Part shown: positions 1 to 64,000 of the stretch, one piece after another
Layout of the letters: every line of letters starts with the position of its first letter
Position numbering within the stretch: position 1 is the first letter of the stretch
DNA from: a virus
Taxonomy: Duplodnaviria > Heunggongvirae > Uroviricota > Caudoviricetes
Reading direction: 5' to 3' (one strand)
Length of the DNA stretch: 64,000 bases
Virus record (IMG/VR): IMGVR_UViG_3300012156_000175
Position numbers and translations under genes: made by a program
Notes under the pieces: generated by a model
The model's database searches: none
Seen by the model: the letters and a program-made list of their open reading frames with translations, nothing else
Told to the model about the DNA's origin: nothing

Positions 1-80
1 AAAATGAGAATTTTGTAAACCTAAGAAATATAGTCAATAATGAAAAATACAAATCAGTTCCTATTGGAACAAAGCTGGCC

Positions 81-536
81 GTGGCTACTAAGTACTATCA
101 CAATAGCTGTAATGGATTGTCAGCTAAAGCGATTAAACTTGGTTTAGTGGTGTTTCCAAGCGATCGGGTTCCTCAGGCAATCGAAAAGTTGGATAAGGCT
201 CTCGAAGTCCTAGATGTTATGAAGGAACGAAAGATCAGAGGAAAGAAGGATCTGTTCCTGAATGCTGTTATATATTTGTCAACAAATGGAGATGAAAAAA
301 ATTGTTTCGACTTTGATCAGTTCCTTGCAAATTTAAAAATGTTTAGAAACATTGATTTTGACAAAAGCAGTTTTGAAAATTGCATGAAATTTGCAATTAA
401 GATTCATAACAAAAACGGTGAGGCTAAATGTTGTTTGGCAAAATCTATAAACGCTTATAATGAGAAAAAGGCACTGGATGTTGCATTTCTAAAACAAAAA
501 GAAAATGCCCTAAAAGCTATGAAAAAAGAGGGTTAA
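81..536 (+). CDS. hypothetical protein (GTG start; reading frame is open to the left edge of the window, so it may be 5-prime partial)
   Basis: ORF of 151 aa in the track. The frame has no stop from position 3 onward. No recognisable motif. Confidence 0.4.
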   Translation: MATKYYHNSCNGLSAKAIKLGLVVFPSDRVPQAIEKLDKALEVLDVMKERKIRGKKDLFLNAVIYLSTNGDEKNCFDFDQFLANLKMFRNIDFDKSSFENCMKFAIKIHNKNGEAKCCLAKSINAYNEKKALDVAFLKQKENALKAMKKEG

Positions 537-571
537 TTCTCTTTTTTAAAATGCAGATAAAAGGAGAAAAT

Positions 572-1012
572 ATGAAAATCATTCGATATTCAAAACACGG
601 ATTTACTCCACAAAAACAGACTTACCATATGGAACATAAAATATTGTATCATTTCAATGATTTTGATATTGATATATTTCCTAAACATTTAAGATATGTA
701 ATTTTAGAAACCCATGAAGCCATACTTCCTTTTTACCAAGAAAATTATAATGATTTTGAAGAAGGCGTTTGGGCTTTTATTGAAGGACATAAAAATCGTC
801 AGGCATTGAATCATTTAAAGGAAAAGATTCCTTGCTGGTCAGCTGAACTTCCTGACTCTGCACTTGTCTATGATGTAAATTGGACTAAGCAGATGAAATT
901 ATCTGATTCTGAATGTGAAATCTTCGGATGTTATATTCCCAAAAGAACTCTTGATGCTATAAAAAACATAAGGAGAGTAAAACATGAAAAAAGAACAAGA
1001 AGTGAAACTTAG
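572..1012 (+). CDS. hypothetical protein
   Basis: RBS AAAGGAGAAAAT precedes the ATG at 572 (internal Met8 of the 551 ORF). No recognisable domain. Confidence 0.5.
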   Translation: MKIIRYSKHGFTPQKQTYHMEHKILYHFNDFDIDIFPKHLRYVILETHEAILPFYQENYNDFEEGVWAFIEGHKNRQALNHLKEKIPCWSAELPDSALVYDVNWTKQMKLSDSECEIFGCYIPKRTLDAIKNIRRVKHEKRTRSET

Positions 1013-1112
1013 TAACAAGGATAGATTGAAAAATTATGAATGTGATGGACAGCTCTGCTTCGTTGATATTGATATGAATGTAGAGGAGGAACCGGTCACA
1101 GACAAAAAATAA
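984..1112 (+). CDS. small acidic protein (42 aa, MKKEQEVKLSNKDRLKNYECDGQLCFVDIDMNVEEEPVTDKK)
   Basis: AGGAGAG RBS lies 7 nt upstream of the ATG. The ORF overlaps the 3-prime end of the previous ORF and is followed by a rho-independent terminator. It is below the ORF-track size cutoff. Confidence 0.3.
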   Translation: MKKEQEVKLSNKDRLKNYECDGQLCFVDIDMNVEEEPVTDKK

Positions 1113-1135
1113 GATGCTTACAGGCATCTTTTTCT
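1112..1135 (+). terminator. rho-independent terminator (AGATGCTTACAGGCATCT hairpin plus T-run)
   Basis: Inverted repeat followed by TTTTTCTT. Confidence 0.5.
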
Positions 1136-1299
1136 TATATATAAAAATTTGTAAAATTTAGAATGATAAGCATCATTATCTATCTATAAATTAAATGGGA
1201 AGGTTTGTGTATTACCAGCAAGATTTTTCTGGTTAATGAGATAAAGCTATTGATGCTTTTGAAATAAAATGTAAAACAAAAAAAGCCCATAAAGCCTTT

Positions 1300-2512
1300 T
1301 TATAGTGGAAGAGTATTGATGAATTGTTTCTTTAATTCATCACTATATTCAATGTAGTTAGAGTGATTAACTAACTTATGTTTTAAGTCAGTGGAAGCTT
1401 TCTTATTGTTTTTTATAACTAAGCATTCATTTTTCCTCATATTATTTATAGTTTTGTATGCTTTATCCTTTCTATATCCACATAAAAGCATTTATTTTTC
1501 CGGCAATGAATTTGATAGAAGCTTTTGATGATCCACCTAAAAACATATAATCAGAAATACAATGTTCTAACTTATCTATATATGTGTCATTGTACTGTTG
1601 AATATTTTGTAAAAACAAATGGATTTGACATATATTTGATGGAACATGAGATATGAAATTAAATAGATTAGTTATCTCACCATAATTGGCAAATTCATCT
1701 AAGAATATCTGCGTTTTTAACTTTATCTCATCGGGTCTGTTTTCAGAAGTATACTGTAATATGCCTAATAATTGAGTTATTAGCGCATTGATTAACGGCA
1801 ATTCATCCCAGCCACATGGGAGCAAAATAAATAAAGCTGTCTTTTGTCTACAAATTGATTCAAGTTCCAAAGAGTCATTAGTTAGAAGCGGATTGTACAA
1901 ATTGCAATGATCTCTGAGAGCAAGTCGTTTTAAACAGGTAAGTATAGCATGCTGTTTCTTTTCTTGACTTAAATTACTATAATCATCTGTTTTCTCAAAT
2001 GAGTTAAGAATCAAAGAATCCAATTCTAAAAAATCCATTTTCAATAATTGAATTAAAAAAACAAGGTTTTTCTGGTCCCGACTTACTCCTTTGTTTTTAC
2101 TTATATAACGGATTAGTTGATATAATAAAATTTGATCTGCATGACTATCGGAGCCTTTCAGGTTGATATTTTCAGAACCATTTACTATTGCATTACTCAA
2201 ATTTTGCATATCAGAATCATTATATAGATACCGAAAGGGATTATACGTATCTGATTTTAATGGGTCTAAAACATTTAGAACCTTAATTTTGTAACCATGT
2301 TTTAAAAGAGTCATTCCATGGTTTTCCAACATTTCACCTAGATAATCAACAATAACTAAGCTATCCTGAGCTTGTAATACATTTGGTTGAACAACATAAC
2401 GAGTTTTACCTGAACCGGAACTTCCAACAATGAGTAAATTTTGAGAAGTTTTTATGTTTTGAGAAAGTATAGCAGTTTCCGATTTGTTTTTTGATTTTAT
2501 AAATTTTAGCAA
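1300..2512 (-). pseudogene. VirD4/TraG-type type IV coupling protein remnant (N-terminally truncated and frameshifted near 1472-1491)
   Basis: Walker A LIVGSSGSGKT is at residue 30, so the N-terminal TM region is missing. Walker B IFLDEFANYG and an HLFLQNIQQY motif are typical of T4CPs. The C-terminal 63 codons continue in a different frame (ORF 1300..1491). Confidence 0.5.
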
Positions 2513-2773
2513 TTTTATAAACCTCCATATTTTTTCTATATCTAGTGTAGATGATTTTAATTAACTTTCTACTATCTTCCTTGAAAAATCAACCATATTA
2601 AGTTAACGAAACAAAAAGTTAATTAATGTGGCTTATACTAGTATGAAATAAGACTCCTTCCTAATCTTTATAATTTATTAGATAATATGTCATACTATGT
2701 TTAGAAAATAAATTTAAGAAAAAGAGAGGAATTTACGATAGAAGTTAAAAATGAGAAAAAGAAACCGAAAAAA

Positions 2774-4432
2774 ATGGTTCAAAATGTAAAAATCATTCCA
2801 CTAGGAGGATTATCACAAATAGGAATGAACATGACAGCAATAGAAACAGGGACGGATATTATGATTATTGATTGTGGAATTGCTTTTCCAACAGATGATA
2901 TGCCAGGAATTGACAAAATTATTCCCGACACAACTTATCTTCAAAATAACATTAAAAAGGTGAAGGGTTTCGTTATCACTCATGGACATGAAGACCATAT
3001 TGGAGCTTTACCTTATATTATCAAGGAATTGGCAGTACCAGTATATGGCACAAGATTAACTATTGAGCTGATAAGAGACAAGTTCAAAAAGGAAAACATT
3101 GCAGGGACAAAGACACATGTTGTCGAATTTGGTGAAATAATTGCTTTAGGCTGTTTTAAAGTGGAATTTATTAAGACTAATCATTCTATTCAAGATGCTG
3201 CTGCATTAGCAATAACAACACCTGTAGGAAAACTGGTACATACAGGAGATTTTAAAATTGACTACACACCGGTTTACGGAGACAGAATCGATTTAACCAG
3301 AATGGCTGAGTTGGGTGAAGAAGGTGTTTTAGCAGTATTATCTGATTCAACAAATGCTACAAAGCAAGGATTTACTATGTCTGAAAAAATGGTTGGAGAA
3401 ACTTTTAATTCCATATTTTCAACACACAAAGACAACCGGCTGATTATTGCTACATACGCATCTAATGTTGATCGGGTTCAACAGATAATTAATACTGCAG
3501 CGGCATATAAACGTAAAGTCGTAATTGATGGCAGAAGTATGAAAAACACAATTTCTATCGCAGAACGATTAGGATATGTTGAAATACCAGAAAATACACT
3601 AATTGATATAGAGGATTCTTATAAGTATCCAGAAAATAAAATCGTAATTGCAGCAACTGGATCGCAAGGTGAGTCTATGGCGTCGTTATCCAGGATGAGT
3701 ACCGGAATACATAAATACATTAATATCACATCTAACGACATTGTTATTCTAAGTGCAACATCAATCCCAGGAAATGAAAAAGCTGTAGCGAATGTTATCA
3801 GTCGGTTATCGGAAAGACATGCAGAAGTTATATTTCAGGATACCCATGTCTCTGGCCATGCCTGTCAGGAGGAGATTAAGCTGATTTATTCTTTATTGAA
3901 ACCTAAATATGCAATTCCATTTCATGGAGATTATAGACAGAGACATGCTGCTAAACAAATCATTGATGGTCTGCAAATAGAAAACTGTAGTTCGGTTATG
4001 TTAAAAGATGGAGATGTCTTTACTCTTACAAAAAGCACTTCGAAGTTTTCTGGCGCTGTCCCGCATGGAGAAATAATGATTGACATGTTAGGAGCAAAAG
4101 ACATTGGTGGAAAAGCATTAAAAGACCGCAAAAAACTTTCAAATGGAGGAATCGTTATTATCAGCTTATCCGTTGATGCTAATACAAAAAAGTGGACTTT
4201 TAATCCGGCAATTACTTCATTTGGCTTATCTCGTTCAGATATATCCAGTAAGTTATTTTTGGAAATAAGAACAGAGGTTGATAAGTTTATGAAGAACAAT
4301 GAAATAAAGACAAGTACAGAGACAGAATACAAATCCTTACGGAACAAAATAAATTACTATATAGCAGATTTCATACATCGAAAAACACGACTTGAAACAA
4401 TCGTGTTTACAACAATTAATGAAGCCGGTTAA
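2774..4432 (+). CDS. rnj: ribonuclease J (metallo-beta-lactamase / beta-CASP RNase)
   Basis: HGHEDHIGALPY motif, 552 aa, and an N-terminal IIPLGGLSQIGMNM typical of RNase J. Confidence 0.9.
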   Translation: MVQNVKIIPLGGLSQIGMNMTAIETGTDIMIIDCGIAFPTDDMPGIDKIIPDTTYLQNNIKKVKGFVITHGHEDHIGALPYIIKELAVPVYGTRLTIELIRDKFKKENIAGTKTHVVEFGEIIALGCFKVEFIKTNHSIQDAAALAITTPVGKLVHTGDFKIDYTPVYGDRIDLTRMAELGEEGVLAVLSDSTNATKQGFTMSEKMVGETFNSIFSTHKDNRLIIATYASNVDRVQQIINTAAAYKRKVVIDGRSMKNTISIAERLGYVEIPENTLIDIEDSYKYPENKIVIAATGSQGESMASLSRMSTGIHKYINITSNDIVILSATSIPGNEKAVANVISRLSERHAEVIFQDTHVSGHACQEEIKLIYSLLKPKYAIPFHGDYRQRHAAKQIIDGLQIENCSSVMLKDGDVFTLTKSTSKFSGAVPHGEIMIDMLGAKDIGGKALKDRKKLSNGGIVIISLSVDANTKKWTFNPAITSFGLSRSDISSKLFLEIRTEVDKFMKNNEIKTSTETEYKSLRNKINYYIADFIHRKTRLETIVFTTINEAG

Positions 4433-4699
4433 AGGAGAAAATATTTCTGCAGAACTTTCGATTCTCTGAGAATTAACAAAAAAAGATTAAAAAACTTATA
4501 AGACTAAGAGAGTAGTTATACTCTCTTTTATTATACCCAAAAGAATACCATATTTTCTTTATGAAAAGATTGAAAGTAAAAGCACGTAATTTAATAGATG
4601 TACTGGATGAGTGCATAAAAGAAGAGATAGAATTTGATGTTTCGGAATATGGTGTTGATTATATAGAGGAACGCATCAATGAGACAAGTCAACACCTCA

Positions 4700-4897
4700 C
4701 CACTTAAAACCTAACAGATTTTGAAGAGGAGCTTGTAAATTAGACTTGTCGAAGTTTAAACTCCAGTGAAACTGGATTACGCTAAAGTGAGTTTGCAAAA
4801 GACGAGAGTATTCGCAATAAACAAACATGGTGAAGCATTGATACCATGCAGTCCAGGGAAAGCAAGAGTGTTGCTAAAAACTGTACAGGAACAATAA
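4700..4897 (+). pseudogene. IscB relic: omega-RNA-like remnant plus about 25 codons of the IscB PLMP domain (…GEALIPCSPGKARVLLKTVQEQ*)
   Basis: The peptide in the 4829 frame matches the IscB N-terminal PLMP consensus (PLMPCSP.KAR.LLK). The upstream 120 nt share GAGCTTGTAAA with the 5-prime part of the intact omega-RNA region at 58400. No downstream RuvC or HNH coding follows. Confidence 0.45.
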
Positions 4898-5057
4898 CTG
4901 GCCGCATCAAATTACTTAAAGCCGTAGAAAATCATTTTCCACTTGCAGAAGATAGGATACTTCTTTCCAAAGGAGGCCAAAGACCTTTTACTTGGCTTTT
5001 TATATATTTTTAAATCTAACATACTAATTAGATTAAGACGAATGGGAGGATAATAAT

Positions 5058-5366
5058 ATGGATATGAGAGCTAAGTTAATGAAGGCAGGGTTTCGGGTAG
5101 AACTTGGACAGCCTAATATTTCCCTCGAAGAAAAGAAGAAAGTTAGCAATTTCGTTTTGGATCCAAACAAGAACTATTACTATAGGGTTGAACAGCAAGG
5201 AACGGAAGGGATTAGTAGCGGTTTCGTGTTTTTATTACCCAAAGAGGCGCAGCTTGTTAAGAAAATCACTGACAAGTCTAGTTGGAGTAACGCCTATACC
5301 GACTATTGGAGTGGCCGATTTTTTATTGATATTGAAAATCCATTAGAAGAGCTGCCTTTTCATTAA
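5058..5366 (+). CDS. hypothetical protein
   Basis: RBS GGGAGGATAATAAT precedes the ATG. 102 aa with no recognisable motif. Confidence 0.5.
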   Translation: MDMRAKLMKAGFRVELGQPNISLEEKKKVSNFVLDPNKNYYYRVEQQGTEGISSGFVFLLPKEAQLVKKITDKSSWSNAYTDYWSGRFFIDIENPLEELPFH

Positions 5367-5417
5367 AGTTTTCAGCATGAAACAATTGACATTTCAGAAG
5401 ATTTAATTAAAGAAAAA

Positions 5418-5603
5418 TTGAAAGAAATGGGCAAAGAAAATCTTATTGAAAAAATAGAAGCAGAAGCAATTGAAGATTGTTTAAATATGGAAACAGTATT
5501 AAATCCATCAAAGATAGAGTTCACAAATCCGATTTCATCGGAGTTTGACCACATAACAGATGTGGTTGTAATCTCAATAAAATTGAGTTTGCTCGCCGTG
5601 TAG
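5418..5603 (+). CDS. hypothetical small acidic protein
   Basis: 61-aa ORF with a weak RBS. Confidence 0.2.
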   Translation: MKEMGKENLIEKIEAEAIEDCLNMETVLNPSKIEFTNPISSEFDHITDVVVISIKLSLLAV

Positions 5604-5816
5604 TCCTACCATGCTTGGCGAAAATACAGGACATAGTTACCGTACATATTTTACGCACATGCGGACTTGTTTTTCGTATTATATCATATGCAACCACCAA
5701 TATGTAGTCATTAATGTACTGCTCTACATATTATGTAATGCTATTAATAGAAAATTTATCACTTAAGAAGTGAGCGTGTTCTTCTATGAAAATGATAAAA
5801 AGGCCATATTGGCCTT

Positions 5817-6749
5817 TTATTTTTTTATAAATGTACTAAATTTAACTATATAATTTTTTAAATAATCCTGATAGTTAATATTTGCATACGAATGACTTCC
5901 CGACTTATAATTCACTGGATCAACATACACCCACTTATCATCTACTTTGCATCTCAACCACATATGAGAAGATCCTTGAAAATTACCGGCCATAAGTTCA
6001 TTGTATATTCCGGCTCCATCTAATAATACAGAGGCTATTTTAGCATAATGCCAGCAGACTCCTTTATTGGTATCAATGCAGCTATTTACATCACAATATG
6101 TATTGCTGTCATCATAAATTATTTGGCTAACTCTATCACACGCATCTATTATTTTATCATAATCATTATTTCCAACTACAGTTCCAAAACGTGTAAATAT
6201 TTTATTTACAATGTATTCACGGTCATATCGATATTCATCAGCTAATGTGGATGTTAAAAAGTCATTTTTTTGTATGAGCTGATAAGGTGCATTATATGTG
6301 CTTAAACGATATTGAACTGTATAATATTCAATAAATTGTAAAAAATCGGTTTGTGCATTAAATCTTAGAGTTTCTCCATTTTCATATTGAATTACCATGT
6401 ATTGGTATAAATCAGAATTCACCATAGATGGGTTGATTTCTCTACCATTATGGTCAAAGCTTTCGCCCAAAGAATTTTTTCCAGAAACAATAATACTGTT
6501 GTCATAATTTCCTTCTGTATCATAGATATCACCAAACTCATCTATATATCTTCCAGCTAAAACATTTCCTAAGTCATCTTTATAATACCACTTACCATTT
6601 ATTAATTCCCAATGATATTTATTTGGTGTTTCAGCAACGGAATCTTTTAGTAAAATGATATTGTTTGAATTATTATCTGAGTGATAGGCATGTGTTGTTG
6701 CATTAAAAACAAATGAAAAACATAAAATCATTGAAATGATTTTTTTCAT
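5817..6749 (-). CDS. secreted transglutaminase-like cysteine protease domain protein with a cell-wall-binding repeat
   Basis: AGGAGGG RBS and an ATG at Met26 give the signal peptide MKKIISMILCFSFVFNATTHA. NGKWYYKDDLGN is a CW-binding repeat. A C/H/D triad (GVCWHYAKI…H…D) fits the transglutaminase-like core. Confidence 0.6.
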   Translation of the reverse strand: MKKIISMILCFSFVFNATTHAYHSDNNSNNIILLKDSVAETPNKYHWELINGKWYYKDDLGNVLAGRYIDEFGDIYDTEGNYDNSIIVSGKNSLGESFDHNGREINPSMVNSDLYQYMVIQYENGETLRFNAQTDFLQFIEYYTVQYRLSTYNAPYQLIQKNDFLTSTLADEYRYDREYIVNKIFTRFGTVVGNNDYDKIIDACDRVSQIIYDDSNTYCDVNSCIDTNKGVCWHYAKIASVLLDGAGIYNELMAGNFQGSSHMWLRCKVDDKWVYVDPVNYKSGSHSYANINYQDYLKNYIVKFSTFIKK

Positions 6750-6867
6750 AATCCCTCCTAACTTTTTATAGATACTAGTATTATGAAGGTTGATATATAC
6801 ACTTTTAGATATTATTACTTTCAAACATCACCATAATAAAATATATAAATATAAAAGGAGCGAAAAT

Positions 6868-7389
6868 ATGATTAGCGTAGAATTTTATAATGTTTTGGGT
6901 TCAATATTGGAATCTAATCCTGAATTAAAGAATAAAACCCTAGAAATTAAAGTAAATGACCCTGCCATTGGCCCTGTTGCTGCAGTTTCATGTGATGGTG
7001 TATATCCTGGATTTGATTGGGATGCTGGAAGAATCATAATTTATTCCAAGGAAAGAATCTGGAAAGAAAAAGAGATGTTAGAGAAGTTAAAAAAGAATAG
7101 AACATATAAAATTATTTCATGTACAGATTTTGAAGGGAAAGAAAAACCCGGATACAAACACAGAGTCGGACGAATTGTGGCAGAACCAGTGTTAGATGAG
7201 CGCCTCAATCAGGCCTGGATGCAATATTTGTATGATAATGAAGGTAATAAAATGAGATATGGACAAATGTTAAAAACAAGTACAGTAAGTGAAATAGTAA
7301 GGACATTCAATCGAAAAAAAACAATGATAATCAAAACTGAAAACACTATTTACAAATTAGAGAAACAGGAGAAAAAACATGATAGATAA
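6868..7389 (+). CDS. hypothetical protein
   Basis: RBS AAAAGGAGCGAAAAT precedes the ATG (Met27 of the track ORF). Confidence 0.5.
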   Translation: MISVEFYNVLGSILESNPELKNKTLEIKVNDPAIGPVAAVSCDGVYPGFDWDAGRIIIYSKERIWKEKEMLEKLKKNRTYKIISCTDFEGKEKPGYKHRVGRIVAEPVLDERLNQAWMQYLYDNEGNKMRYGQMLKTSTVSEIVRTFNRKKTMIIKTENTIYKLEKQEKKHDR

Positions 7390-7558
7390 AACAGCGTGGT
7401 ATGATAACAGCCATATGAAAACAAAAGAAAAACGTGGATGTATTATGTGCGGAAAACCAACAGATAGACTGGATGTGCTGTCAGAAAGTTATGTGTGTTC
7501 AAAAGAATGTGATAAGGAATTCAATATCATGTGCGAATTGGCTTCAGGCGGAGAATAG
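7379..7558 (+). CDS. small TRASH/zinc-ribbon protein (59 aa)
   Basis: AGGAGA RBS. The motif CIMCGKP…YVCSKEC matches the CxxCGKP…(F/Y)CSxxC TRASH-like signature. The start overlaps the previous stop. Confidence 0.4.
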   Translation: MIDKTAWYDNSHMKTKEKRGCIMCGKPTDRLDVLSESYVCSKECDKEFNIMCELASGGE

Positions 7559-7700
7559 ATTAGTATTACGAATCTCATTTCAGATTACGTGCTAACTATA
7601 CCAAGTGATTAATCAAAATTATATTAATATAAAGGGCTTTATGTCCTTTTTTTATTGTGGTATAATTACTTGAGAAAGTAAGACTTTCTGATAAATAAAA

Positions 7701-8234
7701 ATGGAAAGAGTTGATAAAATGAGTGGTGTTTGTGTTGTTTGTGGCAAACCCAAAAATAAAAAGGCTTTTTGTTCCAGAAAATGTTACGCTGTATATCGAA
7801 CACAATGGAAAATATGTGTAGTATGTGGAAAACAGTTTGCAAGTGCGAAGTCAGATAAAACAAAATGTTGTTCACGTGAGTGTTCTCGGCTAAACAGAAT
7901 TGAAATGGGTAAAAGTAGTGTATTTAAAAATAATGTAATAAAAATGACAGCCGCTAAATCTAAATTTTATAAGTCACATAATGGTGAAAAAGATGTTAAT
8001 TCTAAATACTGGAAAATTCAATCTCCGGCTGGCGAGGTGTTTGAGTGTCAAAACTTATTTCATTTCATAAAAACCCATCCTGAATTATTCGAAGGGACTA
8101 CTAGACAGGCCATGGATGGTTTTTCAACGATAAAGGCTAGCAAGTTAGGAAAAAGGAAAAATCCGGTATCCAGTTGGAAAGGCTGGAAATTGTTAGATTG
8201 GAACGATAAGCGATTAGCAGAAATAAACAAATAG
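7701..8234 (+). CDS. hypothetical protein with tandem TRASH-like zinc ribbons
   Basis: Two ribbons: CVVCGKPKNKKAFCSRKC and CVVCGKQ…CCSREC. The start could be the ATG at 7719. Confidence 0.5.
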   Translation: MERVDKMSGVCVVCGKPKNKKAFCSRKCYAVYRTQWKICVVCGKQFASAKSDKTKCCSRECSRLNRIEMGKSSVFKNNVIKMTAAKSKFYKSHNGEKDVNSKYWKIQSPAGEVFECQNLFHFIKTHPELFEGTTRQAMDGFSTIKASKLGKRKNPVSSWKGWKLLDWNDKRLAEINK

Positions 8235-8349
8235 TAAATGTTTTGATTTTTTAGAGCTATAGTTATAGCTCTTTTTTATTTGAAGAAAATTATTATAGTT
8301 CCAAAACAGTCATACTAATTTGTGTAGAGGAAAAAAGGAGGAAAAATTA

Positions 8350-8844
8350 ATGATTCAAATTAGAAAACATGTTTTTGAAACAAATAGTAGTAGTACGCAT
8401 AGTATTTGTGTTACTAAGAAGAATATTGGTAAAATTAAATTACCTGAAAAAATTATGTTCAGTCCTGGTGAATTCGGTTGGGAAGAAGCAATTCTTAATA
8501 TGACAGAAGAAAAAGCATCTTATTTCTATCAGGCAATTTTATCAACTAAAGAAGAAAAGGATATAGAAACAATCATTAACAATATTTATTGTGAATTAAA
8601 TAAATATGGAATTGATTCAGAGTTTGAACCTCAAACTTTAGATAAATATGGTTTTCCTACAGGATACATTGACCATCCTTATGATTTAAGCGAATGGATA
8701 AATGACATGTTAAATAGTACAAAAAAATTAGTAAAATTCTTATGTTCTGAGGAAAGCTTTATAATTACAGGAAATGATAACAGTGATACAGAAATTGATA
8801 TTTCAGTTGATTACAAACACGACGAATATTATAAAGGCAACTAA
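8350..8844 (+). CDS. hypothetical protein, FETNSSS-motif family (paralogue A)
   Basis: RBS AAGGAGGAAAAATTA precedes the ATG. The N-terminal VFETNSSSTHSI is shared with the product of 11165..11686. Confidence 0.55.
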   Translation: MIQIRKHVFETNSSSTHSICVTKKNIGKIKLPEKIMFSPGEFGWEEAILNMTEEKASYFYQAILSTKEEKDIETIINNIYCELNKYGIDSEFEPQTLDKYGFPTGYIDHPYDLSEWINDMLNSTKKLVKFLCSEESFIITGNDNSDTEIDISVDYKHDEYYKGN

Positions 8845-8868
8845 TAAAAAGATATTAGGAGTTTCTAA

Positions 8869-9225
8869 ATGAAAGATAAAGTAAACGCTATAAAGTATAC
8901 ACTGGAGCACAGAAAAGCTTTCCTAATGATAGAAAAAAAACTGTTAGGAAAGAATACAATTCGAGGATTATCACATGATTTAGACAAAGTATTCTTAAAA
9001 CTAATTTTTGATAAGAATATGGTTCAGAAAGTACATAGAAACTTTAGTCGACATCATGAGAAAAGGGCAAAGACAAAGACAGATTATATCCAAATGATTA
9101 TTGATTGGGAGTGTGCGAGGTTTACAAAACCAGACAAACCTTTAAATGCAAGGGAAACTTTGAATAAATATTATCCTGAGCTAATAGCTATGGTCGAGCC
9201 GTTGTTGATGGAGTTGGGATTGTGA
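8869..9225 (+). CDS. small putative HD-motif protein
   Basis: AGGAG RBS. H…GLSHDLDK resembles a minimal HD phosphohydrolase signature. Weak. Confidence 0.35.
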   Translation: MKDKVNAIKYTLEHRKAFLMIEKKLLGKNTIRGLSHDLDKVFLKLIFDKNMVQKVHRNFSRHHEKRAKTKTDYIQMIIDWECARFTKPDKPLNARETLNKYYPELIAMVEPLLMELGL

Positions 9226-9301
9226 AAATAGGAATGTTTATAAAATAGAATAAGAAATTAGCAAAGTTGTATTGAGAATAAATGTCAAAAAGGAGAAAAA
9301 C

Positions 9302-9673
9302 ATGATAAGAATTACTGAAAATGATAAACATATAAAGGAAAAAGGCGGCGGCCCTATGTTTTTTGTCACTACTCTAGCAAAAGATGGTAGTGAACTAGAT
9401 AAGTTTAAATTTCCTGACTATGGAGCATGTAGAACCGTTGGATTTTTCCCTGATATAGAAGAAGCCAGAGAAGCAGTTAAATCGAATTGCGGAGATATTC
9501 ATGAATATTTATATGATTTCGTGATAATTGAAAAAATGTATCCGGGTTTCTATCCGAGCTGCATTGATGAGAATGACTTTGAGTGGTATAAATTTAATTG
9601 TGAAACCAGATGCTATGAAATATTGGAAAATTACGTTGGAAATAGTATTTCCTGCAATTTTGCAATAGGCTAA
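9302..9673 (+). CDS. hypothetical protein
   Basis: RBS AAAAGGAGAAAAAC precedes the ATG (Met11 of the track ORF). Confidence 0.5.
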   Translation: MIRITENDKHIKEKGGGPMFFVTTLAKDGSELDKFKFPDYGACRTVGFFPDIEEAREAVKSNCGDIHEYLYDFVIIEKMYPGFYPSCIDENDFEWYKFNCETRCYEILENYVGNSISCNFAIG

Positions 9674-9701
9674 TTTTTAATTTAAGCTAATGTTTTAGAC
9701 A

Positions 9702-9727
9702 AGAGCCTGCCTTTGGCTCTTTTTTTG
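9702..9727 (+). terminator. rho-independent terminator (AGAGCCTGCCTTTGGCTCT plus T7)
   Basis: Hairpin plus T-run. Same GAGCC…GGCTC motif family as the terminators at 15437, 31413 and 33399. Confidence 0.6.
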
Positions 9728-9778
9728 ATCTAAAATAAACACATAATATTATTAAGAAAAATAAAAAAGGAGAAAAAA

Positions 9779-11095
9779 ATGAATTTATTTGATTATGTCA
9801 GTAAACCGGAGCCAGAGTCAGAGCCTTTAGCCTTTAGAATGCGGCCTACAAACATTGATGAAATTATCGGACAAAAGCATATATTAGGAAAAGATAAGCT
9901 TTTATACAGAGCGATTAAAGCGGATAAAATAAGTTCTTTAATACTTTATGGACCACCAGGTACAGGAAAGACTACAATAGCAAAAGTAATAGCTAATATG
10001 ACGGAATCTGATTTCCAAGAATTAAATGCTACTACGGCAGGAAAAAAAGATATGGAATTAGTAATTGAAAAGGCCAAGAAGTATTTAGGTATGTATGGGA
10101 AAAAGACCATTTTATTTATTGATGAAATACATAGATTTAATAAGAGTCAACAAGACTTTTTGCTATCATATCTGGAACAAGGAATTATTGTTCTGATTGG
10201 TGCAACAACAGAAAATCCTTATTTTGAGGTAAACAAGGCGGTTTTATCAAGGTCTCGAATTTTTGAGTTAAAGGAACTTTCATCTCAGGATATTAAAGAT
10301 TTAATCATAAGAGCGATAATTGATAATGAAAGAGGCTTGGGAAAATATAATGTATCTCTTACAGATGATGCCCTTTACTTTCTTGCTGCTTCGGCAGCCG
10401 GCGATGCCAGGGCGGCATTAAATGCATTAGAATTAGGTACATTAACAACAGAGCCAGATGAAAGAGGCGTTGTGTTGTTAACCCTGCCTATTGTCGAAGA
10501 ATGCATTCAAAAACAAGTGGTAAAATATGATAAGGATGGTGATTCGCACTATGACACAGTATCTGCTTTTATTAAAAGCATGAGAGGTTCTGATGCAGAT
10601 GCGGCAATCTATTATCTAGCTAAGCTATTATATGCTGGAGAGGATATTAAGTTTATTGCTAGAAGAATCATGATTTGTGCTTCGGAAGATGTTGGTAATG
10701 CAGATCCACAAGCATTAATAGTAGCAACAAATGCTGCTTTGGCAGTAGAACGAATTGGAATGCCAGAGGCACAAATAATCTTAGCTCAAGCTGTTACGTA
10801 TATTGCTACAGCTCCTAAAAGCAATGCTTCCTATATCGCAATCAAAAAAGCGATACAGTTTATAAAAGAAAATGGAGATTCAAGAATTCCTAATCATCTA
10901 AAAGATGCTCATTATTTACAAGCATCCGTTTTTGGTAGAGGAGCGGAGTATCTGTACCCACATGAATACCCAAACAACTATGTAAAACAGGAATATTTGC
11001 CTAAAGATATTGTCGGCACAATTTTCTATGAACCAAGTGAGAATGGGCAAGAACAGGCTTTGAAAAAATATTGGGATACATTAAAGAAAGACTAG
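9779..11095 (+). CDS. rarA: replication-associated recombination protein A (AAA+ ATPase RarA/MgsA)
   Basis: LILYGPPGTGKTTIA Walker A, a sensor region, and 438 aa. Confidence 0.9.
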   Translation: MNLFDYVSKPEPESEPLAFRMRPTNIDEIIGQKHILGKDKLLYRAIKADKISSLILYGPPGTGKTTIAKVIANMTESDFQELNATTAGKKDMELVIEKAKKYLGMYGKKTILFIDEIHRFNKSQQDFLLSYLEQGIIVLIGATTENPYFEVNKAVLSRSRIFELKELSSQDIKDLIIRAIIDNERGLGKYNVSLTDDALYFLAASAAGDARAALNALELGTLTTEPDERGVVLLTLPIVEECIQKQVVKYDKDGDSHYDTVSAFIKSMRGSDADAAIYYLAKLLYAGEDIKFIARRIMICASEDVGNADPQALIVATNAALAVERIGMPEAQIILAQAVTYIATAPKSNASYIAIKKAIQFIKENGDSRIPNHLKDAHYLQASVFGRGAEYLYPHEYPNNYVKQEYLPKDIVGTIFYEPSENGQEQALKKYWDTLKKD

Positions 11096-11164
11096 CTCTT
11101 TCTTTTTTGTTTTTTAACTAAATCAATCATAATAGTATTACAACTGCATGAAGGAGATAAAAGT

Positions 11165-11686
11165 ATGATTAGAATTATTAAAAATATTAAACCAGAAAAG
11201 AAAGTTATTCGAAATGGCACATTTGAAACCAATTCGAGTAGTGTACATACAATAAGCATTATAAAAAGAAGACATATTCCTAAAGAAATTCCATCGAATT
11301 CTGTTATTATTTGTAATGGAACGCTAAGTTTCTATGATGAGACTGTAGATGGTGAAGTTGGTAAACTAAACTATCTTGTCCAACTGTTTGCCTCATTGAT
11401 AGAGCAAGAAGATGAAGAAGTCGACATGTATTTTCATGATATGATTGGTGGTAAATATTTTTCATGTTTAAAGGAAATTATTAAAAAAGAAAGAAGCACT
11501 GAGGTAGTTTTTGAAAAGGAGCATGATTCATTTCCATATTATGAAACGACATCTGATGAAGAACGATCCATTAAGGAAATTATAGGACTTGAATATTTTG
11601 AAACAGAAGAAAGTTTAATGGAACGCTGTAGAGAAATTATTTTTGATAATGACATTGTTATTATAGATAAAGATAATGAATATTAA
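11165..11686 (+). CDS. hypothetical protein, FETNSSS-motif family (paralogue B)
   Basis: GTFETNSSSVHTISI near the N-terminus, with an acidic C-terminal half. Confidence 0.55.
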   Translation: MIRIIKNIKPEKKVIRNGTFETNSSSVHTISIIKRRHIPKEIPSNSVIICNGTLSFYDETVDGEVGKLNYLVQLFASLIEQEDEEVDMYFHDMIGGKYFSCLKEIIKKERSTEVVFEKEHDSFPYYETTSDEERSIKEIIGLEYFETEESLMERCREIIFDNDIVIIDKDNEY

Positions 11687-11781
11687 TTGAATTCAAAGCA
11701 TATAGAAAAGGGCCAGATGGCTCTTTTTATTATGTAAAAAAATAACATACTATATAAAACAACGAATTATGGAGGATAAAA

Positions 11782-12687
11782 ATGATTAAATTATTAGGAC
11801 GTTATAAAAACGGAAATTACACTGTCAGAATTTATGAGGATGGAACCAAAATCCGAAAAACAGAAGCAAATGAATTCATTCCGGAGTTTGCAGAAAATAT
11901 TGATATCAAGATTACAAATAAATGTACTGGCATTAATTGCCAATGGTGCCATGAAGGTAGTGGTGAATGTGGAAGACATGGGAATATAATGGGAGAACGT
12001 TTTATTGATACATTAAAACCATGGCAGGAGGTGGCTCTGGGTGGCGGAAACGTTTTGGAACACCCTTCTTTAGTTCCATTTCTTCGTAAGTTGCGACAAC
12101 GAAATGTAATCGCAAATATTACCGTCAATCAAATTCATTTTGAAAGGGATCATGATATAATTCAAACTTTGATTGATGAAGAGCTGATCTGCGGATTGGG
12201 TTTGTCATTGGTTGATCCTACACAGGAGTTTATTAACAAAGTACAACAGTATCCCAATGCAGTAATTCATGTAATTAATGGGATATTAACAAAAGAGCAA
12301 TGTGCCACTATGTGTAATCAAGACCTCAAAGTGCTTATCTTGGGATATAAAAACCTGAGACGAGGAACGGATTATTATAAAGACAAGGACAGCGTAATAT
12401 TAAAGAATCAAAACTGGTTATACGACCATTTGCCTCAAATGTTGAATGAATTTGAGTTGATTAGCTTTGACAATTTAGCAATTGAACAGTTGGATGCCGA
12501 AAGACTAATGTCTGAAGAAGAATGGGATGAATTTTATATGGGAGATGATGGGAATCATACTTTTTACATAGATATGGTAAATAGGCAGTTTTCTAGAAGT
12601 TCCACAGCACCCTTTTCAAAAAGATATGAGTTGTTAGATGACGTGGCTAAGATGTTTGAGCATATCAGAAAAACAAATATCGATTAG
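11782..12687 (+). CDS. putative Fe-S / radical-SAM-like protein (CX4CX2C cluster)
   Basis: KITNKCTGINCQWCHEGSGECGRHG. The Cys spacing is not the canonical CX3CX2C, so the assignment is tentative. Confidence 0.35.
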   Translation: MIKLLGRYKNGNYTVRIYEDGTKIRKTEANEFIPEFAENIDIKITNKCTGINCQWCHEGSGECGRHGNIMGERFIDTLKPWQEVALGGGNVLEHPSLVPFLRKLRQRNVIANITVNQIHFERDHDIIQTLIDEELICGLGLSLVDPTQEFINKVQQYPNAVIHVINGILTKEQCATMCNQDLKVLILGYKNLRRGTDYYKDKDSVILKNQNWLYDHLPQMLNEFELISFDNLAIEQLDAERLMSEEEWDEFYMGDDGNHTFYIDMVNRQFSRSSTAPFSKRYELLDDVAKMFEHIRKTNID

Positions 12688-12951
12688 AAAGTAAACTATA
12701 CGATAGAAATAGATGTTGAAAAACAAATAGTTCTATTTTTATTGCAGATAAGTGAAAAACTCCAGTTATTCCTTTTTTATAATCACCATATTATTATTGT
12801 TAAAAGTCAGATGGAGCGTTAGATAAAACCCGTTTGGATTTAACTAGTGGCTGTGGTAATAAAACTGTTGTGAATGCATTCTTGATGGTTACATGTGTGC
12901 CATGATTTTCTATCCCGTGCTAAATAATGCACGGGATCCTCCTTCGAATAT

Positions 12952-13023
12952 ACCGTTGTCGCCAAGCGGTAAGGCACAGGACTTTGACTCCTGCAGTCGT
13001 TGGTTCAAATCCAACCAGCGGTG
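12952..13023 (+). tRNA. tRNA-Gln (anticodon TTG)
   Basis: Manual cloverleaf: acceptor ACCGTTG/CAGCGGT (one G-U), D-loop AAGCGGTAA, anticodon loop CTTTGAC, T-arm GTTGG-TTCAAAT-CCAAC. Followed by a terminator. Confidence 0.8.
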
Positions 13024-13027
13024 TTAA

Positions 13028-13052
13028 AAGAAGCGTCCAGCTTCTTTTTTTC
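13028..13052 (+). terminator. rho-independent terminator (AAGAAGCGTCCAGCTTCTT plus T-run)
   Basis: Hairpin plus TTTTTTT. Confidence 0.6.
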
Positions 13053-13094
13053 TGACATAATATTAGTAGAAAAAACTAATAAGGAGGATATATT

Positions 13095-13250
13095 ATGTGG
13101 GAGAGCTATGCTATAAACAAACCATTAATTATAAACGCAAAGGATTGGACACCAGAAGACTTTCATATAATCTGTGAAGCATTAGGTGTAGACGGACCTA
13201 TCAAAAATGTTGTAATAAGAGAGAATTATTCGATTGAAATAGAAAGGTAA
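13095..13250 (+). CDS. small protein (51 aa)
   Basis: Strong RBS TAAGGAGGATATATT precedes the ATG. Confidence 0.35.
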   Translation: MWESYAINKPLIINAKDWTPEDFHIICEALGVDGPIKNVVIRENYSIEIER

Positions 13251-13365
13251 AATAGTTTACAATAAAATATTTAAAAATTAAAACCAGGAAATCCTGGTTT
13301 TTGTTTTTTTAATAAGAAAAACAACATACTCTTATTGAAATAGAAAGGAAGGAGTGTTTTAAACT

Positions 13366-13812
13366 TTGAAAAAAATATTTTTAACAGTTATTACCCTGAC
13401 TCTGTCTTTGCTTTTATTTGCTTGTTCTTATAAATCTCAAGTATCATCAACTTCATATAAACTAGAGACTGGTGAAATAATGACAGTAGAAGTAGATGTT
13501 ACACTTGAACAGGTAGAAGAAATACCTTTCCAAATTAAAAAGGATGGAAGAGTCATATTTGTTGGAAACTTTATAACAAAAAATTGGTGTATCAACTATA
13601 TCAAACTATCCGAACAAGATAGAAATAAAATAAATGAAGGCATAATCGGAACAAATAAATATCATCTATTTCAAGATAGTATTACTAAAAATTATGAATA
13701 TTTAATTCTTGTTAATGAATCAGATATCGCAGTATCTCTTATTTCAAACCAAGAATTAAATGAATTGGAAAAAAATTTCCAATTAGTAAAAATATTTCAA
13801 GTGATAAAATAA
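13366..13812 (+). CDS. putative lipoprotein
   Basis: RBS AAGGAAGGAG with a TTG start. Signal peptide with lipobox LLFAC. Confidence 0.5.
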   Translation: MKKIFLTVITLTLSLLLFACSYKSQVSSTSYKLETGEIMTVEVDVTLEQVEEIPFQIKKDGRVIFVGNFITKNWCINYIKLSEQDRNKINEGIIGTNKYHLFQDSITKNYEYLILVNESDIAVSLISNQELNELEKNFQLVKIFQVIK

Positions 13813-13864
13813 AATATAATCCTTTTTTAAGGATTATAACCGCTAAATAGCAGGAGGTAAATTT

Positions 13865-15427
13865 ATGAATAAAAAATATTTTGGCAGCTTTGCTCTGCAA
13901 AATACAATTCAACAAGTAAAAGAGAAATTCCCAGAGTGTAAAGTAATATATGAAGAGGATCCTCAAAAATCAGTTTCATTCAAGTTAAATACCGAGACAA
14001 GAAAAAAATACAAACTATCAGAAGGGTACAGAACATACCTATTTTTAAATGGACACCTGATATTATCCAATGGACCCATCGACCCATTTAAGTACGATGT
14101 TCTTGACACTCTGATTGAAAATACAGAATTACAGTATGATGTTGATAAACAAAAAGAATCGGTAGCAAAGATACGAACGGCAATTAATAATTGTATAAAA
14201 TTCTTTAATTCAGCAATAATTTCATTTGGTAATAAAGATAATAGTGAATATGACATTAAATTTGTGTTGAATGATGTGGAAAGAGCTTATCACTTTGATA
14301 TGGATTCAGACGAAGTCCATTTACAAAAAATAAATCCAGAGACAGTATTACAAGATGCTCAGGAATACGAATTAAAAAAACTTAGTCCTAAAATCATATA
14401 TAAGATATTAAAAACAACACATCCAGGATTAAAAACAAGTGCTACAGAGTATATAAGTGGATTAAGAGATGATAAGGCTGCTTGGAAATCAGTAGAATAT
14501 GCTTATATAAAACCTTGGAAGAAAGAAACGTATGAATCTTTTGGGATTAGTCCACTTGATGTGCTAGCTGATGTTACAGAATGTCGTTTGGTTGGAGAAT
14601 TCGCTGATAATCCAATGAGAAGATTAGTTTTATATGATGGTTCGCAATATGCATACAGAGAAATTCCATTGGAAGCAATTCCTTATTCTGAATATCAGGT
14701 CAAACGTAATGCTATTTTACAACAGTATAAAACAGATATCATGAAGGTATCAAAAGCTACTAATGTAATCCCACCAAAGGCTATAGAAGCCATGAATATG
14801 TATGCTGGCAAGAATCCTGGGCCTATGATATTAAAACCAGCAGAAGAAGCTATTTGTGAAATCAGAATGGAAAGACTAGAAAATCCAATTGCCGGTATTG
14901 TTAGCAAAATCAATCGCGCAATGAAGTTACATAACCATGAAGTTGGCTTCACAGCTTTGCTAAGAAAATCCAGACCATTTGACGAAGTAAAACGGATAGA
15001 TATTAATGAAAATGGAAGTGTTACCAAAATAGATATTGATATGCTGGGCTTACAAGTTTCAAAACCATATGTGGTAACCGTTTCACGAAAAATCATTATT
15101 CTAGATGATTTAAACAAGCTCAGATTAACTCAATTATTTATCGCTGAGTTGGAAAAAGAAATTAAGAAAATGGAAGATACGCCGGAATACAAAATGTTCT
15201 TATTCATTAGAAGAATGAAACAGATCGGAATAGAAGAAGGAAAAATCATAGTTGATGACAATATGAATGTTTTCAAGACATTTAACTTAATGGGAGGCAA
15301 GGTGGTCATATACATCAATCCATATGATGAAGACATCCGGGCCGGCAATGTAAAATTAATAGAGTCTGGTAGTGAAGACGACAATCTATATAAACAGCTG
15401 ATTGAAGCCTATAGTGAATTGTTTTAA
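13865..15427 (+). CDS. hypothetical protein (520 aa)
   Basis: AGGAGG RBS. No recognisable motif. Confidence 0.6.
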   Translation: MNKKYFGSFALQNTIQQVKEKFPECKVIYEEDPQKSVSFKLNTETRKKYKLSEGYRTYLFLNGHLILSNGPIDPFKYDVLDTLIENTELQYDVDKQKESVAKIRTAINNCIKFFNSAIISFGNKDNSEYDIKFVLNDVERAYHFDMDSDEVHLQKINPETVLQDAQEYELKKLSPKIIYKILKTTHPGLKTSATEYISGLRDDKAAWKSVEYAYIKPWKKETYESFGISPLDVLADVTECRLVGEFADNPMRRLVLYDGSQYAYREIPLEAIPYSEYQVKRNAILQQYKTDIMKVSKATNVIPPKAIEAMNMYAGKNPGPMILKPAEEAICEIRMERLENPIAGIVSKINRAMKLHNHEVGFTALLRKSRPFDEVKRIDINENGSVTKIDIDMLGLQVSKPYVVTVSRKIIILDDLNKLRLTQLFIAELEKEIKKMEDTPEYKMFLFIRRMKQIGIEEGKIIVDDNMNVFKTFNLMGGKVVIYINPYDEDIRAGNVKLIESGSEDDNLYKQLIEAYSELF

Positions 15428-15436
15428 TAATAGAAA

Positions 15437-15460
15437 AGAGCCAGTTAGGGCTCTTTTTGT
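15437..15460 (+). terminator. bidirectional rho-independent terminator (AGAGCCAGTTAGGGCTCT)
   Basis: Hairpin between convergent genes. Confidence 0.55.
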
Positions 15461-16293
15461 TACTTAATTGATAAGTGAGTTTTGATAGGCTTACAAGTAA
15501 CCCAATCCCAAGGTAAGACATGAAAATCTTTTTTCGCTTTGACATAGTTATTAATAGAGTCCAGTACTACAATATGAGAAATGTTTAGTCGATCAATAAC
15601 ATTAATAGATGGATAATCTGTAAGGTAATAGCCTATATGCATTTTCTCAGACATGCTTAAATCTTCAAGCAGAGATAAGACTCTGGGACAATCCATTATG
15701 TATTTTAAGATATCAGTAAACACGAAAAAAACACAGTCAGTGTCATCATCCTGTATTGATAGTAAAGTATTTACTAAGTTAGAAAATAGAATAACACGAT
15801 CATTGCACTCACTGTAGAAGATATGATTATCCTTTATTGATTCCACAGTAACATCAATTTTACGGGTAAAGTTTGTTAATACATCACGAAATTGCGTTCT
15901 ATCCTGGACAAGCTTTAAAAGTTCGAATAAGGGCACTGCCTCTGGCTTCAAATCTATCTCTGAACAAATGATTCTGAATATTTCATATTCATCCTTGGTA
16001 AGCGTCTTATTGTAGTTTAGCTCAATCAGGCAAATTATAAAATCTGTTAAAAAATCCAATGATATGTTAAAACCTTTAACATCTATATTAGAAAATGGAT
16101 TTAGATCAGAGCTTCGACTAATATTTCCAATGATGTTATCACAAATTTCATCATAGGTAATAACACAACAAGGGTGGCCAGTTTGTTCGAGTTCAACTAT
16201 ATGAATATTGACATCTTCTTTTATATTCTCTTTTGATCCGGACAAATAAAGAACATTGTGAAGGTCTTTGATTTTTTCTTTACAATGATACAT
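15460..16293 (-). CDS. hypothetical protein (277 aa)
   Basis: Long ORF convergent with the 13865 gene. Confidence 0.55.
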   Translation of the reverse strand: MYHCKEKIKDLHNVLYLSGSKENIKEDVNIHIVELEQTGHPCCVITYDEICDNIIGNISRSSDLNPFSNIDVKGFNISLDFLTDFIICLIELNYNKTLTKDEYEIFRIICSEIDLKPEAVPLFELLKLVQDRTQFRDVLTNFTRKIDVTVESIKDNHIFYSECNDRVILFSNLVNTLLSIQDDDTDCVFFVFTDILKYIMDCPRVLSLLEDLSMSEKMHIGYYLTDYPSINVIDRLNISHIVVLDSINNYVKAKKDFHVLPWDWVTCKPIKTHLSIK

Positions 16294-16468
16294 AGTAACT
16301 CCTTATAGTTTATTTAATGATATTATGAAAGTTTCTTTTTGTATATCTTATTAAAAGTAAAAATATTGGAAGAAATATTGTTTTTTTGGAATGTTTTTGA
16401 ATAAAAGAGAATATTGGTGAATATAATTTAATTGTACTTAGATAAAATATGCAAAGGAGTGAATTAAC

Positions 16469-16723
16469 ATGCCAAGAGGTGTAAAAAGAGAAAAATCGGT
16501 ACGATTAAATGAGGAATTAGAAAAGATAAATTCCTTATTAGAAAAAAGCCTGGAAAACGTAAGGGAACTGCAGGAAAAGAAAAAAGAGCTAGAAAGAGAA
16601 CTTGAATTTTGTGAAAAGGAATCATTACTTGAAATTGTGGAACAGAGTGGATTGTCTATTGACGAGTTAAAAGATGCTATTGCCTCATATTCCGGACAAG
16701 CTAATAAAAATGATGATAATTAA
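16469..16723 (+). CDS. small coiled-coil protein
   Basis: RBS AAAGGAGTGAATTAAC precedes the ATG. Heptad-rich EK sequence. Confidence 0.5.
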   Translation: MPRGVKREKSVRLNEELEKINSLLEKSLENVRELQEKKKELERELEFCEKESLLEIVEQSGLSIDELKDAIASYSGQANKNDDN

Positions 16724-16758
16724 AAGAGAGAAAGAAGTGGAAAACCACTTCTTTTTAT

Positions 16759-17082
16759 TTACCGGCAAATAACACTTCCACCAGCATCAATGCTTCCCAT
16801 AACTTTCCCGCAAGTGCAAGAACCATTACAGTTAATAGAACCAGACACATCGCCAGAGACGGCTACAGAGCCATTACAATCAATATTGCCTAAGACATTC
16901 CCGGATACTTTTACGGACCCATTACAATCTAATCGCTCAACATCTCCATTGATAGTAATTTCGATTTTAGTTACTTCATAAGATTCTACGTTTTTCCCAT
17001 CAACAATTATTGAGTCTCTTGTGATTTGAATATTTCGTCCTTCAGGGATATTGATTGTTTTGCCATTAATATTTATCTCCAT
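16759..17082 (-). CDS. bactofilin-like beta-helix repeat protein, Cys-containing 16-residue repeats
   Basis: Repeats DCNGSVKVSGNVLGNI, DCNGSVAVSGDVSGSI and NCNGSCTCGKVMGSI. AGGAG RBS on the minus strand. Confidence 0.4.
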   Translation of the reverse strand: MEININGKTINIPEGRNIQITRDSIIVDGKNVESYEVTKIEITINGDVERLDCNGSVKVSGNVLGNIDCNGSVAVSGDVSGSINCNGSCTCGKVMGSIDAGGSVICR

Positions 17083-17169
17083 CCATATTGCTCCTTTCCA
17101 TTTTGCTACACTAATTATGGAAGATATTTAATGACCATAATAGTCATATCAAAAGCAAAGGCAAGAGTT

Positions 17170-18207
17170 ATGAAAAAATTACTTATTGTAGATGGATCAT
17201 CTATGTTAGTCACATGTTACTATGCCAATTTACCAAGAGATGTGATGCAAGCCCAGAGCGATGAGGAAAAAGAAAAAGCATATAAAAGGATATTACAAAC
17301 AAGGAGTGGAATATACACAAATGCTGTGTTTGGTATGCTTAGGATTATCAAAAGCATCTTAAGATTTCAAAAGCCAGATTATATGTGTTTCTGTTTTGAC
17401 CTTAGTAGAAATACTTTTCGAAGAGAGATATATAAAGAATATAAAGCTCAGAGGAATGAAACACCATCACCATTGTCTTTGCAATTTAAGCTTATGGAAG
17501 ATGTCCTGGAAATGTTGGGATTTACTGTGCTATACGATAAACAATATGAGGCTGACGATTTGGCTGGAAGTGTAGCACGGAAATTCGAAAAGGATGTAAA
17601 TACATATTTAATAACCAAAGACCATGACTATCTTCAACTGGTCAATGAGTATACACGGGTTTGGATGGTTCAAACATCAGATGAAAAAGCTGAGGAACTA
17701 TATCGTACATTTTAATATCCTTACGGACGAACAAGAGAGTCATTGAATTTGCCCAAAAAGGTTTTTGAGTATACCGAAGATTATGTAAAGGTATTAGAAG
17801 GTGTATACCCGAAACAGATACCTGATCTTAAGGGAATAGTAGGTTATACATCTGATAACATCCCAGGAGTCAAAGGTGTTTCATCAGCAGCCGCACCATT
17901 ATTAAGTGAATATCAAACAGTGGAAGGTCTATATGAAGAAATAGAATCTTATAACAAAGAAAACTTAAAGGATTTGCAGAAATTCTGGAAAGAGTCATTA
18001 GGAATAAATCGTTCACCATTAAAGGCACTAATTAAGGAGTCAGACACAGAGTTAGTTGGCAAAAAGGCGGCACTTATGTCTAAGGAACTTGCAACAATCA
18101 AAGCAGATATTCCAATTAAGCTGACTTTAGAAGATATTCGAGTAATAGATAATGAAGAAACATGGAAAAATGTATGTATGCAGTTGGAAATAAAATCAAT
18201 TGTGTAA
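17170..18207 (+). pseudogene. 5-prime-3-prime exonuclease (FEN/PIN plus H3TH domains) interrupted by a single in-frame TAA at 17713-17715
   Basis: The N-terminal half carries MKKLLIVDGSSM…ITKDHDYLQL (PIN-like). The C-terminal half, in the same frame, carries SDNIPGVKGVSSAAAPLL (H3TH). The two are separated only by a TAA. Confidence 0.6.
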
Positions 18208-18507
18208 GCCATATAAATACGGATTTTTGACACTTTTATGAGTCGTTTTTCGAGTGAGAATATCTTCTTGGAAATTCAATTCTCATTTTCCTAATTTTAC
18301 AGAAAGCTAAAAATTCAGGTAGTTCACAATAAAGTGCAGTTTTCATACATTTGTATTTAATTGATGACAATGGGAACCTGATGTTGTACAATTGTAAAAA
18401 AATGAGAAAGATATATAGCTGAATCAGAAACAAAGATCTATGTAAAGCTATATACGGCATGGGAACTCAAAAAGAAATGCTGTGAAGCATATCCAGAGCT
18501 ACTAGAA

Positions 18508-18816
18508 TTGAAACACACCTATTTCCACAAAATTATGAAACAATTATGTAAGGAAGATATTACGGTTGATAGAGTATGGAGAGGAACGTATAGAAAGAGT
18601 AATGTTTTTTGTTTGGAGTTTTATCTTAAGGAATTAAAAATCATTTTCGAAAAGTATGAACAAGAGATAAATAGGGTGGATTATGACAAATTGAAGGTAT
18701 ATAATTTTGAATCTCTAAAAGAAATCAAACGTTTAAATAGTTATATTCTAAAATGTATTGAATATGAAGATGAGAAGAGAAAATTTTTTTTAGATGAAAT
18801 TGCAAAGGAACAATAA
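18508..18816 (+). CDS. hypothetical protein
   Basis: 102-aa ORF. Confidence 0.4.
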   Translation: MKHTYFHKIMKQLCKEDITVDRVWRGTYRKSNVFCLEFYLKELKIIFEKYEQEINRVDYDKLKVYNFESLKEIKRLNSYILKCIEYEDEKRKFFLDEIAKEQ

Positions 18817-18874
18817 TATGATTTTTAGTGCTAAAATGACATACTAAAGGTAAAAAGACAGAAGGGAGAAAGTT

Positions 18875-19702
18875 ATGACAGTTCAAAAATTTTTAAGGCA
18901 AGTCCCATTTGAAAAAATGTTTAAGGCTTCATTATTAAATTATCCTATTGATGAAATAGCAATTGCTAAATATAAAAATAAATTTGGTAAAAACTTTTCT
19001 GATAGATATGTTATAGAAAAAATAACAGGGTTAAGAAGGGAAAAATACAAAAAATGCTGGGAGGAAATGCTATCTTTAGATGTTGTCGAAGATAAAGAAA
19101 CTTTTGCTGTGTGCGGAACATATAAGGACTTAGATAGTGATGGTGAAATCGAAGAAGTTTATGATATGTTTGTTGTTCATAAATCAGATTTTGAAAATTA
19201 TGATAGGAATAGCTTTTTGGAAGCATCAACATATGAAGAAATGACTGAGAGGTATGAAAACAGTAAAAAACATAATAATTTGAGTTATTCACCATTCGGA
19301 ATTAATTGGGATGTAGTACTGGGCTATTCTATGATCCAAGCTTCTTTTCAATATATTTCTAAAGAAAACGCTGCAGCGACTATTTTCCATGAATGCACCT
19401 GGTTTGGCTTTGACTTTAAAGAAAGTTGTGAAAATAACAAAAAAGAAACCGAAGAAATAAAACGGCGTGTTGAAGAAGTTGAAAAAGAAGATAAAGACTC
19501 CTATATTAGTTGGGAAGAGGTTAGAGAAGAACTAAAACAATCTATTTATAAAAACATGTCTCCAGAAGAAATTAAAGAACATGAGAAAAAAGAAGCTGAA
19601 TATGAAAAAAAGTGTGATGAGTTAATGCCAAAAATACTTTTAGATAATTATAATGCTTCTCAAAAAATATTCAAGGATATTTACAAAGAAGTGTTTGAAT
19701 AA
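18875..19702 (+). CDS. hypothetical protein with an acidic C-terminus
   Basis: GGGAGAAAGTT precedes the ATG. Followed by a terminator at 19708-19731. Confidence 0.55.
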   Translation: MTVQKFLRQVPFEKMFKASLLNYPIDEIAIAKYKNKFGKNFSDRYVIEKITGLRREKYKKCWEEMLSLDVVEDKETFAVCGTYKDLDSDGEIEEVYDMFVVHKSDFENYDRNSFLEASTYEEMTERYENSKKHNNLSYSPFGINWDVVLGYSMIQASFQYISKENAAATIFHECTWFGFDFKESCENNKKETEEIKRRVEEVEKEDKDSYISWEEVREELKQSIYKNMSPEEIKEHEKKEAEYEKKCDELMPKILLDNYNASQKIFKDIYKEVFE

Positions 19703-19707
19703 AATAA

Positions 19708-19731
19708 ACAGAGCTAAATGCTCTGTTTTTA
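19708..19731 (+). terminator. rho-independent terminator (ACAGAGCTAAATGCTCTGT plus T-run)
   Basis: Hairpin plus TTTTT. Confidence 0.55.
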
Positions 19732-20038
19732 ATGGTGGTTGTTCAAAAGACGCTAGAGATTATGTGCAATTATTTTTGTTAAATGAAAATTAATATTTAT
19801 AATTATTTAACATAATACAAGCGTATAAAATAAAAAAGGAGATAAATATAATGGGATCAGACTCATAGTCAAGAGATATCCTTGGGTAGACATTGACTGG
19901 ATGCCATCTAACAAGGCTTTTGCCCAGATGACAAAATCGTTGCTACTGTACGGTGTCATAAGAATGATGAATACGGTGAATGGACGGGAAGAACTGAAAC
20001 TTTAAAGAAATTAAAGTTTTTTAGAATAAGGAGTTTTC

Positions 20039-20299
20039 ATGAAAAAACTTAAAAGAGTACTATATAAGTATAGATATTTCATATCAGTACTTTCAATAGC
20101 CGGGATAAATCCGGTCATTAACCTTGCTTCAGGAAGTACTATAACAATGCACACGGTTTTAACAGTGGTGGGATTCGTCTTGGTTTTGTTTGGTGCATTT
20201 TTGGAAAAAGTTGTACGTAAAACTATTAAAATAGCAATAATTGTTGTTGGTCTTTTGTTTGTATTACAAGGAACAATACCATATCTTATAAAAATATAA
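20039..20299 (+). CDS. small membrane protein (2 TM)
   Basis: AAGGAG RBS. Two hydrophobic helices. Confidence 0.5.
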   Translation: MKKLKRVLYKYRYFISVLSIAGINPVINLASGSTITMHTVLTVVGFVLVLFGAFLEKVVRKTIKIAIIVVGLLFVLQGTIPYLIKI

Positions 20300-20365
20300 T
20301 AGATATTGAAAAAAATAATTGCATTGTGATATAATTACCTTCAATTTGAACAATAGGAGGATTAA

Positions 20366-20764
20366 ATGAATCCGTTTGAAATACCATTAACAGAAGAAGA
20401 TATAACAAAACTGAAAGAAATTATAGAAAGAAAAAATCCATGTGACTTGGATATCTCCAAATCCTTTAATTCCATATGGTACAGAGATATGGAATCAGAG
20501 ACGGAGTTGAGACTTTTATTCCTTGGTGAAATCAAATTAACGATTTCGCGAGTAGCATTCAAAAATAAACGAGTCGAAACAATGACTGATGTGTATGAGT
20601 TTTTAAAAGAAATATGTGTAAGCAAAAAAATAGCAAAACTAGTAGTACAATCAGTTGAAACTCCAGAAATGGCTGCGTGGTGTTTGAAAAATGAATTTCA
20701 GCCAAATCAATGTTGTATAGAATTTGAAAACTTTCTTGCGGGCGATTATGAAATTATTTTATAG
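20366..20764 (+). CDS. hypothetical protein
   Basis: AGGAGG RBS. Confidence 0.5.
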   Translation: MNPFEIPLTEEDITKLKEIIERKNPCDLDISKSFNSIWYRDMESETELRLLFLGEIKLTISRVAFKNKRVETMTDVYEFLKEICVSKKIAKLVVQSVETPEMAAWCLKNEFQPNQCCIEFENFLAGDYEIIL

Positions 20765-20823
20765 ATGTTTAAGTTTCTTTTTGTATCTATATAATTAAAA
20801 TTTTAAATGAAAGGGATAAATTT

Positions 20824-21015
20824 ATGTATTGCAGCGAATGTCAATTTTTCGTATATAATCCGATTTGCCCTTATGAAAATCGCCAAAACATTTGCGTCAA
20901 TAAAAATTCGTTCAACCATGGAAAATGGTTAAGAGAGTATGAGCATGCATGTGGTGATGCACAAATGCAGGATAAAACATACGATATGTATAGGCTTGAT
21001 GATGACAAGGATTAA
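20824..21015 (+). CDS. small Cys-rich protein
   Basis: 63 aa with CSECQ…CPYENRQNIC. Confidence 0.4.
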   Translation: MYCSECQFFVYNPICPYENRQNICVNKNSFNHGKWLREYEHACGDAQMQDKTYDMYRLDDDKD

Positions 21016-21077
21016 GATAACTTTCAAGTCAGGAAACCGTGTGAAATATGGCGAGATAGGGAGTGAAATTGATTAAT

Positions 21078-21443
21078 ATGGTTAAGAATAAAAGAAAATA
21101 TGGAACCAAAAACTATGGTAATCGTATGCTGGAATATGATTTTGATAATCATGTTTGGATGTGGGATTGTAAATTCTATTTAAAAGATAAATGTTGGTAC
21201 AATCAATGGACCGACAAACTAGCTGGTGATTTAGATGAAAAGCAACAAAGCATAATTGCTAACTCAATCGAAGATGTATTAACAATAGAAAAGCAACATC
21301 AAATTTCTGAACAATTACAGAAATGCAGAAAGCGTAGATGCCTATGTAAAACATGTGAAAAAATTATGGTGTGTACTGAAGGCTGCAATGAATGTATTCA
21401 GCAAGGAAAAACAGTTAATTTAAGATTTTGCACAATAAAATAA
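21078..21443 (+). CDS. Cys-rich hypothetical protein
   Basis: C-terminal CRKRRCLCKTCEKIMVCTEGCNEC cluster. The exact start is uncertain (GTG 21063 or ATG 21078). Confidence 0.45.
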   Translation: MVKNKRKYGTKNYGNRMLEYDFDNHVWMWDCKFYLKDKCWYNQWTDKLAGDLDEKQQSIIANSIEDVLTIEKQHQISEQLQKCRKRRCLCKTCEKIMVCTEGCNECIQQGKTVNLRFCTIK

Positions 21444-21529
21444 AGGATATACAATAAAACGAAATTAGATTTTTAATTAAGTGAGAATCATCTGTAGTAG
21501 AAATGTCGAAAAAAATAAGGAGAGAAAAC

Positions 21530-21799
21530 ATGAATGAAATAAGAATAATAGCACCTGGAGTTGATTGTAAAATTTCCAAAGTTAATATAGCTACAAAGAT
21601 TGCCTGCGACATAATCGATGAAATTTTTCATAAATCATCATTGGACGTTATGAGTATTCATGAGGCAGATGGTGATTGTGTGGCTGAAATAACGGTTAAA
21701 GATGACTTGTTAAGTATCCGTCAACACGGCAGACGCAGATGTTATATTTTACTCGATGCAGAAGTTGTTATTTCAAATATTATTATTAATCTAATGTAG
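21530..21799 (+). CDS. hypothetical protein
   Basis: RBS AAGGAGAGAAAAC precedes the ATG. Confidence 0.45.
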   Translation: MNEIRIIAPGVDCKISKVNIATKIACDIIDEIFHKSSLDVMSIHEADGDCVAEITVKDDLLSIRQHGRRRCYILLDAEVVISNIIINLM

Positions 21800-21830
21800 T
21801 TGATTTTGTAGTTATGAAAGGAGACTTAGT

Positions 21831-22637
21831 ATGATCAAATTAAATGAAGTGATTTTTGGTAGTGAGGAATTTTCTAATGGAGAAGTTAGTTATAAACCAA
21901 CAGTAATTGAGCCAAAGTTAAACCGTATTGATCTCTATTTTCAGAGTAATAAAGATATCACGGATCTGCAATTTGCAATTGAATTTATTCGTAGCGAAGT
22001 ACCGGACTCTCTGATACATCTTTATATGCTATATGTTCCATATGGGAGAATGGATAGACCAATCAAGGGCTATGTTTTTAGTCTTAAACTGTTTGCCAAT
22101 ATAATTAACCGGTTAAATATAGATGCGATTTTTACTTTAGATAATCATTCTTCTGGTATAACAGATTTAATTAACAATGTCTACATACAAGAGATTAATG
22201 AGTACATAAGAAAAGTTGTAGATATCTATCAACCAGATTATTTATTTTTCCCGGATAAAGGTGCTATGGAAAAATATCCTGGAATCATAGACAGAGAAAT
22301 ATTGAATAGTCATCCTTATTTTTACGGAGAAAAAGCCAGGGTCTTAGATGATAGTCGAGAAATAATAAGTTATGAACTATACAATAAAGAATTAAATATT
22401 GTTGGTAAGAGAGTTTTAATTATTGATGATATCTGCTGCACCGGCGGGACAGTATTAAGAGCAGCGAATATTATGAAGCAAAGAGGAGTAGCTGATATTT
22501 CATTATGGGTTGCACATTGCGAAAACAATGTAATTAAATATGATATAGTAAGGGAAGACAGCCCTATATCTAAAATATATACAAGCAACAGTATCATAAG
22601 AAATTATCAGATTCTGGAGATTGAAATAATCAGTTAA
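21831..22637 (+). CDS. divergent ribose-phosphate pyrophosphokinase (Prs)-like phosphoribosyltransferase
   Basis: It aligns by eye to Prs along its length: FSNGEV vs FSDGEV, VPYGRMDRP vs PYYGYARQDRK, LKLFANII, and the PRTase motif VLIIDDICCTGGT. It is shorter (268 aa) and has an altered RQDRK loop. Confidence 0.55.
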   Translation: MIKLNEVIFGSEEFSNGEVSYKPTVIEPKLNRIDLYFQSNKDITDLQFAIEFIRSEVPDSLIHLYMLYVPYGRMDRPIKGYVFSLKLFANIINRLNIDAIFTLDNHSSGITDLINNVYIQEINEYIRKVVDIYQPDYLFFPDKGAMEKYPGIIDREILNSHPYFYGEKARVLDDSREIISYELYNKELNIVGKRVLIIDDICCTGGTVLRAANIMKQRGVADISLWVAHCENNVIKYDIVREDSPISKIYTSNSIIRNYQILEIEIIS

Positions 22638-22769
22638 ATGTTATTACACATCAGAATAAAAAGCTGATGTGTTTTTGCTAAATAATAATATTTTTTAGTT
22701 GTTTATATATTTTTATCACATAATAAATATATAACTAAAGAGCTCAAGGAGATTAGTTGAAGCGAAGAA

Positions 22770-22843
22770 GGATCATTAGCTCAGTTGGTCAGAGCATCCG
22801 GCTCATAACCGGACGGTCTAGGGTTCGAGTCCCTAATGATCCA
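22770..22843 (+). tRNA. tRNA-Met (anticodon CAT; elongator or Ile2-lysidine type, not initiator)
   Basis: Cloverleaf: GGATCAT/ATGATCC acceptor with G1:C72 paired, D-loop AGTTGGTCA, anticodon loop CTCATAA, T-arm TAGGG-TTCGAGT-CCCTA. Confidence 0.8.
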
Positions 22844-22910
22844 TATGTATGAGTGTGTTATTGAATTATAGCATATTTGTACAGAACTAGAGATAAGGAA
22901 TTGATTGAGT

Positions 22911-22942
22911 AAGGGCTTTGGTGTGAGAGCCCTTATTTTTTA
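22911..22942 (+). terminator. rho-independent terminator (AAGGGCTTTGGTGTGAGAGCCCTT plus T-run)
   Basis: Strong hairpin plus T6. Confidence 0.55.
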
Positions 22943-23033
22943 AAAAAAAAGTACAAATTAAAAAGAAGTCATGATGACTTCTTTATTTATATTAATTCGC
23001 TCATTGTCTCAAGCTAGAATATCCTTCTTGATT

Positions 23034-23783
23034 TTAAATAAAACAATCTTCGCCACCAAAACTATACATTTCATTCCATGTAGATAGTACATCATAGTTC
23101 AATATTTCTTGTGGAATAATATAATCCTCATTACAAAGTTGACTTATTTCAACTCTGGCTCCGTCTCCAAGAAAATCCAATATTGAGCAAGCAATTCCAC
23201 TGATTCTAGCTTTATTTTTCATATCTTTTTTTCGCTTTAAATGTCTGTTTCGATATAAATATTCATATCCTGGTTCAAAGGGTTGGATGTCAAAGGCTTT
23301 ATATTGTGATTTTAATTTATATAAGATATCTACGCCAGAAGAGTCAATGTCACCAAAATAGAAGAATGATGTAATGTCATGTATATCTTTTGTATCATCT
23401 TCATTCATATATTCAAATGAGTTTTGGATTTTTCTTCCCTCTCCATAGATAATTACTTTTATTTCAATGCCACAGATATATCCATACTCTTTAAGTATAT
23501 TCCGAATTGTATACCAGGTATCTTTGTTTTCTACTATCAAAGCGTTTTTACAGTTGCTATAGGGATTTAAAAAATAAATAAAAGGTTCTGGTGTCTTATA
23601 TACATTCAAAGAATTTAATGAAATATGATATTTACTAAGTAAGGATTTTCCATCTGAAGAACCTAAAAATTTTTCGTTTCTAAATATCTGAAAGCTACGT
23701 TCGTTAATTGATAATGGAGTTATAATTCTCCTTGTCTTTAGAAAGTCAGTAAGTTGTTTTTCTTCCAAAGTCATACTGTTCAC
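23034..23783 (-). CDS. standalone Toprim-domain protein (DUF2220 / JetD C-terminal-like)
   Basis: LIVENKDTW (Toprim glutamate) followed about 55 aa later by FYFGDIDSSG (DxD). No JetABC partners nearby. Confidence 0.4.
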   Translation of the reverse strand: MNSMTLEEKQLTDFLKTRRIITPLSINERSFQIFRNEKFLGSSDGKSLLSKYHISLNSLNVYKTPEPFIYFLNPYSNCKNALIVENKDTWYTIRNILKEYGYICGIEIKVIIYGEGRKIQNSFEYMNEDDTKDIHDITSFFYFGDIDSSGVDILYKLKSQYKAFDIQPFEPGYEYLYRNRHLKRKKDMKNKARISGIACSILDFLGDGARVEISQLCNEDYIIPQEILNYDVLSTWNEMYSFGGEDCFI

Positions 23784-24150
23784 CTCCTCTTAACTCTCAT
23801 ATAAATAGAATGTCATTTTTAAATATTTATAAGTATTAACTTAATAACATCACTTTACAACTATGCCAACGAACACTCAGATCTACCAAAAGACATTTCT
23901 TGATAGAATAAGTAACGTAATGTACAGCTTAGTTGTTGGTAAATGTATCAGCTCGTGAGTATAATAACTTGATCTGGAAAAACGTCGAATTTGTTTTCCC
24001 AGTTATAGAGTATAGCTTAGTTGTATAAATGAAATAACTGTTTGCATTAATGTTTTTGGAAATCTTTCGTTTGAAAAATAAAGAGGCTCAATTATCTTCT
24101 TTTGTTTGAAAAAAATTACATTATAAAAATATAGAGTAAAAGGAGATAAA

Positions 24151-24778
24151 ATGAATGACTATTACAGATAATCAAAATATTCTTGCATACCCAGTTTTGA
24201 TTGCAAGGAAAAAAGGCGTTGCATATATAGATGTTCCTGACTTTGATATTCAGATTCAAAAAGAAGATGAAGGCCTTGGTGAAGCAATAACTACTGCCAG
24301 AAAAAATATTACATTAAAAATTGAAGAACTGGTGGAAGAGGAATTAGATATTCCAACAGCAGATTTAATAGAATACAAAAAGAATAAGAATGTTATTTTA
24401 ACATATGTGGATATTGACCTGGCTAAATTACTTAGAAAAAATAAAACCTTAGAAGAGTTAGAAGAAATTGATGCTGCTAGACTTTATTCCATGTGGGATG
24501 TATCTGATAATTGTCTGGAATTCCTTAAAAGACAAAAAGTAATGAAAGTTACATTTTCCCAAATCAAGTATTGTAATAAGATAAACAAACTGGCAGCTAA
24601 ATATCCAGATGAGGTGCAGGTATTAAAGAAGAATAAGGATGGATCCATATTTGCCAAATTGCCACTAAATTATTTGCATATTTACAGACCGAACTCTGGA
24701 TCTAAAAGAGAATATACAGAAGAAGAAAAACAAGTCCTTAGAGAACGACTGGCAAAAAGAGCAAAGCCGATAAGGTGA
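24151..24778 (+). CDS. HicB-like (UPF0150) N-terminal domain protein with a long C-terminal extension
   Basis: YPVLIARKKGVAYIDVPDFDIQIQKEDEGLGEAITTARKNI fits the HicB antitoxin N-domain pattern. No HicA partner identified. Confidence 0.4.
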
Positions 24779-24829
24779 AATCATAAAAAGGCAAGACTGG
24801 ATTAGTAAATTATGATGGAGGAATTATAT

Positions 24830-24976
24830 ATGAATGAGTTGATAAAAGAAATAACGGATTTGCGTGATGGATATCAAAAAGGATTACAAAAAAAAGAACT
24901 ATATTTTGAAAATGTAGTTACAATAGGTGATTTGTTTTTGGAAGATGTTTTTAATACATTTAAAATGAAAATCTGA
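24830..24976 (+). CDS. small protein (48 aa)
   Basis: RBS GGAGGAATTATAT precedes the ATG. Confidence 0.3.
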   Translation: MNELIKEITDLRDGYQKGLQKKELYFENVVTIGDLFLEDVFNTFKMKI

Positions 24977-25029
24977 TATTTACATGTATTGACAATAAGG
25001 AACAGAGATATCTATGTGTTTGTTATGAA

Positions 25030-25269
25030 ATGAGGCAGACCTTGGAGTGGGTAATATGCTATATAGATGATGATACGCTCATCAGAGTGATAAGGAACGA
25101 AGAAGATATTTTATATGCCTACCAAGTAGCAGAAAAACTAATACAGGTTAAGTTTGATGGAGAAAATGAATCATCAATACTGGTAAATTATGATAATTTT
25201 GAGTATGCCCTACTACCTAATAAGGATGTGTTCTTGAAACTTGAAATTCCAAACTGGAATTTCAAGTGA
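25030..25269 (+). CDS. hypothetical protein
   Basis: 79-aa ORF. Confidence 0.35.
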   Translation: MRQTLEWVICYIDDDTLIRVIRNEEDILYAYQVAEKLIQVKFDGENESSILVNYDNFEYALLPNKDVFLKLEIPNWNFK

Positions 25270-25616
25270 TCATATCCAGGATATGACAGACAGAGTATGC
25301 GTTTTGTATATGAGCATCATGATATGAATGCAGAAACAGAAAGGATGATGTGATTTTAGAGTTGATTAATTTGATGGGTGAGTTTGCTGACGAACTGGAA
25401 AAATTTGAATTAGCAACTATGTTGAAAAAGAAGAAAGAATCGATGTTGTGGTTCGAAATTGTGTGTGATAAATGTATCTGAATATATATAGGTTGAAAAG
25501 TATAAATAAGAAAATCAGATATGCACAATCTAACAAGAGAGAGTAATTCTCCTTTTTTGGTTCAAAAATAGAAAGTCTCACATTCTATTTATATAAATAT
25601 ATTTTAGGAGATAAAA

Positions 25617-27701
25617 ATGAAAGAAAAAATCGAGATAGATAAGTTCGGAATTATAAAACTCAAAAAAAATCGATATAGAAAAATTTATAAAATTCAAGAT
25701 GTAAATTTCGAACAAGTATCAAATGAAGAAAAATGCTATATATATCAAGACTATCTTAATATGATTGAAATACTTGATAGTGATACAGAAGTTCAATTTG
25801 TAATTAGTAAAGAAAAAATAGATGAAGAAAAAATATTAAAAGAAATTTCATATCCGATAAGGGCAGATGGGTATAACAAAATTCGCAAATCAAAAAATGA
25901 TATGTTGCAAATCAAACAAAAAGAGATATCAAGATTTAGGCGAGAGTTATACATAATTTTGACTATTAATTATACATCAACAGATGAGGTTATGCAAAAA
26001 TTCAATGAACTTGAAACTAAATTAGATTGTACAATCATGCGTATTAATGGAGCCGGTTACCAGACCATGACTAAGAATGAAATAGTAAGTAAAATATCAG
26101 AAAACCACAATATAGAATCACAAGATGGCTGTTATTATCTTGTTAGAAAAGATAAAACATATTTAAAACAAGGAAAATTTCAGGAGAACTGCTTCTTGAA
26201 AAATAGTTTGGTTTTAGATAGAAATGTTTTGATGGAGGCAATTAGACATAGTTATTCAGAAATGAAAATAACAATTTCTTATAGGAGATTAAATAGAGCA
26301 GCTCAAGTTAAGTTACGAAAAAATAGTAAAAAATTCTTAAATTCACTTGATGATTTTTATAGTACAGAAATCAATCTAAGCATTGAATCAGATTCAAAGG
26401 CAGAGTTAGAAAAAACTAAGCTAATATTAATGTCTACCTTGAATGGTTATCTTCATAGCGGTATGTTATATAAAAACACTAAAGGTAATTGGTTAATAAG
26501 AAAACTCCAAAATAGACACAAAGAATATATAACCAGTCGGCAATTAGCAGAATTTATTCCATTCTCATACTGTAATCAAATGAATCTTGACGGTGTACTT
26601 TATGGCGTTAATAAGCAAACATGTAATTGGCTTTTTTATAATAGAAAAAAAGTCACAAATCCCAATGGTATACTACTAGGTAGTCCTGGCTCTGGTAATA
26701 TTGAAATAATCAAGAATGAAATAGAAAATGTGTTACTTCGGACAGATGATTTTGTTTATCTTATCGATAATGAAAGTGATTATACTGAACTAATAGAAAA
26801 ATATAGTGGGAAAAGAATAACTATAGGTTCAACTGAAAAAAACAATATAAATCCATTAGACTTATATGTCGAACCATTTTTCTTTTCTGATCATTTTAAA
26901 CAAAGGTTTGATCCTCTTTCAATGAAAATCGACTTTATTACTACGCTCTTGTCGGCAAAGCTATTAAGAGACTTATCAACGTTGGAAAGGTCAATTCTTG
27001 ATCGATGTGTTAGAAAATTGTATCAGCCCTATTTAGAACATATGCAGACTTTACAGAAATCACAACCAGAAATATCCGTAGATATTGAAGCAAGCCCATT
27101 AATGCTTGATTTATATCATATTCTAAGTTGCCAACCCGAGAAGGAAGCTCAAATATTAAATATTGCAGTCTTGAATTTGTCAAAATACAGTTATAGAACA
27201 AATGCTGATAAAGCAGATAGATTGGTTGTTTTTCAACCCGAAATTAGTACTAGATATGATACTTGTTCTATGTTAATTGGTTTAGAGTATATCTGGAATC
27301 AAATGTTATTAACCCAAAAGATAAATAAATATAAATGGCTATATGTTAGTAATGCCGAATCAAGTTTAAATTCATTTGGATGGAATTACTTAGGTATAAT
27401 TTATAAGTTGGGTAGAACTAGAGGGTGTATTCCAACTTGTATTATTAGAAATCCCGATATTATTTTAGAGGCACCTGTTAAAATGTCCCTATTAAATAAT
27501 TGCGATACAATTCTAATACTAAATCAATCGGAAGAGATATGCGAAAAATTAAAAGAACTATTGTATATTAATCCTAAAATGATAGAATATTTGAGAAATT
27601 CAGAAGCATATCAAGGATTACTATTTACTTATCGAGATACAATTCCATTTGATTTAAAACCATTATTAGATAAACACAATATTAAAAAAGGAGATAATTA
27701 A
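25617..27701 (+). CDS. VirB4/TraE-like conjugation ATPase homologue with a degenerate Walker A (likely inactive)
   Basis: The N-terminal KIEIDKFGIIKLKKNRYRKIYKIQDVNFE…EEK resembles a VirB4 N-domain. The P-loop position reads LLGSPGSGNI and lacks the Lys/Ser. 694 aa. Confidence 0.4.
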   Translation: MKEKIEIDKFGIIKLKKNRYRKIYKIQDVNFEQVSNEEKCYIYQDYLNMIEILDSDTEVQFVISKEKIDEEKILKEISYPIRADGYNKIRKSKNDMLQIKQKEISRFRRELYIILTINYTSTDEVMQKFNELETKLDCTIMRINGAGYQTMTKNEIVSKISENHNIESQDGCYYLVRKDKTYLKQGKFQENCFLKNSLVLDRNVLMEAIRHSYSEMKITISYRRLNRAAQVKLRKNSKKFLNSLDDFYSTEINLSIESDSKAELEKTKLILMSTLNGYLHSGMLYKNTKGNWLIRKLQNRHKEYITSRQLAEFIPFSYCNQMNLDGVLYGVNKQTCNWLFYNRKKVTNPNGILLGSPGSGNIEIIKNEIENVLLRTDDFVYLIDNESDYTELIEKYSGKRITIGSTEKNNINPLDLYVEPFFFSDHFKQRFDPLSMKIDFITTLLSAKLLRDLSTLERSILDRCVRKLYQPYLEHMQTLQKSQPEISVDIEASPLMLDLYHILSCQPEKEAQILNIAVLNLSKYSYRTNADKADRLVVFQPEISTRYDTCSMLIGLEYIWNQMLLTQKINKYKWLYVSNAESSLNSFGWNYLGIIYKLGRTRGCIPTCIIRNPDIILEAPVKMSLLNNCDTILILNQSEEICEKLKELLYINPKMIEYLRNSEAYQGLLFTYRDTIPFDLKPLLDKHNIKKGDN

Positions 27702-28372
27702 TGGCAAAGAAAAAATATTATGCTGTAAGAAAAGGCAAAGCTACAGGGATATTTGAAAGTTGGGATGAGTGTAAAAACTCTGTTGAAGGATATTCTGGAG
27801 CACAATATAAAGGATTTGCAACTAAAGAAGATGCAGAAGTTTATTTGGAAATCAAGCTGCAACCAAGGGAGATAGTTAAAAAACATGAGGATATCATCAA
27901 GGACAAAAGTAATGATGGTTTAAACGAAGGTACTATTATTGCATATGTAGATGGTAGTTACAATAAAGATAAAAATATATACGGATCAGGAGTTCTTTTG
28001 CTATCAAAAAACATCGAAAAGGAAATCAGCAAAACTGGAAATGATGAAATCATGTTAGAAATGTGGAATGTGGCGGGTGAGGTATGCGCTGCAATGATTG
28101 CTATTGAAGAAGCTATAAAGCTAGGATTTAAAAAGATTATTATTTACCATGATTACACTGGTATAGCAGGTTGGGTGAATGGGTACAGTTCTGATGGGAA
28201 ACCATCAAAAATATGGAAGGCCAAAGAAAAGGGATCTGCCGTATATAAGCAGTTCGCCTCAAAAGCAAAAGAAATCATTAATATCGAATTTGTTAAAGTC
28301 AAAGCCCATTCGGACAATGAGTTCAATAGCAGAGTAGATAAGCTGGCTAAAGAAGCCTGTGGAATAAAATAA
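27701..28372 (+). CDS. rnhA: ribonuclease HI with an N-terminal viroplasmin-like (RNase H1 N-terminal) domain
   Basis: YYAVRKGKATGIFESWDECKNSVEGYSGAQYKGFATKEDAEVYL is followed by the RNase H core YVDGSY…KAHSDNEFNSRVDKLAKEA. Confidence 0.8.
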   Translation: MAKKKYYAVRKGKATGIFESWDECKNSVEGYSGAQYKGFATKEDAEVYLEIKLQPREIVKKHEDIIKDKSNDGLNEGTIIAYVDGSYNKDKNIYGSGVLLLSKNIEKEISKTGNDEIMLEMWNVAGEVCAAMIAIEEAIKLGFKKIIIYHDYTGIAGWVNGYSSDGKPSKIWKAKEKGSAVYKQFASKAKEIINIEFVKVKAHSDNEFNSRVDKLAKEACGIK

Positions 28373-28536
28373 AAAGAGAACTTTGTTTCTCCTTTTTAGA
28401 TTGAAATGAAAAAAATAAGTGTTAAAATATGAAAAAGAATTGTGGTATTACTAAAAATAATCTATTAAGAATAAATTTCAAACATACTAGTAATATTCAC
28501 ACAAAACAGGAGATAAAGAAAGAGAGAAATAACAAT

Positions 28537-29226
28537 ATGAGTGAATTAAAGAAAGAGAAGGATGCCTTTGGTGAAACCACATCTCACCCATCATATGGAA
28601 TGCTATCCTTCAGCCGAAGAACTGGCGGAAAGAACCATTTGTTTGGAAGTAGTATCGAACATAGGGATACAATAGTAATGACTCTGCGTCATGGAGAAAT
28701 GTCCAGAAAATTAAATTCAGACTGGTATTATGGAAATAAAAGGATTGCTGAAGTGGAAATGAGCTATGCACAATTTGCAGAAGCAATTACATCTATGAAT
28801 ATGGGAAGTGGTGTTCCTGTTACTGTTCGTTGGACCGAAAAAGATGGTTCGGTGCCAGAATGTGATTTCATCAACAAAAGAATACAATTTCAGGATGAAT
28901 TCTCGAAACAAATGAATGAAGTGAATCAAAATATGAATAGATTGGTAAAAGAAGTTAGTACCATGTTTTCTGACAAGAAGAACATTAACCAAACAGACAG
29001 GAAAAACATTCTTAGCTCGCTATTACAAATTCAAACAGAAGTATCAAGTAATACCAAGTACGCCTATAAATGCTTTAATGAACAACTGGATAAAACTGTT
29101 ACAGAAGCTAAAGGTGAAATTGAGGCTTTCTGTCAAAATAAAATCAATTCGATTGCACAGAGAGCTTTGGTGGAACATAGTGATGAAGTTAGACTATTAG
29201 AAAATCCTGTAGATATTGATATGTAA
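28537..29226 (+). CDS. hypothetical protein
   Basis: RBS ACAGGAGATAAAGAAAGAGAG precedes the ATG (Met37 of the track ORF). Confidence 0.5.
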   Translation: MSELKKEKDAFGETTSHPSYGMLSFSRRTGGKNHLFGSSIEHRDTIVMTLRHGEMSRKLNSDWYYGNKRIAEVEMSYAQFAEAITSMNMGSGVPVTVRWTEKDGSVPECDFINKRIQFQDEFSKQMNEVNQNMNRLVKEVSTMFSDKKNINQTDRKNILSSLLQIQTEVSSNTKYAYKCFNEQLDKTVTEAKGEIEAFCQNKINSIAQRALVEHSDEVRLLENPVDIDM

Positions 29227-29412
29227 AACCTAAAATGAAATAAAAAGAAGAACCTCGGTTCTTCTTTTTATTTATGGTTTTATCCAATTTTGTATTGCAT
29301 ATGCAGGCAGAAACACTTTCAGCAGAGTTCTGTTTAGTATGCAATTAGAATATTAAATGCAACTAAATTTTGGCATATTACATTTGATAACATTTTAAAG
29401 AAGGAGAAAAAG

Positions 29413-31404
29413 ATGGATAAAAAAGAAAGAATTAATGAACTGGTAGTAGAGTTAAACAAGGCAAATAGAGCTTATTATCAAGAAAGTCGAGAAATCATGA
29501 GCAACTTAGAATATGATAAACTGTATGATGAACTTTTGATGTTAGAGTCAGATACAGGTTATTCTCCAGACAACAGCCCAACAAAGAATGTTGGCTACCA
29601 GATTGTTAGTGCTCTTAATAAGGTTACCCATGAATACCCAGCCCTGTCTCTGGATAAAACGAAAGACCGGAGCGAACTAAAAGAATGGCTCAATCAAAAA
29701 GCTGGTGTCTTGAGTTGGAAATTAGATGGTTTAACTATTCAATTAACTTATGATGATGGAAAACTAACAAGAGCTGTTACCAGAGGAAATGGAGAAGTCG
29801 GTGAAGATGTTACTCACAACGCCGTTTACTTTAAAGGCGTTCCTAAGGAGATTGACTTTAAACAACATTTCGTTTGTCGTGGAGAGGCACTTATCTCTTA
29901 TAAGACGTTTGAAAAAATCAATCAGTTGCTAAAACCGGATGAACAGTACAAAAACCCGAGAAATCTTGCAAGTGGATCTGCAAGACAGTTGGATGCGAAA
30001 GCGGCAGCAGCCCGTGGAATTGAGTTTAAAGCTTTTGAACTTGTCTTGGCAAATGGAAAAGCAATTCCAACTTACGCAGATTCATTTGACTGGATGAAAA
30101 CGCTTGGATTTGATGTTGTAGAGTATGAACGAGTAAATCCAGATAATCTATTGGAAAGGATAGAGTATTTGGAAGAGACTATCGTTACTAATGATTTCCC
30201 GTCTGATGGGCTAGTGTTATCGTATGATGATATTGCTTATGGAAAATCTCTTGGAACAACTGGAAAATTTCCAAAACATTCAATTGCCTTTAAGTGGGCC
30301 GATGGAATACAAGAGACAATATTAACTGATATTGAGTGGAGTGCTTCTAGAACAGGACTCATTAATCCTGTAGCCGTATTTGAGCCGGTTGAACTTGAAG
30401 GAACAACAGTAAGTCGTGCTAGTGTGCACAATGTCAGCATTGTAGAATCCTTGAAATTAGGTGCGGGAGATAATATCACTGTTTATAAAGCTAATATGAT
30501 TATTCCTCAGATTGCTGAAAATATTACCAAAAGCGGAACGGCTGTGATTCCTCAATATTGTCCAGTTTGTGGTAGCAAAACAACAATAAAAGAGACTACA
30601 AACAATGGTCAAACAATTAAAACGTTGTATTGTATTAATCTGGAATGTCAGGCAAAACAGATCAAGAAATTTGCACATTTTGTGGAACGGGACAGAATGA
30701 ATATCTCTGGGCTTAGTGAAGCGACTTTGGAAAAATTAATAGGTGAAGGATTCATTAAGGAATTCAAGGATATTTATCATCTTGATGCTTACAAGGAAAA
30801 AATCGTAAAGATGGAAGGATTTGGAGAAAAATCATATGAGAAACTGGCGAAAGCTATTGACAAAAGCAAGACAGTGAAACTTGAAAATCTTATTGCTGCA
30901 TTAGGTATTGAGAATGTTGGTCGAGATGCCGGCAAGAAAATATCAAAAGCTCTAGGTGGAGATATTGATCGTTTTAATGAGAAGCTAGAAACAGGTTATT
31001 TCCTTGACGTTAAGGACGTTGGCGAATTAAGTAACAATGCAATTAGTGCATGGTATCAAAAGCAAAAGCTTCTAAATAATGAAGGAAAAAGTGAATATTT
31101 TAATTTGCTAAAAGAAATTGAAGTAATTATTCCAAAGAAAAAAGAGACAAGTGAAAAGACGGAAAGTTTACTTGGTGGTAAGAAATTTGTTATTACTGGT
31201 TCTTTGAACTTGTATGCCAGCAGGGCCGAATTAATTGAAAAGATTGAATTTCTTGGAGGAAGTGCTTCAGGCTCTGTCTCTGCAAAAACAGATTACTTAA
31301 TCAACAATGATACAACAAGCAATTCCTCAAAGAACAAAAAGGCAAAAGAAGCTGGTGTATCAATAATCACGGAAGAAGAATTCATGAAACTATTAGAAAG
31401 ATGA
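29413..31404 (+). CDS. ligA: NAD-dependent DNA ligase
   Basis: 663 aa. Adenylation region with KLDG, a 4-Cys Zn finger (CPVCGS…C…C), an HhH region and a C-terminal BRCT domain. Confidence 0.92.
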   Translation: MDKKERINELVVELNKANRAYYQESREIMSNLEYDKLYDELLMLESDTGYSPDNSPTKNVGYQIVSALNKVTHEYPALSLDKTKDRSELKEWLNQKAGVLSWKLDGLTIQLTYDDGKLTRAVTRGNGEVGEDVTHNAVYFKGVPKEIDFKQHFVCRGEALISYKTFEKINQLLKPDEQYKNPRNLASGSARQLDAKAAAARGIEFKAFELVLANGKAIPTYADSFDWMKTLGFDVVEYERVNPDNLLERIEYLEETIVTNDFPSDGLVLSYDDIAYGKSLGTTGKFPKHSIAFKWADGIQETILTDIEWSASRTGLINPVAVFEPVELEGTTVSRASVHNVSIVESLKLGAGDNITVYKANMIIPQIAENITKSGTAVIPQYCPVCGSKTTIKETTNNGQTIKTLYCINLECQAKQIKKFAHFVERDRMNISGLSEATLEKLIGEGFIKEFKDIYHLDAYKEKIVKMEGFGEKSYEKLAKAIDKSKTVKLENLIAALGIENVGRDAGKKISKALGGDIDRFNEKLETGYFLDVKDVGELSNNAISAWYQKQKLLNNEGKSEYFNLLKEIEVIIPKKKETSEKTESLLGGKKFVITGSLNLYASRAELIEKIEFLGGSASGSVSAKTDYLINNDTTSNSSKNKKAKEAGVSIITEEEFMKLLER

Positions 31405-31412
31405 AATAATTA

Positions 31413-31436
31413 AGAGAGCCTTTGGGCTCTTTTTGC
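31413..31436 (+). terminator. rho-independent terminator (AGAGAGCCTTTGGGCTCT)
   Basis: Hairpin plus T-run. Recurrent motif. Confidence 0.55.
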
Positions 31437-31507
31437 AATGAATTTAAAATTATTTTAGTGTGATTTACTACATATTATATTTAACTAATTAGAAAAGGAG
31501 AATCTAT

Positions 31508-32512
31508 ATGAATATCAATGATCAAAGTTATGATAATGAAGAATTTAAGAATGTTAGGAAAATTGTTGGTATTGGAAAAGCAATTATATTAACTTTGTTT
31601 CTGGTGATTACTGTATTCAGTTCATTTTATATGTTAAATGAAAATACAATTGCCGTAATTACAACATTTGGAGTACCATCTGTTGTCGACAAAGCAGGTC
31701 CACATTTTAAAATACCTTATATTCAACAAATTCATCATGTGTCAAAAAACATCGTAGGAATGCCAATTGGCTATAATTCAGATTATGATAACAAAGAAGG
31801 TGCTGATAATGCCAATTTTTCAATTACTTCAGAATCAGAAATGATAACGAAAGATTTTAATTTTGTTGAAGTAGACTTCTATATTGAATATCAGGTTGTT
31901 GACGCAATCAGCTATTTCAAGAATGAAAAAGTAGCTGAAGTAATATTGAAAAATTTAGCACAATCATATATTAGAGACACTGTAGGCGTTTATAATGTGG
32001 ATGATGTCATAACAACAGGTAAGGCTGAAATTCAAGCAAAAGTAAAAGAATTATTATCAAACAGATTAAATGAAGAAAATATTGGGCTTGGAATTTATAA
32101 TGTTACTATTCAAGATGCTCAGCCGCCAACAGATGCAGTAAATAATGCCTTTAAAGCGGTAGAAGATGCTAAGCAAGGAATGGAAACGGCAATGAATGAG
32201 GCAAAAAGATATCAATCGGAGAAAATTCCTGTAGCAAATGCACAAGCAGATAAGATTAAGCAAGATGCTGAAGCATATAAACAAAAAAGAATCAGTGAAG
32301 CAGAAGGTCAGGTCGCAAGGTTCGAATCTATGTATAACGAATACTTAAATTATCCATTAATCACAAAACGAAGAATGTTTTATGAAACAATGGAAACAGT
32401 TTTGCCAGAACTTAAAGTAATTATTGATTCAAGTAATGGTACTCAAAAAATATTACCATTAGATACATTATCAACAACGATGAGTGCAGATAGCAAATTG
32501 GAGGACAATTAA
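31508..32512 (+). CDS. hflK: FtsH modulator HflK (SPFH/band-7)
   Basis: An N-terminal TM segment followed by an SPFH domain, with HflC immediately downstream. Confidence 0.85.
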   Translation: MNINDQSYDNEEFKNVRKIVGIGKAIILTLFLVITVFSSFYMLNENTIAVITTFGVPSVVDKAGPHFKIPYIQQIHHVSKNIVGMPIGYNSDYDNKEGADNANFSITSESEMITKDFNFVEVDFYIEYQVVDAISYFKNEKVAEVILKNLAQSYIRDTVGVYNVDDVITTGKAEIQAKVKELLSNRLNEENIGLGIYNVTIQDAQPPTDAVNNAFKAVEDAKQGMETAMNEAKRYQSEKIPVANAQADKIKQDAEAYKQKRISEAEGQVARFESMYNEYLNYPLITKRRMFYETMETVLPELKVIIDSSNGTQKILPLDTLSTTMSADSKLEDN

Positions 32513-33397
32513 ATGAATAAAATAATAAAGTATGTTAAAGATATCGTCATTAAATCTGTGCTTATACTATTTTTGATTATTATCGCTACAGGTTCTATTG
32601 TTACTACATCAGCGAAAGAATATAAGCTTATTACTCAGTTTGGTGAAGTTGTAAGAATTGAGACAGAGCCTGGTGCATCTTTTAAAATACCATTTATTCA
32701 AGGAACATTAAGTGTTCCTAATTATAAGATGATTGCTGATTTATATCCCAGCAATGTTACTACAAAAGATAAAAAAGTCATGACTGTAGACAGTTTCGTT
32801 ATATGGCGAATTTCTGATCCAGTTAAATATCTTTCATCATTAAATGCAAGTTTAGAAAATGCTGAAAATCGTTTAGAAAATGTTGTGTATAACTCTGTAA
32901 AGACTGTATTATCAAGAACAGATCAGGAAGAAATCATTTCGGGCAGAGATGGTTTAATTGCAACAACTATTACAGAAAATATTGGTAATGCCATGGAGTC
33001 TTATGGGATAGAAATTCTTAGCGTGGAAACGAAAAAATTAGATCTGCCAGACTCCAATAAAGAAGCCGTTTATCAGCGAATGATTTCTGAAAGAAATAAT
33101 ATTGCAGCAGGCTATACAGCAAATGGCCAATATGAATCAAATTTAATAAAAAATGAGACAGATAGAAATGTAACGGAGACAATTGCAAAAGCAGAGGCAG
33201 AAGCTGAAGAAATTAAGGCAGCAGGTGAAGCTGAATATATGAGAGTTCTTAGTAATGCATATAATGATGAGTCAAAGGCAGACTTCTATAACTATGTTCG
33301 GTCCTTAGACGCACTAAAGTCCTCATTAAAAGGGAAAAATAAAACTGTCATATTAGATGAAAACAGTGAACTTTCAAAAATTTTGTCAGGAAATTAA
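32513..33397 (+). CDS. hflC: FtsH modulator HflC (SPFH/band-7)
   Basis: SPFH domain and a coiled-coil C-terminus. The ATG lies one base after the hflK stop. Confidence 0.85.
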   Translation: MNKIIKYVKDIVIKSVLILFLIIIATGSIVTTSAKEYKLITQFGEVVRIETEPGASFKIPFIQGTLSVPNYKMIADLYPSNVTTKDKKVMTVDSFVIWRISDPVKYLSSLNASLENAENRLENVVYNSVKTVLSRTDQEEIISGRDGLIATTITENIGNAMESYGIEILSVETKKLDLPDSNKEAVYQRMISERNNIAAGYTANGQYESNLIKNETDRNVTETIAKAEAEAEEIKAAGEAEYMRVLSNAYNDESKADFYNYVRSLDALKSSLKGKNKTVILDENSELSKILSGN

Positions 33398-33398
33398 A

Positions 33399-33421
33399 AA
33401 GAGCCTTTGGGCTCTTTTTTT
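33399..33421 (+). terminator. rho-independent terminator (AAAGAGCCTTTGGGCTCTTT)
   Basis: Hairpin plus T-run. Confidence 0.55.
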
Positions 33422-33482
33422 ACGAAAAAATGCGTTGTAATCTCATACTATAATAAAGAAAAATAAAAAGGAGATTATAGAT

Positions 33483-34580
33483 ATGATAAATTTCAAAATA
33501 GAACAGGACGATATCACTACTTATAATGTAGATGCAATCGTCAATGCGGCTTATTCGACTTTGTTGGGCGGAGGTGGAGTGGATGGAGCAATCCATAGAA
33601 AAGCCGATCCAGAATTATTAGAAGAATGTAGAACGTTGAATGGTTGTAAAATAGGTGAAGCTAAAATTACTAAGGGATATAATTTGACTGCGAAGCACAT
33701 TATTCATACCGTGGGTCCTAATATAACAGGGATTTATGGTCCTACAGAAGATGAAGTGAAAGATTTATACAATAGAAGGGAACTAACGGTAGGGTATTGT
33801 AAAAAGAGAGCCATGGAAACAGACGAATATAATCTTAAAATAGAAGAATTAAGGAAATTTATTCAAAATGCAAATAATATTGTATTTATGGGCGGAGCCG
33901 GAGTATCTACCGAGTCAGGGATTCCGGACTTTAGAGGAGAAGCTGGACTATATATAAAAGAACATGATTATAAGTATAGCCCACGTAAAATGCTGTCAAA
34001 AGGATTTTTCTATACTCATAAAAAAGAGTTCTATGATTTTTATAGATCATTGATACCTAAATTTGAAATCAAACCCAATAATGCACATGTAGCATTAGCT
34101 AAATTAGAAAAGATAAAACATCTAACAATTATTACTCAAAATATTGATGGACTACATGAAAAAGCAGGCAGCAGAGAAATTATCAATTTACATGGAACAG
34201 CAGTGAAAAATCACTGTCAGCTTTGTCGAACAAGATATACTCAAAACGAAATGAATCAATTACTTAAAGAATCAAATGGAGGTATCCCAAGATGTAAAAA
34301 ATGCCAAATAGGAACTGTTCGTCCTGATACTATATTATACGACGAGATGATATCACCAAAGTTACTAATTAATGCAAAGAAAGCTATTAAACATGCTGAT
34401 CTGGTGATTGTAGGTGGAACAACAATGTTGGTTAATCCAACAAAGACTTTACTCAAAAAATATAAAGGAAAAATAGTTATTATTAATAAAGGCGAAACAT
34501 CTTTAGATGGTAGAGCTGATATACTATTTAATAACGAAATTGGAACAGTGCTAGATGATGCAATATCTAATTTAGAATAA
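33483..34580 (+). CDS. Macro domain - Sir2 (sirtuin) fusion protein, NAD-dependent deacylase / ADP-ribose processing
   Basis: The N-terminal macro domain has [23 protein letters not shown]. The Sir2 core has [15 protein letters not shown], a QNIDGLHE motif and a Zn ribbon CQLC…CKKC. Confidence 0.75.
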
Positions 34581-34589
34581 GCTACATAA

Positions 34590-34612
34590 AAAAAGGCCTT
34601 ATGGCCTTTTAT
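34590..34612. terminator. bidirectional terminator (AAAAGGCCTTATGGCCTTTT)
   Basis: Palindromic hairpin between convergent genes. Confidence 0.55.
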
Positions 34613-35019
34613 CTTATTTCAATTGTTTTTGGTTCTTTCTTTTCAACAACTTTTTTGGGAATGATGATAGTTAACATGCCATCGGCCATTTTAGCAGAGA
34701 TGATTTCAGCTTCCACATTATCATTAAGTAAAATTCTCTGTTCGTAACTGCTGGAACTTTTACTAACAATAGACTCAGTCTCAGTCTCAGAGGAAACGGT
34801 CTTTTCAGCAACAATTTTCAAAATAGTATCTTCAACTGAAATTGAAACATCCTCTTTCTTGTATCCCGGCAACCCAACACTGACTCTATAATCAGCATCT
34901 GAATCAGAGATATCACATTGGCCACCACGGAACAAATCAGGAAAGTTCAAATTGTCAAATACCCGGTTAAAAGCTTCGTTAAATTTGTCTTGTCGTCTTT
35001 TTAAATAAAACATATACAT
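34609..35019 (-). CDS. Hsp20/alpha-crystallin family small heat-shock protein
   Basis: Alpha-crystallin domain pattern (DISDSDADYRVSVGLPGYKKEDVSI…), 136 aa. Confidence 0.8.
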   Translation of the reverse strand: MYMFYLKRRQDKFNEAFNRVFDNLNFPDLFRGGQCDISDSDADYRVSVGLPGYKKEDVSISVEDTILKIVAEKTVSSETETESIVSKSSSSYEQRILLNDNVEAEIISAKMADGMLTIIIPKKVVEKKEPKTIEIR

Positions 35020-35133
35020 TACCTCCGTTTTTAATATATTACATAAATATTATGTGAGTTTTTGAAAACACATAACCCTTTTTATTAAATAAATAAAAAA
35101 GGCATACTAAAGAAAAAGAAAGGGAGAGAAGAA

Positions 35134-35313
35134 TTGAAAAGAACTTTATTATTATTTAATGTAGTAAAATATCTGGGATCTATGAATCATCAGTGGAAAC
35201 TAATTAATACGAACTTTGACTCCAATCCTAAAACAGTTGATATAACACAAGACGGTGTAACAAATACCTTTGAATTAAATGAAAATGGAACTATGTTGAT
35301 GGGAGAAGTGTAA
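35134..35313 (+). CDS. small protein (59 aa; TTG start, alternative ATG at 35182) translationally coupled to the PTH2 gene
   Basis: RBS AAAGGGAGAGAAGAA precedes the TTG. Its stop overlaps the next start (TAATGA). Confidence 0.3.
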   Translation: MKRTLLLFNVVKYLGSMNHQWKLINTNFDSNPKTVDITQDGVTNTFELNENGTMLMGEV

Positions 35314-35747
35314 TGATAAAGCAATATATTGTTATAAGAAAAGACCTACCGATGTCTCCAGGAAAATTAGCAGCTCAAACATCTCATGCAAGTTTAGCTT
35401 TTTTAACCAATATGATGGCTTCAAATATCAAACGGATTGATGATACATATGAATGTAATATTTCTATTGATAAATATCTGTGGGAAAATTGGATGAGTCC
35501 GGATGCTAGTTTCACAAAAGTAACCTTAGGGATTAAAAACAGAGACAAAATGATAAAGCTTATTGAAAAAGCAAAAAGCTTTGGTTTTGAAGAAGGTAAG
35601 GATTTCTTTTGTATTCATGATGCCGCAAAGACAGAGCTATCTGATTTTATAGAAGAAGATGGGTCTGTTCTTACCTGTGTAGGCTTTAAGCCTAGAGAAG
35701 AATCTGAATTAAGAGAATTACTAAAGCGATTGCAATTATTTAAATAG
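35313..35747 (+). CDS. peptidyl-tRNA hydrolase PTH2-family protein
   Basis: YIVIRKDLPMSPGKLAAQTSHAS matches the PTH2 core (VVR.DL.M..GK.AAQ..HA). Confidence 0.6.
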   Translation: MIKQYIVIRKDLPMSPGKLAAQTSHASLAFLTNMMASNIKRIDDTYECNISIDKYLWENWMSPDASFTKVTLGIKNRDKMIKLIEKAKSFGFEEGKDFFCIHDAAKTELSDFIEEDGSVLTCVGFKPREESELRELLKRLQLFK

Positions 35748-35793
35748 CCATAAAATTAAGGAGAAAAGGAAAATATGTATATATGAAAATCAT

Positions 35794-35979
35794 TTGGGTG
35801 GCATATATGCGTCAGACACAGAATTAGATTATGAATGCTTGTATTGCGAACAGTGTGGTGATGTAGATTGGTTAATTGGCCAGGCTAATACAAAAGAAGA
35901 TACTAATATAGATAGTTCTGGTGGTCGGGATTATGATTATATCCAAGGATTTTTAAAGGAGAGTTTTGATGAGTTGTAA
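35794..35979 (+). CDS. small Cys-containing ORF (doubtful; the strong upstream RBS at 35762 leads only to a 3-codon ORF)
   Basis: TTG start without an RBS. Possibly a broken gene. Confidence 0.15.
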   Translation: MGGIYASDTELDYECLYCEQCGDVDWLIGQANTKEDTNIDSSGGRDYDYIQGFLKESFDEL

Positions 35980-36018
35980 ATAGTAGGGAGTCAAAGTCAG
36001 GCAAAAATAATGAAATAA

Positions 36019-36044
36019 AAAAGAGGACATAGTCCTCTTTTTTA
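36019..36044. terminator. bidirectional terminator (AAGAGGACATAGTCCTCTT)
   Basis: Hairpin flanked by A-run and T-run. Confidence 0.55.
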
Positions 36045-36102
36045 AATATCATTCCTTTTCACTTATTTAAACAGCTTTCATAGATGTTGTATTCTGTTTG
36101 TC

Positions 36103-36330
36103 TTAGTCAACTTTTATAATTGCATTATCAATATTCTTCTCCAGTCTATTTATTTCTCTATTCAGTACTTCTGCAATATCAGTGCATAAATGACGAATAG
36201 GTTGGTTTAAGTCTGCAGCGGTCTCTAATTCCTTTTTTGTCTTATCAACTTTTTCCAGAGAATCTGTTTTATATCCCAGGAAATATTCTTGTAGCCTTAT
36301 CATGTCATCGTAGTTGCTTTGCAGATTCAT
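36103..36330 (-). CDS. small protein (75 aa), last gene of the helicase-led small-gene array
   Basis: AAAGGAG RBS. The conserved upstream junction begins TAAATTATTTTTTAAAGGAG. Confidence 0.45.
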   Translation of the reverse strand: MNLQSNYDDMIRLQEYFLGYKTDSLEKVDKTKKELETAADLNQPIRHLCTDIAEVLNREINRLEKNIDNAIIKVD

Positions 36331-36384
36331 GATTTGATCTTTTACTTCTTTTACTGTTATTTATTTTCTCCTTTAAAAAATAAT

Positions 36385-36630
36385 TTATTTGCCTGTAATC
36401 TTGTCTAAACACTCATTCCAATCGTCTGAATATCCTACAGGTCCAGTAGATGCTACCCATTGTTTCTCTGGCAGCTCTCGAAGTGGACAGTTTTCAAGTT
36501 TAGAAAATCGATTATCTATTTTTGCATTCTTATATGATAGCATTCGACATCTACATTTGGGTTCATAATCAATAAACCTGCACAATTCGCAACAACTTGG
36601 TGTTTCAACAATTAACACGGATTTACCCAT
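36385..36630 (-). CDS. small Cys-rich protein (81 aa)
   Basis: CCELCRF…CRCR cluster. Junction TAAATTAATTTTCAAGAAAGGAAAAG precedes the ATG. Confidence 0.45.
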   Translation of the reverse strand: MGKSVLIVETPSCCELCRFIDYEPKCRCRMLSYKNAKIDNRFSKLENCPLRELPEKQWVASTGPVGYSDDWNECLDKITGK

Positions 36631-36654
36631 ATAACACTTTTCCTTTCTTGAAAA

Positions 36655-37059
36655 TTAATTTAATAGGTCTCGTATTTCTTCCGACAATTCGGTCTCTCTG
36701 CCATACAGATTTTCAATTTCTTCTGCTGCCTCTTCCAATAGTTTGCTTAACTTTGCAATCTTTTCTGCTATTGCCTTTTCGTTTTTCAACCAACAACCAG
36801 TGCACACATTCTTCTCTAAGTTCAATTTCAGGTGTGAAATTTCTAATTCTTTATTTTCATATCTACGATTCCATATTTTTATTGCTTGGTATACAGCTTC
36901 ATAACCGTCATATTCTGATTTGTTTTCATGGAGAGCGTATTGACATCCAATAAGTTTAATTTGTATCCCAACATGACAATTTGGGCAGCTGACTTGATCA
37001 CCATTATAAATCCCTTTTACTGCTTCACTTCCACAGAATGGACAAGGCTTTATTTCCAT
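36655..37059 (-). CDS. Lar-family restriction-alleviation protein homologue with a C-terminal coiled coil
   Basis: The N-terminal MEIKPCPFCGSEAV…CPNCH matches the Lar family KPCPFCG zinc-ribbon signature. Confidence 0.55.
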   Translation of the reverse strand: MEIKPCPFCGSEAVKGIYNGDQVSCPNCHVGIQIKLIGCQYALHENKSEYDGYEAVYQAIKIWNRRYENKELEISHLKLNLEKNVCTGCWLKNEKAIAEKIAKLSKLLEEAAEEIENLYGRETELSEEIRDLLN

Positions 37060-37103
37060 TATTCTCCTATTTCCTTTCTCGGCTTTTGCCGTTAAAAATT
37101 AAT

Positions 37104-37373
37104 TTAATAAACAAACTGACATTCTGTAAATTCCTCGTCCACAATGATATTGAAATCATCATCATCATAGTAACTGTCATTTTTAGTTACCAACATTTCA
37201 ACATACAACTCACCAGAAATTCCTTTCTCTTTTAAAGCATTCAGGATACTGCTCTTGAAGTTATTTTTCAACATAAGTTCAGACAACTCCACTCCTGACT
37301 CTTCGATTGTGAAAAGTATGTTATTACTGGAAACATCACATATGATACATTCGATTTTAAATTCTCTTTCCAT
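37104..37373 (-). CDS. small highly acidic protein (89 aa)
   Basis: A YYDDDDFNIIVDEEFTE acidic tract. Junction TAAATTAATTTTCAAGAAAAGGAGAAAC precedes the ATG. Confidence 0.45.
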   Translation of the reverse strand: MEREFKIECIICDVSSNNILFTIEESGVELSELMLKNNFKSSILNALKEKGISGELYVEMLVTKNDSYYDDDDFNIIVDEEFTECQFVY

Positions 37374-37398
37374 GTTTCTCCTTTTCTTGAAAATTAAT

Positions 37399-37626
37399 TT
37401 AACTAATTCCGATAGAGCTTACAAACAACTCGATTATTCCATTTTCAACCCATGCTACAGTGACCGAATATACATCATAACCAGGGCTATCAAACATTTC
37501 GTCAACTGATACTTTACAGTTGTCTATACCATTATTACTCATAAATTCCTCGATTTCTTGTTGACATTCCACGTTGCAATCTTCATCGAAATTATCAATA
37601 AGCTCTTCTAATTTTTCTTTTAACAT
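37399..37626 (-). CDS. small highly acidic protein (75 aa)
   Basis: Asp/Glu-rich with several Cys. AAGAGGAG RBS. First gene after the helicase. Confidence 0.45.
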   Translation of the reverse strand: MLKEKLEELIDNFDEDCNVECQQEIEEFMSNNGIDNCKVSVDEMFDSPGYDVYSVTVAWVENGIIELFVSSIGIS

Positions 37627-37650
37627 CCTTCTATTCTCCTCTTTTAAATT

Positions 37651-39639
37651 CTAAGTCACATGATTAATATGTGATTTGAATGATAAGGATAATTTTAAAA
37701 AGTTTTTTTGAACATATTTAGTTGGCATTTCATCAATAAATCGGCTATGCTTCATTCGTTGGTACTTGCCATTTACCATGCGAGATGCTGCAGAAGTAAT
37801 AGATAATGATTCGATTGCTCTAGTAATCCCGACATAACATAATCTGCGTTCTTCTTCAAGTTCTTTACCAATTAAAGACATAGAAGAAGGAAAAACACTA
37901 TCTTCGAGGCCAACCATATAAACTTTTTTAAATTCCAATCCTTTAGATGAATGCAGAGTCATCAGAGTAATCTTTTCAGCTTTCGTATCTTTATCAGTTG
38001 TTGAAACTAATGCAATGTTTTCTAATAATTTATCAAGCTTAAATGTACTATCTTCATTTTCAAATTCAATAACTTTATTTAACAATTCATCAATATTCTC
38101 TTTCTTACTTGTAAATATCTCTGGCTCTGTAGATTTTTCTAACTCATCTAAATAGCCCATATCAGATATAATATGGTTTAAGTATTCATGAATAGAATAA
38201 GAACCATCACCAGATATATCTAATACACCACTTTTGGCTAATCGATATTTCAACGATTCTATTGTATCAGTGAATTCAGCAATAGTAGCAGCAGTCTTTT
38301 TAGAAACAGATGGTATTGTAGAGACTTTTAATAAAGCCTCATAAAAAGTTAGTTTATTGTCTTTCGCATGTTTTTCGATTTTCGTAACTGTTGTTTGACC
38401 GATTCCTCGGCGTGGTACATTTAAAATACGTTTTACAGATAGAAAATCAGAAGAATTGGAAATTATCTTTAGATAAGCAATTAAATCCTTTATTTCCTTT
38501 CTTTGATAAAAGTTAAGTCCACCTATTATCCTGTATGGAATATTATAACGAATGCACGATTCCTCAAAAAGTCGAGATTGGGCATTGGTTCGATATAAAA
38601 TTGCAATGTCTGAATAAGAATAGGTTCCACTGTAGATATCTCGAATTACGGAATCGGCTTCATTATTAGATGTTTCAAATTCTGTATAGACCACCTTTGG
38701 CCCTGTGGTCTTATTTGTCCTTAACGTTTTTTCTGCTCTGGTAGTATTGTTTTTGATAACGGCATTGGCAGTATTTAAAATATTAGAAGTTGAACGATAG
38801 TTTTCTTCCAGTTTAATAATCTTAGCTTCAGGATATATGTCCTGAAAACCTAAGATGTTGTTAATATCTGCACCTCTAAAACTGTATATTGACTGATCAT
38901 CATCTCCAACTACAAATAAATTTTTATGTACTTCGGCAAGAAGAGAAACTAACTGAAATTGCATATTATTCGTATCCTGATATTCATCCACCATTATATA
39001 ATGAAAATCATTCTGATATTGCTCTAATGCTTCAGGATAATCAGTGAACAGTATATATGTTTTTAATAATAAATCATCAAAATCCATTGCATTGTTTTCA
39101 AATAGCAAATCTTCATATTCTTCGTAACATTTTTTCATCTTTTCTTCGGTTGAATTAGTTGAAAAATAGTTTTCAGGTGAAACACCTTTACTTTTCAACC
39201 CAGATATAAAACTCAATGTAAGCTTTGGATCGAGATGTCTATCATACGATAAATCTTTTATTATCTTCCGAATCAAAGCTTTCGAATCATCAGAATCATA
39301 AATTGTAAAATTATTTCCATAACCCAATAAATAAGCATGTTTACGCAAAATTTTAGCACACATTGAGTGAAAAGTCATTACCCACATAGATTCAGAAGCA
39401 GGGCCAATAAGTGATTGTATTCGAGATTTCATTTCATTGGCGGCTTTATTGGTAAATGTTATAGCAAGAATACTAGCCGGATTTATTTTCTTAGAATCTA
39501 TTAAATAAGCGGCTCTATATGTTAACACTCGGGTTTTTCCAGAGCCGGCTCCCGCAAATACCAAAACCGGACCATCAAGAGAAAATACAGCACTGACTTG
39601 TTCTGGGTTCATGGTTTCTAAGATATCAATTATTTTCAT
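37651..39639 (-). CDS. ATP-dependent DNA helicase, UvrD/PcrA/Rep (SF1A) family
   Basis: Motif I AGAGSGKT, a TFHS motif, motif II VDEYQDTN, and LYRTN/QSR motifs. 662 aa. It leads the small-gene array on the same strand. Confidence 0.85.
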   Translation of the reverse strand: MKIIDILETMNPEQVSAVFSLDGPVLVFAGAGSGKTRVLTYRAAYLIDSKKINPASILAITFTNKAANEMKSRIQSLIGPASESMWVMTFHSMCAKILRKHAYLLGYGNNFTIYDSDDSKALIRKIIKDLSYDRHLDPKLTLSFISGLKSKGVSPENYFSTNSTEEKMKKCYEEYEDLLFENNAMDFDDLLLKTYILFTDYPEALEQYQNDFHYIMVDEYQDTNNMQFQLVSLLAEVHKNLFVVGDDDQSIYSFRGADINNILGFQDIYPEAKIIKLEENYRSTSNILNTANAVIKNNTTRAEKTLRTNKTTGPKVVYTEFETSNNEADSVIRDIYSGTYSYSDIAILYRTNAQSRLFEESCIRYNIPYRIIGGLNFYQRKEIKDLIAYLKIISNSSDFLSVKRILNVPRRGIGQTTVTKIEKHAKDNKLTFYEALLKVSTIPSVSKKTAATIAEFTDTIESLKYRLAKSGVLDISGDGSYSIHEYLNHIISDMGYLDELEKSTEPEIFTSKKENIDELLNKVIEFENEDSTFKLDKLLENIALVSTTDKDTKAEKITLMTLHSSKGLEFKKVYMVGLEDSVFPSSMSLIGKELEEERRLCYVGITRAIESLSITSAASRMVNGKYQRMKHSRFIDEMPTKYVQKNFLKLSLSFKSHINHVT

Positions 39640-39728
39640 TTCATACCTCCAAAATATAGTTTTTAATAGTATGATTTATTATGCTTCTTTTTTATAAATA
39701 CTACATTATAGGAAGGAGGTGAAAGATA

Positions 39729-41072
39729 ATGAAAAGGATAATAATTATAATGATATTGTGTTTTTGTTTCACTTATGTTTTGGGAATTATTTATTATAAG
39801 GATAAATTTCTTCCCAATACATATATAAATAAAATTGATGTTTCAAATTTGGCAGAGGAAGATGCCGTAAAAATAATCGAAGATAATACAAAAAACTCAT
39901 ACACTTTGACAATTCAAGAACTTGATAATAAAGAGGAAATAATTAAAGGGAATGAAATTGAGTTAAATGCTTATGCTGATATAAAAAGCCTGATTGCTCA
40001 GCAAGATAATATACTATGGATAATATCATTTTTTAAATCAAATAATTATAATCTTGTCCCTAAAGTTGACTTTAATGAAGAATTATTAATAAAAAAAATC
40101 GAGTCACTAGGCTGCATAAAATATGGGAAAAATCCTATGAATGCGTATATATCGGAATATATAAAAGATAAGGGTTATGAAATTATTAAAGAAGATAATG
40201 GGTCATTAGTAAATAAAGATAGTCTGATAGGAAAAGTTCAAGAAAAAATAAGAAATCTAGAAGGGACATTAGATTTAGAAAATGAGGACTGTTATGAAAG
40301 AGTAACAGTAACATCAAATGATAGTTCACTAATCGAAGTAGTAGAACAACTTAATTCACTATTAGCAACTAAAATTATATATATATTTGGCAATGACAGT
40401 ATAGTGCTAGATGCAAACACTTATTATCTGTGGATCGTTGATTCGGAAGACGGATTATCAATTAATAAAGATGAAGTTTTAAACTATGTTGATACCCTGG
40501 CGAATCAAACCGATACAGTATATACTACCAGAATTTTTGTAACAACATCCGGAGAATCTGTAAATGTTCAGGGTCCATATGGGTATCAAATAAATAAAGC
40601 TGCTGAAGTAGAACAAATAATTATAGACATAGAATCAAGGACAGAGGTTACAAGAGAGCCAATATACAAGTCAAAAGGAGATTCAAGACATGGTTACGAC
40701 TATGGAAACACTTACGTGGAAGTTAATTTAACAAACCAAATGGTTTATTTATATGTCGATGGACAGCTTATCAAAACTTCAAAATGCGTAACAGGCAATG
40801 TTTCAAAAGGTCATACTACACCGGCAGGAATATTTCCATTAACGTATAAACAAAAAGATAAAGTCCTTAGAGGACCTGATTATGCATCGCCAGTTAAGTT
40901 CTGGATGCCTTTTAATGGTGGGATTGGTTTACATGATGCTTCTTGGCGGAATACATTTGGCGGAACAATTTATAAAACAAATGGATCACACGGCTGTGTT
41001 AATTTACCATATGATATGGCGAAAACCCTATATGAGTCAGTCTATTCAGGAATGCCTGTCATATGTTATTAG
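39729..41072 (+). CDS. L,D-transpeptidase (YkuD) family protein with an N-terminal membrane anchor
   Basis: C-terminal catalytic motif HGCVNLPYD. N-terminal TM segment. 447 aa. Confidence 0.7.
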   Translation: MKRIIIIMILCFCFTYVLGIIYYKDKFLPNTYINKIDVSNLAEEDAVKIIEDNTKNSYTLTIQELDNKEEIIKGNEIELNAYADIKSLIAQQDNILWIISFFKSNNYNLVPKVDFNEELLIKKIESLGCIKYGKNPMNAYISEYIKDKGYEIIKEDNGSLVNKDSLIGKVQEKIRNLEGTLDLENEDCYERVTVTSNDSSLIEVVEQLNSLLATKIIYIFGNDSIVLDANTYYLWIVDSEDGLSINKDEVLNYVDTLANQTDTVYTTRIFVTTSGESVNVQGPYGYQINKAAEVEQIIIDIESRTEVTREPIYKSKGDSRHGYDYGNTYVEVNLTNQMVYLYVDGQLIKTSKCVTGNVSKGHTTPAGIFPLTYKQKDKVLRGPDYASPVKFWMPFNGGIGLHDASWRNTFGGTIYKTNGSHGCVNLPYDMAKTLYESVYSGMPVICY

Positions 41073-41214
41073 CGTTAAAACTAAATTGTCTAAATTGTGG
41101 AAAAAAGAGGATATCAATTCTCTTTTTTATTTTTTATCCACATTTCAAAATTTTCTTACATACTATTTGAGCTTGAACATTATTTACCTAATTAAATTGA
41201 AACAAAACTTGCCA

Positions 41215-41765
41215 TCAGTAAAAATGGAAGGATCTGAAGTGGAAGATGTCATCTTACGACTTCACTATCTGTCTGGATGCCGTGCCAGGATAAAAACGTA
41301 TAAGGCTCACATGGCCAATGCAAAAAGAATGTCGGACAGGAACAAGACCTCACACCTTGTCTTTATTACTGCCCGTAAATGGTTAAGATACGCTGAAAGA
41401 CCATCGGCTAAGTTTTAATTGTTACATAATAAAATGAATACGACAATTAAGATATGCTTAAAAGTATGGCGTGGAGGTCACCCGATATTTTATCGGTTAA
41501 TCTGGCAGGATATGATGACTAATACCTGCGGAAAGTGTTTGGAACTGGAAACGGTTCATGGTGAGGGCAGATTGAATCACTTATAAACACGTTTTACTCT
41601 AAGATGTAGAGTAGCAGTCTGAAAGGTGTGTATGTACGGATACCCTCAGCGAAACGACGGAGTACTATTAAGTTGGACTTTTCCTATCTTCACTGATAGG
41701 GAAAGTCTGCCCTGATATAGCCGTTTCCCTAGCTCTCTCCAGAGTATATAATACGAGGCACTATC
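41215..41765. ncRNA. candidate large structured non-coding RNA / GC-rich island (unclassified)
   Basis: A ~550-nt segment at about 45% GC inside a 30% GC genome. Multiple inverted repeats (GGGAAAGTCTGCCC/…GTTTCCC, CCTGATA…TATCAGG, GTACGGA…AGTAC). The only ORF inside has no RBS. Confidence 0.25.
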
Positions 41766-41841
41766 AGGCAATAATTATCAAAAAAAGTTGAGGATTATTA
41801 CATATTATGTTTAGCCAATAATTACGAAAGGATTGATATTA

Positions 41842-42414
41842 ATGAAAACAATTGCTATTGCAGGGTGTATGCCTAGAATAGGTGCTACAACTCAAGCGCT
41901 TCAGGCAGTTCAAGTTTTGAATTCAGTAGGATATAAGGCAGCTTACCTTGAGTCAAACAGAAACCAATATTTAGAACAACTAGTAAATGTCTATGCCAAT
42001 ACAAAAGAAACGAAAGAGTCAATTCAAAGCTCAGGTGTTGTCATGTATAAGCGGAATTATGCTCAGATTGCAAATAAGTCAAATCTTGATTATCTTGTTA
42101 AGGATTATGGTAATATTGATTCAGCTAATTTCGAAGAGGCTTCGTTTGCTGAACAAAAAATAAAAGTAGTGATATGTGGGTCAAAACCGAATGAAATATT
42201 TAAGACACAAGCAGTGTTAGAAAATCCTATTTACGAAGAGACTTTTTTTGTTTTTTCTTTTGTCCCTGAAGACGAGAGGGTGGCTATATTATCAATGATG
42301 TCAGAAAACGCTAATAGAACATTTTTTACAGATATCATATTGGATCCATTTATAGAACATCCAAGTTCTAAATCTCTTTTTCAAAAAATCCTAAGTCTTG
42401 ATAATTTGAGGTAA
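41842..42414 (+). CDS. hypothetical protein
   Basis: 190 aa with an N-terminal KTIAIAGCMPRIGATTQALQ. No confident family assignment. Confidence 0.45.
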   Translation: MKTIAIAGCMPRIGATTQALQAVQVLNSVGYKAAYLESNRNQYLEQLVNVYANTKETKESIQSSGVVMYKRNYAQIANKSNLDYLVKDYGNIDSANFEEASFAEQKIKVVICGSKPNEIFKTQAVLENPIYEETFFVFSFVPEDERVAILSMMSENANRTFFTDIILDPFIEHPSSKSLFQKILSLDNLR

Positions 42415-42418
42415 AACC

Positions 42419-42745
42419 ATGGAAAATAATAAATTCAAAAGTGTATTGCAAGAGAAAGTAAATAAAGATAGAGAAAATGCTAAAAAAGATGAAGAGTTAA
42501 GAAAAGAATTTGGCATTGAAGCCGGTCGCACTGTTGGAATAAAAGTACATAAAGATAATATTTTGGTAAGTTTATGGAATATTTCATTAGACATTATTCG
42601 TTTTATTATGAAAGTTGTAATTTTTGGATTAGCCGCTGTTGGTGCATATGCTATCATAAATCCCAGCTCAAGAGAAGTATTGCTCATTATATTACGAGAA
42701 TCAATTGAGCAGATAAGAGTATTCGCACCATTTTTACCTATATAA
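42419..42745 (+). CDS. small membrane protein
   Basis: Start codon 1 nt after the stop of the previous gene. Hydrophobic C-terminal half. Confidence 0.45.
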   Translation: MENNKFKSVLQEKVNKDRENAKKDEELRKEFGIEAGRTVGIKVHKDNILVSLWNISLDIIRFIMKVVIFGLAAVGAYAIINPSSREVLLIILRESIEQIRVFAPFLPI

Positions 42746-42829
42746 ATAGCTAGTAGGCTCTTTTCTGTTATTTTATAAAAAATCATACATTATATTTATG
42801 TGTAAAAAACAAAAAAGGAGATTTAAACT

Positions 42830-43243
42830 ATGAATTGGTATTGCCCAGATTGCAAAATTGCAATTCCAGATAAAAAAAAGTGTTGTTCTCGATGTGGACT
42901 CCCAGGTATGCCTGAAGATGAATATTTGACTTATGTAAAAAGCGAAGAAGAGCATGACGGAAACCCATTAGAAACGGCGTTTGCAGGTATTGCGACTCCA
43001 GAAGTTCTGGTAGGAGAGGCATCAGAAGTTCCAGTAACAAAAGAAGCCGTGTCAGAAGAGCCTAAAATTAGTCTCCAGACTACTGCTGAAAATGATGATA
43101 GGTATTATACTGAAGAAGATGATTACGAAGATAATGAGGCTGATGTAGACAGTGTAAAAACAGCAATTAAAAACATTGCAGTAATTGCCGGTATAATTGG
43201 ACTTGCCATGGTTATTGTACGGGTTATTGTGAAAAAGAAATAA
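42830..43243 (+). CDS. zinc-ribbon protein with a C-terminal TM anchor
   Basis: RBS AAAAAGGAGATTTAAACT precedes the ATG. CPDCK…CSRCG ribbon. C-terminal hydrophobic helix plus KKK. Confidence 0.5.
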   Translation: MNWYCPDCKIAIPDKKKCCSRCGLPGMPEDEYLTYVKSEEEHDGNPLETAFAGIATPEVLVGEASEVPVTKEAVSEEPKISLQTTAENDDRYYTEEDDYEDNEADVDSVKTAIKNIAVIAGIIGLAMVIVRVIVKKK

Positions 43244-43245
43244 AT

Positions 43246-43271
43246 AGAGAGAGGATAACCCTCTCTTTTCT
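43246..43271 (+). terminator. rho-independent terminator (AGAGAGAGGATAACCCTCTCTT)
   Basis: Hairpin plus T-run. Confidence 0.55.
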
Positions 43272-43328
43272 GATTCTAATAGCATTTTTTTAAGAGAAGA
43301 TATGTCATTATTTAAATGGAGTAACAAC

Positions 43329-43805
43329 ATGAACGAAATCAAAGAGTTACAAACGGATAATACAAAACTAATTAAAAATATAATTATTATTGCAATCAAT
43401 AAATTAGAAAAAACCGATGTAGCAATTCAACAAGTGGCATCATCTTTGATAGTCGCCTACTTACTGGAATTAGGCTTTGTTTTTGTCCCAGAAAATTTAT
43501 CTAGTTTATTAGCTGATATTATTGCTTTGTGGGAAAAATCAAATAAAACAACTGAAGAAAAACAAGTGGCAGAAAGACTAATAGAAAAAATATCAAATCA
43601 AATATCAAAAGTAAATAATGTCAAATTAGTGAACTATAGCAATGAATCTTTTAATTTAGTTGAACAAAATCATACAAGCGAGGAAGATATATTTTTTTGG
43701 GTCTTGGAACACATTGAATCAGTGATAGATGCTAAAAAAGAAATTGTACAATTGAATCAAGATAATGTAATGAATAAACTTAACACCTTTTTATCAAGGG
43801 AATAA
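43329..43805 (+). CDS. hypothetical protein
   Basis: GGAG RBS precedes the ATG at Met10 of the track ORF. Confidence 0.45.
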   Translation: MNEIKELQTDNTKLIKNIIIIAINKLEKTDVAIQQVASSLIVAYLLELGFVFVPENLSSLLADIIALWEKSNKTTEEKQVAERLIEKISNQISKVNNVKLVNYSNESFNLVEQNHTSEEDIFFWVLEHIESVIDAKKEIVQLNQDNVMNKLNTFLSRE

Positions 43806-43882
43806 TTAAAAAAACACTTGTCGGACATAAATATGATTTTGGAAACAAAAAAAACAGTCTAATGACTGTTTTTTAAGATTAT

Positions 43883-44086
43883 TTAATCGTTACCCTCATA
43901 CCCATTGAAATATGCAAACAATGGCTGTTTAATTCCTTCCATACCAGCTTCCTCAACTGTAATACCATTAGGATATTTCTGGCTGATGTAGTTCCAGGAT
44001 GGTTCATCTGGAAGCGGAGCAGCAAATACATTAAACGGAATTAACAACATACAACTTAATGATAACAGAAACATCAATCTTTTCAT
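43883..44086 (-). CDS. small secreted protein (signal peptide)
   Basis: GAAGGAG RBS. MKRLMFLLSLSCMLLIPFNVFA signal. Confidence 0.5.
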   Translation of the reverse strand: MKRLMFLLSLSCMLLIPFNVFAAPLPDEPSWNYISQKYPNGITVEEAGMEGIKQPLFAYFNGYEGND

Positions 44087-44215
44087 TTTTAAATCTCCTT
44101 CTTCTCTTTATGGTTACATAAATATTGTGTATTATATTTTGAAAAGATAATTGAGAATTATTCAAATTGAGAAAAACTTTCATAATAATTTTAGAAAACA
44201 AGAAAGGATTAATAT

Positions 44216-46567
44216 ATGTTTGGTCAATCAGTTAAAAAGATGAATAAGATTGTTGATAAAATAATCTCTTATGAAAATACAATGAAATGTTTAACGGATA
44301 ATGCCCTTAAAGAGAAAACGACTGAATTCAAAAAAAGGATTCAATCTGGCGAAAGTTTAGAACAGTTACTTCCAGAGGCTTTTGCTGTAGTAAGAGAGAC
44401 TTCCCGAAGAGTTACAGGGATGGAACATTTTAGAGTACAACTCCTTGGAGGAATTGCTCTTCATAAAGGCTATATTGCTGAAATGAAAACAGGAGAAGGA
44501 AAAACATTAGTATCTACCTGCCCAGCATATCTAAATGCCTTGACTGGAAAAGGAGTATATATTGTCACGGTAAATGACTATTTAGCCAAAAGAGACTCAG
44601 AACTAATGGGCCAAATACATCGGTTCCTCGGATTAACAGTTGGAACTGTATTAAATGAAATGAATTCTATGCAGAGACAGGAAGCGTATAGTTGTGATAT
44701 CACTTATGTTACCAATAATGAATTGGGCTTTGACTATTTGCGAGATAATATGGCTCTTTCAAAAGAGCAGCAAGTATTAAGAGGAATTAATTATTGTATT
44801 ATTGATGAAATAGATTCGATCTTGATTGATGAGGCCAGAACACCTTTAATTATTTCTGGCCAAAGTGAACGTTCAACCAGTCTATATGTAGCGGCAGATT
44901 TTTTGGCAAAAAAAATGAAAAAAGGTGAATCGCTGGATTATAGGAAATCTGATTTTCTAACTGGTCAAGAAATTAAGGAAGCGGGAGAGTTTATTCTGGA
45001 AGAAAAAGAGAAAAACGTTCATTTTACGGGCAGAGGTATTAGCCAAATAGAAGATTTTTTTCATATTACGAATTTGTCAGAACCAGCGAATATAGATATT
45101 CAACATCATATGTATTTAGCATTAAAGGCTAATTATTTGATGCATAGAAATAAAGACTATGTAGTTAAAGGTGATGAGATTTTAATTGTTGATGAGTTCA
45201 CCGGCCGAACAATGCAAGGCCGAAGATATTCAGATGGATTACACCAGGCAATTGAAGCCAAAGAAAATGTTGATATAAAAAAAGAGTCAAAGACAATGGC
45301 CGCAATTACATTTCAAAATTTTTTTAATAAATTTGAGAAAAAATCAGGTATGACAGGTACTGCAAAAACAGAAGAAAAAGAATTTAAATCGACATATCAT
45401 ATGTCGGTAGTAGAAATACCGACATATAAGCCGGTAATCAGAAAAGATAATACAGATATGGTATATCAAACAAAGAAAGAAAAGTTTAATGCAGTGATAG
45501 AGGCTATTAAAGTTGCATATCAAAAAGGACAACCGGTTTTAGTGGGAACCGTTTCGATTAGAACCTCAGAGTTGCTTTCAAAAATGTTAAAGAAACGAAG
45601 CATTCCTCACAACGTTTTGAATGCAAAAAACGCAGAAGCAGAGGCATCTATTATTGAAGAAGCCGGAAAATATAAAGCTGTAACAATTGCAACTAACATG
45701 GCAGGGCGTGGTACAGATATCAAATTAGATGACATGTCCCGGAAAATTGGTGGATTAATTATTTTAGGTACAGAAAAACATGAATCAAGACGTATTGACA
45801 ATCAGCTCAGAGGTCGTGCCGGCCGACAAGGAGATCCGGGAGAATCATGTTTTTATGTTTCATTAGAAGATGATATAATGAAGTACTTTGGCTCTGATAA
45901 AACGAAACAGGTGTTTGAACAAAATGACGTTCAGCCAGGTGAAGCTATTCAACATAAACTATTAGCCAAGTATGTTGAAAAAGCACAAAAAATAATAGAA
46001 AGCAACAATTATGGAGTACGAGAGCAGCTACTTAATTTTGATAACACTAATAATGATCAAAGAGAAATTATTTATAAAGAAAGAAATGATATACTGCAGG
46101 ATGCTGATGTCAAAGAAACAATGTTAAATATGATCAAAGATACCATATTTGAGCTAAGCCAAAATTATGTACTTGAGGATGATGAAAATGCTACAGAAGA
46201 GTTTATCACTAAAGCACATGAATTTATTCCATTAGAACTTAATTTAGAAAAATGCAAGAACTTAAAAAGGCATATGTTATTAAAGTTTCTCTACAATAAA
46301 GTTGATGAGTTTTATCAAAGCTTTGAAAGTAGATTTGAAAGTAAAAACGAAATCCGGGAATTAGAAAGACGTATACTATTAAAAGTTATTGATATTAATT
46401 GGATGAACCATATTGATGATATGGATAAACTAAAAGAAGGCATCTCATTACAAGCATATGCTCAACATGACCCAGTAATTGAATACAAAATAGAAGCATA
46501 TAAAAAGTTTGAGGAAATGATTGCAAATATAAGGAAAATGACAGTCAAAACAATTTGTAACATATAG
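44216..46567 (+). CDS. secA: preprotein translocase ATPase SecA, short form lacking the C-terminal Zn tail (SecA2-like accessory SecA)
   Basis: Full SecA motor motifs (KTGEGKT, DEVDSILIDEARTPLIISG). Only 783 aa, with no CxxC C-terminal tail. Confidence 0.88.
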   Translation: MFGQSVKKMNKIVDKIISYENTMKCLTDNALKEKTTEFKKRIQSGESLEQLLPEAFAVVRETSRRVTGMEHFRVQLLGGIALHKGYIAEMKTGEGKTLVSTCPAYLNALTGKGVYIVTVNDYLAKRDSELMGQIHRFLGLTVGTVLNEMNSMQRQEAYSCDITYVTNNELGFDYLRDNMALSKEQQVLRGINYCIIDEIDSILIDEARTPLIISGQSERSTSLYVAADFLAKKMKKGESLDYRKSDFLTGQEIKEAGEFILEEKEKNVHFTGRGISQIEDFFHITNLSEPANIDIQHHMYLALKANYLMHRNKDYVVKGDEILIVDEFTGRTMQGRRYSDGLHQAIEAKENVDIKKESKTMAAITFQNFFNKFEKKSGMTGTAKTEEKEFKSTYHMSVVEIPTYKPVIRKDNTDMVYQTKKEKFNAVIEAIKVAYQKGQPVLVGTVSIRTSELLSKMLKKRSIPHNVLNAKNAEAEASIIEEAGKYKAVTIATNMAGRGTDIKLDDMSRKIGGLIILGTEKHESRRIDNQLRGRAGRQGDPGESCFYVSLEDDIMKYFGSDKTKQVFEQNDVQPGEAIQHKLLAKYVEKAQKIIESNNYGVREQLLNFDNTNNDQREIIYKERNDILQDADVKETMLNMIKDTIFELSQNYVLEDDENATEEFITKAHEFIPLELNLEKCKNLKRHMLLKFLYNKVDEFYQSFESRFESKNEIRELERRILLKVIDINWMNHIDDMDKLKEGISLQAYAQHDPVIEYKIEAYKKFEEMIANIRKMTVKTICNI

Positions 46568-46568
46568 A

Positions 46569-46597
46569 AAGAAAGGACTTTGTTCCTTTCTTTTTTG
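46569..46597 (+). terminator. rho-independent terminator (GAAAGGACTTTGTTCCTTTC plus T6)
   Basis: Hairpin plus T-run. Confidence 0.55.
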
Positions 46598-46656
46598 TTT
46601 CTTTTTCTGTTCTTTCATACTAGTTATATAAAAAAGATAAAAGGAGAACAGATAAT

Positions 46657-47748
46657 ATGAATAAAATTAAAGCAATTAAGTATGAAAAAGACATTTGTTT
46701 TAAATGCCTAAATCATTTTAATGTGAAAGAAATTAAGAAAATTGAGTTTGGCCCATTAGGATATGGAGGCTATTTCGATGAGTGTTCAACTATGCTGCAG
46801 TTGTGTGAAACCTGTTTTAAAAAAGCTCCTGCATCTGTTTCCAATCCTGAATATGATCCGGAGGCAGATGATTTTCATGATGTTTATTTAAACGAAGATG
46901 AAATAGTTAAATACTTTGATTCATTGTCAGCAGAAGGACAGCAATTTGTCAAAAATGAATTTTGGCGTGGTGGGAATTATCAATTAGAGCCTCAAGACTG
47001 GTTAGATTATAATATAAATAAATGCTTACCATATGAAGCCGCCAAAGAATATGGACTATATGCGTTGGAAGAAATTGAGGCTTATGGAACAAGATTTCCT
47101 AAATGTGAGTATCCAGCCGTTAAAGTATGGAAAGATGGAAGTCGTGGCTGTTGGTGTCCATATGGAGCACATGGCAATGATGATCAAAGTACCGATCTCA
47201 ATATTTCAGAAAAATGTTACAGTTGTCATAATTTTAAAGAACGAGAAAGTGAATTGAAAGTAGTTGAAAGTAAGGATTGGAGTCGCTATGTTGATAAAGC
47301 GTTATCTGCTGCAAAAGCAAGCAGACCTATGGTATTAGAAATCATCTTATTCACCAGTTATGGAGTCGGATGTTTGCCGGAAGTAGTAAAGCCTGCAATA
47401 AATAAAAATCCGGAAGGAATGTTATTTAGAGACAGAGTCGGTGCGGTAGTAGAAGAACTGAAGAAAGCGGCTGTTGAAATAGAAAGTTCAAGAGATTATA
47501 ACGAAGAAATTGTTTCAAGAATAAAAGAGACTGGAGAGGTGGTATATTTAAAAGATCGTGATGAATATCGCTATTATGTGAATCAAGATTCTTTAAAAAA
47601 TGTATCTAAAAGTATTCGGATTGTAAAAGTTGATACAACTAAATATTGGACATTTGAGGATTATGATGGTGTTGAGGATATTCGATATATAGATTTTGAA
47701 ATAGTTGATGAATTAACTGGTTACTGTAAATTTAGTGAAAGGGACTGA
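46657..47748 (+). CDS. hypothetical Cys-rich protein (363 aa)
   Basis: RBS AAAAGGAGAACAGATAAT precedes the ATG. An N-terminal Cys cluster and a second Cys/His cluster near residue 170. Confidence 0.55.
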   Translation: MNKIKAIKYEKDICFKCLNHFNVKEIKKIEFGPLGYGGYFDECSTMLQLCETCFKKAPASVSNPEYDPEADDFHDVYLNEDEIVKYFDSLSAEGQQFVKNEFWRGGNYQLEPQDWLDYNINKCLPYEAAKEYGLYALEEIEAYGTRFPKCEYPAVKVWKDGSRGCWCPYGAHGNDDQSTDLNISEKCYSCHNFKERESELKVVESKDWSRYVDKALSAAKASRPMVLEIILFTSYGVGCLPEVVKPAINKNPEGMLFRDRVGAVVEELKKAAVEIESSRDYNEEIVSRIKETGEVVYLKDRDEYRYYVNQDSLKNVSKSIRIVKVDTTKYWTFEDYDGVEDIRYIDFEIVDELTGYCKFSERD

Positions 47749-47752
47749 TTAT

Positions 47753-48235
47753 ATGAACATAAAATTTTCGGATCAAGAATTATATTTAGATTCAAATTCA
47801 GTATTTCTCGCAGGTCCGACCCTGCGAGACAATGTTTTTGAAAATTCATGGCGAAGTGAAGCATGCAGGATACTTGAGGAACTTGGTTTTACAGGAACGA
47901 TTTACGTCCCTGAATTTAGCAAACCAAGACATTTTAGTGATGCTGATTTGGATGCTCAAGTAGAATGGGAGTGGTCCTGTTTGGGTGTTGCGGGTATAAT
48001 TGTATTCTGGGTACCAAGAGAATTAAATCTGTTACCTGGTTTTACAACAAATGTTGAATTTGGAAGGTACATCACAAAAAAGCCAGAGCAAGTTATACTA
48101 GGATATCCAGAAGAGGCTAAAAAAATGGAATATCTTAAACAATTATATATAAAAGAAACTAATAGAGAGCCGACAAATTGTTTAAAAGAAACACTTAAAC
48201 AATCACTATTACTACTTGGTTCTCATGTTAATTGA
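47753..48235 (+). CDS. nucleoside 2-deoxyribosyltransferase-like (LAGP motif) protein
   Basis: VFLAGPTLRD and a Rossmann-like pattern. Immediately upstream of pncA. Confidence 0.45.
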   Translation: MNIKFSDQELYLDSNSVFLAGPTLRDNVFENSWRSEACRILEELGFTGTIYVPEFSKPRHFSDADLDAQVEWEWSCLGVAGIIVFWVPRELNLLPGFTTNVEFGRYITKKPEQVILGYPEEAKKMEYLKQLYIKETNREPTNCLKETLKQSLLLLGSHVN

Positions 48236-48383
48236 TAAAGCATTATAGAGAAGTTGTACTTCTCTTTTTTGTTTCATGTGTTAACTATTTATCAACATAA
48301 TTAGAAAAAGAAACTTATTTTATTGTTTTTCATGTTATCACACCATATTATATTTGAACAAATCATAAAAGGAGAAATAAAAG

Positions 48384-48902
48384 ATGAAGAAAGTGTTAGT
48401 AGTGGTAGATATGCAAAACGATTTTATTACTGGTTCATTAGGAAACGATGATTGCAAGGCAGTGGTTCCACATGTTGTAAGTGAAACAAAACGATGTATA
48501 GAAGAGGGCTATGACATTATTTTTACTATGGATTCGCATGGGCAAGATTATCTTGATACACAAGAAGGGAAAAAGCTGCCAGTACCTCATTGTATTTCAG
48601 GTTCAAACGGAGAAAGGATTATTCCAGAATTAGAAATCTTCAAACCATTTTCATATTTCAAAAAACAAACTTTTGGAAGTGTGACTCTGGTTCAATCTTT
48701 GGCTAAAAGTCAATATGACGAAATTGAATTAATTGGAGTATGCAGTGAGATTTGTGTGGTTTCAAATGCACTGTTGATTAAGGCTTTTTTGCCAGAAGCC
48801 AAGGTGAAAGTAATAAGTTCCTGCTGTGCTGGAGTTACACCAGAAAGTCATAAAGCAGCATTGGAAACAATGAAAATGTGCCAAATTGAAGTGGTTTCAT
48901 AA
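48384..48902 (+). CDS. pncA: nicotinamidase / isochorismatase-family cysteine hydrolase
   Basis: VVVDMQNDF, catalytic Cys in GVCSEICV, and a K residue. 172 aa. Confidence 0.7.
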   Translation: MKKVLVVVDMQNDFITGSLGNDDCKAVVPHVVSETKRCIEEGYDIIFTMDSHGQDYLDTQEGKKLPVPHCISGSNGERIIPELEIFKPFSYFKKQTFGSVTLVQSLAKSQYDEIELIGVCSEICVVSNALLIKAFLPEAKVKVISSCCAGVTPESHKAALETMKMCQIEVVS

Positions 48903-48952
48903 AAAAACGAATTATAAATTAAGAAAAAGAATAATGAAAATGAGGTGGACTT

Positions 48953-49156
48953 GTGGATAGAAAATATATTGCTGTGTATAACTGCGATAATGGCTATACT
49001 TGTTCGTGCTGCGGAAAACAATGGGATGAAGTAGTAGAGGATATATGGGATGATGAGAGATACACAGAAGAAGATATTGTAAATTATTATAAGAAGGCAG
49101 AGCATGACGAAAAAGAATTGAGTAACGTTTATAAGGTTGAGAAGGAGTTGTGTTGA
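48953..49156 (+). CDS. small Cys-rich protein (67 aa)
   Basis: GAGGTG RBS with a TTG start. CDNGYTCSCCGKQW. Confidence 0.35.
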   Translation: MDRKYIAVYNCDNGYTCSCCGKQWDEVVEDIWDDERYTEEDIVNYYKKAEHDEKELSNVYKVEKELC

Positions 49157-49344
49157 AAGGAAAGATGATAAGAGAAAGGGAAATGATGACATGAATGAAA
49201 AAAAACGGAGATATGACGATGAAAGGCATAACAATATTCCAGAATGGACGAAAACGCAAAAAGAAAATCAGGCTAGAAACGATTTTCTTTCGTTCACAGA
49301 TAAGAAAATGAAACGATAATTAAATATTGGATGAAGGAGTAAAT

Positions 49345-49581
49345 ATGAAAATCGTTATATCAGACAAAGAGGTGTCATTGATTGAATGTCCAATAGGGCT
49401 GTTTTTAGTAGTAGATAGCGAAGAGTTATGTGTTAAGACCGAGTATGGTAATAACAATGGTGGTGTGGATTGCTATATTGTATCGAGCGGAGAATTTCTA
49501 TCGTGTGATGGGAAAACTAGAAATTTTGCAGGATGTAAAACAATCTTGGTAAGGCCGGTAACCATTGAAGGTTCAGAGTGA
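49345..49581 (+). CDS. small protein (78 aa)
   Basis: RBS GAAGGAGTAAAT precedes the ATG. Confidence 0.35.
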   Translation: MKIVISDKEVSLIECPIGLFLVVDSEELCVKTEYGNNNGGVDCYIVSSGEFLSCDGKTRNFAGCKTILVRPVTIEGSE

Positions 49582-49604
49582 ATTAGAATTTATGGAGGTT
49601 AGAA

Positions 49605-49763
49605 ATGAACAATGAGCAATGGACAGCGGACGGTAAATGTAATGTGTGTCGCAGGAAAAATTACTGTAATAACCCATGCAAGGCAGCAAAGGAAAGACAG
49701 CAATATGAACTCAGATGCGCAGTGAGCCGGGCAATGTTTGAAACAATGATAAAGTCAAAGTAG
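49605..49763 (+). CDS. small Cys-rich basic protein (52 aa)
   Basis: RBS TATGGAGGTTAGAA precedes the ATG. CNVCRRKNYCNNPC. Confidence 0.3.
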   Translation: MNNEQWTADGKCNVCRRKNYCNNPCKAAKERQQYELRCAVSRAMFETMIKSK

Positions 49764-49863
49764 TAAAGTAACTAAATTAAAGTTTTAAAAGAGAGAATGA
49801 ACCATGGACGACGGTGGCAATAAAAATGATTATCGGAGGAATGACTAAGAAAGGAGTTATAAC

Positions 49864-50034
49864 ATGGACATAGAGTCAGTCTGTGGGAACTGTGGCGAAA
49901 CAGTCACTGAAACCATATATAAAGAAGAAATACATACTGTAGAGGAGCATTATGATTGTCATAATTGCGGATATAGATATCATTGGGCTTATGGTTTGCT
50001 TCTCCCGGAATCAACAGATTATCCCGAAGATTAA
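49864..50034 (+). CDS. small zinc-ribbon protein (56 aa)
   Basis: RBS AAAGGAGTTATAAC precedes the ATG. CGNCG…CHNCG. Confidence 0.35.
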   Translation: MDIESVCGNCGETVTETIYKEEIHTVEEHYDCHNCGYRYHWAYGLLLPESTDYPED

Positions 50035-50136
50035 TTTTTAGAGTGATGAAAGAATAAAATCTCTAATGTTGATATGAACTAGAGAATCATTAAATAAAAA
50101 GAATACCTTGTGAAAGAATAGATTGGAGAAAAAACA

Positions 50137-51594
50137 ATGAAACAAAGTAGAGAAAGAAATTTATCAATGGTAATGGATTTTTATGAAATGACTATGTGCA
50201 ATGGATACTTCAAAGCAGTGGACCATGAAACCAAGGTGGCGTTTGAAGTGTTTTATAGGAAGAATCCAGACAATGGAGGATTTGCTATTTTTGCAGGTCT
50301 GAAGCAAATCATTGAATATATTCAAGATTTACATTTTACGGATGATGATATTGAATATTTCAGACAGCAGAATCTGTTTGATGAGGATTTTCTTAAGTAT
50401 TTGCAGAACTTTAAATTTACTGGTGATGTGTGGGCTTTTCAGGAAGGTGAAATTATGTATCCAAACGAGCCAGTAATCACGGTGATTGCACCATTATTAG
50501 AAGCACAGCTGGTAGAAACAGCAATTTTATTGGAGTTTAATCATCAGTCTCTAATTGCGACCAAAACAAATCGTATTGTGGAAGCTGCTGATGGAAGAAC
50601 TGTCTCTGATTTTGGAGCTCGCCGGGCTCATAATGTGGATGCAGCAGTATACGGAGCCAGAGCGGCTTATATTGGTGGAGCAAGTAGCACAGCTACAGTT
50701 TTGGCTGGTCAGATGTTTGGAATTCCAATCAATGGAACAACGGCTCATAGTTGGGTGATGTTTTTTCCAGATGAATATAGTGCATTTAAGGCTTATGCCG
50801 AGGTTTATCCAAACGCAACAACCTTGCTAGTTGATACTTATGATGTATTACGAAGTGGCGTGCCAAATGCTATCCGGGTTGCTAAGGAAGTATTAGAGCC
50901 TATGGGTTGCCGGTTAAAAGGAATTCGATTAGATAGTGGTGATTTGGCATATCTATCTAAAATAGCAAGAAAAACGCTGGATGAATCCGGATTAACTGAT
51001 TGTAAGATTGTGGCATCCAATTCTCTGGACGAATTCACAATTCGTTCTTTACTGAATCAAGGTGCGCAGATTGATATCTTTGGAGTTGGAGAAAGATTAA
51101 TTACCGCCAAATCAGACCCTGTCTTTGGCGGTGTCTATAAGCTTTGTGCTGTAGAAAAGGATGGAATTTTTGAGCCAAGAATTAAAATTTCAGAAAATAT
51201 TGAGAAAGTAACAAATCCTGGACTAAAGCGTGTCTGGAGAATTGTTAATAAAGAAGGATATGGCATTGGAGAGTTATTAACTTTATGGGATGAAAATCCA
51301 AATAGTGATGAGTCTTATGAAGTAGTGGATACCAGAAATCCATATAAAAAGGTAGTTTTGGATCATTGCACCTTTGAACCAGTTCAGAAATTATTTATTC
51401 ACCATGGAGAAGAAACTCCGGATTGGGAATGTCAAAAAGAATATGACATCTCATTTATTAGAGACAAAGTAAGAGTCAAAGTTAATGCTAAGGTGTGGGA
51501 AGAGGAAAAACGTTTTGAAAATCCGCATTTACACTATTTGGATATGTCACCGGCATTATATAAGTTGAAAATAGATTTATTAAATGCCCATTAG
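50137..51594 (+). CDS. pncB: nicotinate phosphoribosyltransferase
   Basis: 485 aa. Firmicutes PncB-type N-terminus (MDFYEMTMCNGYF), and the typical pncA-pncB neighbourhood. Confidence 0.85.
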   Translation: MKQSRERNLSMVMDFYEMTMCNGYFKAVDHETKVAFEVFYRKNPDNGGFAIFAGLKQIIEYIQDLHFTDDDIEYFRQQNLFDEDFLKYLQNFKFTGDVWAFQEGEIMYPNEPVITVIAPLLEAQLVETAILLEFNHQSLIATKTNRIVEAADGRTVSDFGARRAHNVDAAVYGARAAYIGGASSTATVLAGQMFGIPINGTTAHSWVMFFPDEYSAFKAYAEVYPNATTLLVDTYDVLRSGVPNAIRVAKEVLEPMGCRLKGIRLDSGDLAYLSKIARKTLDESGLTDCKIVASNSLDEFTIRSLLNQGAQIDIFGVGERLITAKSDPVFGGVYKLCAVEKDGIFEPRIKISENIEKVTNPGLKRVWRIVNKEGYGIGELLTLWDENPNSDESYEVVDTRNPYKKVVLDHCTFEPVQKLFIHHGEETPDWECQKEYDISFIRDKVRVKVNAKVWEEEKRFENPHLHYLDMSPALYKLKIDLLNAH

Positions 51595-51662
51595 ATAAAA
51601 GACTGCATAAGCAGTCTTTTTTTATATATCTTTTTGACATTATATATATGGAGGTGATTTTC

Positions 51663-52376
51663 ATGCGGATAAAGAATGTAAATTTAGAGCATTTTAAAAA
51701 TGAACCATATCAAAAATATCGAGACTATTTATATAACCTATTAGAAGAAAAGGGTTCTGGGATAGTGGATACGCTATTAAAGAATCCTTCAGCATCAAAC
51801 TTGTCGGAAACTTCTTGGCAACATATAGAAAGAAGACATGTAGATATGTCAGAAAAGGATATGGTTGATTTAACATTAAAGACAGGACAAGTACAAGGCA
51901 TTTTTGCAACAGCATATGATTGTGAACCAATGGATCATGAGGATATTAAAGATACATTATATACAGCTTTATGGGATTTGGCTGAAAAGATAGCTCAGGA
52001 ATTCGTTGATTATGCAGTTCCATTCGAACATCCTTTTATTTACAATGTAGGATCTTTTATTGGATATGGGATAAATGAAAAATTTAATCTAGTAAGAGCA
52101 GATTCCATTGATATTATTATCAAATTGAGCGATGACCCATTTTCTGAAACAGGAATAGAGATTGCTACAGCCTATCCATCAATATATGATACAGGTGATA
52201 TCATTAAAAACAAAGATGCATTAAAAAAGGAATATGGATTACATGAAAACGATATGATTAGATATAAAAACAGACAAAAAAACAGAAATAGTATAAAGCA
52301 TGTAAAAGAATTAAACAAAGGTGAAAGGTTGGGAAATATTAAGCAAACTTTCATGGAAAATATTATGAGGAGTTAG
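51663..52376 (+). CDS. hypothetical protein
   Basis: RBS TATGGAGGTGATTTTC precedes the ATG. Confidence 0.5.
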   Translation: MRIKNVNLEHFKNEPYQKYRDYLYNLLEEKGSGIVDTLLKNPSASNLSETSWQHIERRHVDMSEKDMVDLTLKTGQVQGIFATAYDCEPMDHEDIKDTLYTALWDLAEKIAQEFVDYAVPFEHPFIYNVGSFIGYGINEKFNLVRADSIDIIIKLSDDPFSETGIEIATAYPSIYDTGDIIKNKDALKKEYGLHENDMIRYKNRQKNRNSIKHVKELNKGERLGNIKQTFMENIMRS

Positions 52377-52422
52377 TTTACTTTTTTAAAATTTACATTA
52401 TAATATATAGAGAGGTGATGAT

Positions 52423-52833
52423 ATGAATATTGAGATAAAAGATAGTATTATTGAAGAGATTGGTGATTTACCAGAGAAATTAAATTCGAATTTACATGAT
52501 TTTTTAATAACAGCGATTAGAAATCAAATAAATATCAGTAAGGTAGTATTAGAAGAAGATCTTTTTGAAACCGAAGAGTTTCACGAATATCCAATTCTTC
52601 AACACGAGGCTGGCCGCCTTATGAAAGCCTTAAAAAACAAAGGGATAGAAGCTAAATTGATTATCAATCCTGAAGATAAGAAAGACATAAAGATTAAAGC
52701 TAAAGTATCTAGTAAAGATTTTGGGTATGTAAAGTCAATATCAAGAAATCATGATTTGCTTATTTTAGGGCCGCCAGAGGAAATGCGAACTGGAAATAAA
52801 ATGAGCCAGCTGCACAGAATGTATAATAACTAA
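52423..52833 (+). CDS. hypothetical protein
   Basis: RBS AGAGAGGTGATGAT precedes the ATG. Confidence 0.5.
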   Translation: MNIEIKDSIIEEIGDLPEKLNSNLHDFLITAIRNQINISKVVLEEDLFETEEFHEYPILQHEAGRLMKALKNKGIEAKLIINPEDKKDIKIKAKVSSKDFGYVKSISRNHDLLILGPPEEMRTGNKMSQLHRMYNN

Positions 52834-52920
52834 AAGAGAGGATTATCTCTTTTTTTTTATTTAAAATATAATTTATACATATTATTATTAATATATGCGA
52901 GGAAAGGGAGATGTCTAGTA

Positions 52921-54006
52921 ATGAAAAAAATAAAAACCTTAGCAGTAACAATGATTTTTTTAGTATTATTTAGTTTCGCCGCTTTTGCCGAAACCAAAAT
53001 CACTTCAGCTTCAATTACAATGAGGGAGTCAAAGGCGGATGCAGGGCAGATTTATGAAGTAGAGCTATATGTAAGTTCCAGTTACTATGAAATGACAAAT
53101 TGTGAATTGTCGAAAGACTATAGTGAGTGGAAACCAGGAAGTAAGGTAACATATAGTATTACTCTCGAACCCAAAGATGGGTATAAATTTGATGCGTCAA
53201 AACTTAAAAAGATTTCAGTGACAAATGGTGAAGTGGCCAGTAAAAGTATAAAAAGCAATAAAATTACGTTAAAAGTAAATTACGTTCCAAAGATAACCTT
53301 AGAAACGCCTCAGAATATCTATTTTGAAAATGAATATTTAGCTGTGTGGGATAAAGTTGATTACTGTAAGATGTATGAAGTTCAAATTCTGAAGGAAAAT
53401 GATAGTGGTGATTACAGAAATTACAAAACAGTTAAGGTGACAACACCAAAGATTGATTTATCTGTCTATGCTACAGATGAATATGAAATCAGTTTCAAGG
53501 TTAGAGCCATAGCCAAAGATTCGGATCAGTCAAAATATCTTAAATCGTCAGAATGGATTAGCACAAATGATTCGGTTTCCGCTGATAATAATACTTCATA
53601 TGGTACTTTTTCCGGAAGTGGTGATAATATGACTTTTAAAGATTCAGACGGAAAAGTCTCTGGATGGCAGCAACTTAATGGTAATTGGTATTATTTCGAT
53701 CCTAACAATGGCATGAAAGCAGTTGTGTCGAATTGGGTGTATCGGAATAATAAATGGTTCTATTGTAATGACTATGGAATTATGCAGACTGGTTGGTTAC
53801 AGCTTAATGGATATTGGTACTATTTGAACCCTGTTTCTGATGGAACAAGAGGTGCTGCTGTTACAGGATGGTTTTGTGTTGGTCCTAGTGGTCCATGGTA
53901 TTATTTCCAAGAGGGTGCCGAGGGAACCATTCCAGAATGTGCAATGTATGCTGATAGAACTACTCCAGACGGATATTATGTAGATGGAAGTGGTGTTTGG
54001 CAATAA
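52921..54006 (+). CDS. secreted cell-wall-binding repeat protein
   Basis: Signal peptide MKKIKTLAVTMIFLVLFSFAAFA. C-terminal GW/YY repeats (GWQQLNGNWYYFDPNNG, GWLQLNGYWYYLNP). Confidence 0.65.
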   Translation: MKKIKTLAVTMIFLVLFSFAAFAETKITSASITMRESKADAGQIYEVELYVSSSYYEMTNCELSKDYSEWKPGSKVTYSITLEPKDGYKFDASKLKKISVTNGEVASKSIKSNKITLKVNYVPKITLETPQNIYFENEYLAVWDKVDYCKMYEVQILKENDSGDYRNYKTVKVTTPKIDLSVYATDEYEISFKVRAIAKDSDQSKYLKSSEWISTNDSVSADNNTSYGTFSGSGDNMTFKDSDGKVSGWQQLNGNWYYFDPNNGMKAVVSNWVYRNNKWFYCNDYGIMQTGWLQLNGYWYYLNPVSDGTRGAAVTGWFCVGPSGPWYYFQEGAEGTIPECAMYADRTTPDGYYVDGSGVWQ

Positions 54007-54010
54007 TTTT

Positions 54011-54038
54011 TAAAAGCTGAAATTAATCAGCTTTTTTA
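54011..54038 (+). terminator. rho-independent terminator (AAAAGCTGAAATTAATCAGCTTTT)
   Basis: Hairpin plus T-run. Confidence 0.55.
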
Positions 54039-54380
54039 TTTTATAAAATATTTTCATAAAAATAGGTTACATTTTCATTTAAATCAATCATAATATATTT
54101 AGAATACAAAAAGTGTTAGATGCTGTCCATACATTTGTCTATTTGAGCAAACAAGTTCGTGGTTGTGCCCTGACAACCATAAATAATAGATGACAAGCTT
54201 CCACCCTTAAAGAATTAATGCCAGGGAATCAATCAGCTCATGTGCTTACAGCAAAAAAATGAAAGGAAAATAAAACTATGTTAAAAATAACTATCGTAGA
54301 CAACATTATTAATGTTCCAGTAGTAGCTATGCATAATGATATGGATAGATTTTTTGGCATGGATATTTTCGCTTTTCATT

Positions 54381-54409
54381 TTGACCGAAGAAAGACCAAT
54401 AATATGAAT
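54381..54409 (+). promoter_or_regulatory. putative sigma-A promoter for the tRNA array (TTGACC - 17 nt - ATGAAT)
   Basis: A -35 consensus hexamer and a weak -10, about 60 nt upstream of the first tRNA. Confidence 0.2.
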
Positions 54410-54470
54410 ATAAGTTATCAAGGATAACTACATAAACATATTTGAGTCGCTTCGGCGGCTCTATTTTTTT

Positions 54471-54543
54471 GGCTTTGTAGGAGAATGGTTAATCCGTCCG
54501 GCTGTCGCCCGGAAGATTGTGGGTTCGAGTCCCATCAAAGTCG
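54471..54543 (+). tRNA. tRNA-Asp (GTC)
   Basis: Acceptor GGCTTTG/CAAAGTC (one G-U), anticodon loop CTGTCGC, T-arm GTGGG-TTCGAGT-CCCAT, discriminator G. The D-stem has one mismatch. Confidence 0.7.
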
Positions 54544-54547
54544 TTAA

Positions 54548-54619
54548 TCCCAGGTAGCTCAACGGTAGAGCATCTGGCTGTTAACCAGAGGGATGCAGGT
54601 TCGAGTCCTGCCCTTGGAG
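54548..54619 (+). tRNA. tRNA-Asn (GTT)
   Basis: U1:A72 start as in Firmicutes Asn. D-arm GCTC-AACGGTA-GAGC, anticodon loop CTGTTAA, T-arm GCAGG-TTCGAGT-CCTGC. C4:U69 mismatch in the acceptor. Confidence 0.7.
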
Positions 54620-54623
54620 CTTT

Positions 54624-54696
54624 GGATTGGTAGATCAGTTGGTAAAGCAGAGCGCTGAAAATTCTCGTGCATCTGATCCGATTCCAGTCCGACCCT
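54624..54696 (+). pseudogene. degenerate tRNA-Phe-like element (tRNA pseudogene)
   Basis: Starts GGATTGG-TA-GATC-AGTTGGTAAA like the intact Phe gene at 55257 and retains the CTGAAAA anticodon loop. The D-stem, anticodon stem and T-arm cannot be paired. Confidence 0.3.
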
Positions 54697-54768
54697 GTCC
54701 TCATAGTTCAATGGATAGAACATGGGTCTTCTAAACCTAAAATAAGAGTTCGATTCTCTTTGAGGACA
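54697..54768 (+). tRNA. tRNA-Arg (TCT)
   Basis: Perfect acceptor GTCCTCA/TGAGGAC, D-arm GTTC-AATGGATA-GAAC, anticodon loop CTTCTAA, T-arm AAGAG-TTCGATT-CTCTT. Confidence 0.8.
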
Positions 54769-54771
54769 TCT

Positions 54772-54847
54772 TGGGATGTAGTTCAGTTGGCAGAATGCCT
54801 GATTTGGTTTTATTGTGATGTTGTGGGTTTGAAATATGACATTCCAG
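54772..54847 (+). pseudogene. degenerate tRNA-like element (tRNA-Pro-like 5-prime half; the acceptor ends still pair, the anticodon and T arms are destroyed)
   Basis: TGGGATG-TA-GTTC-AGTTGGCA-GAAT-G-CCTGA-TTTGG matches the 5-prime half of tRNA-Pro(TGG) at 55099. The 3-prime end CATTCCA pairs with the 5-prime end. There is no valid anticodon stem or T stem. Confidence 0.3.
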
Positions 54848-54944
54848 ATTACATTACAACTATATCTGTAGATTATGGTAAAGAACACTGCATGGGAAGC
54901 ACTAGTTTAAGCTCAGACAGGAGTGTTTAGTAACAAATATTTTC

Positions 54945-55017
54945 GGGACCATAGTTCTAATGGGAGAACAGCTGCTTTGCAAGCAGACGGTTGAGGGTTC
55001 AAGTCCCTCTGGTTCCA
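54945..55017 (+). tRNA. tRNA-Ala (TGC)
   Basis: G3:U70 identity pair present. Anticodon loop TTTGCAA. T-arm GAGGG-TTCAAGT-CCCTC. Discriminator A. Confidence 0.8.
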
Positions 55018-55021
55018 CTTT

Positions 55022-55094
55022 GCCCGATTAGCTCAACTGGGAGAGTGCTTCCCTTACAAGGAAGAAGTTGCAGGTTCAAACCCTGCATCGGGTA
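55022..55094 (+). tRNA. tRNA-Val (TAC)
   Basis: Acceptor GCCCGAT/ATCGGGT, D-arm GCTC-AACTGGGA-GAGT, anticodon loop CTTACAA, T-arm GCAGG-TTCAAAC-CCTGC. Confidence 0.8.
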
Positions 55095-55098
55095 CTAA

Positions 55099-55173
55099 CG
55101 GAATGTAGGGTAATTGGTAACCCGCCTGATTTGGGATCAGGACATATTGCAGGTTCGAGACCTGTCATTCCGA
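55099..55173 (+). tRNA. tRNA-Pro (TGG), unusual 7-nt variable loop
   Basis: Perfect acceptor CGGAATG/CATTCCG, D-arm GGGT-AATTGGTA-ACCC, anticodon stem-loop CCTGA-TTTGGGA-TCAGG, variable ACATATT, T-arm GCAGG-TTCGAGA-CCTGT. Confidence 0.7.
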
Positions 55174-55178
55174 TGTTT

Positions 55179-55252
55179 AGTGGATTAGTTCAGTTGGTTA
55201 GAATGTCCGTCTGATAAGCGGGAGGTCACCAGTTCGACTCTGGTATCCACTA
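55179..55252 (+). tRNA. tRNA-Ile (GAT)
   Basis: Perfect acceptor AGTGGAT/ATCCACT, D-arm GTTC-AGTTGGTTA-GAAT, anticodon loop CTGATAA, T-arm ACCAG-TTCGACT-CTGGT. Confidence 0.8.
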
Positions 55253-55256
55253 TTAA

Positions 55257-55329
55257 GGATTGTAAGCTAATCTGGTGAAAGCACTGGACTGAAAATCCAG
55301 GGAGCCAGGATCGAAACCTGGACAATCCA
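55257..55329 (+). tRNA. tRNA-Phe (GAA), atypical T-loop (A at position 54)
   Basis: Perfect acceptor GGATTGT/ACAATCC, anticodon stem-loop CTGGA-CTGAAAA-TCCAG, T-arm CCAGG-ATCGAAA-CCTGG. The D-stem is only 3 bp. Confidence 0.7.
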
Positions 55330-55333
55330 TTAT

Positions 55334-55405
55334 GCAGATGTAGTTTAGTGGCTAAAACGTTACCTTGCCAAGGTGAAATTGAGGGTTCGATTCCCTTCAT
55401 TTGCT
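55334..55405 (+). tRNA. tRNA-Gly (GCC)
   Basis: Perfect acceptor GCAGATG/CATTTGC, D-arm GTTT-AGTGGCTA-AAAC, anticodon loop TTGCCAA, T-arm GAGGG-TTCGATT-CCCTT. Confidence 0.8.
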
Positions 55406-55408
55406 TAT

Positions 55409-55482
55409 ATCAGTATAGCTTAGTAGGTTAAAGCATCAGATTCATATCCTGAAGACCGCTGGTTCGATTCCAGCTACTGATA
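55409..55482 (+). tRNA. tRNA-Met/Ile2 (CAT), A31:C39 mismatch in the anticodon stem
   Basis: Perfect acceptor ATCAGTA/TACTGAT, D-arm GCTT-AGTAGGTTA-AAGC, anticodon loop TTCATAT, T-arm GCTGG-TTCGATT-CCAGC. The A1:U72 pair is not the initiator type. Confidence 0.7.
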
Positions 55483-55489
55483 CTTTTTA

Positions 55490-55561
55490 TGCAATTTAGT
55501 TAAATGGATAGAACAAAGGTTTCCTAAACTTTAAATATGGGTTCGATTCCCATAATTGCAA
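55490..55561 (+). tRNA. tRNA-Arg (CCT)
   Basis: Perfect acceptor TGCAATT/AATTGCA, anticodon stem-loop AAGGT-TTCCTAA-ACTTT, T-arm ATGGG-TTCGATT-CCCAT. Confidence 0.75.
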
Positions 55562-55563
55562 CT

Positions 55564-55635
55564 GTGGCCGTGGCTCAATGGTACAGCAGCGGATTGTGGA
55601 TCCGCCAATTGAGGGTTCAAATCCCTTCGGCCACC
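55564..55635 (+). tRNA. tRNA-His (GTG), no genomically encoded G-1
   Basis: Perfect acceptor GTGGCCG/CGGCCAC with discriminator C73. Anticodon stem-loop GCGGA-TTGTGGA-TCCGC. T-arm GAGGG-TTCAAAT-CCCTT. The base preceding position 1 is T. Confidence 0.7.
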
Positions 55636-55766
55636 TGAATTGTTTAAAAGATGATTATTTGATTTCTTACATTTAAACCACCTAATTATAGTGGTTTTGT
55701 TTTTTTTGTCTAAATTAATCACATACTAAAAGAGATAAAAAAGCTTATAGGAGATTAAATATAAAT

Positions 55767-57062
55767 ATGAAAAATAAATCAAAAATCAAAAAAATAATAG
55801 CCGCTGTATTTCTGGCCTTTTTTGTTGTTGGAATGTTAATTGTTTACGCTGGTTATAAAAAAGTTGATAATACTGTGAAATTAGTAAACCAACAAGACAA
55901 AGAAATAGTAAAGAGTTTAGTTAATAGTAATATCTCCGAAACAACTAAGTCTAGACTAAAAGAAAACTGGACTGTTGCAATATTTGGAATTGATTCAAGA
56001 AAAATCTCGGATTTATCTGGCTCTAACTCTGATGTCATTATCCTTGCCTCTATTAATAATAAGACTGGTAATATAACATTAGTTTCAGTATATCGAGATA
56101 CTTGTTTAAAAACTGGTCAAAACCGATATAAGAAAGTGAATGAAGCCTATGCCATGGGTGGTCCTAAAAAGGCAATTGAAGTACTTAATGAAAATTTAGA
56201 TTTGGAAATTGATGATTATATAGCGGTTAACTGGTCAGCAGTAGCTACAACAATTAATATCTTAGGTGGGATAGATATTGACATAACAAATGAAGAACTT
56301 AAGTATATTAATAGCTATATAACAGAAACAGTTAACTGTACAGGCATCGGATCTGTTCAATTAAAAGAAAGTGGTATGCAACATCTGGATGGAGTACAAG
56401 CAGTTGCTTATTCCCGAATCCGTTATACATCAGGAAATGATTTCAAAAGAACAGAAAGACAAAGAGATATATTAACCGCATTGCTAAGCAAGGCAAAAAG
56501 AACTGATTGGGCAACACTAAATAATGTTATTGTAACAGTGTTTCCGACGATATCTTCTTCTATTGATACTGAAGATGTGATTGAAATGGCTATGAATCTC
56601 TTGAAATATAATTTTACTAAAAATTCTGGATTTCCTTTTAAACTATCTACAAGAAATGTGGATAAACAAGATTTTGTATTCCCGGATACTCTGGAAAATA
56701 ATGTTATGGAATTACATAGTTATATGTATGGCGTTGAAAATCATGAAGTATCAGATGCTGTTAAACTAATAAGCGTGAAAATTGAAGAAAAGCATAATGG
56801 GAAATTTAGTTATGAAAAGAAATCAGAATACATAGAAGAGACATATGCTGAAGTCAATGAAGCTGAATTTGAAACAGAACCGGAGCCGGAGATAATTTTA
56901 GAAATAGAAATAGAAACAGAAAAAATAACTGATGTAAATCCTGAAAATTATGGACCGGGTTATGTTATTCATGAGTCAAAAGCAGAACCAGAGATTACTA
57001 AAGAAGTAGATCTTGGGATAGAGACAGAGTCACTTACTATTGAGCCAGAAGCAGTTGAGTAA
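55767..57062 (+). CDS. LytR-CpsA-Psr (LCP) family cell-envelope phosphotransferase with an acidic repetitive C-terminus
   Basis: N-terminal TM segment. LCP core (DVIILASINNKTGNITLVSVYRDT…, AYSRIR, RTERQRDIL). C-terminal EPEPEIILEIEIETE tract. Confidence 0.75.
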   Translation: MKNKSKIKKIIAAVFLAFFVVGMLIVYAGYKKVDNTVKLVNQQDKEIVKSLVNSNISETTKSRLKENWTVAIFGIDSRKISDLSGSNSDVIILASINNKTGNITLVSVYRDTCLKTGQNRYKKVNEAYAMGGPKKAIEVLNENLDLEIDDYIAVNWSAVATTINILGGIDIDITNEELKYINSYITETVNCTGIGSVQLKESGMQHLDGVQAVAYSRIRYTSGNDFKRTERQRDILTALLSKAKRTDWATLNNVIVTVFPTISSSIDTEDVIEMAMNLLKYNFTKNSGFPFKLSTRNVDKQDFVFPDTLENNVMELHSYMYGVENHEVSDAVKLISVKIEEKHNGKFSYEKKSEYIEETYAEVNEAEFETEPEPEIILEIEIETEKITDVNPENYGPGYVIHESKAEPEITKEVDLGIETESLTIEPEAVE

Positions 57063-57275
57063 AAAGATTGGAATAACCAATCCTCTATGAACTTCCTCAC
57101 TAGGCTCGAAAAACACTAAAAAATAAGGATATTATTAAAAAGTATATTGCAATCTTAAAGGAAATAGCAAAAAAATGAAAGTATATTTTCATTAAATAAA
57201 GGGTCTTAGGCATAAGGCTCTTTTTTATTAAAAAATCCAACATAATAGTTAAAACAGAATTCAAGGAGAAAATAT

Positions 57276-58256
57276 ATGGAAAAAGAATTAAAAGAATTAG
57301 TAATTACATTTGAGAATTGTGAAGATATTGTAATTCCTAGAAATGCAATTGGAGAATTTTCAATTGATGGCATTCATACAATAGTAAAAAGAATCGCCAG
57401 CAATTCAATTAGTGAATATACGGTAGCGGATGAAATCATAATGGAAATATTTAAAGAAGGAAATCAAAAATATAGACCTTTTGGTGGTCTTGAAGAAAAT
57501 GAAACACTGACAAGGCTCTCGGAATATAAGGACATAACATCTATTACTGTAAAATTTACAGATCAAACAGAAGAAATCTTTTGGGTATGTTATGATGAAG
57601 GAGATAAAGAAGGTGTTTTAGGTGCTGAGAATATAAATGAAGATATTTATACTTCAGAATTAGGGAATATATATATCGTAATCTCCAATAAAGTGAAAAA
57701 GGTAATTGACTGTTTTGATTTAGAGCACATTAACAATAAAGACGCTATTGATTTTGAAAAAGACATGTATGGTATTGGTGTGGAAGAATCGGAAATAGTC
57801 AGTCTTTCTGATAACGAGCTTCCTGATCTTTACCGATATGTTTATTTATTCTTCCAAAATGATGATCAGACGTTAGCGGTAAGAGTAGAAGACCTTGACT
57901 CCGGATGGAAATGGATTTGTCAAGACGAAGATCTTAAAGGTAAAATTCCAGTTTTTTGGAAGTATCCAAACAAAAAAATAAATAGCTTTATAATGGAAAC
58001 TGAAAAAAATGGGAAAATGGATATAGAAGAAATAAAAAGAAAACATACTGTGCACGATGATTACTATTGGCACACAGAAAGATGGAGTGATGGAGATTTA
58101 GAGGCAGCATTGGAAAATGCAGAATTTCCAGTTACAGATGAAAATATATGTAAATTGCGAGATTCATGTCATGATATCTTTAAAGATAAATCTGAACGAA
58201 ATGAAGCTATTGCGATGATCGTATCTGAGGTTTTTGGCGAGAATGAAAATGTGTGA
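57276..58256 (+). CDS. hypothetical acidic protein (326 aa)
   Basis: RBS AAGGAGAAAATAT precedes the ATG. Confidence 0.5.
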   Translation: MEKELKELVITFENCEDIVIPRNAIGEFSIDGIHTIVKRIASNSISEYTVADEIIMEIFKEGNQKYRPFGGLEENETLTRLSEYKDITSITVKFTDQTEEIFWVCYDEGDKEGVLGAENINEDIYTSELGNIYIVISNKVKKVIDCFDLEHINNKDAIDFEKDMYGIGVEESEIVSLSDNELPDLYRYVYLFFQNDDQTLAVRVEDLDSGWKWICQDEDLKGKIPVFWKYPNKKINSFIMETEKNGKMDIEEIKRKHTVHDDYYWHTERWSDGDLEAALENAEFPVTDENICKLRDSCHDIFKDKSERNEAIAMIVSEVFGENENV

Positions 58257-58332
58257 TGAAACAACTTGGACTGCTTAAGTTATGACATGTTTTTGGTGTA
58301 GGAAGATAATGAATCAAATGTTATTTTAATTT

Positions 58333-58356
58333 AAAAGGCTGAATAGCCTTTTTTGT
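58333..58356 (+). terminator. rho-independent terminator (AAAAGGCTGAATAGCCTTTT)
   Basis: Hairpin plus T-run, immediately upstream of the omega-RNA region. Confidence 0.55.
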
Positions 58357-58379
58357 TTTTGTAAAAACAATCATAATAT

Positions 58380-58700
58380 ACATGACAATAAAGAAAGGTA
58401 ATATTAAATGTCAATAACTCACTGCCTCTAGAGGCGAGAGCTTGTAAAAGCTTGATTGACTAGTCTAAGCCTGAGGAAACTCTTTGGATTTTCTTCGGAC
58501 TCCGTTATTTAAATCATGACACTCGTGGATGTCGTCCTAATCCACGACCCTGTCATCTGTGATTAAACAGTCTTTAGAGTAGGGACAGTGTTGCAGATGT
58601 AAAAAGTTTAAATAACATTGACGAAGGACACCTAACCGGAGGAACATTCTGTTTCTTTGGCATTATTTATTCAGTTAAATCAGAAAGGAGTACCTATGGT
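58380..58700 (+). ncRNA. putative IscB omega-RNA (structured guide RNA scaffold overlapping the iscB 5-prime end)
   Basis: About 300 nt of non-coding, relatively GC-rich, hairpin-rich sequence (GCCTCTAGAGGC, GTGGATGTCGTCCTAATCCAC) lies directly upstream of iscB. IscB loci are known to encode their omega-RNA here. Boundaries are not determinable by eye. Confidence 0.45.
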
Positions 58701-59988
58701 ATATGTCATAAATATGACCGGACAGCCACTTATGCCTACCTCAAGGTACGGCAAAGTAAAGCACCTTCTTAAGGAAGGCAAAGCTGTTGTAGTAAACCGC
58801 TGTCCATTCACGATTAAGTTAACGTATGAGAGCACAACTCATACTCAGGAGGTAACCCTGGGAGTTGATGCCGGCTCCAAAACAATCGGGCTGTCGGCAA
58901 CGACTCGGAACAAGGAATTGTATTCCTCTGAAGTAGAACTCCGTACCGATATAGTGGATTTGTTATCCACCAGAAGAACACTTAGACGGAGTCGAAGAAA
59001 CCGTAAAACCAGATATCGCAAGCCCAGGTTTCTAAACAGAGTCAGGAGCAAGAACAAGGGCTGGCTGGCACCATCTTTAGAGAACAAAATCAACAGTCAC
59101 TTAAAGGTAATAGAGGGAGTACACAAACTGCTTCCGATTACAAAGATAATTGTTGAAGTGGCCTCTTTTGATATTCAAAAGATTAAGAATCCCGAAGCGT
59201 CAGGAACTGATTACCAGCAGGGTGATATGCTTGGTTTCTGGAACGTAAGGGAGTATGTATTACACAGGGACGGACATGTCTGCCAGCACTGTAAGGGCAA
59301 GTCAAAAGATAAGATACTGAATGTGCATCATATAGAGTCAAGGAAGAACGGCGGAAATGCACCAAACAATCTGATCACGCTTTGTGAAACCTGCCATAAC
59401 GACTATCATAAGGGCAGGATTGAACTCAAAATGAAGCGAGGAGTTTCCTTTCGGGATGCAGCGTTTATGGGAATCATGAGATGGGCTTTTTATGAGCGGA
59501 TTAAGCTCTTGTATCCAGACGTTTCCCTAACCTATAGATATATCACAAAGCACACCCGTATTAAGAATAACATCCCAAAGACCCATTGTGCAGATGCATA
59601 CTGCATAACGAGTAATGTTGAAGCAAACTCAACTTGTCGAGGTTCGAACCACATCGCAGATGTGGTAACAAAGAGACTTGGATTTTACTACTACCAGAAA
59701 AAGGTACGCTGCCATAACCGTCAGCTGCATAAGATGAATCCGAAGAAGGATATCCGCAAGTTAAATCAAGCACCTAAGTACGTATTTGGGTATCAATTGT
59801 TTGATAAGGTGAAATACAAGAACCAAGAGGCATTTATATTTGGACGCAGAAGTACGGGATATTTCGACATCCGTAAACGGGATGGAACAAAGGTTCATGC
59901 GGGTATCAATCAAAAAGAATTAAAGTTATTAGAAACCAGGAAATCTTACTTAATAGAAAGGAGGCCGGCGATTTCTCTCACTACCTAA
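58696..59988 (+). CDS. iscB: IscB RNA-guided endonuclease (IS200/IS605-associated OMEGA nuclease with PLMP, RuvC-I/II/III and HNH)
   Basis: N-terminal MVYVINMTGQPLMPTSRYGKVKHLLKEGKA (PLMP domain). RuvC-I LGVDAGSKTIGLSA. Arg-rich bridge RRTLRRSRRNRKTRYRKPRF. HNH CQHC…NVHHIESRKNGGNAPNNLITLCETCHNDYH. RuvC-III HCADAY. The AAAGGAG RBS places the start at 58696. Confidence 0.85.
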   Translation: MVYVINMTGQPLMPTSRYGKVKHLLKEGKAVVVNRCPFTIKLTYESTTHTQEVTLGVDAGSKTIGLSATTRNKELYSSEVELRTDIVDLLSTRRTLRRSRRNRKTRYRKPRFLNRVRSKNKGWLAPSLENKINSHLKVIEGVHKLLPITKIIVEVASFDIQKIKNPEASGTDYQQGDMLGFWNVREYVLHRDGHVCQHCKGKSKDKILNVHHIESRKNGGNAPNNLITLCETCHNDYHKGRIELKMKRGVSFRDAAFMGIMRWAFYERIKLLYPDVSLTYRYITKHTRIKNNIPKTHCADAYCITSNVEANSTCRGSNHIADVVTKRLGFYYYQKKVRCHNRQLHKMNPKKDIRKLNQAPKYVFGYQLFDKVKYKNQEAFIFGRRSTGYFDIRKRDGTKVHAGINQKELKLLETRKSYLIERRPAISLTT

Positions 59989-60017
59989 GAGGTGGGAGTA
60001 TCTTCGCCTAATTTTTG

Positions 60018-61343
60018 ATGATAACATTATTGAATAACAAAAGAACTAGAAAAAAAATACTAGTAATAATAACTTTTTTGGTTTTTGTTAGAATTGGAAG
60101 TCTTATACCAGTACCAGGAGTTAATACAGATTTTATGAAAAATCTTGTTTCCGGATCTGAATTTCAATTCATAAACACCATTATGGGTAATTCCTTGTCT
60201 CACATGTCACTGTTTGCACTAAGTATAAGCCCATATATTACAGCATCAATTATTATTCAACTTATGACTTTAGTTTTGCCTAGGATAGAAGATCTTAGCA
60301 GAGAAGGAAAGTCAGGCCAAGAAAAATTACAAAAGATAATTAACTATACTGGAATAACAATAGGTTTCATTCAATCCTTGTGCATGGCTGTTGGATTTGG
60401 AATGAAGGGTTTGTTTATTACATATTCCCTACAATCAGTGTTATTAGCAACGTGTGTGTGGACAATGGGATCTGCCATACTCATTATACTAAGTGAAAAA
60501 ATAACTAAGCTTGACATGGGTAATGGAGTTTCCTATGTGTTAATGCTTAATATATTATCGGCCCTGTCTACCGATGTGATTGTTGTATTTGAAAGATTAT
60601 GTATAAATAACACAATGTTCCAAATTGTAGTATGTATATCAATTGTTGTTTTTGCATTTGCTCTATTAGTAGCAGTTAGTGTATTCTTGAATGTATCTGA
60701 AAAACGAATAGCCATTAAATTCTCAAGAAAACGTGCCAATGAAGAAATTGTTGATTATCTACCCATCCCAATGAATATTTGTAATGTTATGCCAGTTATA
60801 TTCACTGGAAGTATTTTGGGATTACTATCACTATTATCAGTATTAACGAATAATAATATTTTGAGAACTATATCAACCTATTTAACTCAAACAAATTGGT
60901 TTCAACTACATAACTTACAATATACAATAGGTGTATTTGTGTATATCGCTTTAGTATTTTACTTTGCTCATTTCTATTTGGATGTAACTTTCAACTCTGA
61001 TGAAATAGCCTATCGATTAAAACAACAAGGTGCTACAATTCCGGGAATTCGGCCAGGTATTACAACCGCTGAATATCTAAAAGAAAACGCAAATAAAATA
61101 ATGATTTTTGGTAATATAATTGTATTAGCAATCGTATTAGGAACTGTTTTTGTTTGTAACATATTAAACATTGGAATCCTTAGTGTTGGTGGAACCTCAA
61201 TGCTAATAGTAACAAATGTTGTTATTGATAATTATAAAAAAATAAAAGTAACTGCTCAAAGTATAAAAAGCAGTAGTTATGTTCGTACTAATAAAAAACA
61301 ATCATCTTTGTTCAGAGTGAAAGGAGTCAGACATGCTAAATAA
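60018..61343 (+). CDS. secY: SecY-family translocon subunit outside the ribosomal-protein operon (SecY2-like accessory SecY)
   Basis: LIPVPGVN and the ISPYITASIIIQLM SecY signature, with ten predicted TM segments. It is flanked by iscB and clpP, not by rplO/adk. Confidence 0.75.
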   Translation: MITLLNNKRTRKKILVIITFLVFVRIGSLIPVPGVNTDFMKNLVSGSEFQFINTIMGNSLSHMSLFALSISPYITASIIIQLMTLVLPRIEDLSREGKSGQEKLQKIINYTGITIGFIQSLCMAVGFGMKGLFITYSLQSVLLATCVWTMGSAILIILSEKITKLDMGNGVSYVLMLNILSALSTDVIVVFERLCINNTMFQIVVCISIVVFAFALLVAVSVFLNVSEKRIAIKFSRKRANEEIVDYLPIPMNICNVMPVIFTGSILGLLSLLSVLTNNNILRTISTYLTQTNWFQLHNLQYTIGVFVYIALVFYFAHFYLDVTFNSDEIAYRLKQQGATIPGIRPGITTAEYLKENANKIMIFGNIIVLAIVLGTVFVCNILNIGILSVGGTSMLIVTNVVIDNYKKIKVTAQSIKSSSYVRTNKKQSSLFRVKGVRHAK

Positions 61344-61485
61344 CTATTATATTCCGGATAAGAAAAAAATGATAAAAACGACATTATTAGTCTGCTTAGT
61401 TATAATAGGAGTCTCTGTCTTTGTCTTAGGCGTTGATTCAATCATTCTTAACGGATTGAGTTATATCTTAACAGTTGCTAAATAA
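61333..61485 (+). CDS. small single-TM protein (50 aa) translationally coupled to the SecY-like gene
   Basis: RBS AAGGAGTCAGAC precedes the ATG. It overlaps the secY stop by 11 nt. Hydrophobic core LLVCLVIIGVSVFVLGV. Confidence 0.35.
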   Translation: MLNNYYIPDKKKMIKTTLLVCLVIIGVSVFVLGVDSIILNGLSYILTVAK

Positions 61486-61516
61486 AAAAGAAGGCTTAGC
61501 CTTCTTTATTTTTTGG
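61486..61516. terminator. bidirectional terminator (AAAGAAGGCTTAGCCTTCTTT)
   Basis: Hairpin between convergent genes. Confidence 0.55.
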
Positions 61517-62087
61517 TAATAATAGTATCAATAAGCCCATACTCTTTGGCTTCTTCTGCTGTCATGTAGTAATCTCTTTCAGTATCATGACAAACTTTAT
61601 CATAAGGTTTGCCTGTATTAGCTGCTAAAATCTCATTCAACTTTTTCTTTGTCCGTAAGATCTTTTCGGCAACAATCTGAATTTCAGTCGCTTGTCCTCT
61701 GGCTCCACCAGAGGGCTGATGAATCATGACTTCAGCATTAGGAAGAGCAAATCGCTTACTTTTGGCTCCACCGGATAATAAAAATGCTCCCATGCTTGCT
61801 GCCATTCCCATGCAAATTGTTGAAACATCACATTTAATATAATTCATTGTATCATAAATTGCCATACCAGCCGTTACTGAGCCTCCAGGACTATTAATAT
61901 ATAGATAAATATCCTTGGAAGGATCAACTGACTCAAGGTAAAGTAACTGTGAGGTAATTACAGTAGCCATATCGTCGTTGACTTCTCCTGTTAGCATAAT
62001 GATTCGGTCATTTAAAAGTCTTGAAAAGATATCATATGACCGTTCTCCCTGGGCTGTTCTTTCTACAACATAAGGTACCAAATTCAT
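61506..62087 (-). CDS. clpP: ATP-dependent Clp protease proteolytic subunit
   Basis: 193 aa. Ser-His-Asp triad context ([18 protein letters not shown]). Confidence 0.92.
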
Positions 62088-62270
62088 TTTTTATTCTCCT
62101 TTTATTCTTTTTTGCATATTTATAATGGTAGAAAAGTAATTGTAATAATATTTAATAAAAATAAATATTTTTTCGATTATTACCATACAAAAAAAGTCAT
62201 TATTACATTGAATGCAAAGATAAAAAGAGTTTTGTTTATCTTTAGCAAATAACTAAAGGAGAATTTCACT

Positions 62271-62780
62271 ATGAAGGTTGCAATTACAGGAAAAAACATC
62301 ACGGTCACAGATGGCATGGAAGAGAGCATCATTAAACAGCTTGGGAAGTGTGAAAAATATCTGGGTCCAGATTCTAAAGTGAAAGTTCTAATACGAACTG
62401 TAAAAACTGATAAGATTATTGAGGTCACAGTTCCGGTATCAAAAGGAAAAGTAATTCGTGTAGAAAAACGGAGTGACGACTTCTATGAGGCAGTTAATTT
62501 AGTCGAAGAAGTTCTTACCAGAAAGCTACGAAAAGAAAAAGAAAAGAAACTGGATAAAAAGAGAATGGCTTTAAAAGAAACGTTAGAGGCAGTGTTAGAG
62601 CCGGCAATTAAGAGGAATAAAAGATTTAACATTGAAATGATGACACCAGATGAGGCTATTAGCGAAATGGAATCTCTAGACCATGATTTTCATCTATTTA
62701 TGAATATAGAAGATGGTACAGTTGGCGTGGTATACCGTAGAAAAGATGAAGGGTATGGTTTGTTATCGGCAAATTTGTAA
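62271..62780 (+). CDS. hpf: ribosome hibernation-promoting factor (long form)
   Basis: N-terminal ITGKNITVTDGMEESIIKQL (YfiA/HPF fold). The C-terminal extension domain is present. Confidence 0.85.
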   Translation: MKVAITGKNITVTDGMEESIIKQLGKCEKYLGPDSKVKVLIRTVKTDKIIEVTVPVSKGKVIRVEKRSDDFYEAVNLVEEVLTRKLRKEKEKKLDKKRMALKETLEAVLEPAIKRNKRFNIEMMTPDEAISEMESLDHDFHLFMNIEDGTVGVVYRRKDEGYGLLSANL

Positions 62781-62805
62781 GAGAGGTTTAACCTCTCTTT
62801 TTTAT
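62780..62805 (+). terminator. rho-independent terminator (AGAGAGGTTTAACCTCTCT)
   Basis: Hairpin plus T-run. Confidence 0.55.
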
Positions 62806-62856
62806 TATAAACTATTTCTTACATTATATTTTAAAAGATAAAGATGGAGAAAAATA

Positions 62857-63273
62857 ATGACAATTGAAAAATATTTTAATGAGACTCGTCAGGTCGCTAT
62901 CCATTCGGATTTTAATAACATACATATGGGTTGCATAGCTGTATATAAAGGAAGGATTATTGGAAGAGGATATAATTCACACAAAACACATCCCATGCAG
63001 ATGCATTACAACAAATACAGAATTAAAAACAATGATAATGAAGAGATAATGCTTCCCAAGGTTCATGCGGAAATTATGTGTTTAAATAGCATAAAAAATT
63101 TAGATATTGATTTCAAAAAAGTGAAAATATTTGTTTATAGAATCAGAAAAAGTCAGCCTTTTGGGATGGCCAGGCCTTGCCAAGCATGTATGCAGGCAAT
63201 TATTGAGTTGGGTATAAAGCAAATATATTACACTACGGATCACGGATATGCACAGGAAATAATTAATAGGTAA
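62857..63273 (+). CDS. cytidine/deoxycytidylate deaminase-family zinc enzyme (dCMP deaminase / ComEB-like)
   Basis: HAEIMCL … PCQACMQAI zinc-binding CDA signature. 138 aa. Confidence 0.65.
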   Translation: MTIEKYFNETRQVAIHSDFNNIHMGCIAVYKGRIIGRGYNSHKTHPMQMHYNKYRIKNNDNEEIMLPKVHAEIMCLNSIKNLDIDFKKVKIFVYRIRKSQPFGMARPCQACMQAIIELGIKQIYYTTDHGYAQEIINR

Positions 63274-63343
63274 GCAAGTTGATCAGTGCTAATATCAATC
63301 AAATCCTGTGTTTTAAAAAAAGTAAATAATAATGGAGGTTAAT

Positions 63344-63937
63344 ATGTATCCAGTTGACAACAAATCAAATGTGTTCTGGAAATGGAATGGACAGAAATTT
63401 ACATGTATGACAAAACAGGAATTTTTAAATAGCATTTATAACGAGTTTAAAAAAACTAGAGTTACTGTGTATTATAATGATCTAAAAGATTTTTTGGAGA
63501 AGAGTGACTTACAAACGAAAAACTACGATTGGAATATTTCTGGTAACGATAAGCTAATGCCAGAATATCTAAAAAAAATATCATATTATGATGGGTTTTT
63601 AAGAAGGATAAATCCAAGCGATTACATTTTTGAAGCGGCTAAAATGCATTTTTCAGATAAAACCGGTCAGTTCAAATATGTGAAAAGAGATTATAACGCA
63701 TACAGATATCGCTATGATCCAGTTCCACATACAAGGAAAATTAAAGGTGGACCATCAGGATCAAGACGATGCAGAGGGATTAAACGAATATTCCAAGCAG
63801 CAACAGATACTGAATATGGAAAATATGTTAGAAAGAAAGCAATTCCTTTTAATCTGGCACCATGGTATGACTGTGATGAAAAATCACATGATTATAAATC
63901 ATGGAAAAGTCAAAAAAAGGAAAAGCAATGGATGTAA
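63344..63937 (+). CDS. hypothetical basic protein
   Basis: RBS AATGGAGGTTAAT precedes the ATG. Confidence 0.5.
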   Translation: MYPVDNKSNVFWKWNGQKFTCMTKQEFLNSIYNEFKKTRVTVYYNDLKDFLEKSDLQTKNYDWNISGNDKLMPEYLKKISYYDGFLRRINPSDYIFEAAKMHFSDKTGQFKYVKRDYNAYRYRYDPVPHTRKIKGGPSGSRRCRGIKRIFQAATDTEYGKYVRKKAIPFNLAPWYDCDEKSHDYKSWKSQKKEKQWM

Positions 63938-63946
63938 GGAGAGAAC

Positions 63947-64000
63947 TATGAAGAAAAAAATATTAAGAAAAAAATTCAGTTATTATATTAATGAAATTAA
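63947..64000 (+). CDS. hypothetical protein, 3-prime partial at the window edge
   Basis: RBS TAAGGAGAGAACT precedes the ATG. The ORF runs off the window. Confidence 0.3.

What the first reader, a model, noticed from the sequence alone, without database searches (positions are those of the whole stretch)
36103..39639. Helicase-led array of five small acidic/Cys-rich genes with near-identical inter-cistronic junctions; candidate anti-restriction / anti-defence cassette array
On the minus strand a UvrD/PcrA-family helicase (37651..39639) is followed without a terminator by five short genes of 75, 89, 134, 81 and 75 aa. One is a Lar-family restriction-alleviation homologue (KPCPFCG). Two are extremely acidic, which is compatible with DNA-mimic proteins. 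One is Cys-rich. The five proteins are unrelated to each other. All four internal junctions nevertheless begin with the same string on the coding strand, TAA-ATTAATTTT(C/T)AAGAAAGGAG…ATG. This is visible on the plus strand as CTTGAAAATTAATTTAA at 36640, 37088 and 37385, and as AAAAATAATTTA at 36360. One junction also carries a small CGGCAAAAGCCG hairpin insertion. The helicase-first junction is a looser version of the same string. Conserved linkers between non-homologous ORFs suggest modular cassette exchange by recombination at the linker, or a shared translational-coupling or processing element. This architecture is typical of phage or plasmid counter-defence loci and is not a described system as a unit.
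Basis: partly seen in the sequence, partly recalled or inferred. Interest (0 to 1): 0.7.

Follow-up and report, generated by a model that had tools for sequence, protein, structure and literature searches.

The report
Shuffled small-gene array behind a helicase
Five small accessory genes have been inserted behind a conserved helicase gene of a very large, unclassified mobile-looking element; they are joined by near-identical short "stop codon + ribosome-binding" linkers, single genes have been swapped between related elements at or next to those linkers, and this is a compact version of phage-type gene shuffling, not a new defence-evasion system.

Summary
A truncated PcrA-like helicase (37651-39639, minus strand) is followed by five unrelated small genes under one promoter-like site and one terminator. 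Three junctions share the 12-mer TAAATTAATTTT, which occurs nowhere else in the 64 kb. Two junctions share 20 identical bases, the top outlier among 2,926 pairs of upstream regions.

- The helicase does not lead a system. It is a syntenic core gene in elements related at 56-75% helicase identity, and all of them lack the five genes.
- The array fills a variable slot, and its genes have separate histories. A 389-nt block (g75a tail, junction, g89, junction with hairpin) is 92% identical in a sister element whose core proteins are only 46-58% identical. There it sits in another slot and precedes a different gene.
- Four of five mapped breakpoints fall at junction edges or ORF ends.
- The stop context TAA+ATTAA is absent from 72 other window genes but found at 6 of 12 genes in the sister array.

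Each junction reads as stop codon, unstructured AU-rich spacer and extended Shine-Dalgarno sequence. It probably also supplies microhomology for exchange, like a minimal PeSL.

Anti-restriction rests only on one borderline Lar-like zinc ribbon. DNA mimicry is unsupported.

The parts
39640..39700 (-). Promoter-like region and 5' leader of the operon. It holds a -10-like CATACTAT at 39666-39673 and the Shine-Dalgarno sequence GGAGG at 39646-39650.
   Evidence: Read. The same ACATAMTAT-type motif recurs about 30 nt upstream of other genes in the window (families D6, D8, D12, D20). Function is inferred.
37651..39639 (-). PcrA/UvrD-like SF1 helicase, 662 aa, lacking the PcrA C-terminal domain. It is a conserved core gene of the element family. 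Its last 11-15 residues (LKLSLSFKSHINHVT) are unique to this copy.
   Evidence: Pfam UvrD-helicase 2e-93 and UvrD_C 5e-71. TIGR01073 pcrA scores 750 bits, below the 911-bit cut-off, over profile positions 2-638 of 725. Relatives at 56-75% identity keep the synteny. Nucleotide homology to relatives stops at about 37698-37704. C-terminal tails are compared.
37627..37650 (-). J1, the helicase-to-g75a junction (TAG AATTTAAAAGAGGAGAATAGAAGG ATG). It is a loose version of the linker.
   Evidence: It is unstructured as RNA.
37399..37626 (-). g75a, 75 aa, pI 4.05. A small two-helix, three-strand protein of unknown function.
37374..37401 (-). J2 linker including the g75a stop codon: TAAATTAATTTTCAAGAAAAGGAGAAAC.
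   Evidence: The same leader precedes the g89 homologues in L040/L041 and L170.
37104..37373 (-). g89, 89 aa, pI 4.05, function unknown. It is the clearest mobile module in the array.
   Evidence: 90-91% amino-acid identity in L040/L041 and L170-L174, in different neighbourhoods. dN/dS 0.11 against the L170 copy. No Pfam, PHROG, NCBIfam, PADLOC or PDB match.
37060..37106 (-). J3 linker including the g89 stop codon: TAAATTAATTTTT, then the 4-bp hairpin CGGCAAAAGCCG (37080-37091), then AGAAAGGAAATAGGAG.
   Evidence: The junction is conserved with its hairpin in L170 (CGGCATAGCCG), where it precedes an unrelated 153-aa gene. The fold is not better than shuffled sequence.
36655..37059 (-). g134, 134 aa. 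Residues 1-66 form a Lar-like zinc ribbon. The C-terminal helical segment 'AEEIENLYGRETELSEEIRDLLN' is shared with small proteins of ~35-40 kb phage contigs.
   Evidence: PF14354 E 6.9e-9, 36.3 bits against a 28.6 cut-off. phrog_599 2.4e-9. TIGR03655 26.9 bits against a 39.6 cut-off. C-terminal matches of 65-82% identity in L003-L027.
36631..36662 (-). J4 linker: TAAATTAATTTTCAAGAAAGGAAAAGTGTTAT. The stop codon in use is the second TAA, so the string overlaps the last two codons of g134.
   Evidence: It shares 20 identical bases with J2.
36385..36630 (-). g81, 81 aa, a Cys-rich protein that probably binds zinc. It belongs to a widespread family of ~80-95 aa proteins of unknown function.
   Evidence: 90 cluster representatives at E <= 1e-3. 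Invariant P11, C14, C17, C28, C48, C74. AF2 model pLDDT 88, with no PDB fold match. A Lar-like CPxCG gene lies within 1.4 kb upstream in 8 of 9 loci fetched from elsewhere (many closely related), directly upstream in L017 and L165; in the window g134 is directly upstream too.
36331..36387 (-). J5 linker including the g81 stop codon, a degenerate copy: TAAATTATTTTTTAAAGGAGAAAATAA ATA... The Shine-Dalgarno sequence is spaced for an in-frame ATA codon, 30 nt before the annotated ATG.
36103..36330 (-). g75b, 75 aa, predicted helical or coiled-coil. No homologue was found with the searches that could be spent on it.
   Evidence: It forms a singleton 90% cluster.
36016..36044 (-). Intrinsic terminator closing the operon: a 13-bp stem followed by a T-run.
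   Evidence: It is the only terminator-like site on the minus strand in 35700-39900.
35750..37700 (.). The element-specific insert in the variable slot between the helicase and the PTH2 gene. It holds the five small genes plus a 61-aa ORF on the plus strand (35794-35979).
   Evidence: blastn against L029-L032: homology ends at about 37698-37704 and resumes at about 35747-35753. The slot contents differ in every relative examined.

Best explanation
The five small genes are a mosaic accessory array of the phage 'moron' or ORFan kind. They sit in a variable slot directly behind a conserved PcrA-like helicase gene of a very large (at least 152 kb) low-GC element.

Expression (inferred). The array has no promoter or terminator of its own. 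It is read as a 3' extension of the helicase mRNA, from the promoter-like site near 39666-39673 to the terminator at 36016-36044.

What each junction is. Each is a compact, unstructured translation-initiation cassette with three parts:
- a TAA stop codon, often doubled in a second frame (TAAATTAA);
- an AU-rich spacer;
- an extended Shine-Dalgarno sequence (AGAAAGGAG), complementary to the Firmicute 16S 3' end (the rRNA 3'-end sequence is from my own knowledge; no rRNA gene was examined).
Each ORF is therefore translated independently from the polycistronic RNA.

How the junctions relate to exchange. The junction sequences are homologous copies, not convergent ones. They travel with the genes, and the same 'TAA-ATTAA...SD' style marks small-gene arrays in sister elements. 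Because unrelated ORFs are flanked by 13-20 nt direct repeats of this linker, the linkers are the likely places where single genes are gained, lost and swapped between co-resident elements by short-homology recombination. This works like a minimal, promoter-less version of the PeSL cassettes of T4-type phages.

What the proteins do is not established. The most likely role is early host-interaction or counter-defence functions of the element. One protein (g134) may alleviate restriction through its Lar-like zinc ribbon.

Shown: the repeat and its non-randomness, accessory status, horizontal exchange of g89 and g75a modules with breakpoints at junction or ORF edges, purifying selection on g75a and g89, and the absence of internal terminators and of RNA structure.

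Inferred: co-transcription, the translational role, recombination at the linker as the mechanism, and any anti-defence role.
For: Non-random repeat:
- All three exact copies of the 12-mer lie at junctions.
- The 22-mer matches twice against 0.02 expected.
- The J2/J4 identity of 20 nt is the top outlier among 2,926 pairs.
- The stop context is absent from 72 other window genes.

Accessory status:
- Relatives L029, L030, L031 and L032-34 keep the order YkuD, helicase, PTH2, HSP20; L029, the only locus that reaches that far, also keeps LigA and RNase H.
- Their slot after the helicase is empty or holds other genes.
- Nucleotide homology breaks at 37698-37704 and 35747-35753.
- The helicase C-terminal tail is unique to this copy.

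Exchange with breakpoints at linkers:
- L040/L041 share J2 plus g89 at about 96% nucleotide identity. The homology starts at the upstream gene's stop codon and ends at the g89 stop codon.
- L170-L174 share window 37458-37070 (g75a tail, J2, g89, J3 with hairpin) at 92%. That is the only detectable nucleotide similarity between these loci and the window.
- In those sister elements LigA and the Band_7 proteins are only 46-58% identical to the window's, the block sits in a different slot, and it precedes an unrelated 153-aa gene.
- The g75a block in L038 spans exactly the ORF, start to stop.

Shared junction style: 6 of 12 stop contexts in the L170 array are TAA+A[TG]T[TAG]A, against 0 of 72 in the window outside the operon (Fisher p = 2e-6).

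Real genes: dN/dS is 0.11 for g89 and 0.14 for g75a. g81 has 90 family clusters with invariant Cys residues.

Operon logic:
- There is a single terminator, and promoter-like sites are no more frequent than in shuffles.
- The junction RNAs are unstructured, with z-scores from -0.8 to +1.8.

Translational analogy: the 25-bp T7 gene-10 linker TTAACTTTAAGAAGGAGATATACAT is used between unrelated genes in synthetic polycistrons (PMC9462701). It aligns with J2 and J4 over TTAA-TTT-AAG-AAGGAG.

Precedent for linker-mediated shuffling: PeSLs (PMC2839356) and the boundary-sequence model (PMC3233612).
Against: - Only three independent comparisons define breakpoints. One of the five breakpoints lies inside an ORF: the left end of the L170 block falls in the 3' part of g75a.
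- Breakpoints at gene edges are also what selection after random illegitimate recombination would leave (PMC3233612).
- The linkers offer only 13-20 nt of identity, and no recombinase was identified next to the array.
- The right half of the shared string is simply the extended Shine-Dalgarno sequence, so part of the similarity is functionally forced.
- The exact 19-mer and the J3 string are not repeated in any contig of IMG/VR or the JGI metagenome set. There are 123 single, unrelated hits, and only one is followed by GGAGG. The evidence therefore comes from one family of elements in one set of samples.
- Co-transcription and translation were not measured.
- Weak -10-like TAAATT hexamers, with a TTGTAA or TTTACA hexamer 17-18 nt upstream at J2 and J3, cannot be excluded as internal promoters (and sequence reading).
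Confidence: 0.6

Rival explanations
1. The helicase and the five small genes form one dedicated anti-restriction or anti-defence operon. In this reading the small proteins include DNA mimics and a Lar-type restriction alleviator, and they work together with the helicase.
For: - g134 has a Lar_restr_allev domain above Pfam's threshold and matches a PHROG annotated 'Lar-like restriction alleviation protein'.
- g75a and g89 are the two most acidic small ORFs in the window.
- Relatives of the small genes sit in long arrays of small co-oriented genes, an arrangement that, from my own knowledge, is typical of phage early regions.
- The window carries other conflict-related genes, namely a Sir2-macro fusion, NAD-salvage enzymes and a JetD-like gene.
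Against: - The helicase is conserved with its synteny in relatives that lack all five genes, so there is no functional coupling.
- The genes have separate evolutionary histories.
- The Lar hit fails NCBIfam's cut-off. From my own knowledge, restriction alleviation has been shown only for the E. coli Rac-prophage Lar.
- The g75a fold matches no Ocr-, ArdA- or other mimic-type structure.
- No profile, PDB or PADLOC hit exists for g75a, g89, g81 or g75b.
- 6 of 36 small ORFs have pI below 4.5.
Confidence: 0.2
2. The junction similarity is purely a translational signal with no role in recombination. Selection for an optimal unstructured leader (strong stop, AU-rich enhancer, extended Shine-Dalgarno sequence) keeps the junctions alike, or made them alike. 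The gene-edge breakpoints are simply what selection leaves after random illegitimate recombination.
For: - The right half of the string is the extended Shine-Dalgarno sequence AGAAAGGAG.
- The junction RNAs are unstructured.
- The string resembles the T7 gene-10 enhancer-plus-RBS linker (PMC9462701).
- Other small-gene arrays show the looser theme TAA, AT-rich stretch, GAAAGGAG.
- One breakpoint lies inside g75a, not at a linker.
- The illegitimate-recombination model is well established for phages (PMC3233612).
Against: - If this were the optimal leader, it should appear at other genes of the element. It appears at 0 of 72.
- The other upstream regions share at most 15 nt.
- J2 and J3 are inherited by descent together with g89 in L040 and L170, so they are homologous copies, not convergent ones.
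- J3 carries the same hairpin insertion in two elements.
Confidence: 0.25
3. The junctions are weak internal promoters or RNA-processing sites, which would make them true PeSL-like regulatory cassettes. TAAATT would serve as a -10 element, and the J3 hairpin as an attenuator or stabiliser. Each small gene would then have its own transcript or a processed mRNA.
For: - At J3, TTTACA-18-TAAATT is listed as promoter-like at 9 of 12 matches.
- At J2, TTGTAA-17-TAAATT is present (read).
- PeSLs likewise run from the upstream stop codon to the downstream Shine-Dalgarno sequence.
Against: - Promoter-like sites in the region are no more frequent than in shuffles (23 against 22.4).
- J4 has no acceptable -35 hexamer.
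- The -35 positions lie in unrelated coding sequence.
- The junctions are 24-54 nt long, against about 100 nt for PeSLs.
- The hairpin has only 4 bp and no T-run, and its fold is no better than shuffled sequence.
Confidence: 0.1

Closest known systems
PeSL (promoter-early stem-loop) cassettes in the hyperplastic regions of T4-type phages (Arbiol et al. 2010, PMC2839356; Comeau et al. 2014, PMC4122927)
   Same: - Both are conserved intergenic motifs running from the stop codon of one ORFan, through an AT-rich stretch, to the Shine-Dalgarno sequence and start codon of the next, unrelated ORFan.
- Both are concentrated in variable regions between core genes.
- In both, genes that differ between related genomes are flanked by the motifs.
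- Recombination between flanking copies is proposed to excise and insert single genes.
   Different: - PeSLs span about 100 bp and carry a strong sigma-70 promoter and a stem-loop terminator, both tested experimentally.
- The junctions here are 24-54 nt, with no demonstrable promoter or terminator, and the genes depend on read-through from the helicase promoter.
- The host and element types differ: a low-GC, Clostridia-like giant element here, T4-like coliphages there.
- Mini-circles and recombination at the linker have not been shown here.
Short conserved boundary sequences in lambdoid and other mosaic phages, together with phage 'morons' (the two models are summarised in PMC3233612)
   Same: - Module boundaries coincide with gene boundaries.
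- Single small genes with independent histories are inserted between conserved genes.
- Closely similar modules occur in otherwise distant genomes.
   Different: - Classical morons carry their own promoter and terminator; these genes do not.
- The linker here is repeated in tandem around several consecutive genes. It is not found singly at a module border.
Lar/Ral-type restriction alleviation proteins (Pfam PF14354, NCBIfam TIGR03655). Lambda Ral modulates type IA R-M (PMC12707154). That the family founder Lar comes from the E. coli Rac prophage is my own knowledge, not read from that paper.
   Same: g134 residues 1-66 match the Lar zinc-ribbon profile, including KPCPFCG and a second Cys pair. 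Like Lar, it is a small protein encoded on a mobile element.
   Different: - It falls below the NCBIfam cut-off.
- It is twice the length of Lar, with an unrelated C-terminal helical module shared with other phage proteins.
- Its host background is different.
- No activity has been tested.
Synthetic polycistronic linkers derived from the T7 gene-10 leader: TTAACTTTAAGAAGGAGATATACAT (PMC9462701)
   Same: It is a ~25-nt unit with a U-rich 'enhancer' next to AAGGAG, placed between unrelated ORFs so that each is translated from one mRNA. The layout and part of the sequence are the same (TTAAyTTT..AAG..AAGGAG).
   Different: This is a resemblance, not homology. The enhancer's function has been tested in E. 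coli (my own knowledge), not in Firmicutes.
Integron gene-cassette arrays
   Same: Both are promoter-less, unrelated small ORFs in one orientation, expressed from an upstream promoter and separated by repeated sites at which cassettes are exchanged.
   Different: - No integrase was found in the Pfam-scanned ORFs from 18.9 to 52.4 kb that flank the array.
- There is no attC-like imperfect inverted repeat of 57-141 nt (length range from my own knowledge).
- The repeats here are 13-20 nt direct repeats that overlap the stop codon and the RBS.

Membership tests
Lar family restriction alleviation protein (g134) | Match to Pfam PF14354 at or above the gathering score | tested here: met
   36.3 bits against a 28.6 cut-off, E 6.9e-9, residues 2-66. 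phrog_599 'Lar-like' matches at 2.4e-9.
Lar family restriction alleviation protein (g134) | Match to NCBIfam TIGR03655 (anti_R_Lar) at or above its curated cut-off | tested here: not met
   26.9 bits against a 39.6 cut-off.
Lar family restriction alleviation protein (g134) | N-terminal CPxCG zinc ribbon with a second Cys pair | tested here: met
   The sequence reads MEIKPCPFCGSEAVKGIYNGDQVSCPNCH.
Lar family restriction alleviation protein (g134) | Alleviates type I restriction or enhances modification in vivo | not testable with these tools
   This needs expression in a restriction-proficient host.
DNA-mimic anti-restriction proteins (Ocr/ArdA type) (g75a, g89) | Sequence or profile similarity to a known mimic family | tested here: not met
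   No Pfam, PHROG, NCBIfam or PADLOC hit. PDB sequence searches return only noise or nothing.
DNA-mimic anti-restriction proteins (Ocr/ArdA type) (g75a, g89) | Fold resembling a known DNA mimic | tested here: not met
DNA-mimic anti-restriction proteins (Ocr/ArdA type) (g75a, g89) | Strong net negative charge | tested here: met
   pI 4.05 and net charge -15 and -13. This is not specific, because 6 of 36 small ORFs here have pI below 4.5.
PeSL-type mobile regulatory cassette | Sigma-70 promoter (-35 and -10) inside the cassette | tested here: not met
   The junctions are 24-54 nt. Promoter-like sites are no more frequent than in shuffles, and J4 has no -35 hexamer (sequence reading).
PeSL-type mobile regulatory cassette | Stable stem-loop acting as terminator or attenuator | tested here: not met
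   Only J3 has a hairpin, and it is 4 bp. No junction folds better than shuffled sequence, and no terminator is predicted between the genes.
PeSL-type mobile regulatory cassette | Repeated motif spanning upstream stop codon, AT-rich stretch, Shine-Dalgarno sequence and start codon, located between ORFans in variable regions | tested here: met
PeSL-type mobile regulatory cassette | Genes that differ between related genomes are flanked by the motif, and exchange breakpoints fall in it | tested here: met
   The g89 module is bounded by J2 and J3 in three contexts, and four of five breakpoints lie at junction or ORF edges. The sample is small.
Integron cassette array | Adjacent tyrosine-recombinase integrase and attC recombination sites | tested here: not met
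   No integrase domain appears in the ORFs scanned with Pfam between 18.9 and 52.4 kb, on both sides of the array; ORFs elsewhere in the window were scanned only in part. The junctions lack attC-like inverted repeats.
PcrA (essential chromosomal replication/repair helicase) | Equivalog-level match to TIGR01073, including the C-terminal domain | tested here: not met
   750 bits against a 911 cut-off, over profile positions 2-638 of 725. The precomputed domain lists give PF21196 for the 740-810 aa bacterial PcrA hits but not for this ~650-aa clade.
Gabija GajB / defence-system UvrD helicase | Partner nuclease (GajA) or another defence component adjacent | tested here: not met
   PADLOC GajB and RTasHel profiles match, as they do any UvrD helicase. 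No neighbouring gene hits a defence model. The neighbours are YkuD, PTH2 and HSP20.

The most novel reading that the evidence does not exclude
The TAA-ATTAA...SD linkers could be the recognition or crossover sites of a dedicated gene-capture mechanism in a family of giant low-GC elements. This would be an integron-like, promoter-less cassette system in which single small counter-defence genes are excised as circles and re-inserted at any linker. Translation signals and recombination sites would be fused in one ~25-nt unit. The palindromic core AAATTAATTT and the concentration of the motif in the arrays of two distantly related elements would then reflect a site-specific activity, as opposed to passive microhomology.
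Probability: 0.1. Interest if true: 0.65.

Novelty: new variant of a known kind. Interest (0 to 1): 0.35.

Why it matters
There are two models for why mosaic boundaries in phage-like genomes sit at gene borders. One is recombination targeted to conserved boundary sequences. The other is random illegitimate recombination followed by selection. Clear cases of the first are few; PeSLs in T4-type phages are the best known.

- unrelated genes separated by 13-20 nt direct repeats that double as translation-start cassettes;
- a 389-nt module caught at 92% identity in an element whose core genes are only about 50% identical.

If the linkers do direct exchange, they would explain how very large elements of gut or anaerobe Firmicutes trade single small genes, probably host-interaction or counter-defence genes, without needing promoters or integrases. 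The motif could then be used to find such accessory arrays. If they do not, this is ordinary phage-type mosaicism with a well-tuned ribosome-binding linker.

Tried and rejected
- The junction string as a widespread mobile element. The exact 19-mer gave 4 IMG/VR hits and at least 119 JGI metagenome hits. All are single copies in unrelated contexts, and only 1 of 123 is followed by GGAGG. A J2-type 21-mer hit only the leader of a Rha-like phage gene. The J3 string had no IMG/VR hit. Rejected.
- Close relatives in annotated phage or plasmid records. Only 65-72% nucleotide hits to the helicase were found. The Monoglobus '517-kb plasmid' hit is an unrelated region of housekeeping genes. tblastn of the helicase and of g81 against phages gave at most 50% and 36% identity.
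- IMG/VR relatives of the helicase, g81, g89 and g75a: none.
- The search for related loci with the g81 family alignments failed because there was no conserved 7-10 column stretch.
- Structured RNA at the junctions: no fold better than shuffles.
- Fold of g81: no PDB match.
- Fold of g75a: no informative match.
- Ancient paralogy among the five proteins: none.
- A defence-system reading of the helicase (GajB- or DRT-like): profile hits are generic and no partner gene is present.
- The origin of the samples could not be traced in the paper library.

Full report
**1. What is there**

On the minus strand, a 662-aa UvrD/PcrA-type helicase (37651-39639) is followed by five ORFs:
- g75a, 75 aa, 37399-37626
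- g89, 89 aa, 37104-37373
- g134, 134 aa, 36655-37059
- g81, 81 aa, 36385-36630
- g75b, 75 aa, 36103-36330

Upstream of the helicase lie a -10-like CATACTAT and a GGAGG Shine-Dalgarno sequence. The same ACATAMTAT-type motif precedes other genes in the window. The only terminator-like site on this strand is a 13-bp stem with a T-run at 36016-36044, after the last small gene. Promoter-like hexamer pairs are no more frequent than in shuffled sequence, 23 against 22.4. The simplest reading is therefore one six-gene transcription unit. This is inferred, not measured.

**2. The junction repeat is real**

Read on the coding strand:
- J2 = TAA ATTAATTTTCAAGAAAAGGAGAAAC ATG
- J3 = TAA ATTAATTTTT-AA-CGGCAAAAGCCG-AGAAAGGAAATAGGAGAATA ATG
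- J4 = TTAAAT TAA TTTTCAAGAAAGGAAAAGTGTTAT ATG. Here the second TAA is the stop codon, so the string overlaps the end of g134.
- J5 = TAA ATTATTTTTTAAAGGAGAAAAT...
- J1 = TAG AATTTAAAAGAGGAGAATAGAAGG ATG, only loosely similar.

Four tests show the repeat is not chance:
- The exact 12-mer TAAATTAATTTT occurs three times in 64 kb, always at these junctions.
- The 22-mer with up to 3 mismatches is found twice, against 0.02 expected.
- I compared the 40 nt upstream of 77 predicted genes in all 2,926 pairs. J2 against J4 is the single outlier at 20 identical bases, and the next pair shares 15.
- None of the 72 predicted genes outside the operon has a stop codon followed by A[TG]T[TAG]A.

The five proteins show no significant similarity to each other.

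**3. What the junction is made of**

- The right half (AAGAAAGGAG) is an extended Shine-Dalgarno sequence. It is complementary to the 3' end of Firmicute 16S rRNA; this is established knowledge, not tested here.
- The left half is a TAA stop, often with a second TAA in another frame, plus a U-rich spacer.
- None of the junction RNAs folds better than shuffled controls, with z-scores from -0.8 to +1.8. The J3 hairpin has only 4 bp.
- The layout and part of the sequence resemble the 25-bp T7 gene-10 'enhancer + RBS' linker TTAACTTTAAGAAGGAGATATACAT, which is placed between unrelated genes in synthetic polycistrons (PMC9462701; alignment).

So each junction looks like a self-contained, unstructured translation-start cassette.

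**4. The array is a passenger, not part of a helicase system**

- The window is part of a 152.7-kb metagenome contig.
- The helicase belongs to a clade of ~650-aa PcrA-like proteins without the PcrA C-terminal domain. TIGR01073 scores 750 bits against a 911-bit cut-off (domain lists).
- Its closest relatives (75, 63, 62 and 56% identity; contigs up to 525 kb) keep the neighbourhood: L,D-transpeptidase (YkuD) upstream of the helicase, PTH2 and HSP20 downstream. In L029, where the locus reaches further, LigA and RNase H follow.
- What follows the helicase differs in each relative: nothing (L029), a 153-aa gene on the other strand (L030), DUF4262 plus a 57-aa gene (L031), or a 453/529-aa gene (L032-34).
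- Nucleotide homology to these relatives stops at window 37698-37704, about 50 nt before the helicase stop codon. It resumes at 35747-35753, the end of the PTH2 gene.
- The last 11-15 residues of this helicase are unique to it.

The five genes are therefore an element-specific insert in a variable slot. PADLOC GajB and DRT helicase profiles match only as they would any UvrD helicase, and no partner gene is present.

**5. The genes have separate histories, and the breakpoints sit at the junctions**

g89 in L040/L041:
- Its homologue is 90% identical in protein and about 96% in DNA.
- It sits behind a different gene. The DNA homology begins at that gene's stop codon (TAATTGATTTTCAAGAAAAGGAGAGAC ATG) and ends at the g89 stop codon.

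g89 in L170-L174:
- These contigs of 50-89 kb come from the same series of assemblies.
- g89 lies in a different slot, inside an 8.4-kb array of small genes between LigA and two SPFH genes. In the window those genes are adjacent.
- The only detectable nucleotide similarity between these loci and the window is window 37458-37070, at 92% identity over 389 nt. It comprises the last ~60 nt of g75a (a non-coding remnant in L170), J2, g89 and J3 with its hairpin (CGGCATAGCCG there).
- After this block comes an unrelated 153-aa gene in place of g134.
- Core proteins of the two elements are only 46% (LigA) and 51-58% (SPFH) identical. The block has therefore moved recently between distant members of the family.

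Other modules:
- The homology block of the g75a relative in L038 (85% nucleotide identity) spans exactly the ORF from start to stop. The same 3.6-kb contig also carries two g81-family genes in a different order.
- dN/dS is 0.11 for g89 (window against L170) and 0.14 for g75a, so these are real protein-coding genes.

Of the five mapped block ends, four lie at a junction edge or ORF end and one lies inside g75a.

**6. The junction style is shared by sister arrays**

In the L170 array, 6 of 12 stop codons are followed by ATTAA or ATTGA, and two junctions carry the same kind of CGGC...GCCG mini-hairpin. The figure is 0 of 72 in the window outside the operon (Fisher p = 2e-6). Other small-gene arrays that hold g75a relatives show only the looser theme TAA, AT-rich stretch, GAAAGGAG.

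The exact strings are not repeated elements in IMG/VR or the JGI metagenome set. The motif therefore marks the accessory arrays of this element family and is not a general mobile element.

**7. What the proteins might do**

- **g134.** It has an N-terminal Lar-type zinc ribbon: PF14354 at 36.3 bits against a 28.6 cut-off, phrog_599 at 2e-9, but TIGR03655 at 26.9 bits against a 39.6 cut-off. Its C-terminal helical segment (…AEEIENLYGRETELSEEIRDLLN) is 65-82% identical to the ends of small proteins in many ~35-40 kb phage contigs.
- **g81.** It belongs to a large family of 80-95-aa proteins, with 90 cluster representatives. P11 and five Cys residues are invariant. The model is confident (pLDDT 88) but matches no solved fold. 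In 8 of 9 loci fetched from elsewhere that carry a family member, a CPxCG zinc-ribbon gene (Lar-like by its motif; only the L165 copies have a Pfam Lar hit) lies within 1.4 kb upstream. It is directly upstream in L017 and L165, and in the window g134 directly precedes g81. Many of these loci are closely related to each other.
- **g89 and g75b.** Neither has any profile hit; g89 also has no match among solved-structure sequences, a search not run for g75b.
- **Acidity.** g75a and g89 are the most acidic small ORFs in the window, but acidity is common there.

The anti-restriction idea therefore has one weak lead, the Lar-like domain, and DNA mimicry has none. Lambda Ral's action on type IA R-M systems is summarised in PMC12707154. 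That the family founder Lar comes from the E. coli Rac prophage is my own knowledge. No activity can be inferred for this distant, fused homologue.

**8. Best explanation and comparison with known systems**

The locus is a mosaic accessory array hitch-hiking on the helicase transcript. Each gene is preceded by a homologous ~25-nt linker of stop codon, AU-rich spacer and extended Shine-Dalgarno sequence. The linker provides independent translation and, very probably, the short homology at which single genes are exchanged between co-resident elements.

The closest described system is the PeSL of T4-type phages. PeSLs are conserved motifs running from the upstream stop codon through an AT-rich stretch to the downstream Shine-Dalgarno sequence. 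They flank ORFans in hyperplastic regions and mediate shuffling through mini-circles (PMC2839356). The present linkers share the position and the association with differential genes. They fail the two defining regulatory features, a sigma-70 promoter and a stem-loop terminator, and they are a quarter of the length.

The locus also fits the 'conserved boundary sequence' model of phage mosaicism. Its alternative, random illegitimate recombination followed by selection (PMC3233612), cannot be excluded with three comparisons. The locus is not an integron: no integrase was found in the scanned flanks and there is no attC.

**9. Verdict**

I rate it a new variant of a known kind, a minimal and promoter-less linker-bounded ORFan array, and give it moderate-to-low interest (0.35). 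The comparative evidence of a recently exchanged 389-nt module bounded by the linkers is clean. The sample is small, the mechanism is inferred, and the proposed counter-defence function is essentially untested.

The nature of the host element may be the more interesting open question. It is at least 152 kb, with relatives of at least 525 kb. Within the window it carries 14 tRNA genes and genes for SecA, LigA, RNase J and a ClpP-like protease (its relatives also carry a class A PBP next to YkuD). No clear virion or conjugation module was seen in this window.

Noticed in passing
window 1-64000; relatives L029-L034 (one scaffold of 525,091 bp): The window belongs to a family of very large low-GC (~32%) elements of unresolved nature. 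They carry many housekeeping-like genes: SecA, NAD-dependent ligase, RNase H, RNase J, MgsA/RarA, a ClpP-like protease, LytR-CpsA-Psr, YkuD, PTH2, HSP20 and two SPFH genes (the relatives L030-L034 also carry a class A PBP next to YkuD). They also carry many large ORFs with no Pfam hit. No virion or conjugation module was recognised in the window apart from a truncated VirD4/TraG-like ORF at 1472-2512. A relative of the helicase is annotated in a Lacrimispora amygdalina assembly (P0003).
   Followed up: partly
window 54470-55635, 12951-13024, 22770-22843: There are fourteen tRNA genes. Twelve form one array at 54470-55635: Asp, Asn, Arg, Ala, Val, Pro, Ile, Phe, Gly, Met, Arg and His.
   Followed up: no
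window 23034-23783 (-): An orphan JetD-like gene of 249 aa matches the C-terminal two-thirds of PADLOC JetD3 at 4e-62, and Pfam JetD_C. None of the ORFs scanned with Pfam in the flanking region (21831-33397) is JetA-, JetB- or JetC-like; ORFs elsewhere in the window were not all scanned.
   Followed up: no
window 33483-34580 (+), 47735-48235, 48384-48902, 50137-51594: A macro-Sir2 fusion protein lies near a nucleoside 2-deoxyribosyltransferase-like gene, an isochorismatase (nicotinamidase-like) gene and a nicotinate phosphoribosyltransferase. Together these look like an NAD-turnover and salvage set, of the kind linked to defence and counter-defence.
   Followed up: no
window 36331-36387 (-): At J5 the Shine-Dalgarno sequence AAAGGAG lies 7 nt before an in-frame ATA that directly follows a TAA. 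The annotated ATG of g75b is 30 nt further on and has no Shine-Dalgarno sequence. Either the original ATG mutated to ATA, initiation is non-canonical, or g75b is poorly translated.
   Followed up: no
window 37651-37704 (-): The helicase carries a unique C-terminal tail (…KNF-LKLSLSFKSHINHVT). It begins where nucleotide homology to all relatives ends. The left edge of the insert therefore lies inside the last codons of the helicase gene and has rewritten its C-terminus.
   Followed up: yes
L040 1212-1481 / L041 961-1230: This copy of g89 differs from the window copy by 9 non-synonymous changes and 1 synonymous change. The acidic run DDDD has become DGDG. This suggests relaxed or diversifying selection, but the counts are small. 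The ORF upstream of it appears frameshifted.
   Followed up: partly
window 36655-36750 (-); L003-L027: The C-terminal 30-60 residues of g134 (…AEEIENLYGRETELSEEIRDLLN) form a separate module. It is found at 65-82% identity at the ends of otherwise different small proteins in 25 IMG/VR phage contigs, most of them 20-45 kb (some are short fragments). This points to domain-level shuffling.
   Followed up: partly
L165 49-829; L017, L020-L024, L026; window 36385-37059: Genes of the Cys-rich g81 family repeatedly lie just downstream of Lar-like zinc-ribbon genes. This may be a functional pair, but the independent instances are few.
   Followed up: partly
L170 1376-9839: In a sister element, the LigA-to-SPFH interval is about 100 nt in the window but holds an 8.4-kb array of 18 genes. 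The array includes a Wzy_C-like membrane protein and an SSB, and several of its junctions carry CGGC…GCCG mini-hairpins. It is a second variable slot in the family.
   Followed up: partly
window 58657-59988 (+): A 443-aa HNH-endonuclease-like ORF (phrog_119, 3e-58) lies in a locally GC-richer stretch (0.40), next to an unannotated 442-aa ORF. It may be a selfish insertion.
   Followed up: no

What the first reader, a model, noticed from the sequence alone, without database searches (positions are those of the whole stretch)
54471..55635. tRNA array of 12 genes plus two decayed tRNA-like fragments; several members carry atypical structural features
Manual folding gives Asp, Asn, Arg(TCT), Ala, Val, Pro, Ile, Phe, Gly, Met/Ile2(CAT), Arg(CCT) and His. 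There are two degenerate elements. The first is a Phe-like copy (54624..54696) sharing its 5-prime end and anticodon loop with the intact Phe gene. The second is a Pro-like 5-prime half (54772..54847) whose acceptor ends still pair but whose anticodon and T arms are gone. Several intact genes are non-canonical: His lacks an encoded G-1, Phe has A54 in the T-loop and a 3-bp D-stem, Pro has a 7-nt variable loop, Asn has a C4:U69 mismatch, and the CAT gene has an A31:C39 mismatch. A tandem array mixing slightly aberrant tRNAs with pseudo-tRNAs resembles tRNA arrays carried by mobile elements or phages. These are often interpreted as a counter to anticodon-nuclease defences or codon-bias compensation, rather than a core rrn-associated array. 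IscB and an LCP gene lie just downstream.
Basis: seen in the sequence. Interest (0 to 1): 0.5.

Follow-up and report, generated by a model that had tools for sequence, protein, structure and literature searches.

The report
Self-sensing tRNA operon on giant element
A real 12-gene tRNA cluster carried by a giant low-GC mobile element of gut Clostridia appears to be switched on by a tiny upstream "test" gene, built almost only from the amino acids whose tRNAs the cluster encodes, a kind of control not previously described for tRNA genes.

Summary

The context is not a core chromosome. The window belongs to a family of 32-37% GC elements, with scaffolds up to 454 kb, found in gut metagenomes and in Hungatella- and Lacrimispora-labelled assemblies. 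All carry a homologous array at the same locus.

The "aberrant" features are inherited traits, not decay. They include no G-1 in tRNA-His, A8/A54 in tRNA-Phe and A31·C39 in the CAT gene. Across 10 ortholog sets, 102 changed base pairs stay paired and 6 are broken.

The new result lies just upstream. A conserved promoter-like block is followed by a Shine-Dalgarno-led 49-codon ORF (54278-54427), then a terminator hairpin whose T-run abuts tRNA-Asp. Thirty-three consecutive ORF residues come only from the 11 amino acids served by the array. Two other arrays with different tRNA sets have their own leaders that match their own sets.

My best explanation is ribosome-mediated attenuation that senses the array's own tRNAs. 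The layout and composition match are shown. The antiterminator and the regulatory outcome are inferred. The type of replicon (plasmid-like or phage) is unresolved.

The parts
54066..54094 (+). Promoter-like site (-35 GTTACA, 17 nt, -10 CATAAT) inside a block conserved upstream of all eight arrays examined
   Evidence: Consensus scan. The alignment of 8 arrays shows an invariant ATCATAATATA with a TTAACA/GTTACA/TTGTCA hexamer 17-18 nt upstream. The function is inferred.
54095..54277 (+). Long conserved 5' untranslated region, with the Shine-Dalgarno AGGA at 54264-54267, 10 nt before the ATG
   Evidence: It is 80% identical over 242 nt to the region upstream of the second array of the same contig. 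Parts are conserved in L002, L088 and L092. There is no Rfam match even at E up to 10. Its role is unknown.
54278..54427 (+). Leader ORF, 49 codons: MLKITIVDNIINVPVVAMHNDMDRFFGMDIFAFHFDRRKTNNMNISYQG
   Evidence: 40 of 48 residues, and an unbroken run of 33, come from the 11 amino acids served by the array (binomial P 7e-6; run P < 5e-6 by simulation). It is the only one of 210 small ORFs in the window with a run of 20 or more. It is conserved as 9 protein clusters. In the core, 186 of 188 aligned cells are in the set although 16 of 24 columns vary.
54386..54390 (+). CGAAG, the proposed 5' strand of an antiterminator that pairs with CUUCG (54450-54454) of the terminator
   Evidence: Predicted by folding with the terminator's 3' arm absent. 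It is conserved at nucleotide level in four orthologs while the encoded residue changes (R/S). L092 has a different terminator and a matching different segment. Shuffle controls give only 1-19%, so this part is inferred.
54402..54441 (+). Intermediate hairpin spanning the leader stop codon (TAA 54425-54427)
   Evidence: RNAfold predictions in the window and in L002, L088 and L095.
54444..54470 (+). Intrinsic-terminator-like hairpin GAGTCGC-TTCG-GCGGCTC plus a run of seven T that ends one base before tRNA-Asp
   Evidence: Terminator scan. It is 100% conserved in L002, L088, L095 and L104. Hairpin dG is -10.6 kcal/mol. There is no room for a promoter between it and the first tRNA.
54471..54543 (+). 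tRNA-Asp (GTC)
   Evidence: 64.5 bits. Orthologs in 3 relatives show 10 double-compensatory changes.
54548..54619 (+). tRNA-Asn (GTT), with a C4·U69 mismatch
   Evidence: 68.9 bits. Structure. No close ortholog in relatives, at most 70% identity.
54624..54696 (+). Pseudo-tRNA-Phe
   Evidence: 20.7 bits, below the threshold of 29. D, anticodon and T stems are broken, U55 is C and G53:C61 is lost, read from the sequence. It is 80% identical to the intact Phe gene in the same slot of L104.
54697..54768 (+). tRNA-Arg (TCT), reads AGA
   Evidence: 71.0 bits. 11 double-compensatory changes among orthologs. AGA makes up 51-52% of the element's Arg codons.
54772..54847 (+). Pseudo-tRNA-Pro: the acceptor ends still pair, the anticodon-stem 3' strand and the T arm are lost
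   Evidence: 16.2 bits. Relatives have a Pro gene after Arg-TCT at this slot. Identity to any Pro gene is only 53-63%.
54945..55017 (+). tRNA-Ala (TGC), G3·U70 present
   Evidence: 60.0 bits. Structure. 95% identical to the L092 ortholog.
55022..55094 (+). tRNA-Val (TAC)
   Evidence: 66.4 bits. Orthologs.
55099..55173 (+). tRNA-Pro (TGG), with a 7-nt variable loop
   Evidence: 60.3 bits. A 2-nt insertion relative to its orthologs, and 6 double-compensatory changes.
55179..55252 (+). tRNA-Ile (GAT)
   Evidence: 65.2 bits. 99% identical to the L092 ortholog.
55257..55329 (+). tRNA-Phe (GAA), with A8, A54 and a 3-bp D stem
   Evidence: 57.9 bits. The L092 ortholog has the same oddities, with 3 double-compensatory stem changes.
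55334..55405 (+). tRNA-Gly (GCC)
   Evidence: 65.6 bits. The leader uses the rare codon GGC, which is cognate to this anticodon.
55409..55482 (+). tRNA with anticodon CAT (elongator Met or Ile2; not an initiator: A1:U72 is paired and there is no GGG/CCC anticodon stem). The A31·C39 mismatch is conserved.
   Evidence: 69.4 bits. A31·C39 is present in all four orthologs, with 5 double-compensatory changes elsewhere.
55490..55561 (+). tRNA-Arg (CCT)
   Evidence: 63.0 bits. 11 double-compensatory changes.
55564..55635 (+). tRNA-His (GTG), with no encoded G-1 (T at 55563) and C73
   Evidence: 63.9 bits. T at -1 in all five family members. G at -1 in five chromosomal Clostridia loci, which are three distinct sequences.
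55675..55707 (+). Terminator-like hairpin (AAACCAC/GTGGTTT) plus T-run that closes the operon
   Evidence: Sequence and RNAfold. It falls below the GC criterion of the scan.

Best explanation
The 12 genes form an accessory tRNA operon on a giant (up to about 454 kb), low-GC, probably extrachromosomal element of gut Lachnospiraceae-type Clostridia. The operon supplies tRNAs that fit the element's own A/T-rich codon usage.

Proposed mechanism:
- Transcription starts at a conserved promoter about 380 nt upstream of the first tRNA.
- It then runs through a short translated leader ORF and meets an intrinsic terminator that ends one base before tRNA-Asp.
- The leader's codons are almost all read by the operon's own tRNAs.
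- When those tRNAs are plentiful, the ribosome runs to the stop codon, the terminator forms, and the array stays off.
- When any of them is scarce, the ribosome stalls in the leader. Scarcity could come from a host pool that does not fit the element's codons, from tRNA cleavage or from stress.
- During a stall, an upstream segment pairs with the terminator's 5' arm and loop, RNA polymerase reads through, and the polycistronic precursor is made.
- The precursor is then cut by RNase P and RNase Z and given CCA.

This would be negative feedback on tRNA supply.

Shown: the genes, their structural conservation, the element context, the layout, and the match between each leader and its own array.

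Inferred: translation of the leader, the antiterminator, the direction of regulation, and extrachromosomal status.
For: Genes and function:
- 12 tRNAs score 57.9-71 bits.
- In 10 ortholog sets, 68 double-compensatory and 34 single pair-preserving changes stand against 6 disruptive ones.

Context:
- The 152.7-kb source contig is 32% GC.
- The 83 kb I could read has mostly Pfam-less, same-strand genes plus Wadjet, Lar, Macro-SIR2, two IscB copies and PTH2. It has no ribosomal proteins.
- A distinct NAPRTase clade (74-81% identity against 69% or less for ordinary homologues) marks relatives on contigs of 151-454 kb. They share the synteny SecA, NAD-salvage genes, CW-binding protein, array, LCP, SecY.
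- The arrays are homologous.

Codon fit:
- AGA 52% against 16%, CCA 51% against 11%, TTA 46% against 8% and ATA 34% against 19%, for the element against proxy chromosomal loci.

Attenuator layout:
- A promoter-like block is invariant in 8 arrays.
- A Shine-Dalgarno-led ORF is conserved in 9 clusters.
- A terminator abuts the first tRNA and is 100% conserved in 5 members.

Composition match, in three independent arrays:
- Leader 1: 40 of 48 residues in its own set, with a run of 33.
- Leader 2 (array Leu/Gln/Lys/Glu/Arg/Trp/Thr): 20 of 30, run of 13, P 5.5e-5.
- Leader 3 (array Ser/Asn/Tyr/Thr/Gly/Met): 21 of 33, P 8.9e-5.
- The cross-matrix is diagonal-dominant.
- Each leader contains every amino acid of its own array.
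- Replacements in the leader-1 core stay in the set (186 of 188 cells) even when radical.
- L092 has no Gly in its leader core and no tRNA-Gly in its array.

Switch:
- Sequestration of the terminator's 5' arm is -5.6 to -10.7 kcal/mol with a ribosome stalled mid-ORF, against -1.0 to -4.7 with a ribosome at the stop codon, in 5 of 7 leaders.
- L092 has a different terminator and a correspondingly different partner segment.
Against: - There are no expression data of any kind.
- The antiterminator is weak. In dinucleotide shuffles the observed sequestration is reached in 1-19% of cases for six leaders and 51% for leader 2. L002 and leader 2 show no predicted ribosome-dependent switch.
- I formed the composition hypothesis after seeing leader 1. 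Leaders 2 and 3 were then tested as predictions, but there are only three independent arrays.
- Leader-peptide attenuation needs transcription-translation coupling, which from general knowledge is less prevalent in Bacillota.
- The small ORF could be an ordinary small protein gene with its own terminator.
- The 184-223-nt 5' UTR is unexplained and could carry a different control.
- L002 keeps one Gly codon in its leader although its array has lost tRNA-Gly.
- The replicon type is unproven. I could read only 83 of 152.7 kb of the contig, and host assignment rests on assembly labels.
Confidence: 0.6

Rival explanations
1. This is an ordinary mobile-element or phage tRNA cluster that is expressed constitutively or by leaky read-through. 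It serves codon compensation and/or replaces tRNAs cut by host anticodon nucleases. The upstream small ORF is an unrelated small protein gene, the hairpin is merely its terminator, and the composition match is a coincidence of biased small peptides.
For: tRNA clusters on phages and plasmids are well known (PMC4758250, PMC5966550, PMC10264068, PMC11555353). Codon fit is good. The antiterminator is not statistically compelling. Family members carry RtcB, an AlaX-like gene and a CCA-adding-like gene, which suit a tRNA repair or counter-defence theme.
Against: Three arrays with different tRNA sets each have a leader that matches its own set, with run P values from below 5e-6 to 4.5e-3. Replacements in the leader core are radical yet stay within the set, which is not how a folded small protein evolves. 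The terminator abuts the first tRNA with no intervening promoter in any member.
Confidence: 0.22
2. This is a core chromosomal tRNA operon of an uncultured low-GC bacterium, and its oddities are lineage-specific housekeeping traits.
For: The neighbours include SecA, SecY, SecE, ClpP, HPF, NAPRTase and LCP. All 12 genes score well. The array is conserved at one locus.
Against: - There are no ribosomal proteins, rRNA, RNA polymerase or aaRS genes in the 83 kb read.
- Most ORFs have no Pfam hit.
- Wadjet, Lar, Macro-SIR2, a TraG-like fragment and two IscB copies are present.
- Relatives sit in assemblies labelled Hungatella and Lacrimispora at 32-34% GC, while 79 chromosomal loci with the ordinary NAPRTase have a median GC of 46%.
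- SecY is not in a ribosomal-protein operon.
- Scaffolds of about 453.6 kb recur.
- The tRNAs are 59-81% identical to chromosomal Clostridia tRNAs, which are 86-99% alike.
Confidence: 0.04
3. The array is a decaying, largely non-functional relic, a tRNA graveyard, as the pseudo-tRNAs and aberrant features suggest.
For: There are two clear pseudo-tRNAs. Window-specific blemishes include Asn C4·U69, the Pro 7-nt variable loop and Ala G27·A43. Different relatives have lost different genes.
Against: 102 pair-preserving changes stand against 6 disruptive ones across 10 ortholog sets. Anticodons and identity elements are intact, for example G3·U70 in Ala and C73 in His. Scores are only about 3 bits below chromosomal arrays.
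Confidence: 0.03
4. The conserved leader acts as an RNA that senses tRNA directly, in the manner of a T-box, or binds a protein repressor, as TrcR does at the Anabaena trn operon. The ORF is then incidental.
For: The 5' UTR is long and conserved, and its function is unknown. The promoter block is invariant and could hold an operator. The Anabaena precedent is PMC10272220.
Against: There is no T-box or other Rfam match, even at E up to 10. A T-box senses a single tRNA, whereas the leaders reflect 6-11 amino acids. The Shine-Dalgarno and start codon are conserved in all members. The in-frame composition signal cannot be explained by an RNA-only element.
Confidence: 0.08

Closest known systems
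Leader-peptide (ribosome-mediated) transcription attenuation of amino-acid operons and of pheST (trp, his, thr, ilv, pheA, pheST). This is general knowledge; pheL is described in PMC3082878.
   Same: A short Shine-Dalgarno-led ORF is enriched in the codons whose decoding is being sensed. An intrinsic terminator lies between the ORF and the regulated genes. A predicted alternative pairing involves the terminator's 5' arm and lies near the ORF end.
   Different: The regulated genes are tRNAs, not biosynthetic enzymes or a synthetase. The leader samples 6-11 different amino acids, matching a whole array, and not runs of one to three. It occurs on a mobile element of Bacillota. The antiterminator is not established. 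I found no description of such control of a tRNA operon.
Anabaena sp. PCC 7120 trn operon: 26 tRNA genes on the delta megaplasmid (PMC10272220).
   Same: It is an accessory, plasmid-borne tRNA operon that includes pseudogenes, additional to the housekeeping tRNAs. It is silent normally and induced under translational stress, which is the behaviour I predict here.
   Different: It is controlled by the RHH repressor TrcR binding at the -10 box. That paper never mentions a leader peptide or attenuation. It belongs to a different phylum and is not homologous.
tRNA array units of prokaryotes (Tran et al., PMC4758250; Mycobacterium arrays, PMC5966550).
   Same: tRNA genes are densely packed, horizontally acquired, and subject to rearrangement, duplication and deletion. 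They are mostly found in Firmicutes.
   Different: The formal definition needs at least 20 genes, and this array has 12 (25 in two arrays 9 kb apart). 98% of those units are chromosomal. No regulatory leader has been reported.
Phage tRNA clusters that compensate codon usage or evade anticodon nucleases (PMC10264068, PMC11555353).
   Same: The tRNA lineage is divergent, with unusual anticodon-loop and stem features. The set includes Asp, Asn and His. The element is rich in counter-defence genes.
   Different: No phage hallmark genes were seen and no relatives exist in IMG/VR or INPHARED. Nuclease evasion was not tested.
Giant plasmid-like extrachromosomal elements of Bacillota: Inocles (PMC12340149) and Hodors (PMC12934698).
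   Same: They are hundreds of kb long, were overlooked by plasmid and phage tools, and carry many cell-wall genes (here LCP, PBP, YkuD). Inocles are about 32% GC, IS-rich and carry tRNAs.
   Different: Inocles are oral Streptococcus elements defined by the InoC gene, which I did not see here. Hodors are 44.6-47.1% GC and that paper never mentions tRNAs. The family here has its own NAPRTase, leader and array markers.

Membership tests
Bacterial tRNA genes (Rfam RF00005) | Match to the tRNA covariance model at or above the gathering score (29 bits), with a cloverleaf and an anticodon | tested here: met
   12 genes score 57.9-71.0 bits. The two fragments score 20.7 and 16.2 bits and fail the threshold.
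tRNA array unit sensu Tran et al. 2015 (PMC4758250) | At least 20 tRNA genes in one region | tested here: not met
   There are 12 genes here, or 14 with the pseudogenes. The next array of 13 genes lies about 9 kb away.
tRNA array unit sensu Tran et al. 2015 (PMC4758250) | Density of at least 2 tRNA genes per kb | tested here: met
   12 genes in 1,165 bp is 10.3 per kb.
Leader-peptide transcription attenuator | A short translatable ORF with a ribosome-binding site, upstream of and in the same transcript as the regulated genes | tested here: met
   ORF 54278-54427 has AGGA 10 nt upstream. The Shine-Dalgarno and ATG are conserved in all members. There is no promoter space between the terminator and tRNA-Asp. 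Translation itself is not shown.
Leader-peptide transcription attenuator | The leader is enriched in codons whose decoding is the signal | tested here: met
   Three leader-array pairs match their own sets (P 7e-6, 1.7e-3 and 8.9e-5; run P values below 5e-6, 5.5e-5 and 4.5e-3).
Leader-peptide transcription attenuator | An intrinsic terminator lies between the leader and the structural genes | tested here: met
   A 7-bp GC-rich stem with a TTCG loop and seven T at 54444-54470. Equivalent hairpins with T-runs precede arrays 2 and 3.
Leader-peptide transcription attenuator | A mutually exclusive antiterminator whose formation depends on where the ribosome sits | tested here: inconclusive
   It is predicted in 5 of 7 leaders. 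It beats shuffles clearly only for L092 (1%), the others reach 3-19%, and leader 2 and L002 show no switch.
Leader-peptide transcription attenuator | Read-through increases when the cognate charged tRNA is limiting | not testable with these tools
   This needs Term-seq or reporter experiments.
Phage-encoded tRNA cluster | Located in a genome with virion or packaging hallmark genes (capsid, portal, terminase) | tested here: inconclusive
   None appears among the Pfam hits for 83 kb of the contig or about 100 kb of relatives. 3 of 10 hypothetical proteins hit PHROGs of unknown or other function. There are no relatives in IMG/VR or INPHARED. About 70 kb of the contig is unread.
Inocle giant extrachromosomal elements (PMC12340149) | The InoC marker gene (about 454 aa, replication-relaxation domain PF13814) | tested here: inconclusive
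   PF13814 is absent from every gene table I retrieved, but most of each element is unread. Habitat and host differ: gut with Lachnospiraceae labels here, oral Streptococcus for Inocles.
Hodor conjugative megaplasmids (PMC12934698) | GC of about 45-47%, with Rep_3, ParAB, T4SS and multiple sortases | tested here: not met
   The family here is 32-37% GC. Only a TraG-like fragment was seen, with no Rep_3, ParAB or sortases in the regions read.
T-box riboswitch | Match to the T-box leader model | tested here: not met
   No T-box hit at E up to 10 in 53990-54475, and none at the gathering score in the whole window.

The most novel reading that the evidence does not exclude
A giant extrachromosomal element runs its own demand-driven tRNA supply. 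Its tRNA genes are split into at least three operons by amino-acid set. Each operon is gated by a leader ORF that acts as a multi-codon 'test message' for exactly the tRNAs behind it, so that ribosome stalling on any of them opens a terminator. This would be the first leader-peptide attenuator known to control tRNA genes. It would also be a built-in sensor of tRNA depletion, for example by host anticodon nucleases or a mismatched host pool. Together with the G-1-less tRNA-His and the A54 tRNA-Phe, it points to a semi-autonomous translation toolkit on a mobile element.
Probability: 0.5. Interest if true: 0.88.

Novelty: new variant of a known kind. Interest (0 to 1): 0.78.

Why it matters
Why mobile elements and phages carry tRNA genes has been debated for 50 years, between codon compensation and defence evasion (PMC10264068). 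How such arrays are regulated is known in only one case, TrcR in Anabaena (PMC10272220).

A leader ORF whose codon content mirrors the array behind it would show that the element measures the usable pool of exactly those tRNAs and tops it up on demand. That would make the 'what are they for' question directly testable: whatever stalls ribosomes on the leader is the selective condition.

It would also extend classical attenuation to RNA genes and to multi-amino-acid sensing. It would provide compact, programmable tRNA-pool sensors for synthetic biology. It flags a previously undescribed family of roughly 450-kb elements in human-gut Clostridia.

The conserved G-1-less tRNA-His with C73 raises a separate question, namely how that tRNA is charged.

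Tried and rejected
1. Phage origin. blastn of the array against 50,697 phage records gave only single-tRNA matches covering 13% or less. Four IMG/VR scans (odd Phe, hairpin, NAPRTase, leader motif) found nothing. The best phage NAPRTase match was 54% or less.
2. Known plasmid. PLSDB gave only generic tRNA matches and NAPRTase at 53% or less.
3. Two JGI metagenome scans (hairpin, leader motif) found nothing.
4. Hodor and Inocle membership. Hodor is rejected on GC. Inocle is unresolved because no InoC was seen.
5. Core chromosomal array. Rejected on context and on tRNA divergence.
6. 'Aberrant means decaying'. Rejected for the intact genes by covariation.
7. T-box or another known RNA in the leader. 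No Rfam match.
8. Antiterminator significance. Shuffle controls were mostly not significant, so I downgraded it to inferred.
Conservation of leaders 2 and 3 is therefore untested.
10. The identity of the CAT gene (Met or Ile2) could not be settled. It is not an initiator. Its loop, TTCATAT/C, resembles Firmicutes elongator Met from memory, while ATA makes up 34% of Ile codons.
11. I could not walk the remaining ~70 kb of the contig, or the relatives' contigs, because look-ups are limited to window proteins and capped.

Full report
**1. The observation**

ARAGORN and the Rfam tRNA model agree on 12 tRNA genes on the + strand from 54471 to 55635. In order they are Asp-GTC, Asn-GTT, Arg-TCT, Ala-TGC, Val-TAC, Pro-TGG, Ile-GAT, Phe-GAA, Gly-GCC, CAT, Arg-CCT and His-GTG. 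Scores are 57.9-71.0 bits against a gathering score of 29. Spacers are 1-6 nt and no gene encodes CCA.

54624-54696 scores 20.7 bits and 54772-54847 scores 16.2 bits.

The cloverleaves confirm each oddity:
- Asn has C4·U69.
- Pro has a 7-nt variable loop.
- Phe has A54 and a 3-bp D stem, and also A8.
- The CAT gene has A31·C39.
- His has T at -1 with C73.

LCP and HEARO RNA plus IscB lie downstream.

**2. Context**

The window is 32% GC, with nearly all genes on one strand. It comes from a 152,721-bp metagenome contig. By looking up window proteins I could read 83 kb of that contig.

Most ORFs there have no Pfam hit. The rest include:
- Wadjet JetABC, with a separate JetD_C.
- DnaG primase, a TraG/VirD4-like fragment, RNase J and RarA.
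- A split 5'-3' exonuclease, RNase H, NAD-ligase and UvrD.
- Lar, Macro-SIR2, ADP-ribosylglycohydrolase, PTH2, HSP20 and two Band_7 genes.
- YkuD, SecA, a nicotinamidase-NAPRTase pair and LCP.
- Two IscB copies with their HEARO RNAs.
- SecY with a SecE-like gene, ClpP, HPF and dCMP deaminase.

I saw no ribosomal protein, rRNA, RNA polymerase or virion gene.

NAPRTase gave the way in to relatives. One clade is 74-81% identical, while ordinary Clostridia enzymes are 69% or less. Members of that clade lie on contigs of 151 kb (assembly labelled Lacrimispora amygdalina), 396 kb (labelled Hungatella hathewayi), 440 kb, and recurrent scaffolds of about 453.6 kb from human-gut metagenomes. All are 32-37% GC, against a median of 46% for 79 chromosomal loci that carry the ordinary enzyme. 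They are syntenic with the window over at least 18 kb.

Most of them carry a homologous tRNA array between the same CW-binding protein gene and LCP.

Nothing related exists in IMG/VR, INPHARED, PLSDB or the JGI contigs searched.

The family resembles in kind the recently described giant plasmid-like elements of Bacillota. It does not fit Hodors (GC 44.6-47.1%, no tRNAs mentioned). It cannot be assigned to Inocles, which are oral Streptococcus elements defined by InoC, a gene I did not see here. Whether it is a plasmid, a phage or an island remains open.

**3. Are the tRNAs functional?**

Ten of the 12 genes have clear orthologs in relatives. I mapped substitutions onto the cloverleaf. Pairs changed on both sides yet still paired number 68. 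Pairs changed on one side and still paired number 34. Disrupted pairs number only 6. These are comparisons with the window sequence, so they are not independent events, but the ratio leaves little doubt that the RNAs are selected as folded tRNAs.

The features that looked aberrant are inherited:
- T at -1 of His with C73 is present in all five family members. Five chromosomal Clostridia loci, three distinct sequences, all have G.
- The A8/A54 Phe is shared with L092, alongside three compensatory stem changes.
- A31·C39 of the CAT gene is present in all four orthologs.

Blemishes specific to the window are the 2-nt insertion in the Pro variable loop, the Asn C4·U69 mismatch and Ala G27·A43.

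The family's tRNAs are only 59-81% identical to chromosomal Clostridia tRNAs with the same anticodon. Those chromosomal tRNAs are 86-99% alike across families. Model scores are only about 3 bits lower than in chromosomal arrays.

The pseudogenes are real relics. ψPhe is 80% identical to the intact Phe gene in the same slot (Asp-Phe-Ile-Arg) of L104. ψPro sits where relatives have a Pro gene after Arg-TCT. Different relatives have lost different copies, so gene birth and death in the array is fast.

**4. What the set is for**

The readable part of the contig holds 29 tRNA genes for 18 amino acids. They are two singletons, this array, a second array of 13 genes that starts about 700 bp past the window's end, and two more.

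The element's codon usage is strongly A/T-ending, and the arrays supply the tRNAs that read its preferred codons. Compared with proxy chromosomal loci:

| Codon | Element | Proxy chromosomal loci |
|---|---|---|
| AGA | 52% of Arg | 16% |
| CCA | 51% | 11% |
| TTA | 46% | 8% |
| CAA | 61% | 15% |
| ACA | 49% | 23% |
| ATA | 34% | 19% |

Codon compensation is therefore supported, with the caveat that the true host is known only from assembly labels. Anticodon-nuclease evasion could not be tested.

**5. The upstream leader**

The scan for transcription signals found a strong terminator-like hairpin, GAGTCGC-TTCG-GCGGCTC followed by seven T. Its T-run ends at 54470, one base before tRNA-Asp. It is 100% conserved in four relatives whose proteins are only 58-79% identical. 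No promoter fits between it and the tRNAs, so array transcripts must read through it.

Sixteen nucleotides upstream of the hairpin ends a 49-codon ORF (54278-54427) with AGGA 10 nt before its ATG. The ORF and its Shine-Dalgarno are conserved in every relative. The peptide forms a family of just nine clusters among 5.8 billion proteins, all unannotated.

A promoter-like block lies 87-223 nt upstream of the ATG. Its core, ATCATAATATA, is invariant, with a -35-like hexamer 17-18 nt before it, in all eight arrays examined.

The peptide is MLKITIVDNIINVPVVAMHNDMDRFFGMDIFAFHFDRRKTNNMNISYQG. Forty of its 48 post-initiator residues, and an unbroken run of 33, belong to the 11 amino acids whose tRNAs the array encodes (D N R A V P I F G M H), and all 11 occur. 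That set makes up 52% of the element's proteome. The binomial P is 7e-6, and no run that long appeared in 200,000 simulations. Of 210 small ORFs in the window, only this one has a run of 20 or more.

Because I formed this idea after seeing the sequence, I tested it on other arrays.
- Array 2 of the same contig encodes Leu, Gln, Lys, Glu, Arg, Trp and Thr tRNAs. It has its own Shine-Dalgarno-led 31-codon ORF, MRYFITLLQEYLKQETTLKTQEWLVCCAIIE, followed by a hairpin with a T-run. It shares a homologous promoter and 5' UTR, 80% identical over 242 nt.
- An array in relative L100 encodes Ser, Asn, Tyr, Thr, Gly and Met tRNAs. It has MFNINTNSNSIYSNQTITSNGYYGFFTMKNIEHD, a UUCG-loop terminator and the same promoter block.

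Each leader matches its own set. The fractions in own set are 0.83, 0.67 and 0.64, against 0.19-0.58 for the other sets. The P values are 7e-6, 1.7e-3 and 8.9e-5. Each leader also contains every amino acid of its array.

At codon level the cores are read by the array's own anticodons, including the otherwise rare GGC for tRNA-Gly(GCC).

Among eight leader-1 variants, 16 of 24 core columns vary, some radically (D/M/N, H/I/N, D/G). Even so, 186 of 188 cells stay in the set, whereas the N- and C-terminal parts do not. That is selection on which tRNA is used, not on the peptide. L092 has no Gly in its core and no tRNA-Gly in its array. L002 is an exception, with one Gly codon although its tRNA-Gly has been lost.

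**6. Mechanism**

The layout is that of a leader-peptide attenuator. I folded each region with the terminator's 3' arm not yet transcribed. In this state the 5' arm and loop pair with a segment near the ORF end.
- In four leader-1 orthologs the segment is CGAAG (54386-54390). It is conserved at nucleotide level while the codon's meaning changes.
- In L092, which has a different terminator, the segment is AAACAGUCUC.
- In leader 3 the segment lies immediately after the stop codon.

A footprint at the stop codon weakens the pairing, while a footprint in the ORF core allows it. Dinucleotide shuffles show that this is clearly better than chance only for L092 (1%) and borderline for three others. 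L002 and leader 2 show no predicted switch. The antiterminator, and hence the direction of regulation, is inferred.

I commit to the classical direction: stalling gives read-through. It yields sensible negative feedback, in which the array is made when its tRNAs are limiting and shut off when they are plentiful.

No T-box or other Rfam family matches the leader.

**7. Comparison with what is known**

tRNA arrays on plasmids and phages are known (PMC4758250, PMC5966550). This one does not meet the formal criterion of at least 20 genes.

The Anabaena trn operon is a plasmid-borne accessory array induced by translational stress, but it works through the TrcR repressor, and that paper never mentions a leader peptide or attenuation.

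Leader-peptide attenuation is classical for amino-acid operons and pheST. A full-text search found no case that controls a tRNA operon.

I therefore rate the array itself as a new member of a known kind. The array with its leader I rate as a new variant of a known kind.

**8. Open points**

- How a tRNA-His with C73 but no encoded G-1 is charged. No Thg1-like gene was seen in what I could read.
- Whether the CAT gene is Met or Ile2.
- The role of the conserved 184-nt 5' UTR.
- The nature and host of the element.
- Whether leaders 2 and 3 are conserved.

**Verdict**

The mobile-element interpretation is broadly right, but 'aberrant' does not mean 'decaying' here. The most interesting content is the leader ORF and terminator just upstream of the reported coordinates. 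Confidence is about 0.9 that this is a functional accessory tRNA operon of a giant low-GC element, and about 0.6 for the full attenuation model.

Noticed in passing
just beyond the window end: L082 11371-12917 (= window coordinates 64714-66260); leader ORF L082 11185-11280: A second array of 13 tRNAs: Leu-TAA, Gln-TTG, 'Stop'-TTA, Lys-TTT x2, Gln-CTG, Glu-CTC, Arg-ACG, Leu-TAG, Trp, Lys-CTT, Glu-TTC and Thr-TGT. It includes a suppressor-like tRNA(TTA) with a weak T arm, and 83-84-nt 'Gln' and 'Lys' genes with long variable arms. These may be re-anticodoned class II tRNAs. Two further tRNAs (Glu, Cys) lie at L082 15721-16009.
   Followed up: partly
window 58410-59988; L082 13156-14091: HEARO (omega) RNA plus an intact IscB lies 2.8 kb downstream of array 1. 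A second HEARO (102 bits) plus a truncated IscB (218 aa, RRXRR only) lies directly after array 2. So both arrays have an IscB element downstream.
   Followed up: no
window 44216-46567, 60015-61343 and the following ~150 nt: The element carries its own SecA, SecY and a 50-aa SecE-like gene. They lie outside any ribosomal-protein operon and are conserved in relatives (L092, L095, L104). This may be an element-borne secretion set that serves its many cell-wall proteins.
   Followed up: no
L087 887-6043 (contig upstream of the window) and window 23034-23783 (-): Wadjet JetA, JetB and JetC are encoded together, but the only JetD-like gene (JetD_C domain, 249 aa) lies about 30 kb away on the opposite strand.
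   Followed up: no
window 35313-35747, 62271-62780, 2774-4432; L088 17685-18104; L100 5957-7315; L089 2464-3711: The family carries a translation and RNA-repair toolkit. It includes archaeal/eukaryotic-type peptidyl-tRNA hydrolase PTH2, a ribosome hibernation factor, RNase J, an AlaX-like (tRNA-synt_2c) ORF embedded inside the L088 array, a CCA-adding-enzyme-like gene and RtcB.
   Followed up: no
L002 18338-18410, L088 16421-16493, L092 16355-16427, compared with window 54471-54543: The tRNA-Asp orthologs in three relatives have a pyrimidine at position 37 (anticodon loop CUGUCUA), whereas the window copy has G37 C38. This is an unusual anticodon-loop difference within one ortholog group.
   Followed up: no
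L002 18932-19046; L092 16891-16975; L095 18056-18144; L104 11027-11115: One tRNA-Ala match spans 115 nt. The Ile(TAT) genes are 85-89 nt long, so they carry insertions, or possibly introns, within otherwise good tRNA matches.
   Followed up: no
window 48384-51594, 33483-34580; L082 16321-17226: An NAD-related module is present: nicotinamidase-like isochorismatase plus NAPRTase (with NAD synthase in relatives), Macro-SIR2 and ADP-ribosylglycohydrolase. It would suit countering NAD-depleting or ADP-ribosylating defences.
   Followed up: no
window 12951-13024 and 22770-22843: Two isolated tRNA genes, Gln-TTG and a second CAT gene (72.6 bits, G1:C72, CTCATAA loop), lack the promoter/leader module found at the arrays.
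   Followed up: partly
L104 (scaffold of 453,587 bp) and 12 similar scaffolds: The same element recurs at almost identical length (453,587 and 453,594 bp) in several human-gut metagenomes, which suggests complete replicons of about 454 kb.
   Followed up: no
window 54095-54277: The 184-nt 5' UTR between the promoter-like block and the leader ORF is conserved, including ATCAGCTCATGTGCTTACAGCAAA just before the Shine-Dalgarno. It is duplicated upstream of array 2. It has no Rfam match and no assigned role.
   Followed up: partly

Follow-up and report, generated by a model that had tools for sequence, protein, structure and literature searches.

Introduction

OgeuIscB in complex with its omega-RNA (OMEGA; PDB 7UTN, 7XHT, 8CSZ) has its domains in the order PLMP, RuvC-I, bridge helix, RuvC-II, HNH, RuvC-III and TI. 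The guide RNA is made up of a 5′ guide of about 14-17 nt (PMC9640706) and a scaffold of ~200-250 nt that is encoded upstream of the ORF, and the TAM is NNRR/NWRRNA. Among the IscB transposons, ISGst of Geobacillus stearothermophilus is described by Meers et al. (bioRxiv 10.1101/2023.03.14.532601) as a non-autonomous element of IS200/IS605 type whose omega-RNA abuts one end and whose guide lies outside the element. It is oriented in the same way as its upstream gene, and its TAM and the TnpA target are reverse complements of each other. The ISC transposons (PMC4810608) have a GTCA... terminus, an ATGA target, no target-site duplication and subterminal hairpins, and are mostly without TnpA.

The locus described here lies in a 64,000-nt stretch of DNA (hereafter the window) and belongs to the known IscB/omega-RNA family of RNA-guided transposon nucleases, of which it is an ordinary and apparently intact representative. 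It has the same domain order and the same guide RNA plan as OgeuIscB, and the ATGA at its TAM fits the OgeuIscB TAM. The proteins themselves are less alike, being only ~45% identical in the N-terminal region and less so elsewhere. Also, OgeuIscB has 496 aa as against 430 aa for the window IscB, which is shorter on account of a shorter REC-linker region, and a private loop of 15 aa is found only in the window protein. The element shares with ISGst the apparently non-autonomous IS200/IS605 type, the omega-RNA at one end, the outside guide, the orientation relative to the upstream gene and the relation of TAM to TnpA target (TTCAT in ISGst, ATCAT/TTCAT here). It differs from ISGst in host and protein clade, and neither its placement between an SD and a start codon nor the SD-like motif at the 3′ end of iscB is described in the portion of the Meers et al. 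text used here. With the ISC transposons it has all of the above features in common, whereas start codons are mentioned 0 times in the paper on them (PMC4810608) and the present element comes from an uncultured Clostridia lineage.

Extent of the element and insertion site

When the window is compared with 136 related loci, and with syntenic loci of related species that are uninterrupted, the element is placed at 58410..60017 (1,608 bp). The first-pass annotation had begun the locus at 58333. The omega-RNA region and iscB are indeed inside the element, but 58333..58358 (+ strand) is the terminator-like hairpin and T-run of the upstream 326-aa gene as identified by a terminator scan, with an equivalent hairpin at the same place in the uninterrupted loci L060 and L063, and is host DNA outside the element. 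The guide (~58394..58409) precedes the element. The stretch 58359..58409 (+ strand) is the host 5′ leader of a secY-like gene, which now leads into the element; it is colinear with the leader of uninterrupted secY orthologues and contains the original SD (GAAAGG, 58393-58398). The host SecY-family gene itself (60018..61343, + strand; Pfam SecY 1.8e-65) aligns from residue 1 with its orthologues and has had its own SD split off by the insertion. This gene is a SecY-family paralogue with a SecE-like gene directly after it (61333..61485; Pfam SecE 3.9e-07), while no Pfam match was obtained for the upstream 326-aa protein. The insertion had been described as lying between two genes, and the neighbours are a 326-aa protein gene upstream and a SecY-family gene downstream. 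The element does not merely lie between them, but sits exactly between the SD and the ATG of the secY-like gene, with a guide of ~16 nt that is host 5′UTR and a TAM that holds the host start codon. The bacterium is an uncultured, low-GC member of the Clostridia, and the insertion site belongs to a housekeeping region of its chromosome. We also considered a prophage or a plasmid as the setting but rejected both, as the window carries RNase J, LigA, SecA, PcrA/UvrD, MgsA, NAPRTase, ClpP and HPF.

The joint 58409|60018 is clean and without target duplication, and it is colinear with the syntenic loci that lack the element in related species. In these loci (L060 and L063), where the empty site is seen across species through the SecY orthologues, the leader reads ...aaagaaaggtgtaataaatt|ATGATT, against ...aaagaaaggtaatattaaat|ATGATA in the window. 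Comparison with empty sites of related genomes had been suggested earlier as a means of determining the TAM. The TAM and TnpA target is ATGATA at 60018..60023 (+ strand), in agreement with an ATGA-anchored procedure in relatives; this is host DNA, and the secY-like gene starts with its ATG. Within the species, no empty-site allele turned up when metagenome contigs were searched for exact matches to the predicted joint (GACAATAAAGAAAGG N0-30 GATAACATTATTGAATAAC). Exact look-ups of IscB, the upstream protein and the SecY protein led back to their own contig (ENA ERZ27241801 k141_75841) and to one similar place only, again with no same-species empty site. The boundaries in relatives are equally sharp, three copies in Tissierella creatinini diverging exactly at GTCAA... 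and past the 3′ hairpin and spacer. Besides these three, multiple copies with divergent flanks occur as two in one Clostridia MAG contig and in other relatives; of the window's own element one copy was seen in the 64 kb. The GC content is ~42% within the element and ~30% outside.

Both ends carry subterminal imperfect palindromes and not terminal inverted repeats. The one at the omega-RNA end (CTCACTGCCTCTAGAGGCGAGAG, 58418..58440, + strand) matches the hairpin core at the other end. The one at the iscB 3′ end (59967..60008, + strand; LE in the TnpA convention) has an outer stem GGCGA/TCGCC and the iscB stop codon in its loop, as given by RNA and DNA folds and by homologous hairpins in relatives. 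On aligning the ends, the cores were found to be alike at both ends and element-specific in each of the window, L016 and L010. It is this conservation that supports the palindromes, since their fold energies alone are not significant (z of -1.5 and -0.8). Beyond the second palindrome is a 9-nt spacer, TAATTTTTG (60009..60017, + strand), delimited by the empty-site comparison and the conserved end of the relatives; the element ends with base 60017, 29 nt beyond the iscB stop codon.

Searched by tblastn with IS608 and IS200 TnpA queries, which did match TnpA-like ORFs in L010 and L085, the 64 kb gave no Y1 TnpA (best E 0.09), and the earlier remark that there is no adjacent TnpA is borne out. 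This is to be expected for a non-autonomous member. According to Meers et al. (bioRxiv 10.1101/2023.03.14.532601), ~1.5% of iscB adjoin tnpA and standing alone is the rule. Taken with the single copy seen, it also means that the element may currently be immobile. We regard it as very probable that 58410..60017 is a non-autonomous insertion sequence of the IS200/IS605 superfamily (ISC/IscB group) with iscB as its one protein gene and an omega-RNA scaffold, inserted between the SD and the ATG of the secY-like gene and acting by the steps proposed below.

Omega-RNA, guide and predicted mode of action

The omega-RNA scaffold (58410..58636, + strand) was identified by cmscan as HEARO (Rfam RF02033), with a full-length match to model positions 1-211 that scores 136.6 bits where the gathering score is 83 (E 2.9e-28). 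The upstream omega-RNA proposed in the first-pass annotation is therefore borne out by the covariance-model check. HEARO occupies the same position in 20 of the 20 relatives tested, and compensatory changes are seen in 33 of the 43 consensus pairs (25 related sequences). The window RNA departs from RF02033 in two places: the helix 58497-58526 has a larger loop, and 3′ of the model there is a further hairpin (58636..58660, + strand), which is terminator-like in the terminator scan and has a counterpart of variable sequence at the same place in a subset of relatives. This hairpin is probably the 3′ terminal stem of the omega-RNA. RF02033 is without the downstream structure, as stated by Meers et al. 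(bioRxiv 10.1101/2023.03.14.532601). The predicted guide of ~16 nt, AAAGGTAATATTAAAT (58394..58409, + strand), is encoded by host DNA just 5′ of the element, related copies diverging exactly 5′ of HEARO position 1. No other match to AAAGGTAATATTAAAT with up to 2 mismatches was found in the window.

In the predicted mode of action, transcription would enter the element from host DNA, either from the secY leader or by read-through from upstream. The resulting RNA would carry ~16 nt of host sequence (58394-58409) at its 5′ end, followed by 230-250 nt of HEARO scaffold, of which the fold and its conservation are shown here. From its family membership and the solved OgeuIscB complexes, IscB would be expected to bind this omega-RNA, and the complex would recognise the 16 nt matching the guide followed directly by the TAM ATGA(T/A), as is the case at a site that is uninterrupted or from which the element has just been excised. 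Both strands would then be cut, with RuvC (D58, E154, H297, D300) and HNH (H212) as the putative active sites, judging from the conservation of these residues. The occupied site should be immune, because the element separates the guide match from the TAM. Repair of the break from a sister copy that carries the element would restore or spread it, and for excision and transposition a Y1 TnpA would be required in trans. This scheme, together with the rarity of linked tnpA, follows Meers et al. (bioRxiv 10.1101/2023.03.14.532601).

The supply of a guide-bearing transcript is uncertain, since a terminator-like hairpin (58333-58352) lies between the upstream gene and the guide and is followed only by a weak promoter-like sequence (TTGTTT-15-TAATAT, 58353-58379), which was read by eye and not called by the scan and which would be a putative promoter. 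The promoter scan itself gave 6 matches where 7.2 were expected from shuffled sequence, and as this is no better than chance no promoter is claimed.

A guide that is host 5′UTR, in an element that lies inside a host transcription unit, could also be read in another way, namely that IscB is domesticated and that its guide binds the secY leader and regulates the host gene, by analogy with TnpB-derived transcription factors, in place of acting as a nuclease. We consider this very improbable. Conservation extends to all of the nuclease residues, neither transposon end is damaged, and the orthologous loci of related species are without the element, which argues against a conserved host function. 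Also, the guide match at the occupied locus is followed by GTCAAT and not by a TAM, so that the RNP should not bind its own locus.

The IscB protein

The iscB frame (58696..59988, + strand) is open over 430 codons, with an SD (AAAGGAG, 58684-58690) 5 nt ahead of the ATG. From the open frame, Pfam, a PDB search and an AF2 model, the protein is made up of PLMP, RuvC-I (D58), bridge helix, RuvC-II (E154), HNH (H212), RuvC-III (H297, D300) and a C-terminal TAM-interacting region. Pfam assigned RRXRR (4.5e-65) to aa 2-176 and HNH (2.6e-08) to aa 196-239, and OgeuIscB was the best match in a sequence search of the PDB (~1e-45). The identity as IscB with the full set of motifs, as first annotated, is upheld by these matches, all the motifs that had been named being present: PLMP at aa 11-14, GVDAGSK with D58, an Arg-rich bridge helix RRTLRRSRRNRKTRYRKPRF at aa 93-112, the HNH residues C196xxC199, H211 H212, N225 and C230xxC233H, and RuvC-III with H297/D300. 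The CxxC...CxxCH is conserved, and the presence of HNH with its catalytic His H212 is the feature that separates IscB from IsrB. On alignment with OgeuIscB, D61/E193/H247/H340/D343 correspond to D58/E154/H212/H297/D300, so that five of the five catalytic residues are kept and none is substituted, as had been anticipated for an intact nuclease. Foldseek of the AF2 model, the confidence of which is moderate (pLDDT 73), gave IscB-omega-RNA complexes as best matches (8csz_D, E 2e-27, TM 0.54; also 9liq, 7utn and 7xht). As the OgeuIscB sequence alignment fades beyond ~aa 343, the TI region is taken as homologous from the clade alignment and the fold match; across 119 homologues residues 330-424 are conserved, and the model shows them as beta strands.

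More than 8,000 homologues are found at E<1e-30, which makes the family a very abundant one, and the nearest non-self members are 68-70% identical. In so large a family this IscB adds little as an orthologue, and RefSeq already lists closer relatives as 'RNA-guided endonuclease IscB'. The protein had been called a small orthologue of 430 aa, and while this length is right, it is typical or slightly long for the clade (408-430 aa) and includes the private 15-aa insertion. This insertion (aa 311-325) is due to 45 nt inserted in frame after the RuvC-III helix (NSTCRGSNHIADVVT, 59626..59670, + strand), which contain a perfect 7-bp hairpin (ccacatc-gca-gatgtgg) and are absent from all of the 119 closest homologues. 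The possibility that the 45 nt were copied from elsewhere in the window was rejected, as no other match was found there.

Judging from the alignment, IscB could be impaired by the insertion or by the substitution G281R, which replaces a Gly that is present in 119 of 119 homologues. Along with the lack of TnpA in the window and the single copy, these changes would suit an account in which the same element was inserted once, is immobile without a cognate TnpA, is possibly inactive through the 15-aa insertion and G281R, and persists as a stranded relic because precise removal is rare. The inserted residues form a low-confidence loop in the model, which may be taken in favour of this account. On the other hand, they keep the frame and lie in a surface loop, the ORF is open throughout with the five catalytic residues conserved, and the 4 departures among 138 columns that are at least 95% conserved are within the range of the homologues (median 2, maximum 6). 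Also the omega-RNA keeps its covarying helices and scores well above threshold, and the end hairpins are intact. We hold a relic to be rather unlikely.

Start codons and TAM among related elements

HEARO elements have been noted to integrate beside ATGA/GTGA. For ISC elements, Kapitonov, Makarova and Koonin (2016, PMC4810608) report N|ATGA as the target. For the relatives, a regular-expression rule resolved the 3′ ends of only 61 of 115 loci and was replaced by an nhmmer profile and a broader rule. ATGA was then found at the TAM in 85 of the 85 relatives for which a TAM could be called. The TAM was taken as the first ATGA after the hairpin motif, which fixes positions 1-4 of the logo by construction; in L013 and L016 the true boundary is the second ATGA. 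At position 5, A is present in 84% and T in 13%. Placement at gene start codons is common among the relatives. In 71% of 65 independent insertions of the clade an ORF of at least 60 codons starts at the TAM ATG, as against 21% of control ATGA sites, and an SD core is present 4-12 nt upstream, in the guide flank, in 38% of the 65 (controls 7.9%). Both occur together in 32% of the insertions and 3.2% of the controls. Also, in 3 of 3 annotated plasmid copies the next CDS start called by PGAP falls on the TAM ATG.

At the other side of the terminal hairpin, the codons for ERR, the last conserved residues of IscB, read GAAAGGAG[GA] in nearly all cases, which is SD-like. In the window these are GAAAGGAGG (59956..59964, + strand), the codons of the conserved E421-R422-R423 and, from codon use in relatives, also the consensus SD-like motif. 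This suggests that the element may be adapted to host translation-initiation regions and may bring a replacement ribosome-binding site with it. The SD-like GAAAGGAGG would be set beside the host ATG by the terminal hairpin, or translation would reinitiate after termination of iscB, or both, by which insertions at start codons would be tolerated and transcribed from the host promoter. We take this to be a serious possibility that falls somewhat short of probable, the evidence being purely computational. The start-codon counts given above agree with it. Where relatives have Arg at the first Arg position of ERR, AGG accounts for 56 of the 64 codons, as against 19% AGG overall in the same genes, and the motif is kept in two loci (L005, L054) where it is no longer coding. 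Further, the motif and the ATG are 34-87 nt apart in the linear sequence, yet in 92% of 72 copies only 5-14 nt of these are unpaired, as compared to 52% of shuffles (2 + 9 = 11 nt in the window). In some relatives the iscB stop codon is the TGA of the TAM ATGA.

Against this view, a hairpin is needed by TnpA in any case and must sit near the cleavage site, so that the arrangement of SD, hairpin and ATG may be a by-product. The AGG bias could stem from some other nucleic-acid constraint, such as pairing with CCTCC in the hairpin arm, and one subfamily (L037/L038) is without the ERR motif. About 29% of the insertions are away from recognisable gene starts. Selection for outside transcription of the guide, as already proposed by Meers et al. 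(bioRxiv 10.1101/2023.03.14.532601), could by itself account for the enrichment at gene starts.

Taking the replacement ribosome-binding site together with the census, we tentatively suggest, as a possible rather than a probable view, that the ATGA-targeting IscB clade consists of specialised residents between SD and start codon. The guide would then be host 5′UTR, by which host-driven transcription is guaranteed, and the TAM would hold the start codon. The host would be compensated by the portable site, that is, the synonymously constrained GAAAGGAGG with the end hairpin and, in some copies, the ATGA stop/start overlap, the secY-like site being one example. The coincidence of target, host start codon and host 5′UTR in the clade would give a simple account of how an element with an outside guide gets transcribed, and the portable ribosome-binding site, if true, would explain how it avoids silencing the gene on which it lands. 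From a practical point of view, the locus offers a natural example in which guide, scaffold, TAM and both ends are fully delimited and a cross-species empty site is at hand, and which could serve directly to test a compact IscB of 430 aa with an ATGA(W) TAM.

In phage T4, genes 38 and 25 have split ribosome-binding sites in which a hairpin brings a distant SD to the AUG. The end of the IscB element shows the same arrangement of SD, stable hairpin, short spacer and AUG with ~10 unpaired nt, a likeness in arrangement only.

Identity of the IscB/omega-RNA element

The iscB CDS (58696..59988, + strand) is an open frame of 430 aa with AAAGGAG placed 5 nt 5′ of its ATG. Pfam matches were obtained for RRXRR (PF14239, 4.5e-65, residues 2-176) and HNH (2.6e-08, residues 196-239), and a PDB sequence search gave the OgeuIscB entries 7utn, 7xht and 8csz as the closest solved relatives (about 1e-45). 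Catalysis in OgeuIscB depends on D61, E193, H340 and D343 (RuvC) and H247 (HNH) (PMC9640706), to which D58, E154, H297, D300 and H212 of our protein align, all five being invariant across the clade alignments. The first-pass annotation had called an intact IscB and proposed aligning it with IscB families to define the catalytic residues; both the identity and the residues are confirmed. On comparing 119 close homologues, the protein departs from consensus at 4 of 138 columns conserved at ≥95% (I269, R281, I293 and R395), where individual homologues do so at up to 6 columns (median 2), and therefore shows no sign of decay. The AlphaFold2 model (pLDDT 73, pTM 0.69) has IscB-omega-RNA complexes as its top PDB matches (8csz_D, E 2e-27).

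An omega-RNA had also been expected upstream of iscB, and the covariance-model search suggested for it bears this out: an Rfam scan of the whole window gave a single match to HEARO (RF02033, the omega-RNA model) at 58410..58636 on the + strand, covering model positions 1-211 and scoring 136.6 bits (gathering score 83). HEARO lies at the same position relative to iscB in 20 of the 20 related loci tested. RNAalifold predicted 43 pairs from 25 aligned omega-RNAs; in 33 of these, one or more sequences keep the pairing although both bases have changed. The window copy conforms. A terminator scan showed an extra hairpin beyond the Rfam model (58636-58660), and relatives with a long pre-ATG spacer have a hairpin of different sequence at this place; this agrees with a remark by Meers et al. 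(bioRxiv 10.1101/2023.03.14.532601) that RF02033 leaves out downstream structure. In three related loci (L073 about 646, L088 about 1054 and L116 about 32), the opening part of the omega-RNA is matched a second time, incompletely, a few hundred nt 5′ of the full-length copy, perhaps as a relic of an older or nested insertion. In Finegoldia magna pFMC (L144 1010-1234), a CDS that RefSeq labels 'hypothetical protein' runs over the 5′ portion of the omega-RNA belonging to the annotated iscB, and is probably an annotation artefact over non-coding RNA.

With more than 8,000 IscB homologues at E<1e-30, the nearest non-self being 68-70% identical, this is a routine, apparently intact, non-autonomous IscB/omega-RNA element, a new member of a very large known family. 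It has a private in-frame insertion of 15 aa (aa 311-325; 45 nt at 59626-59670, NSTCRGSNHIADVVT) that is missing from all 119 closest homologues, and a second copy of the 45 nt was not found elsewhere in the window. Within it are the palindrome GGTTCGAACC and a hairpin of 7 perfectly matched bp (ccacatc gca gatgtgg); AlphaFold2 models the insertion, at low confidence, as a loop following the RuvC-III helix.

Element boundaries and transposon type

Similarity among three copies in Tissierella creatinini begins exactly at HEARO position 1 (GTCAAC...) and ends about 50 nt beyond the iscB stop, with unrelated flanks on either side. Comparison of the 3′ end in 136 related genomic and metagenomic loci gave a constant anatomy of imperfect hairpin, short A/T-rich spacer and ATGA, corresponding on the + strand of the window to the hairpin at 59967-60008, the spacer TAATTTTTG and ATGATA at 60018-60023. 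Orthologues of the downstream SecY-family protein (56-57% identity) from related uncultured species lie in loci of the same order (LytR - x - SecY - SecE - ClpP - HPF - deaminase) from which IscB is absent. These uninterrupted loci (...ataaaagaaaggtgtaataaatt|ATGATTATA...) are colinear with the window joint 58409|60018 (...aataaagaaaggtaatattaaat|ATGATAACA...) with neither gap nor duplication, and so independently prove the boundaries 58410..60017 (+ strand). The comparison with empty sites, which the first-pass annotation had advised, thus yields a clean joint with ATGATA in the TAM position.

GC content is about 42% within the element against about 30% outside. A hairpin core specific to this element recurs at both ends in the same (direct) orientation (CTCACTGCCTCTAGAGGCGAGAG and CTCACTACCTAAGAGGTGGGAG), and the ends of the related loci L016 and L010 likewise share a core, each of its own sequence. 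Ends, target and boundaries are hallmarks of IS200/IS605-type (ISC) elements, whose 5′-GTCA terminus and N|ATGA target (Kapitonov et al., PMC4810608) are both present here. As had been noted for the adjacent genes, no Y1 TnpA was found, now by tblastn over all 64 kb (best E 0.09); TnpA-like ORFs in L010 and L085 were detected with these queries. This is normal, since only about 1.5% of iscB genes adjoin tnpA according to Meers et al. Among about 140 loci, Y1 TnpA-like ORFs were seen only at L010 429-791 (Tissierella creatinini, about 2 kb upstream of the IscB element) and L085 2437-2826.

Insertion at host start codons

Unexpectedly, the secY-like gene starts at the ATG of the TAM, and its Shine-Dalgarno lies within the guide. 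In a census of 65 independent insertions of the clade with both flanks available, for which 2,472 ATGA sites in the same host flanks served as controls, an ORF of ≥60 codons begins at the TAM ATG in 46 cases (71%, against 21% of controls). A GGAG/GAGG/AGGA core is present in the guide flank 4-12 nt before the junction in 25 of the 65 (38% versus 7.9%), and both features occur together in 21 (32% versus 3.2%). PGAP places the next CDS start exactly on the TAM ATG in 3 RefSeq plasmid copies (Finegoldia magna, Cetobacterium somerae and Anoxybacillus amylolyticus). Start-codon placement is therefore not peculiar to the window but is common to most relatives, and this exact position inside the host translation-initiation region is the part worth pursuing. 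Meers et al. report an orientation bias and argue that insertion into transcribed sites helps to make omega-RNA; start codons go unmentioned in the accessible text of that preprint and in Kapitonov et al., and start-codon placement was not found described in full-text literature searches, which did not reach all key papers.

An insertion between Shine-Dalgarno and ATG should silence the host gene unless the translation signals are replaced. E421-R422-R423, the conserved IscB residues nearest the C-terminus, are encoded by GAAAGGAGG (59956-59964), with GAAAGGAG[GA] in most relatives. Of 64 Arg codons at the first Arg position, 56 are AGG, a codon that accounts for only 19% of Arg codons in these genes generally, and the motif is kept in two loci (L005 and L054) where it falls outside the reading frame. 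The motif lies 34-87 nt upstream of the host ATG, but with the intervening end hairpin folded, 92% of 72 distinct copies keep 5-14 nt unpaired (median 10), versus 52% of shuffles; the window has 2 + 9 = 11. In some relatives (L025, L044, L064 and L133/L136) the iscB frame continues through the entire end hairpin and terminates at the TGA within the TAM ATGA, so that iscB borrows its stop codon from the host and overlaps the host start codon, which is the classic coupling arrangement. From the codon bias, motif persistence, hairpin spacing and TGA/ATG overlap we tentatively propose that the displaced gene may be translated from a split ribosome-binding site supplied by the element and/or by reinitiation. 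Against this, the end hairpin is needed by TnpA anyway, and the AGG bias might have another cause.

Proposed mechanism

As a member of the family, the element should act as described for Geobacillus IscB by Meers et al. The secY-like leader would contribute 16 nt (AAAGGTAATATTAAAT, 58394-58409) to the omega-RNA 5′ end and, as the guide is outside the element, transcription would have to begin in host DNA. The predicted RNP would recognise the guide-matching 16 nt followed by ATGA(W), a combination expected only where the element is absent or newly excised, and the resulting break would be repaired from an occupied copy. Omega-RNA expression, RNP formation and cleavage are all inferred here from the characterised systems. 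The TAM fits the OgeuIscB NNRR/NWRRNA, and its reverse complement is the TnpA target, which also holds for ISGst (TTCAT), the G. stearothermophilus element of Meers et al. Upstream of the guide lie a terminator-like hairpin (58333-58352) and only a weak promoter-like sequence, which makes the origin of the guide transcript uncertain.

Host and gene neighbourhood

The window is chromosomal DNA from a 152-kb metagenome contig and carries RNase J, LigA, PcrA/UvrD, SecA, MgsA, NAPRTase, ClpP, HPF and 13 clustered tRNA genes (54471-55635, + strand) directly 5′ of a LytR_cpsA_psr gene. The host is taken to be an uncultured low-GC member of Clostridia because the nearest named relatives of its SecA are Lachnospiraceae (about 60% identity). 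The SecY-family gene and a SecE-like gene of 50 aa (60018-61485, + strand) are outside any ribosomal-protein operon, 14 kb downstream of SecA (44216-46567). The SecY-family protein is only 35-38% identical to canonical Clostridia SecY, and the pair may be either the cell's only SecY or an accessory one. The gene between LytR and secY varies by lineage, being an acidic 326-aa protein without Pfam match in the window (57276-58256) and an EAL-domain protein in the related species (L063 4258-4899). In two further loci of the same synteny (L060 2961-4892 and L061), a fragmentary TnpB (Pfam Cas12f1-like_TNB, 119 aa) is present just 5′ of the orthologous secY-like gene and adjoins an EAL-domain gene truncated to 88 aa (213 aa in L063), so that a second kind of OMEGA element struck the same neighbourhood in another lineage.
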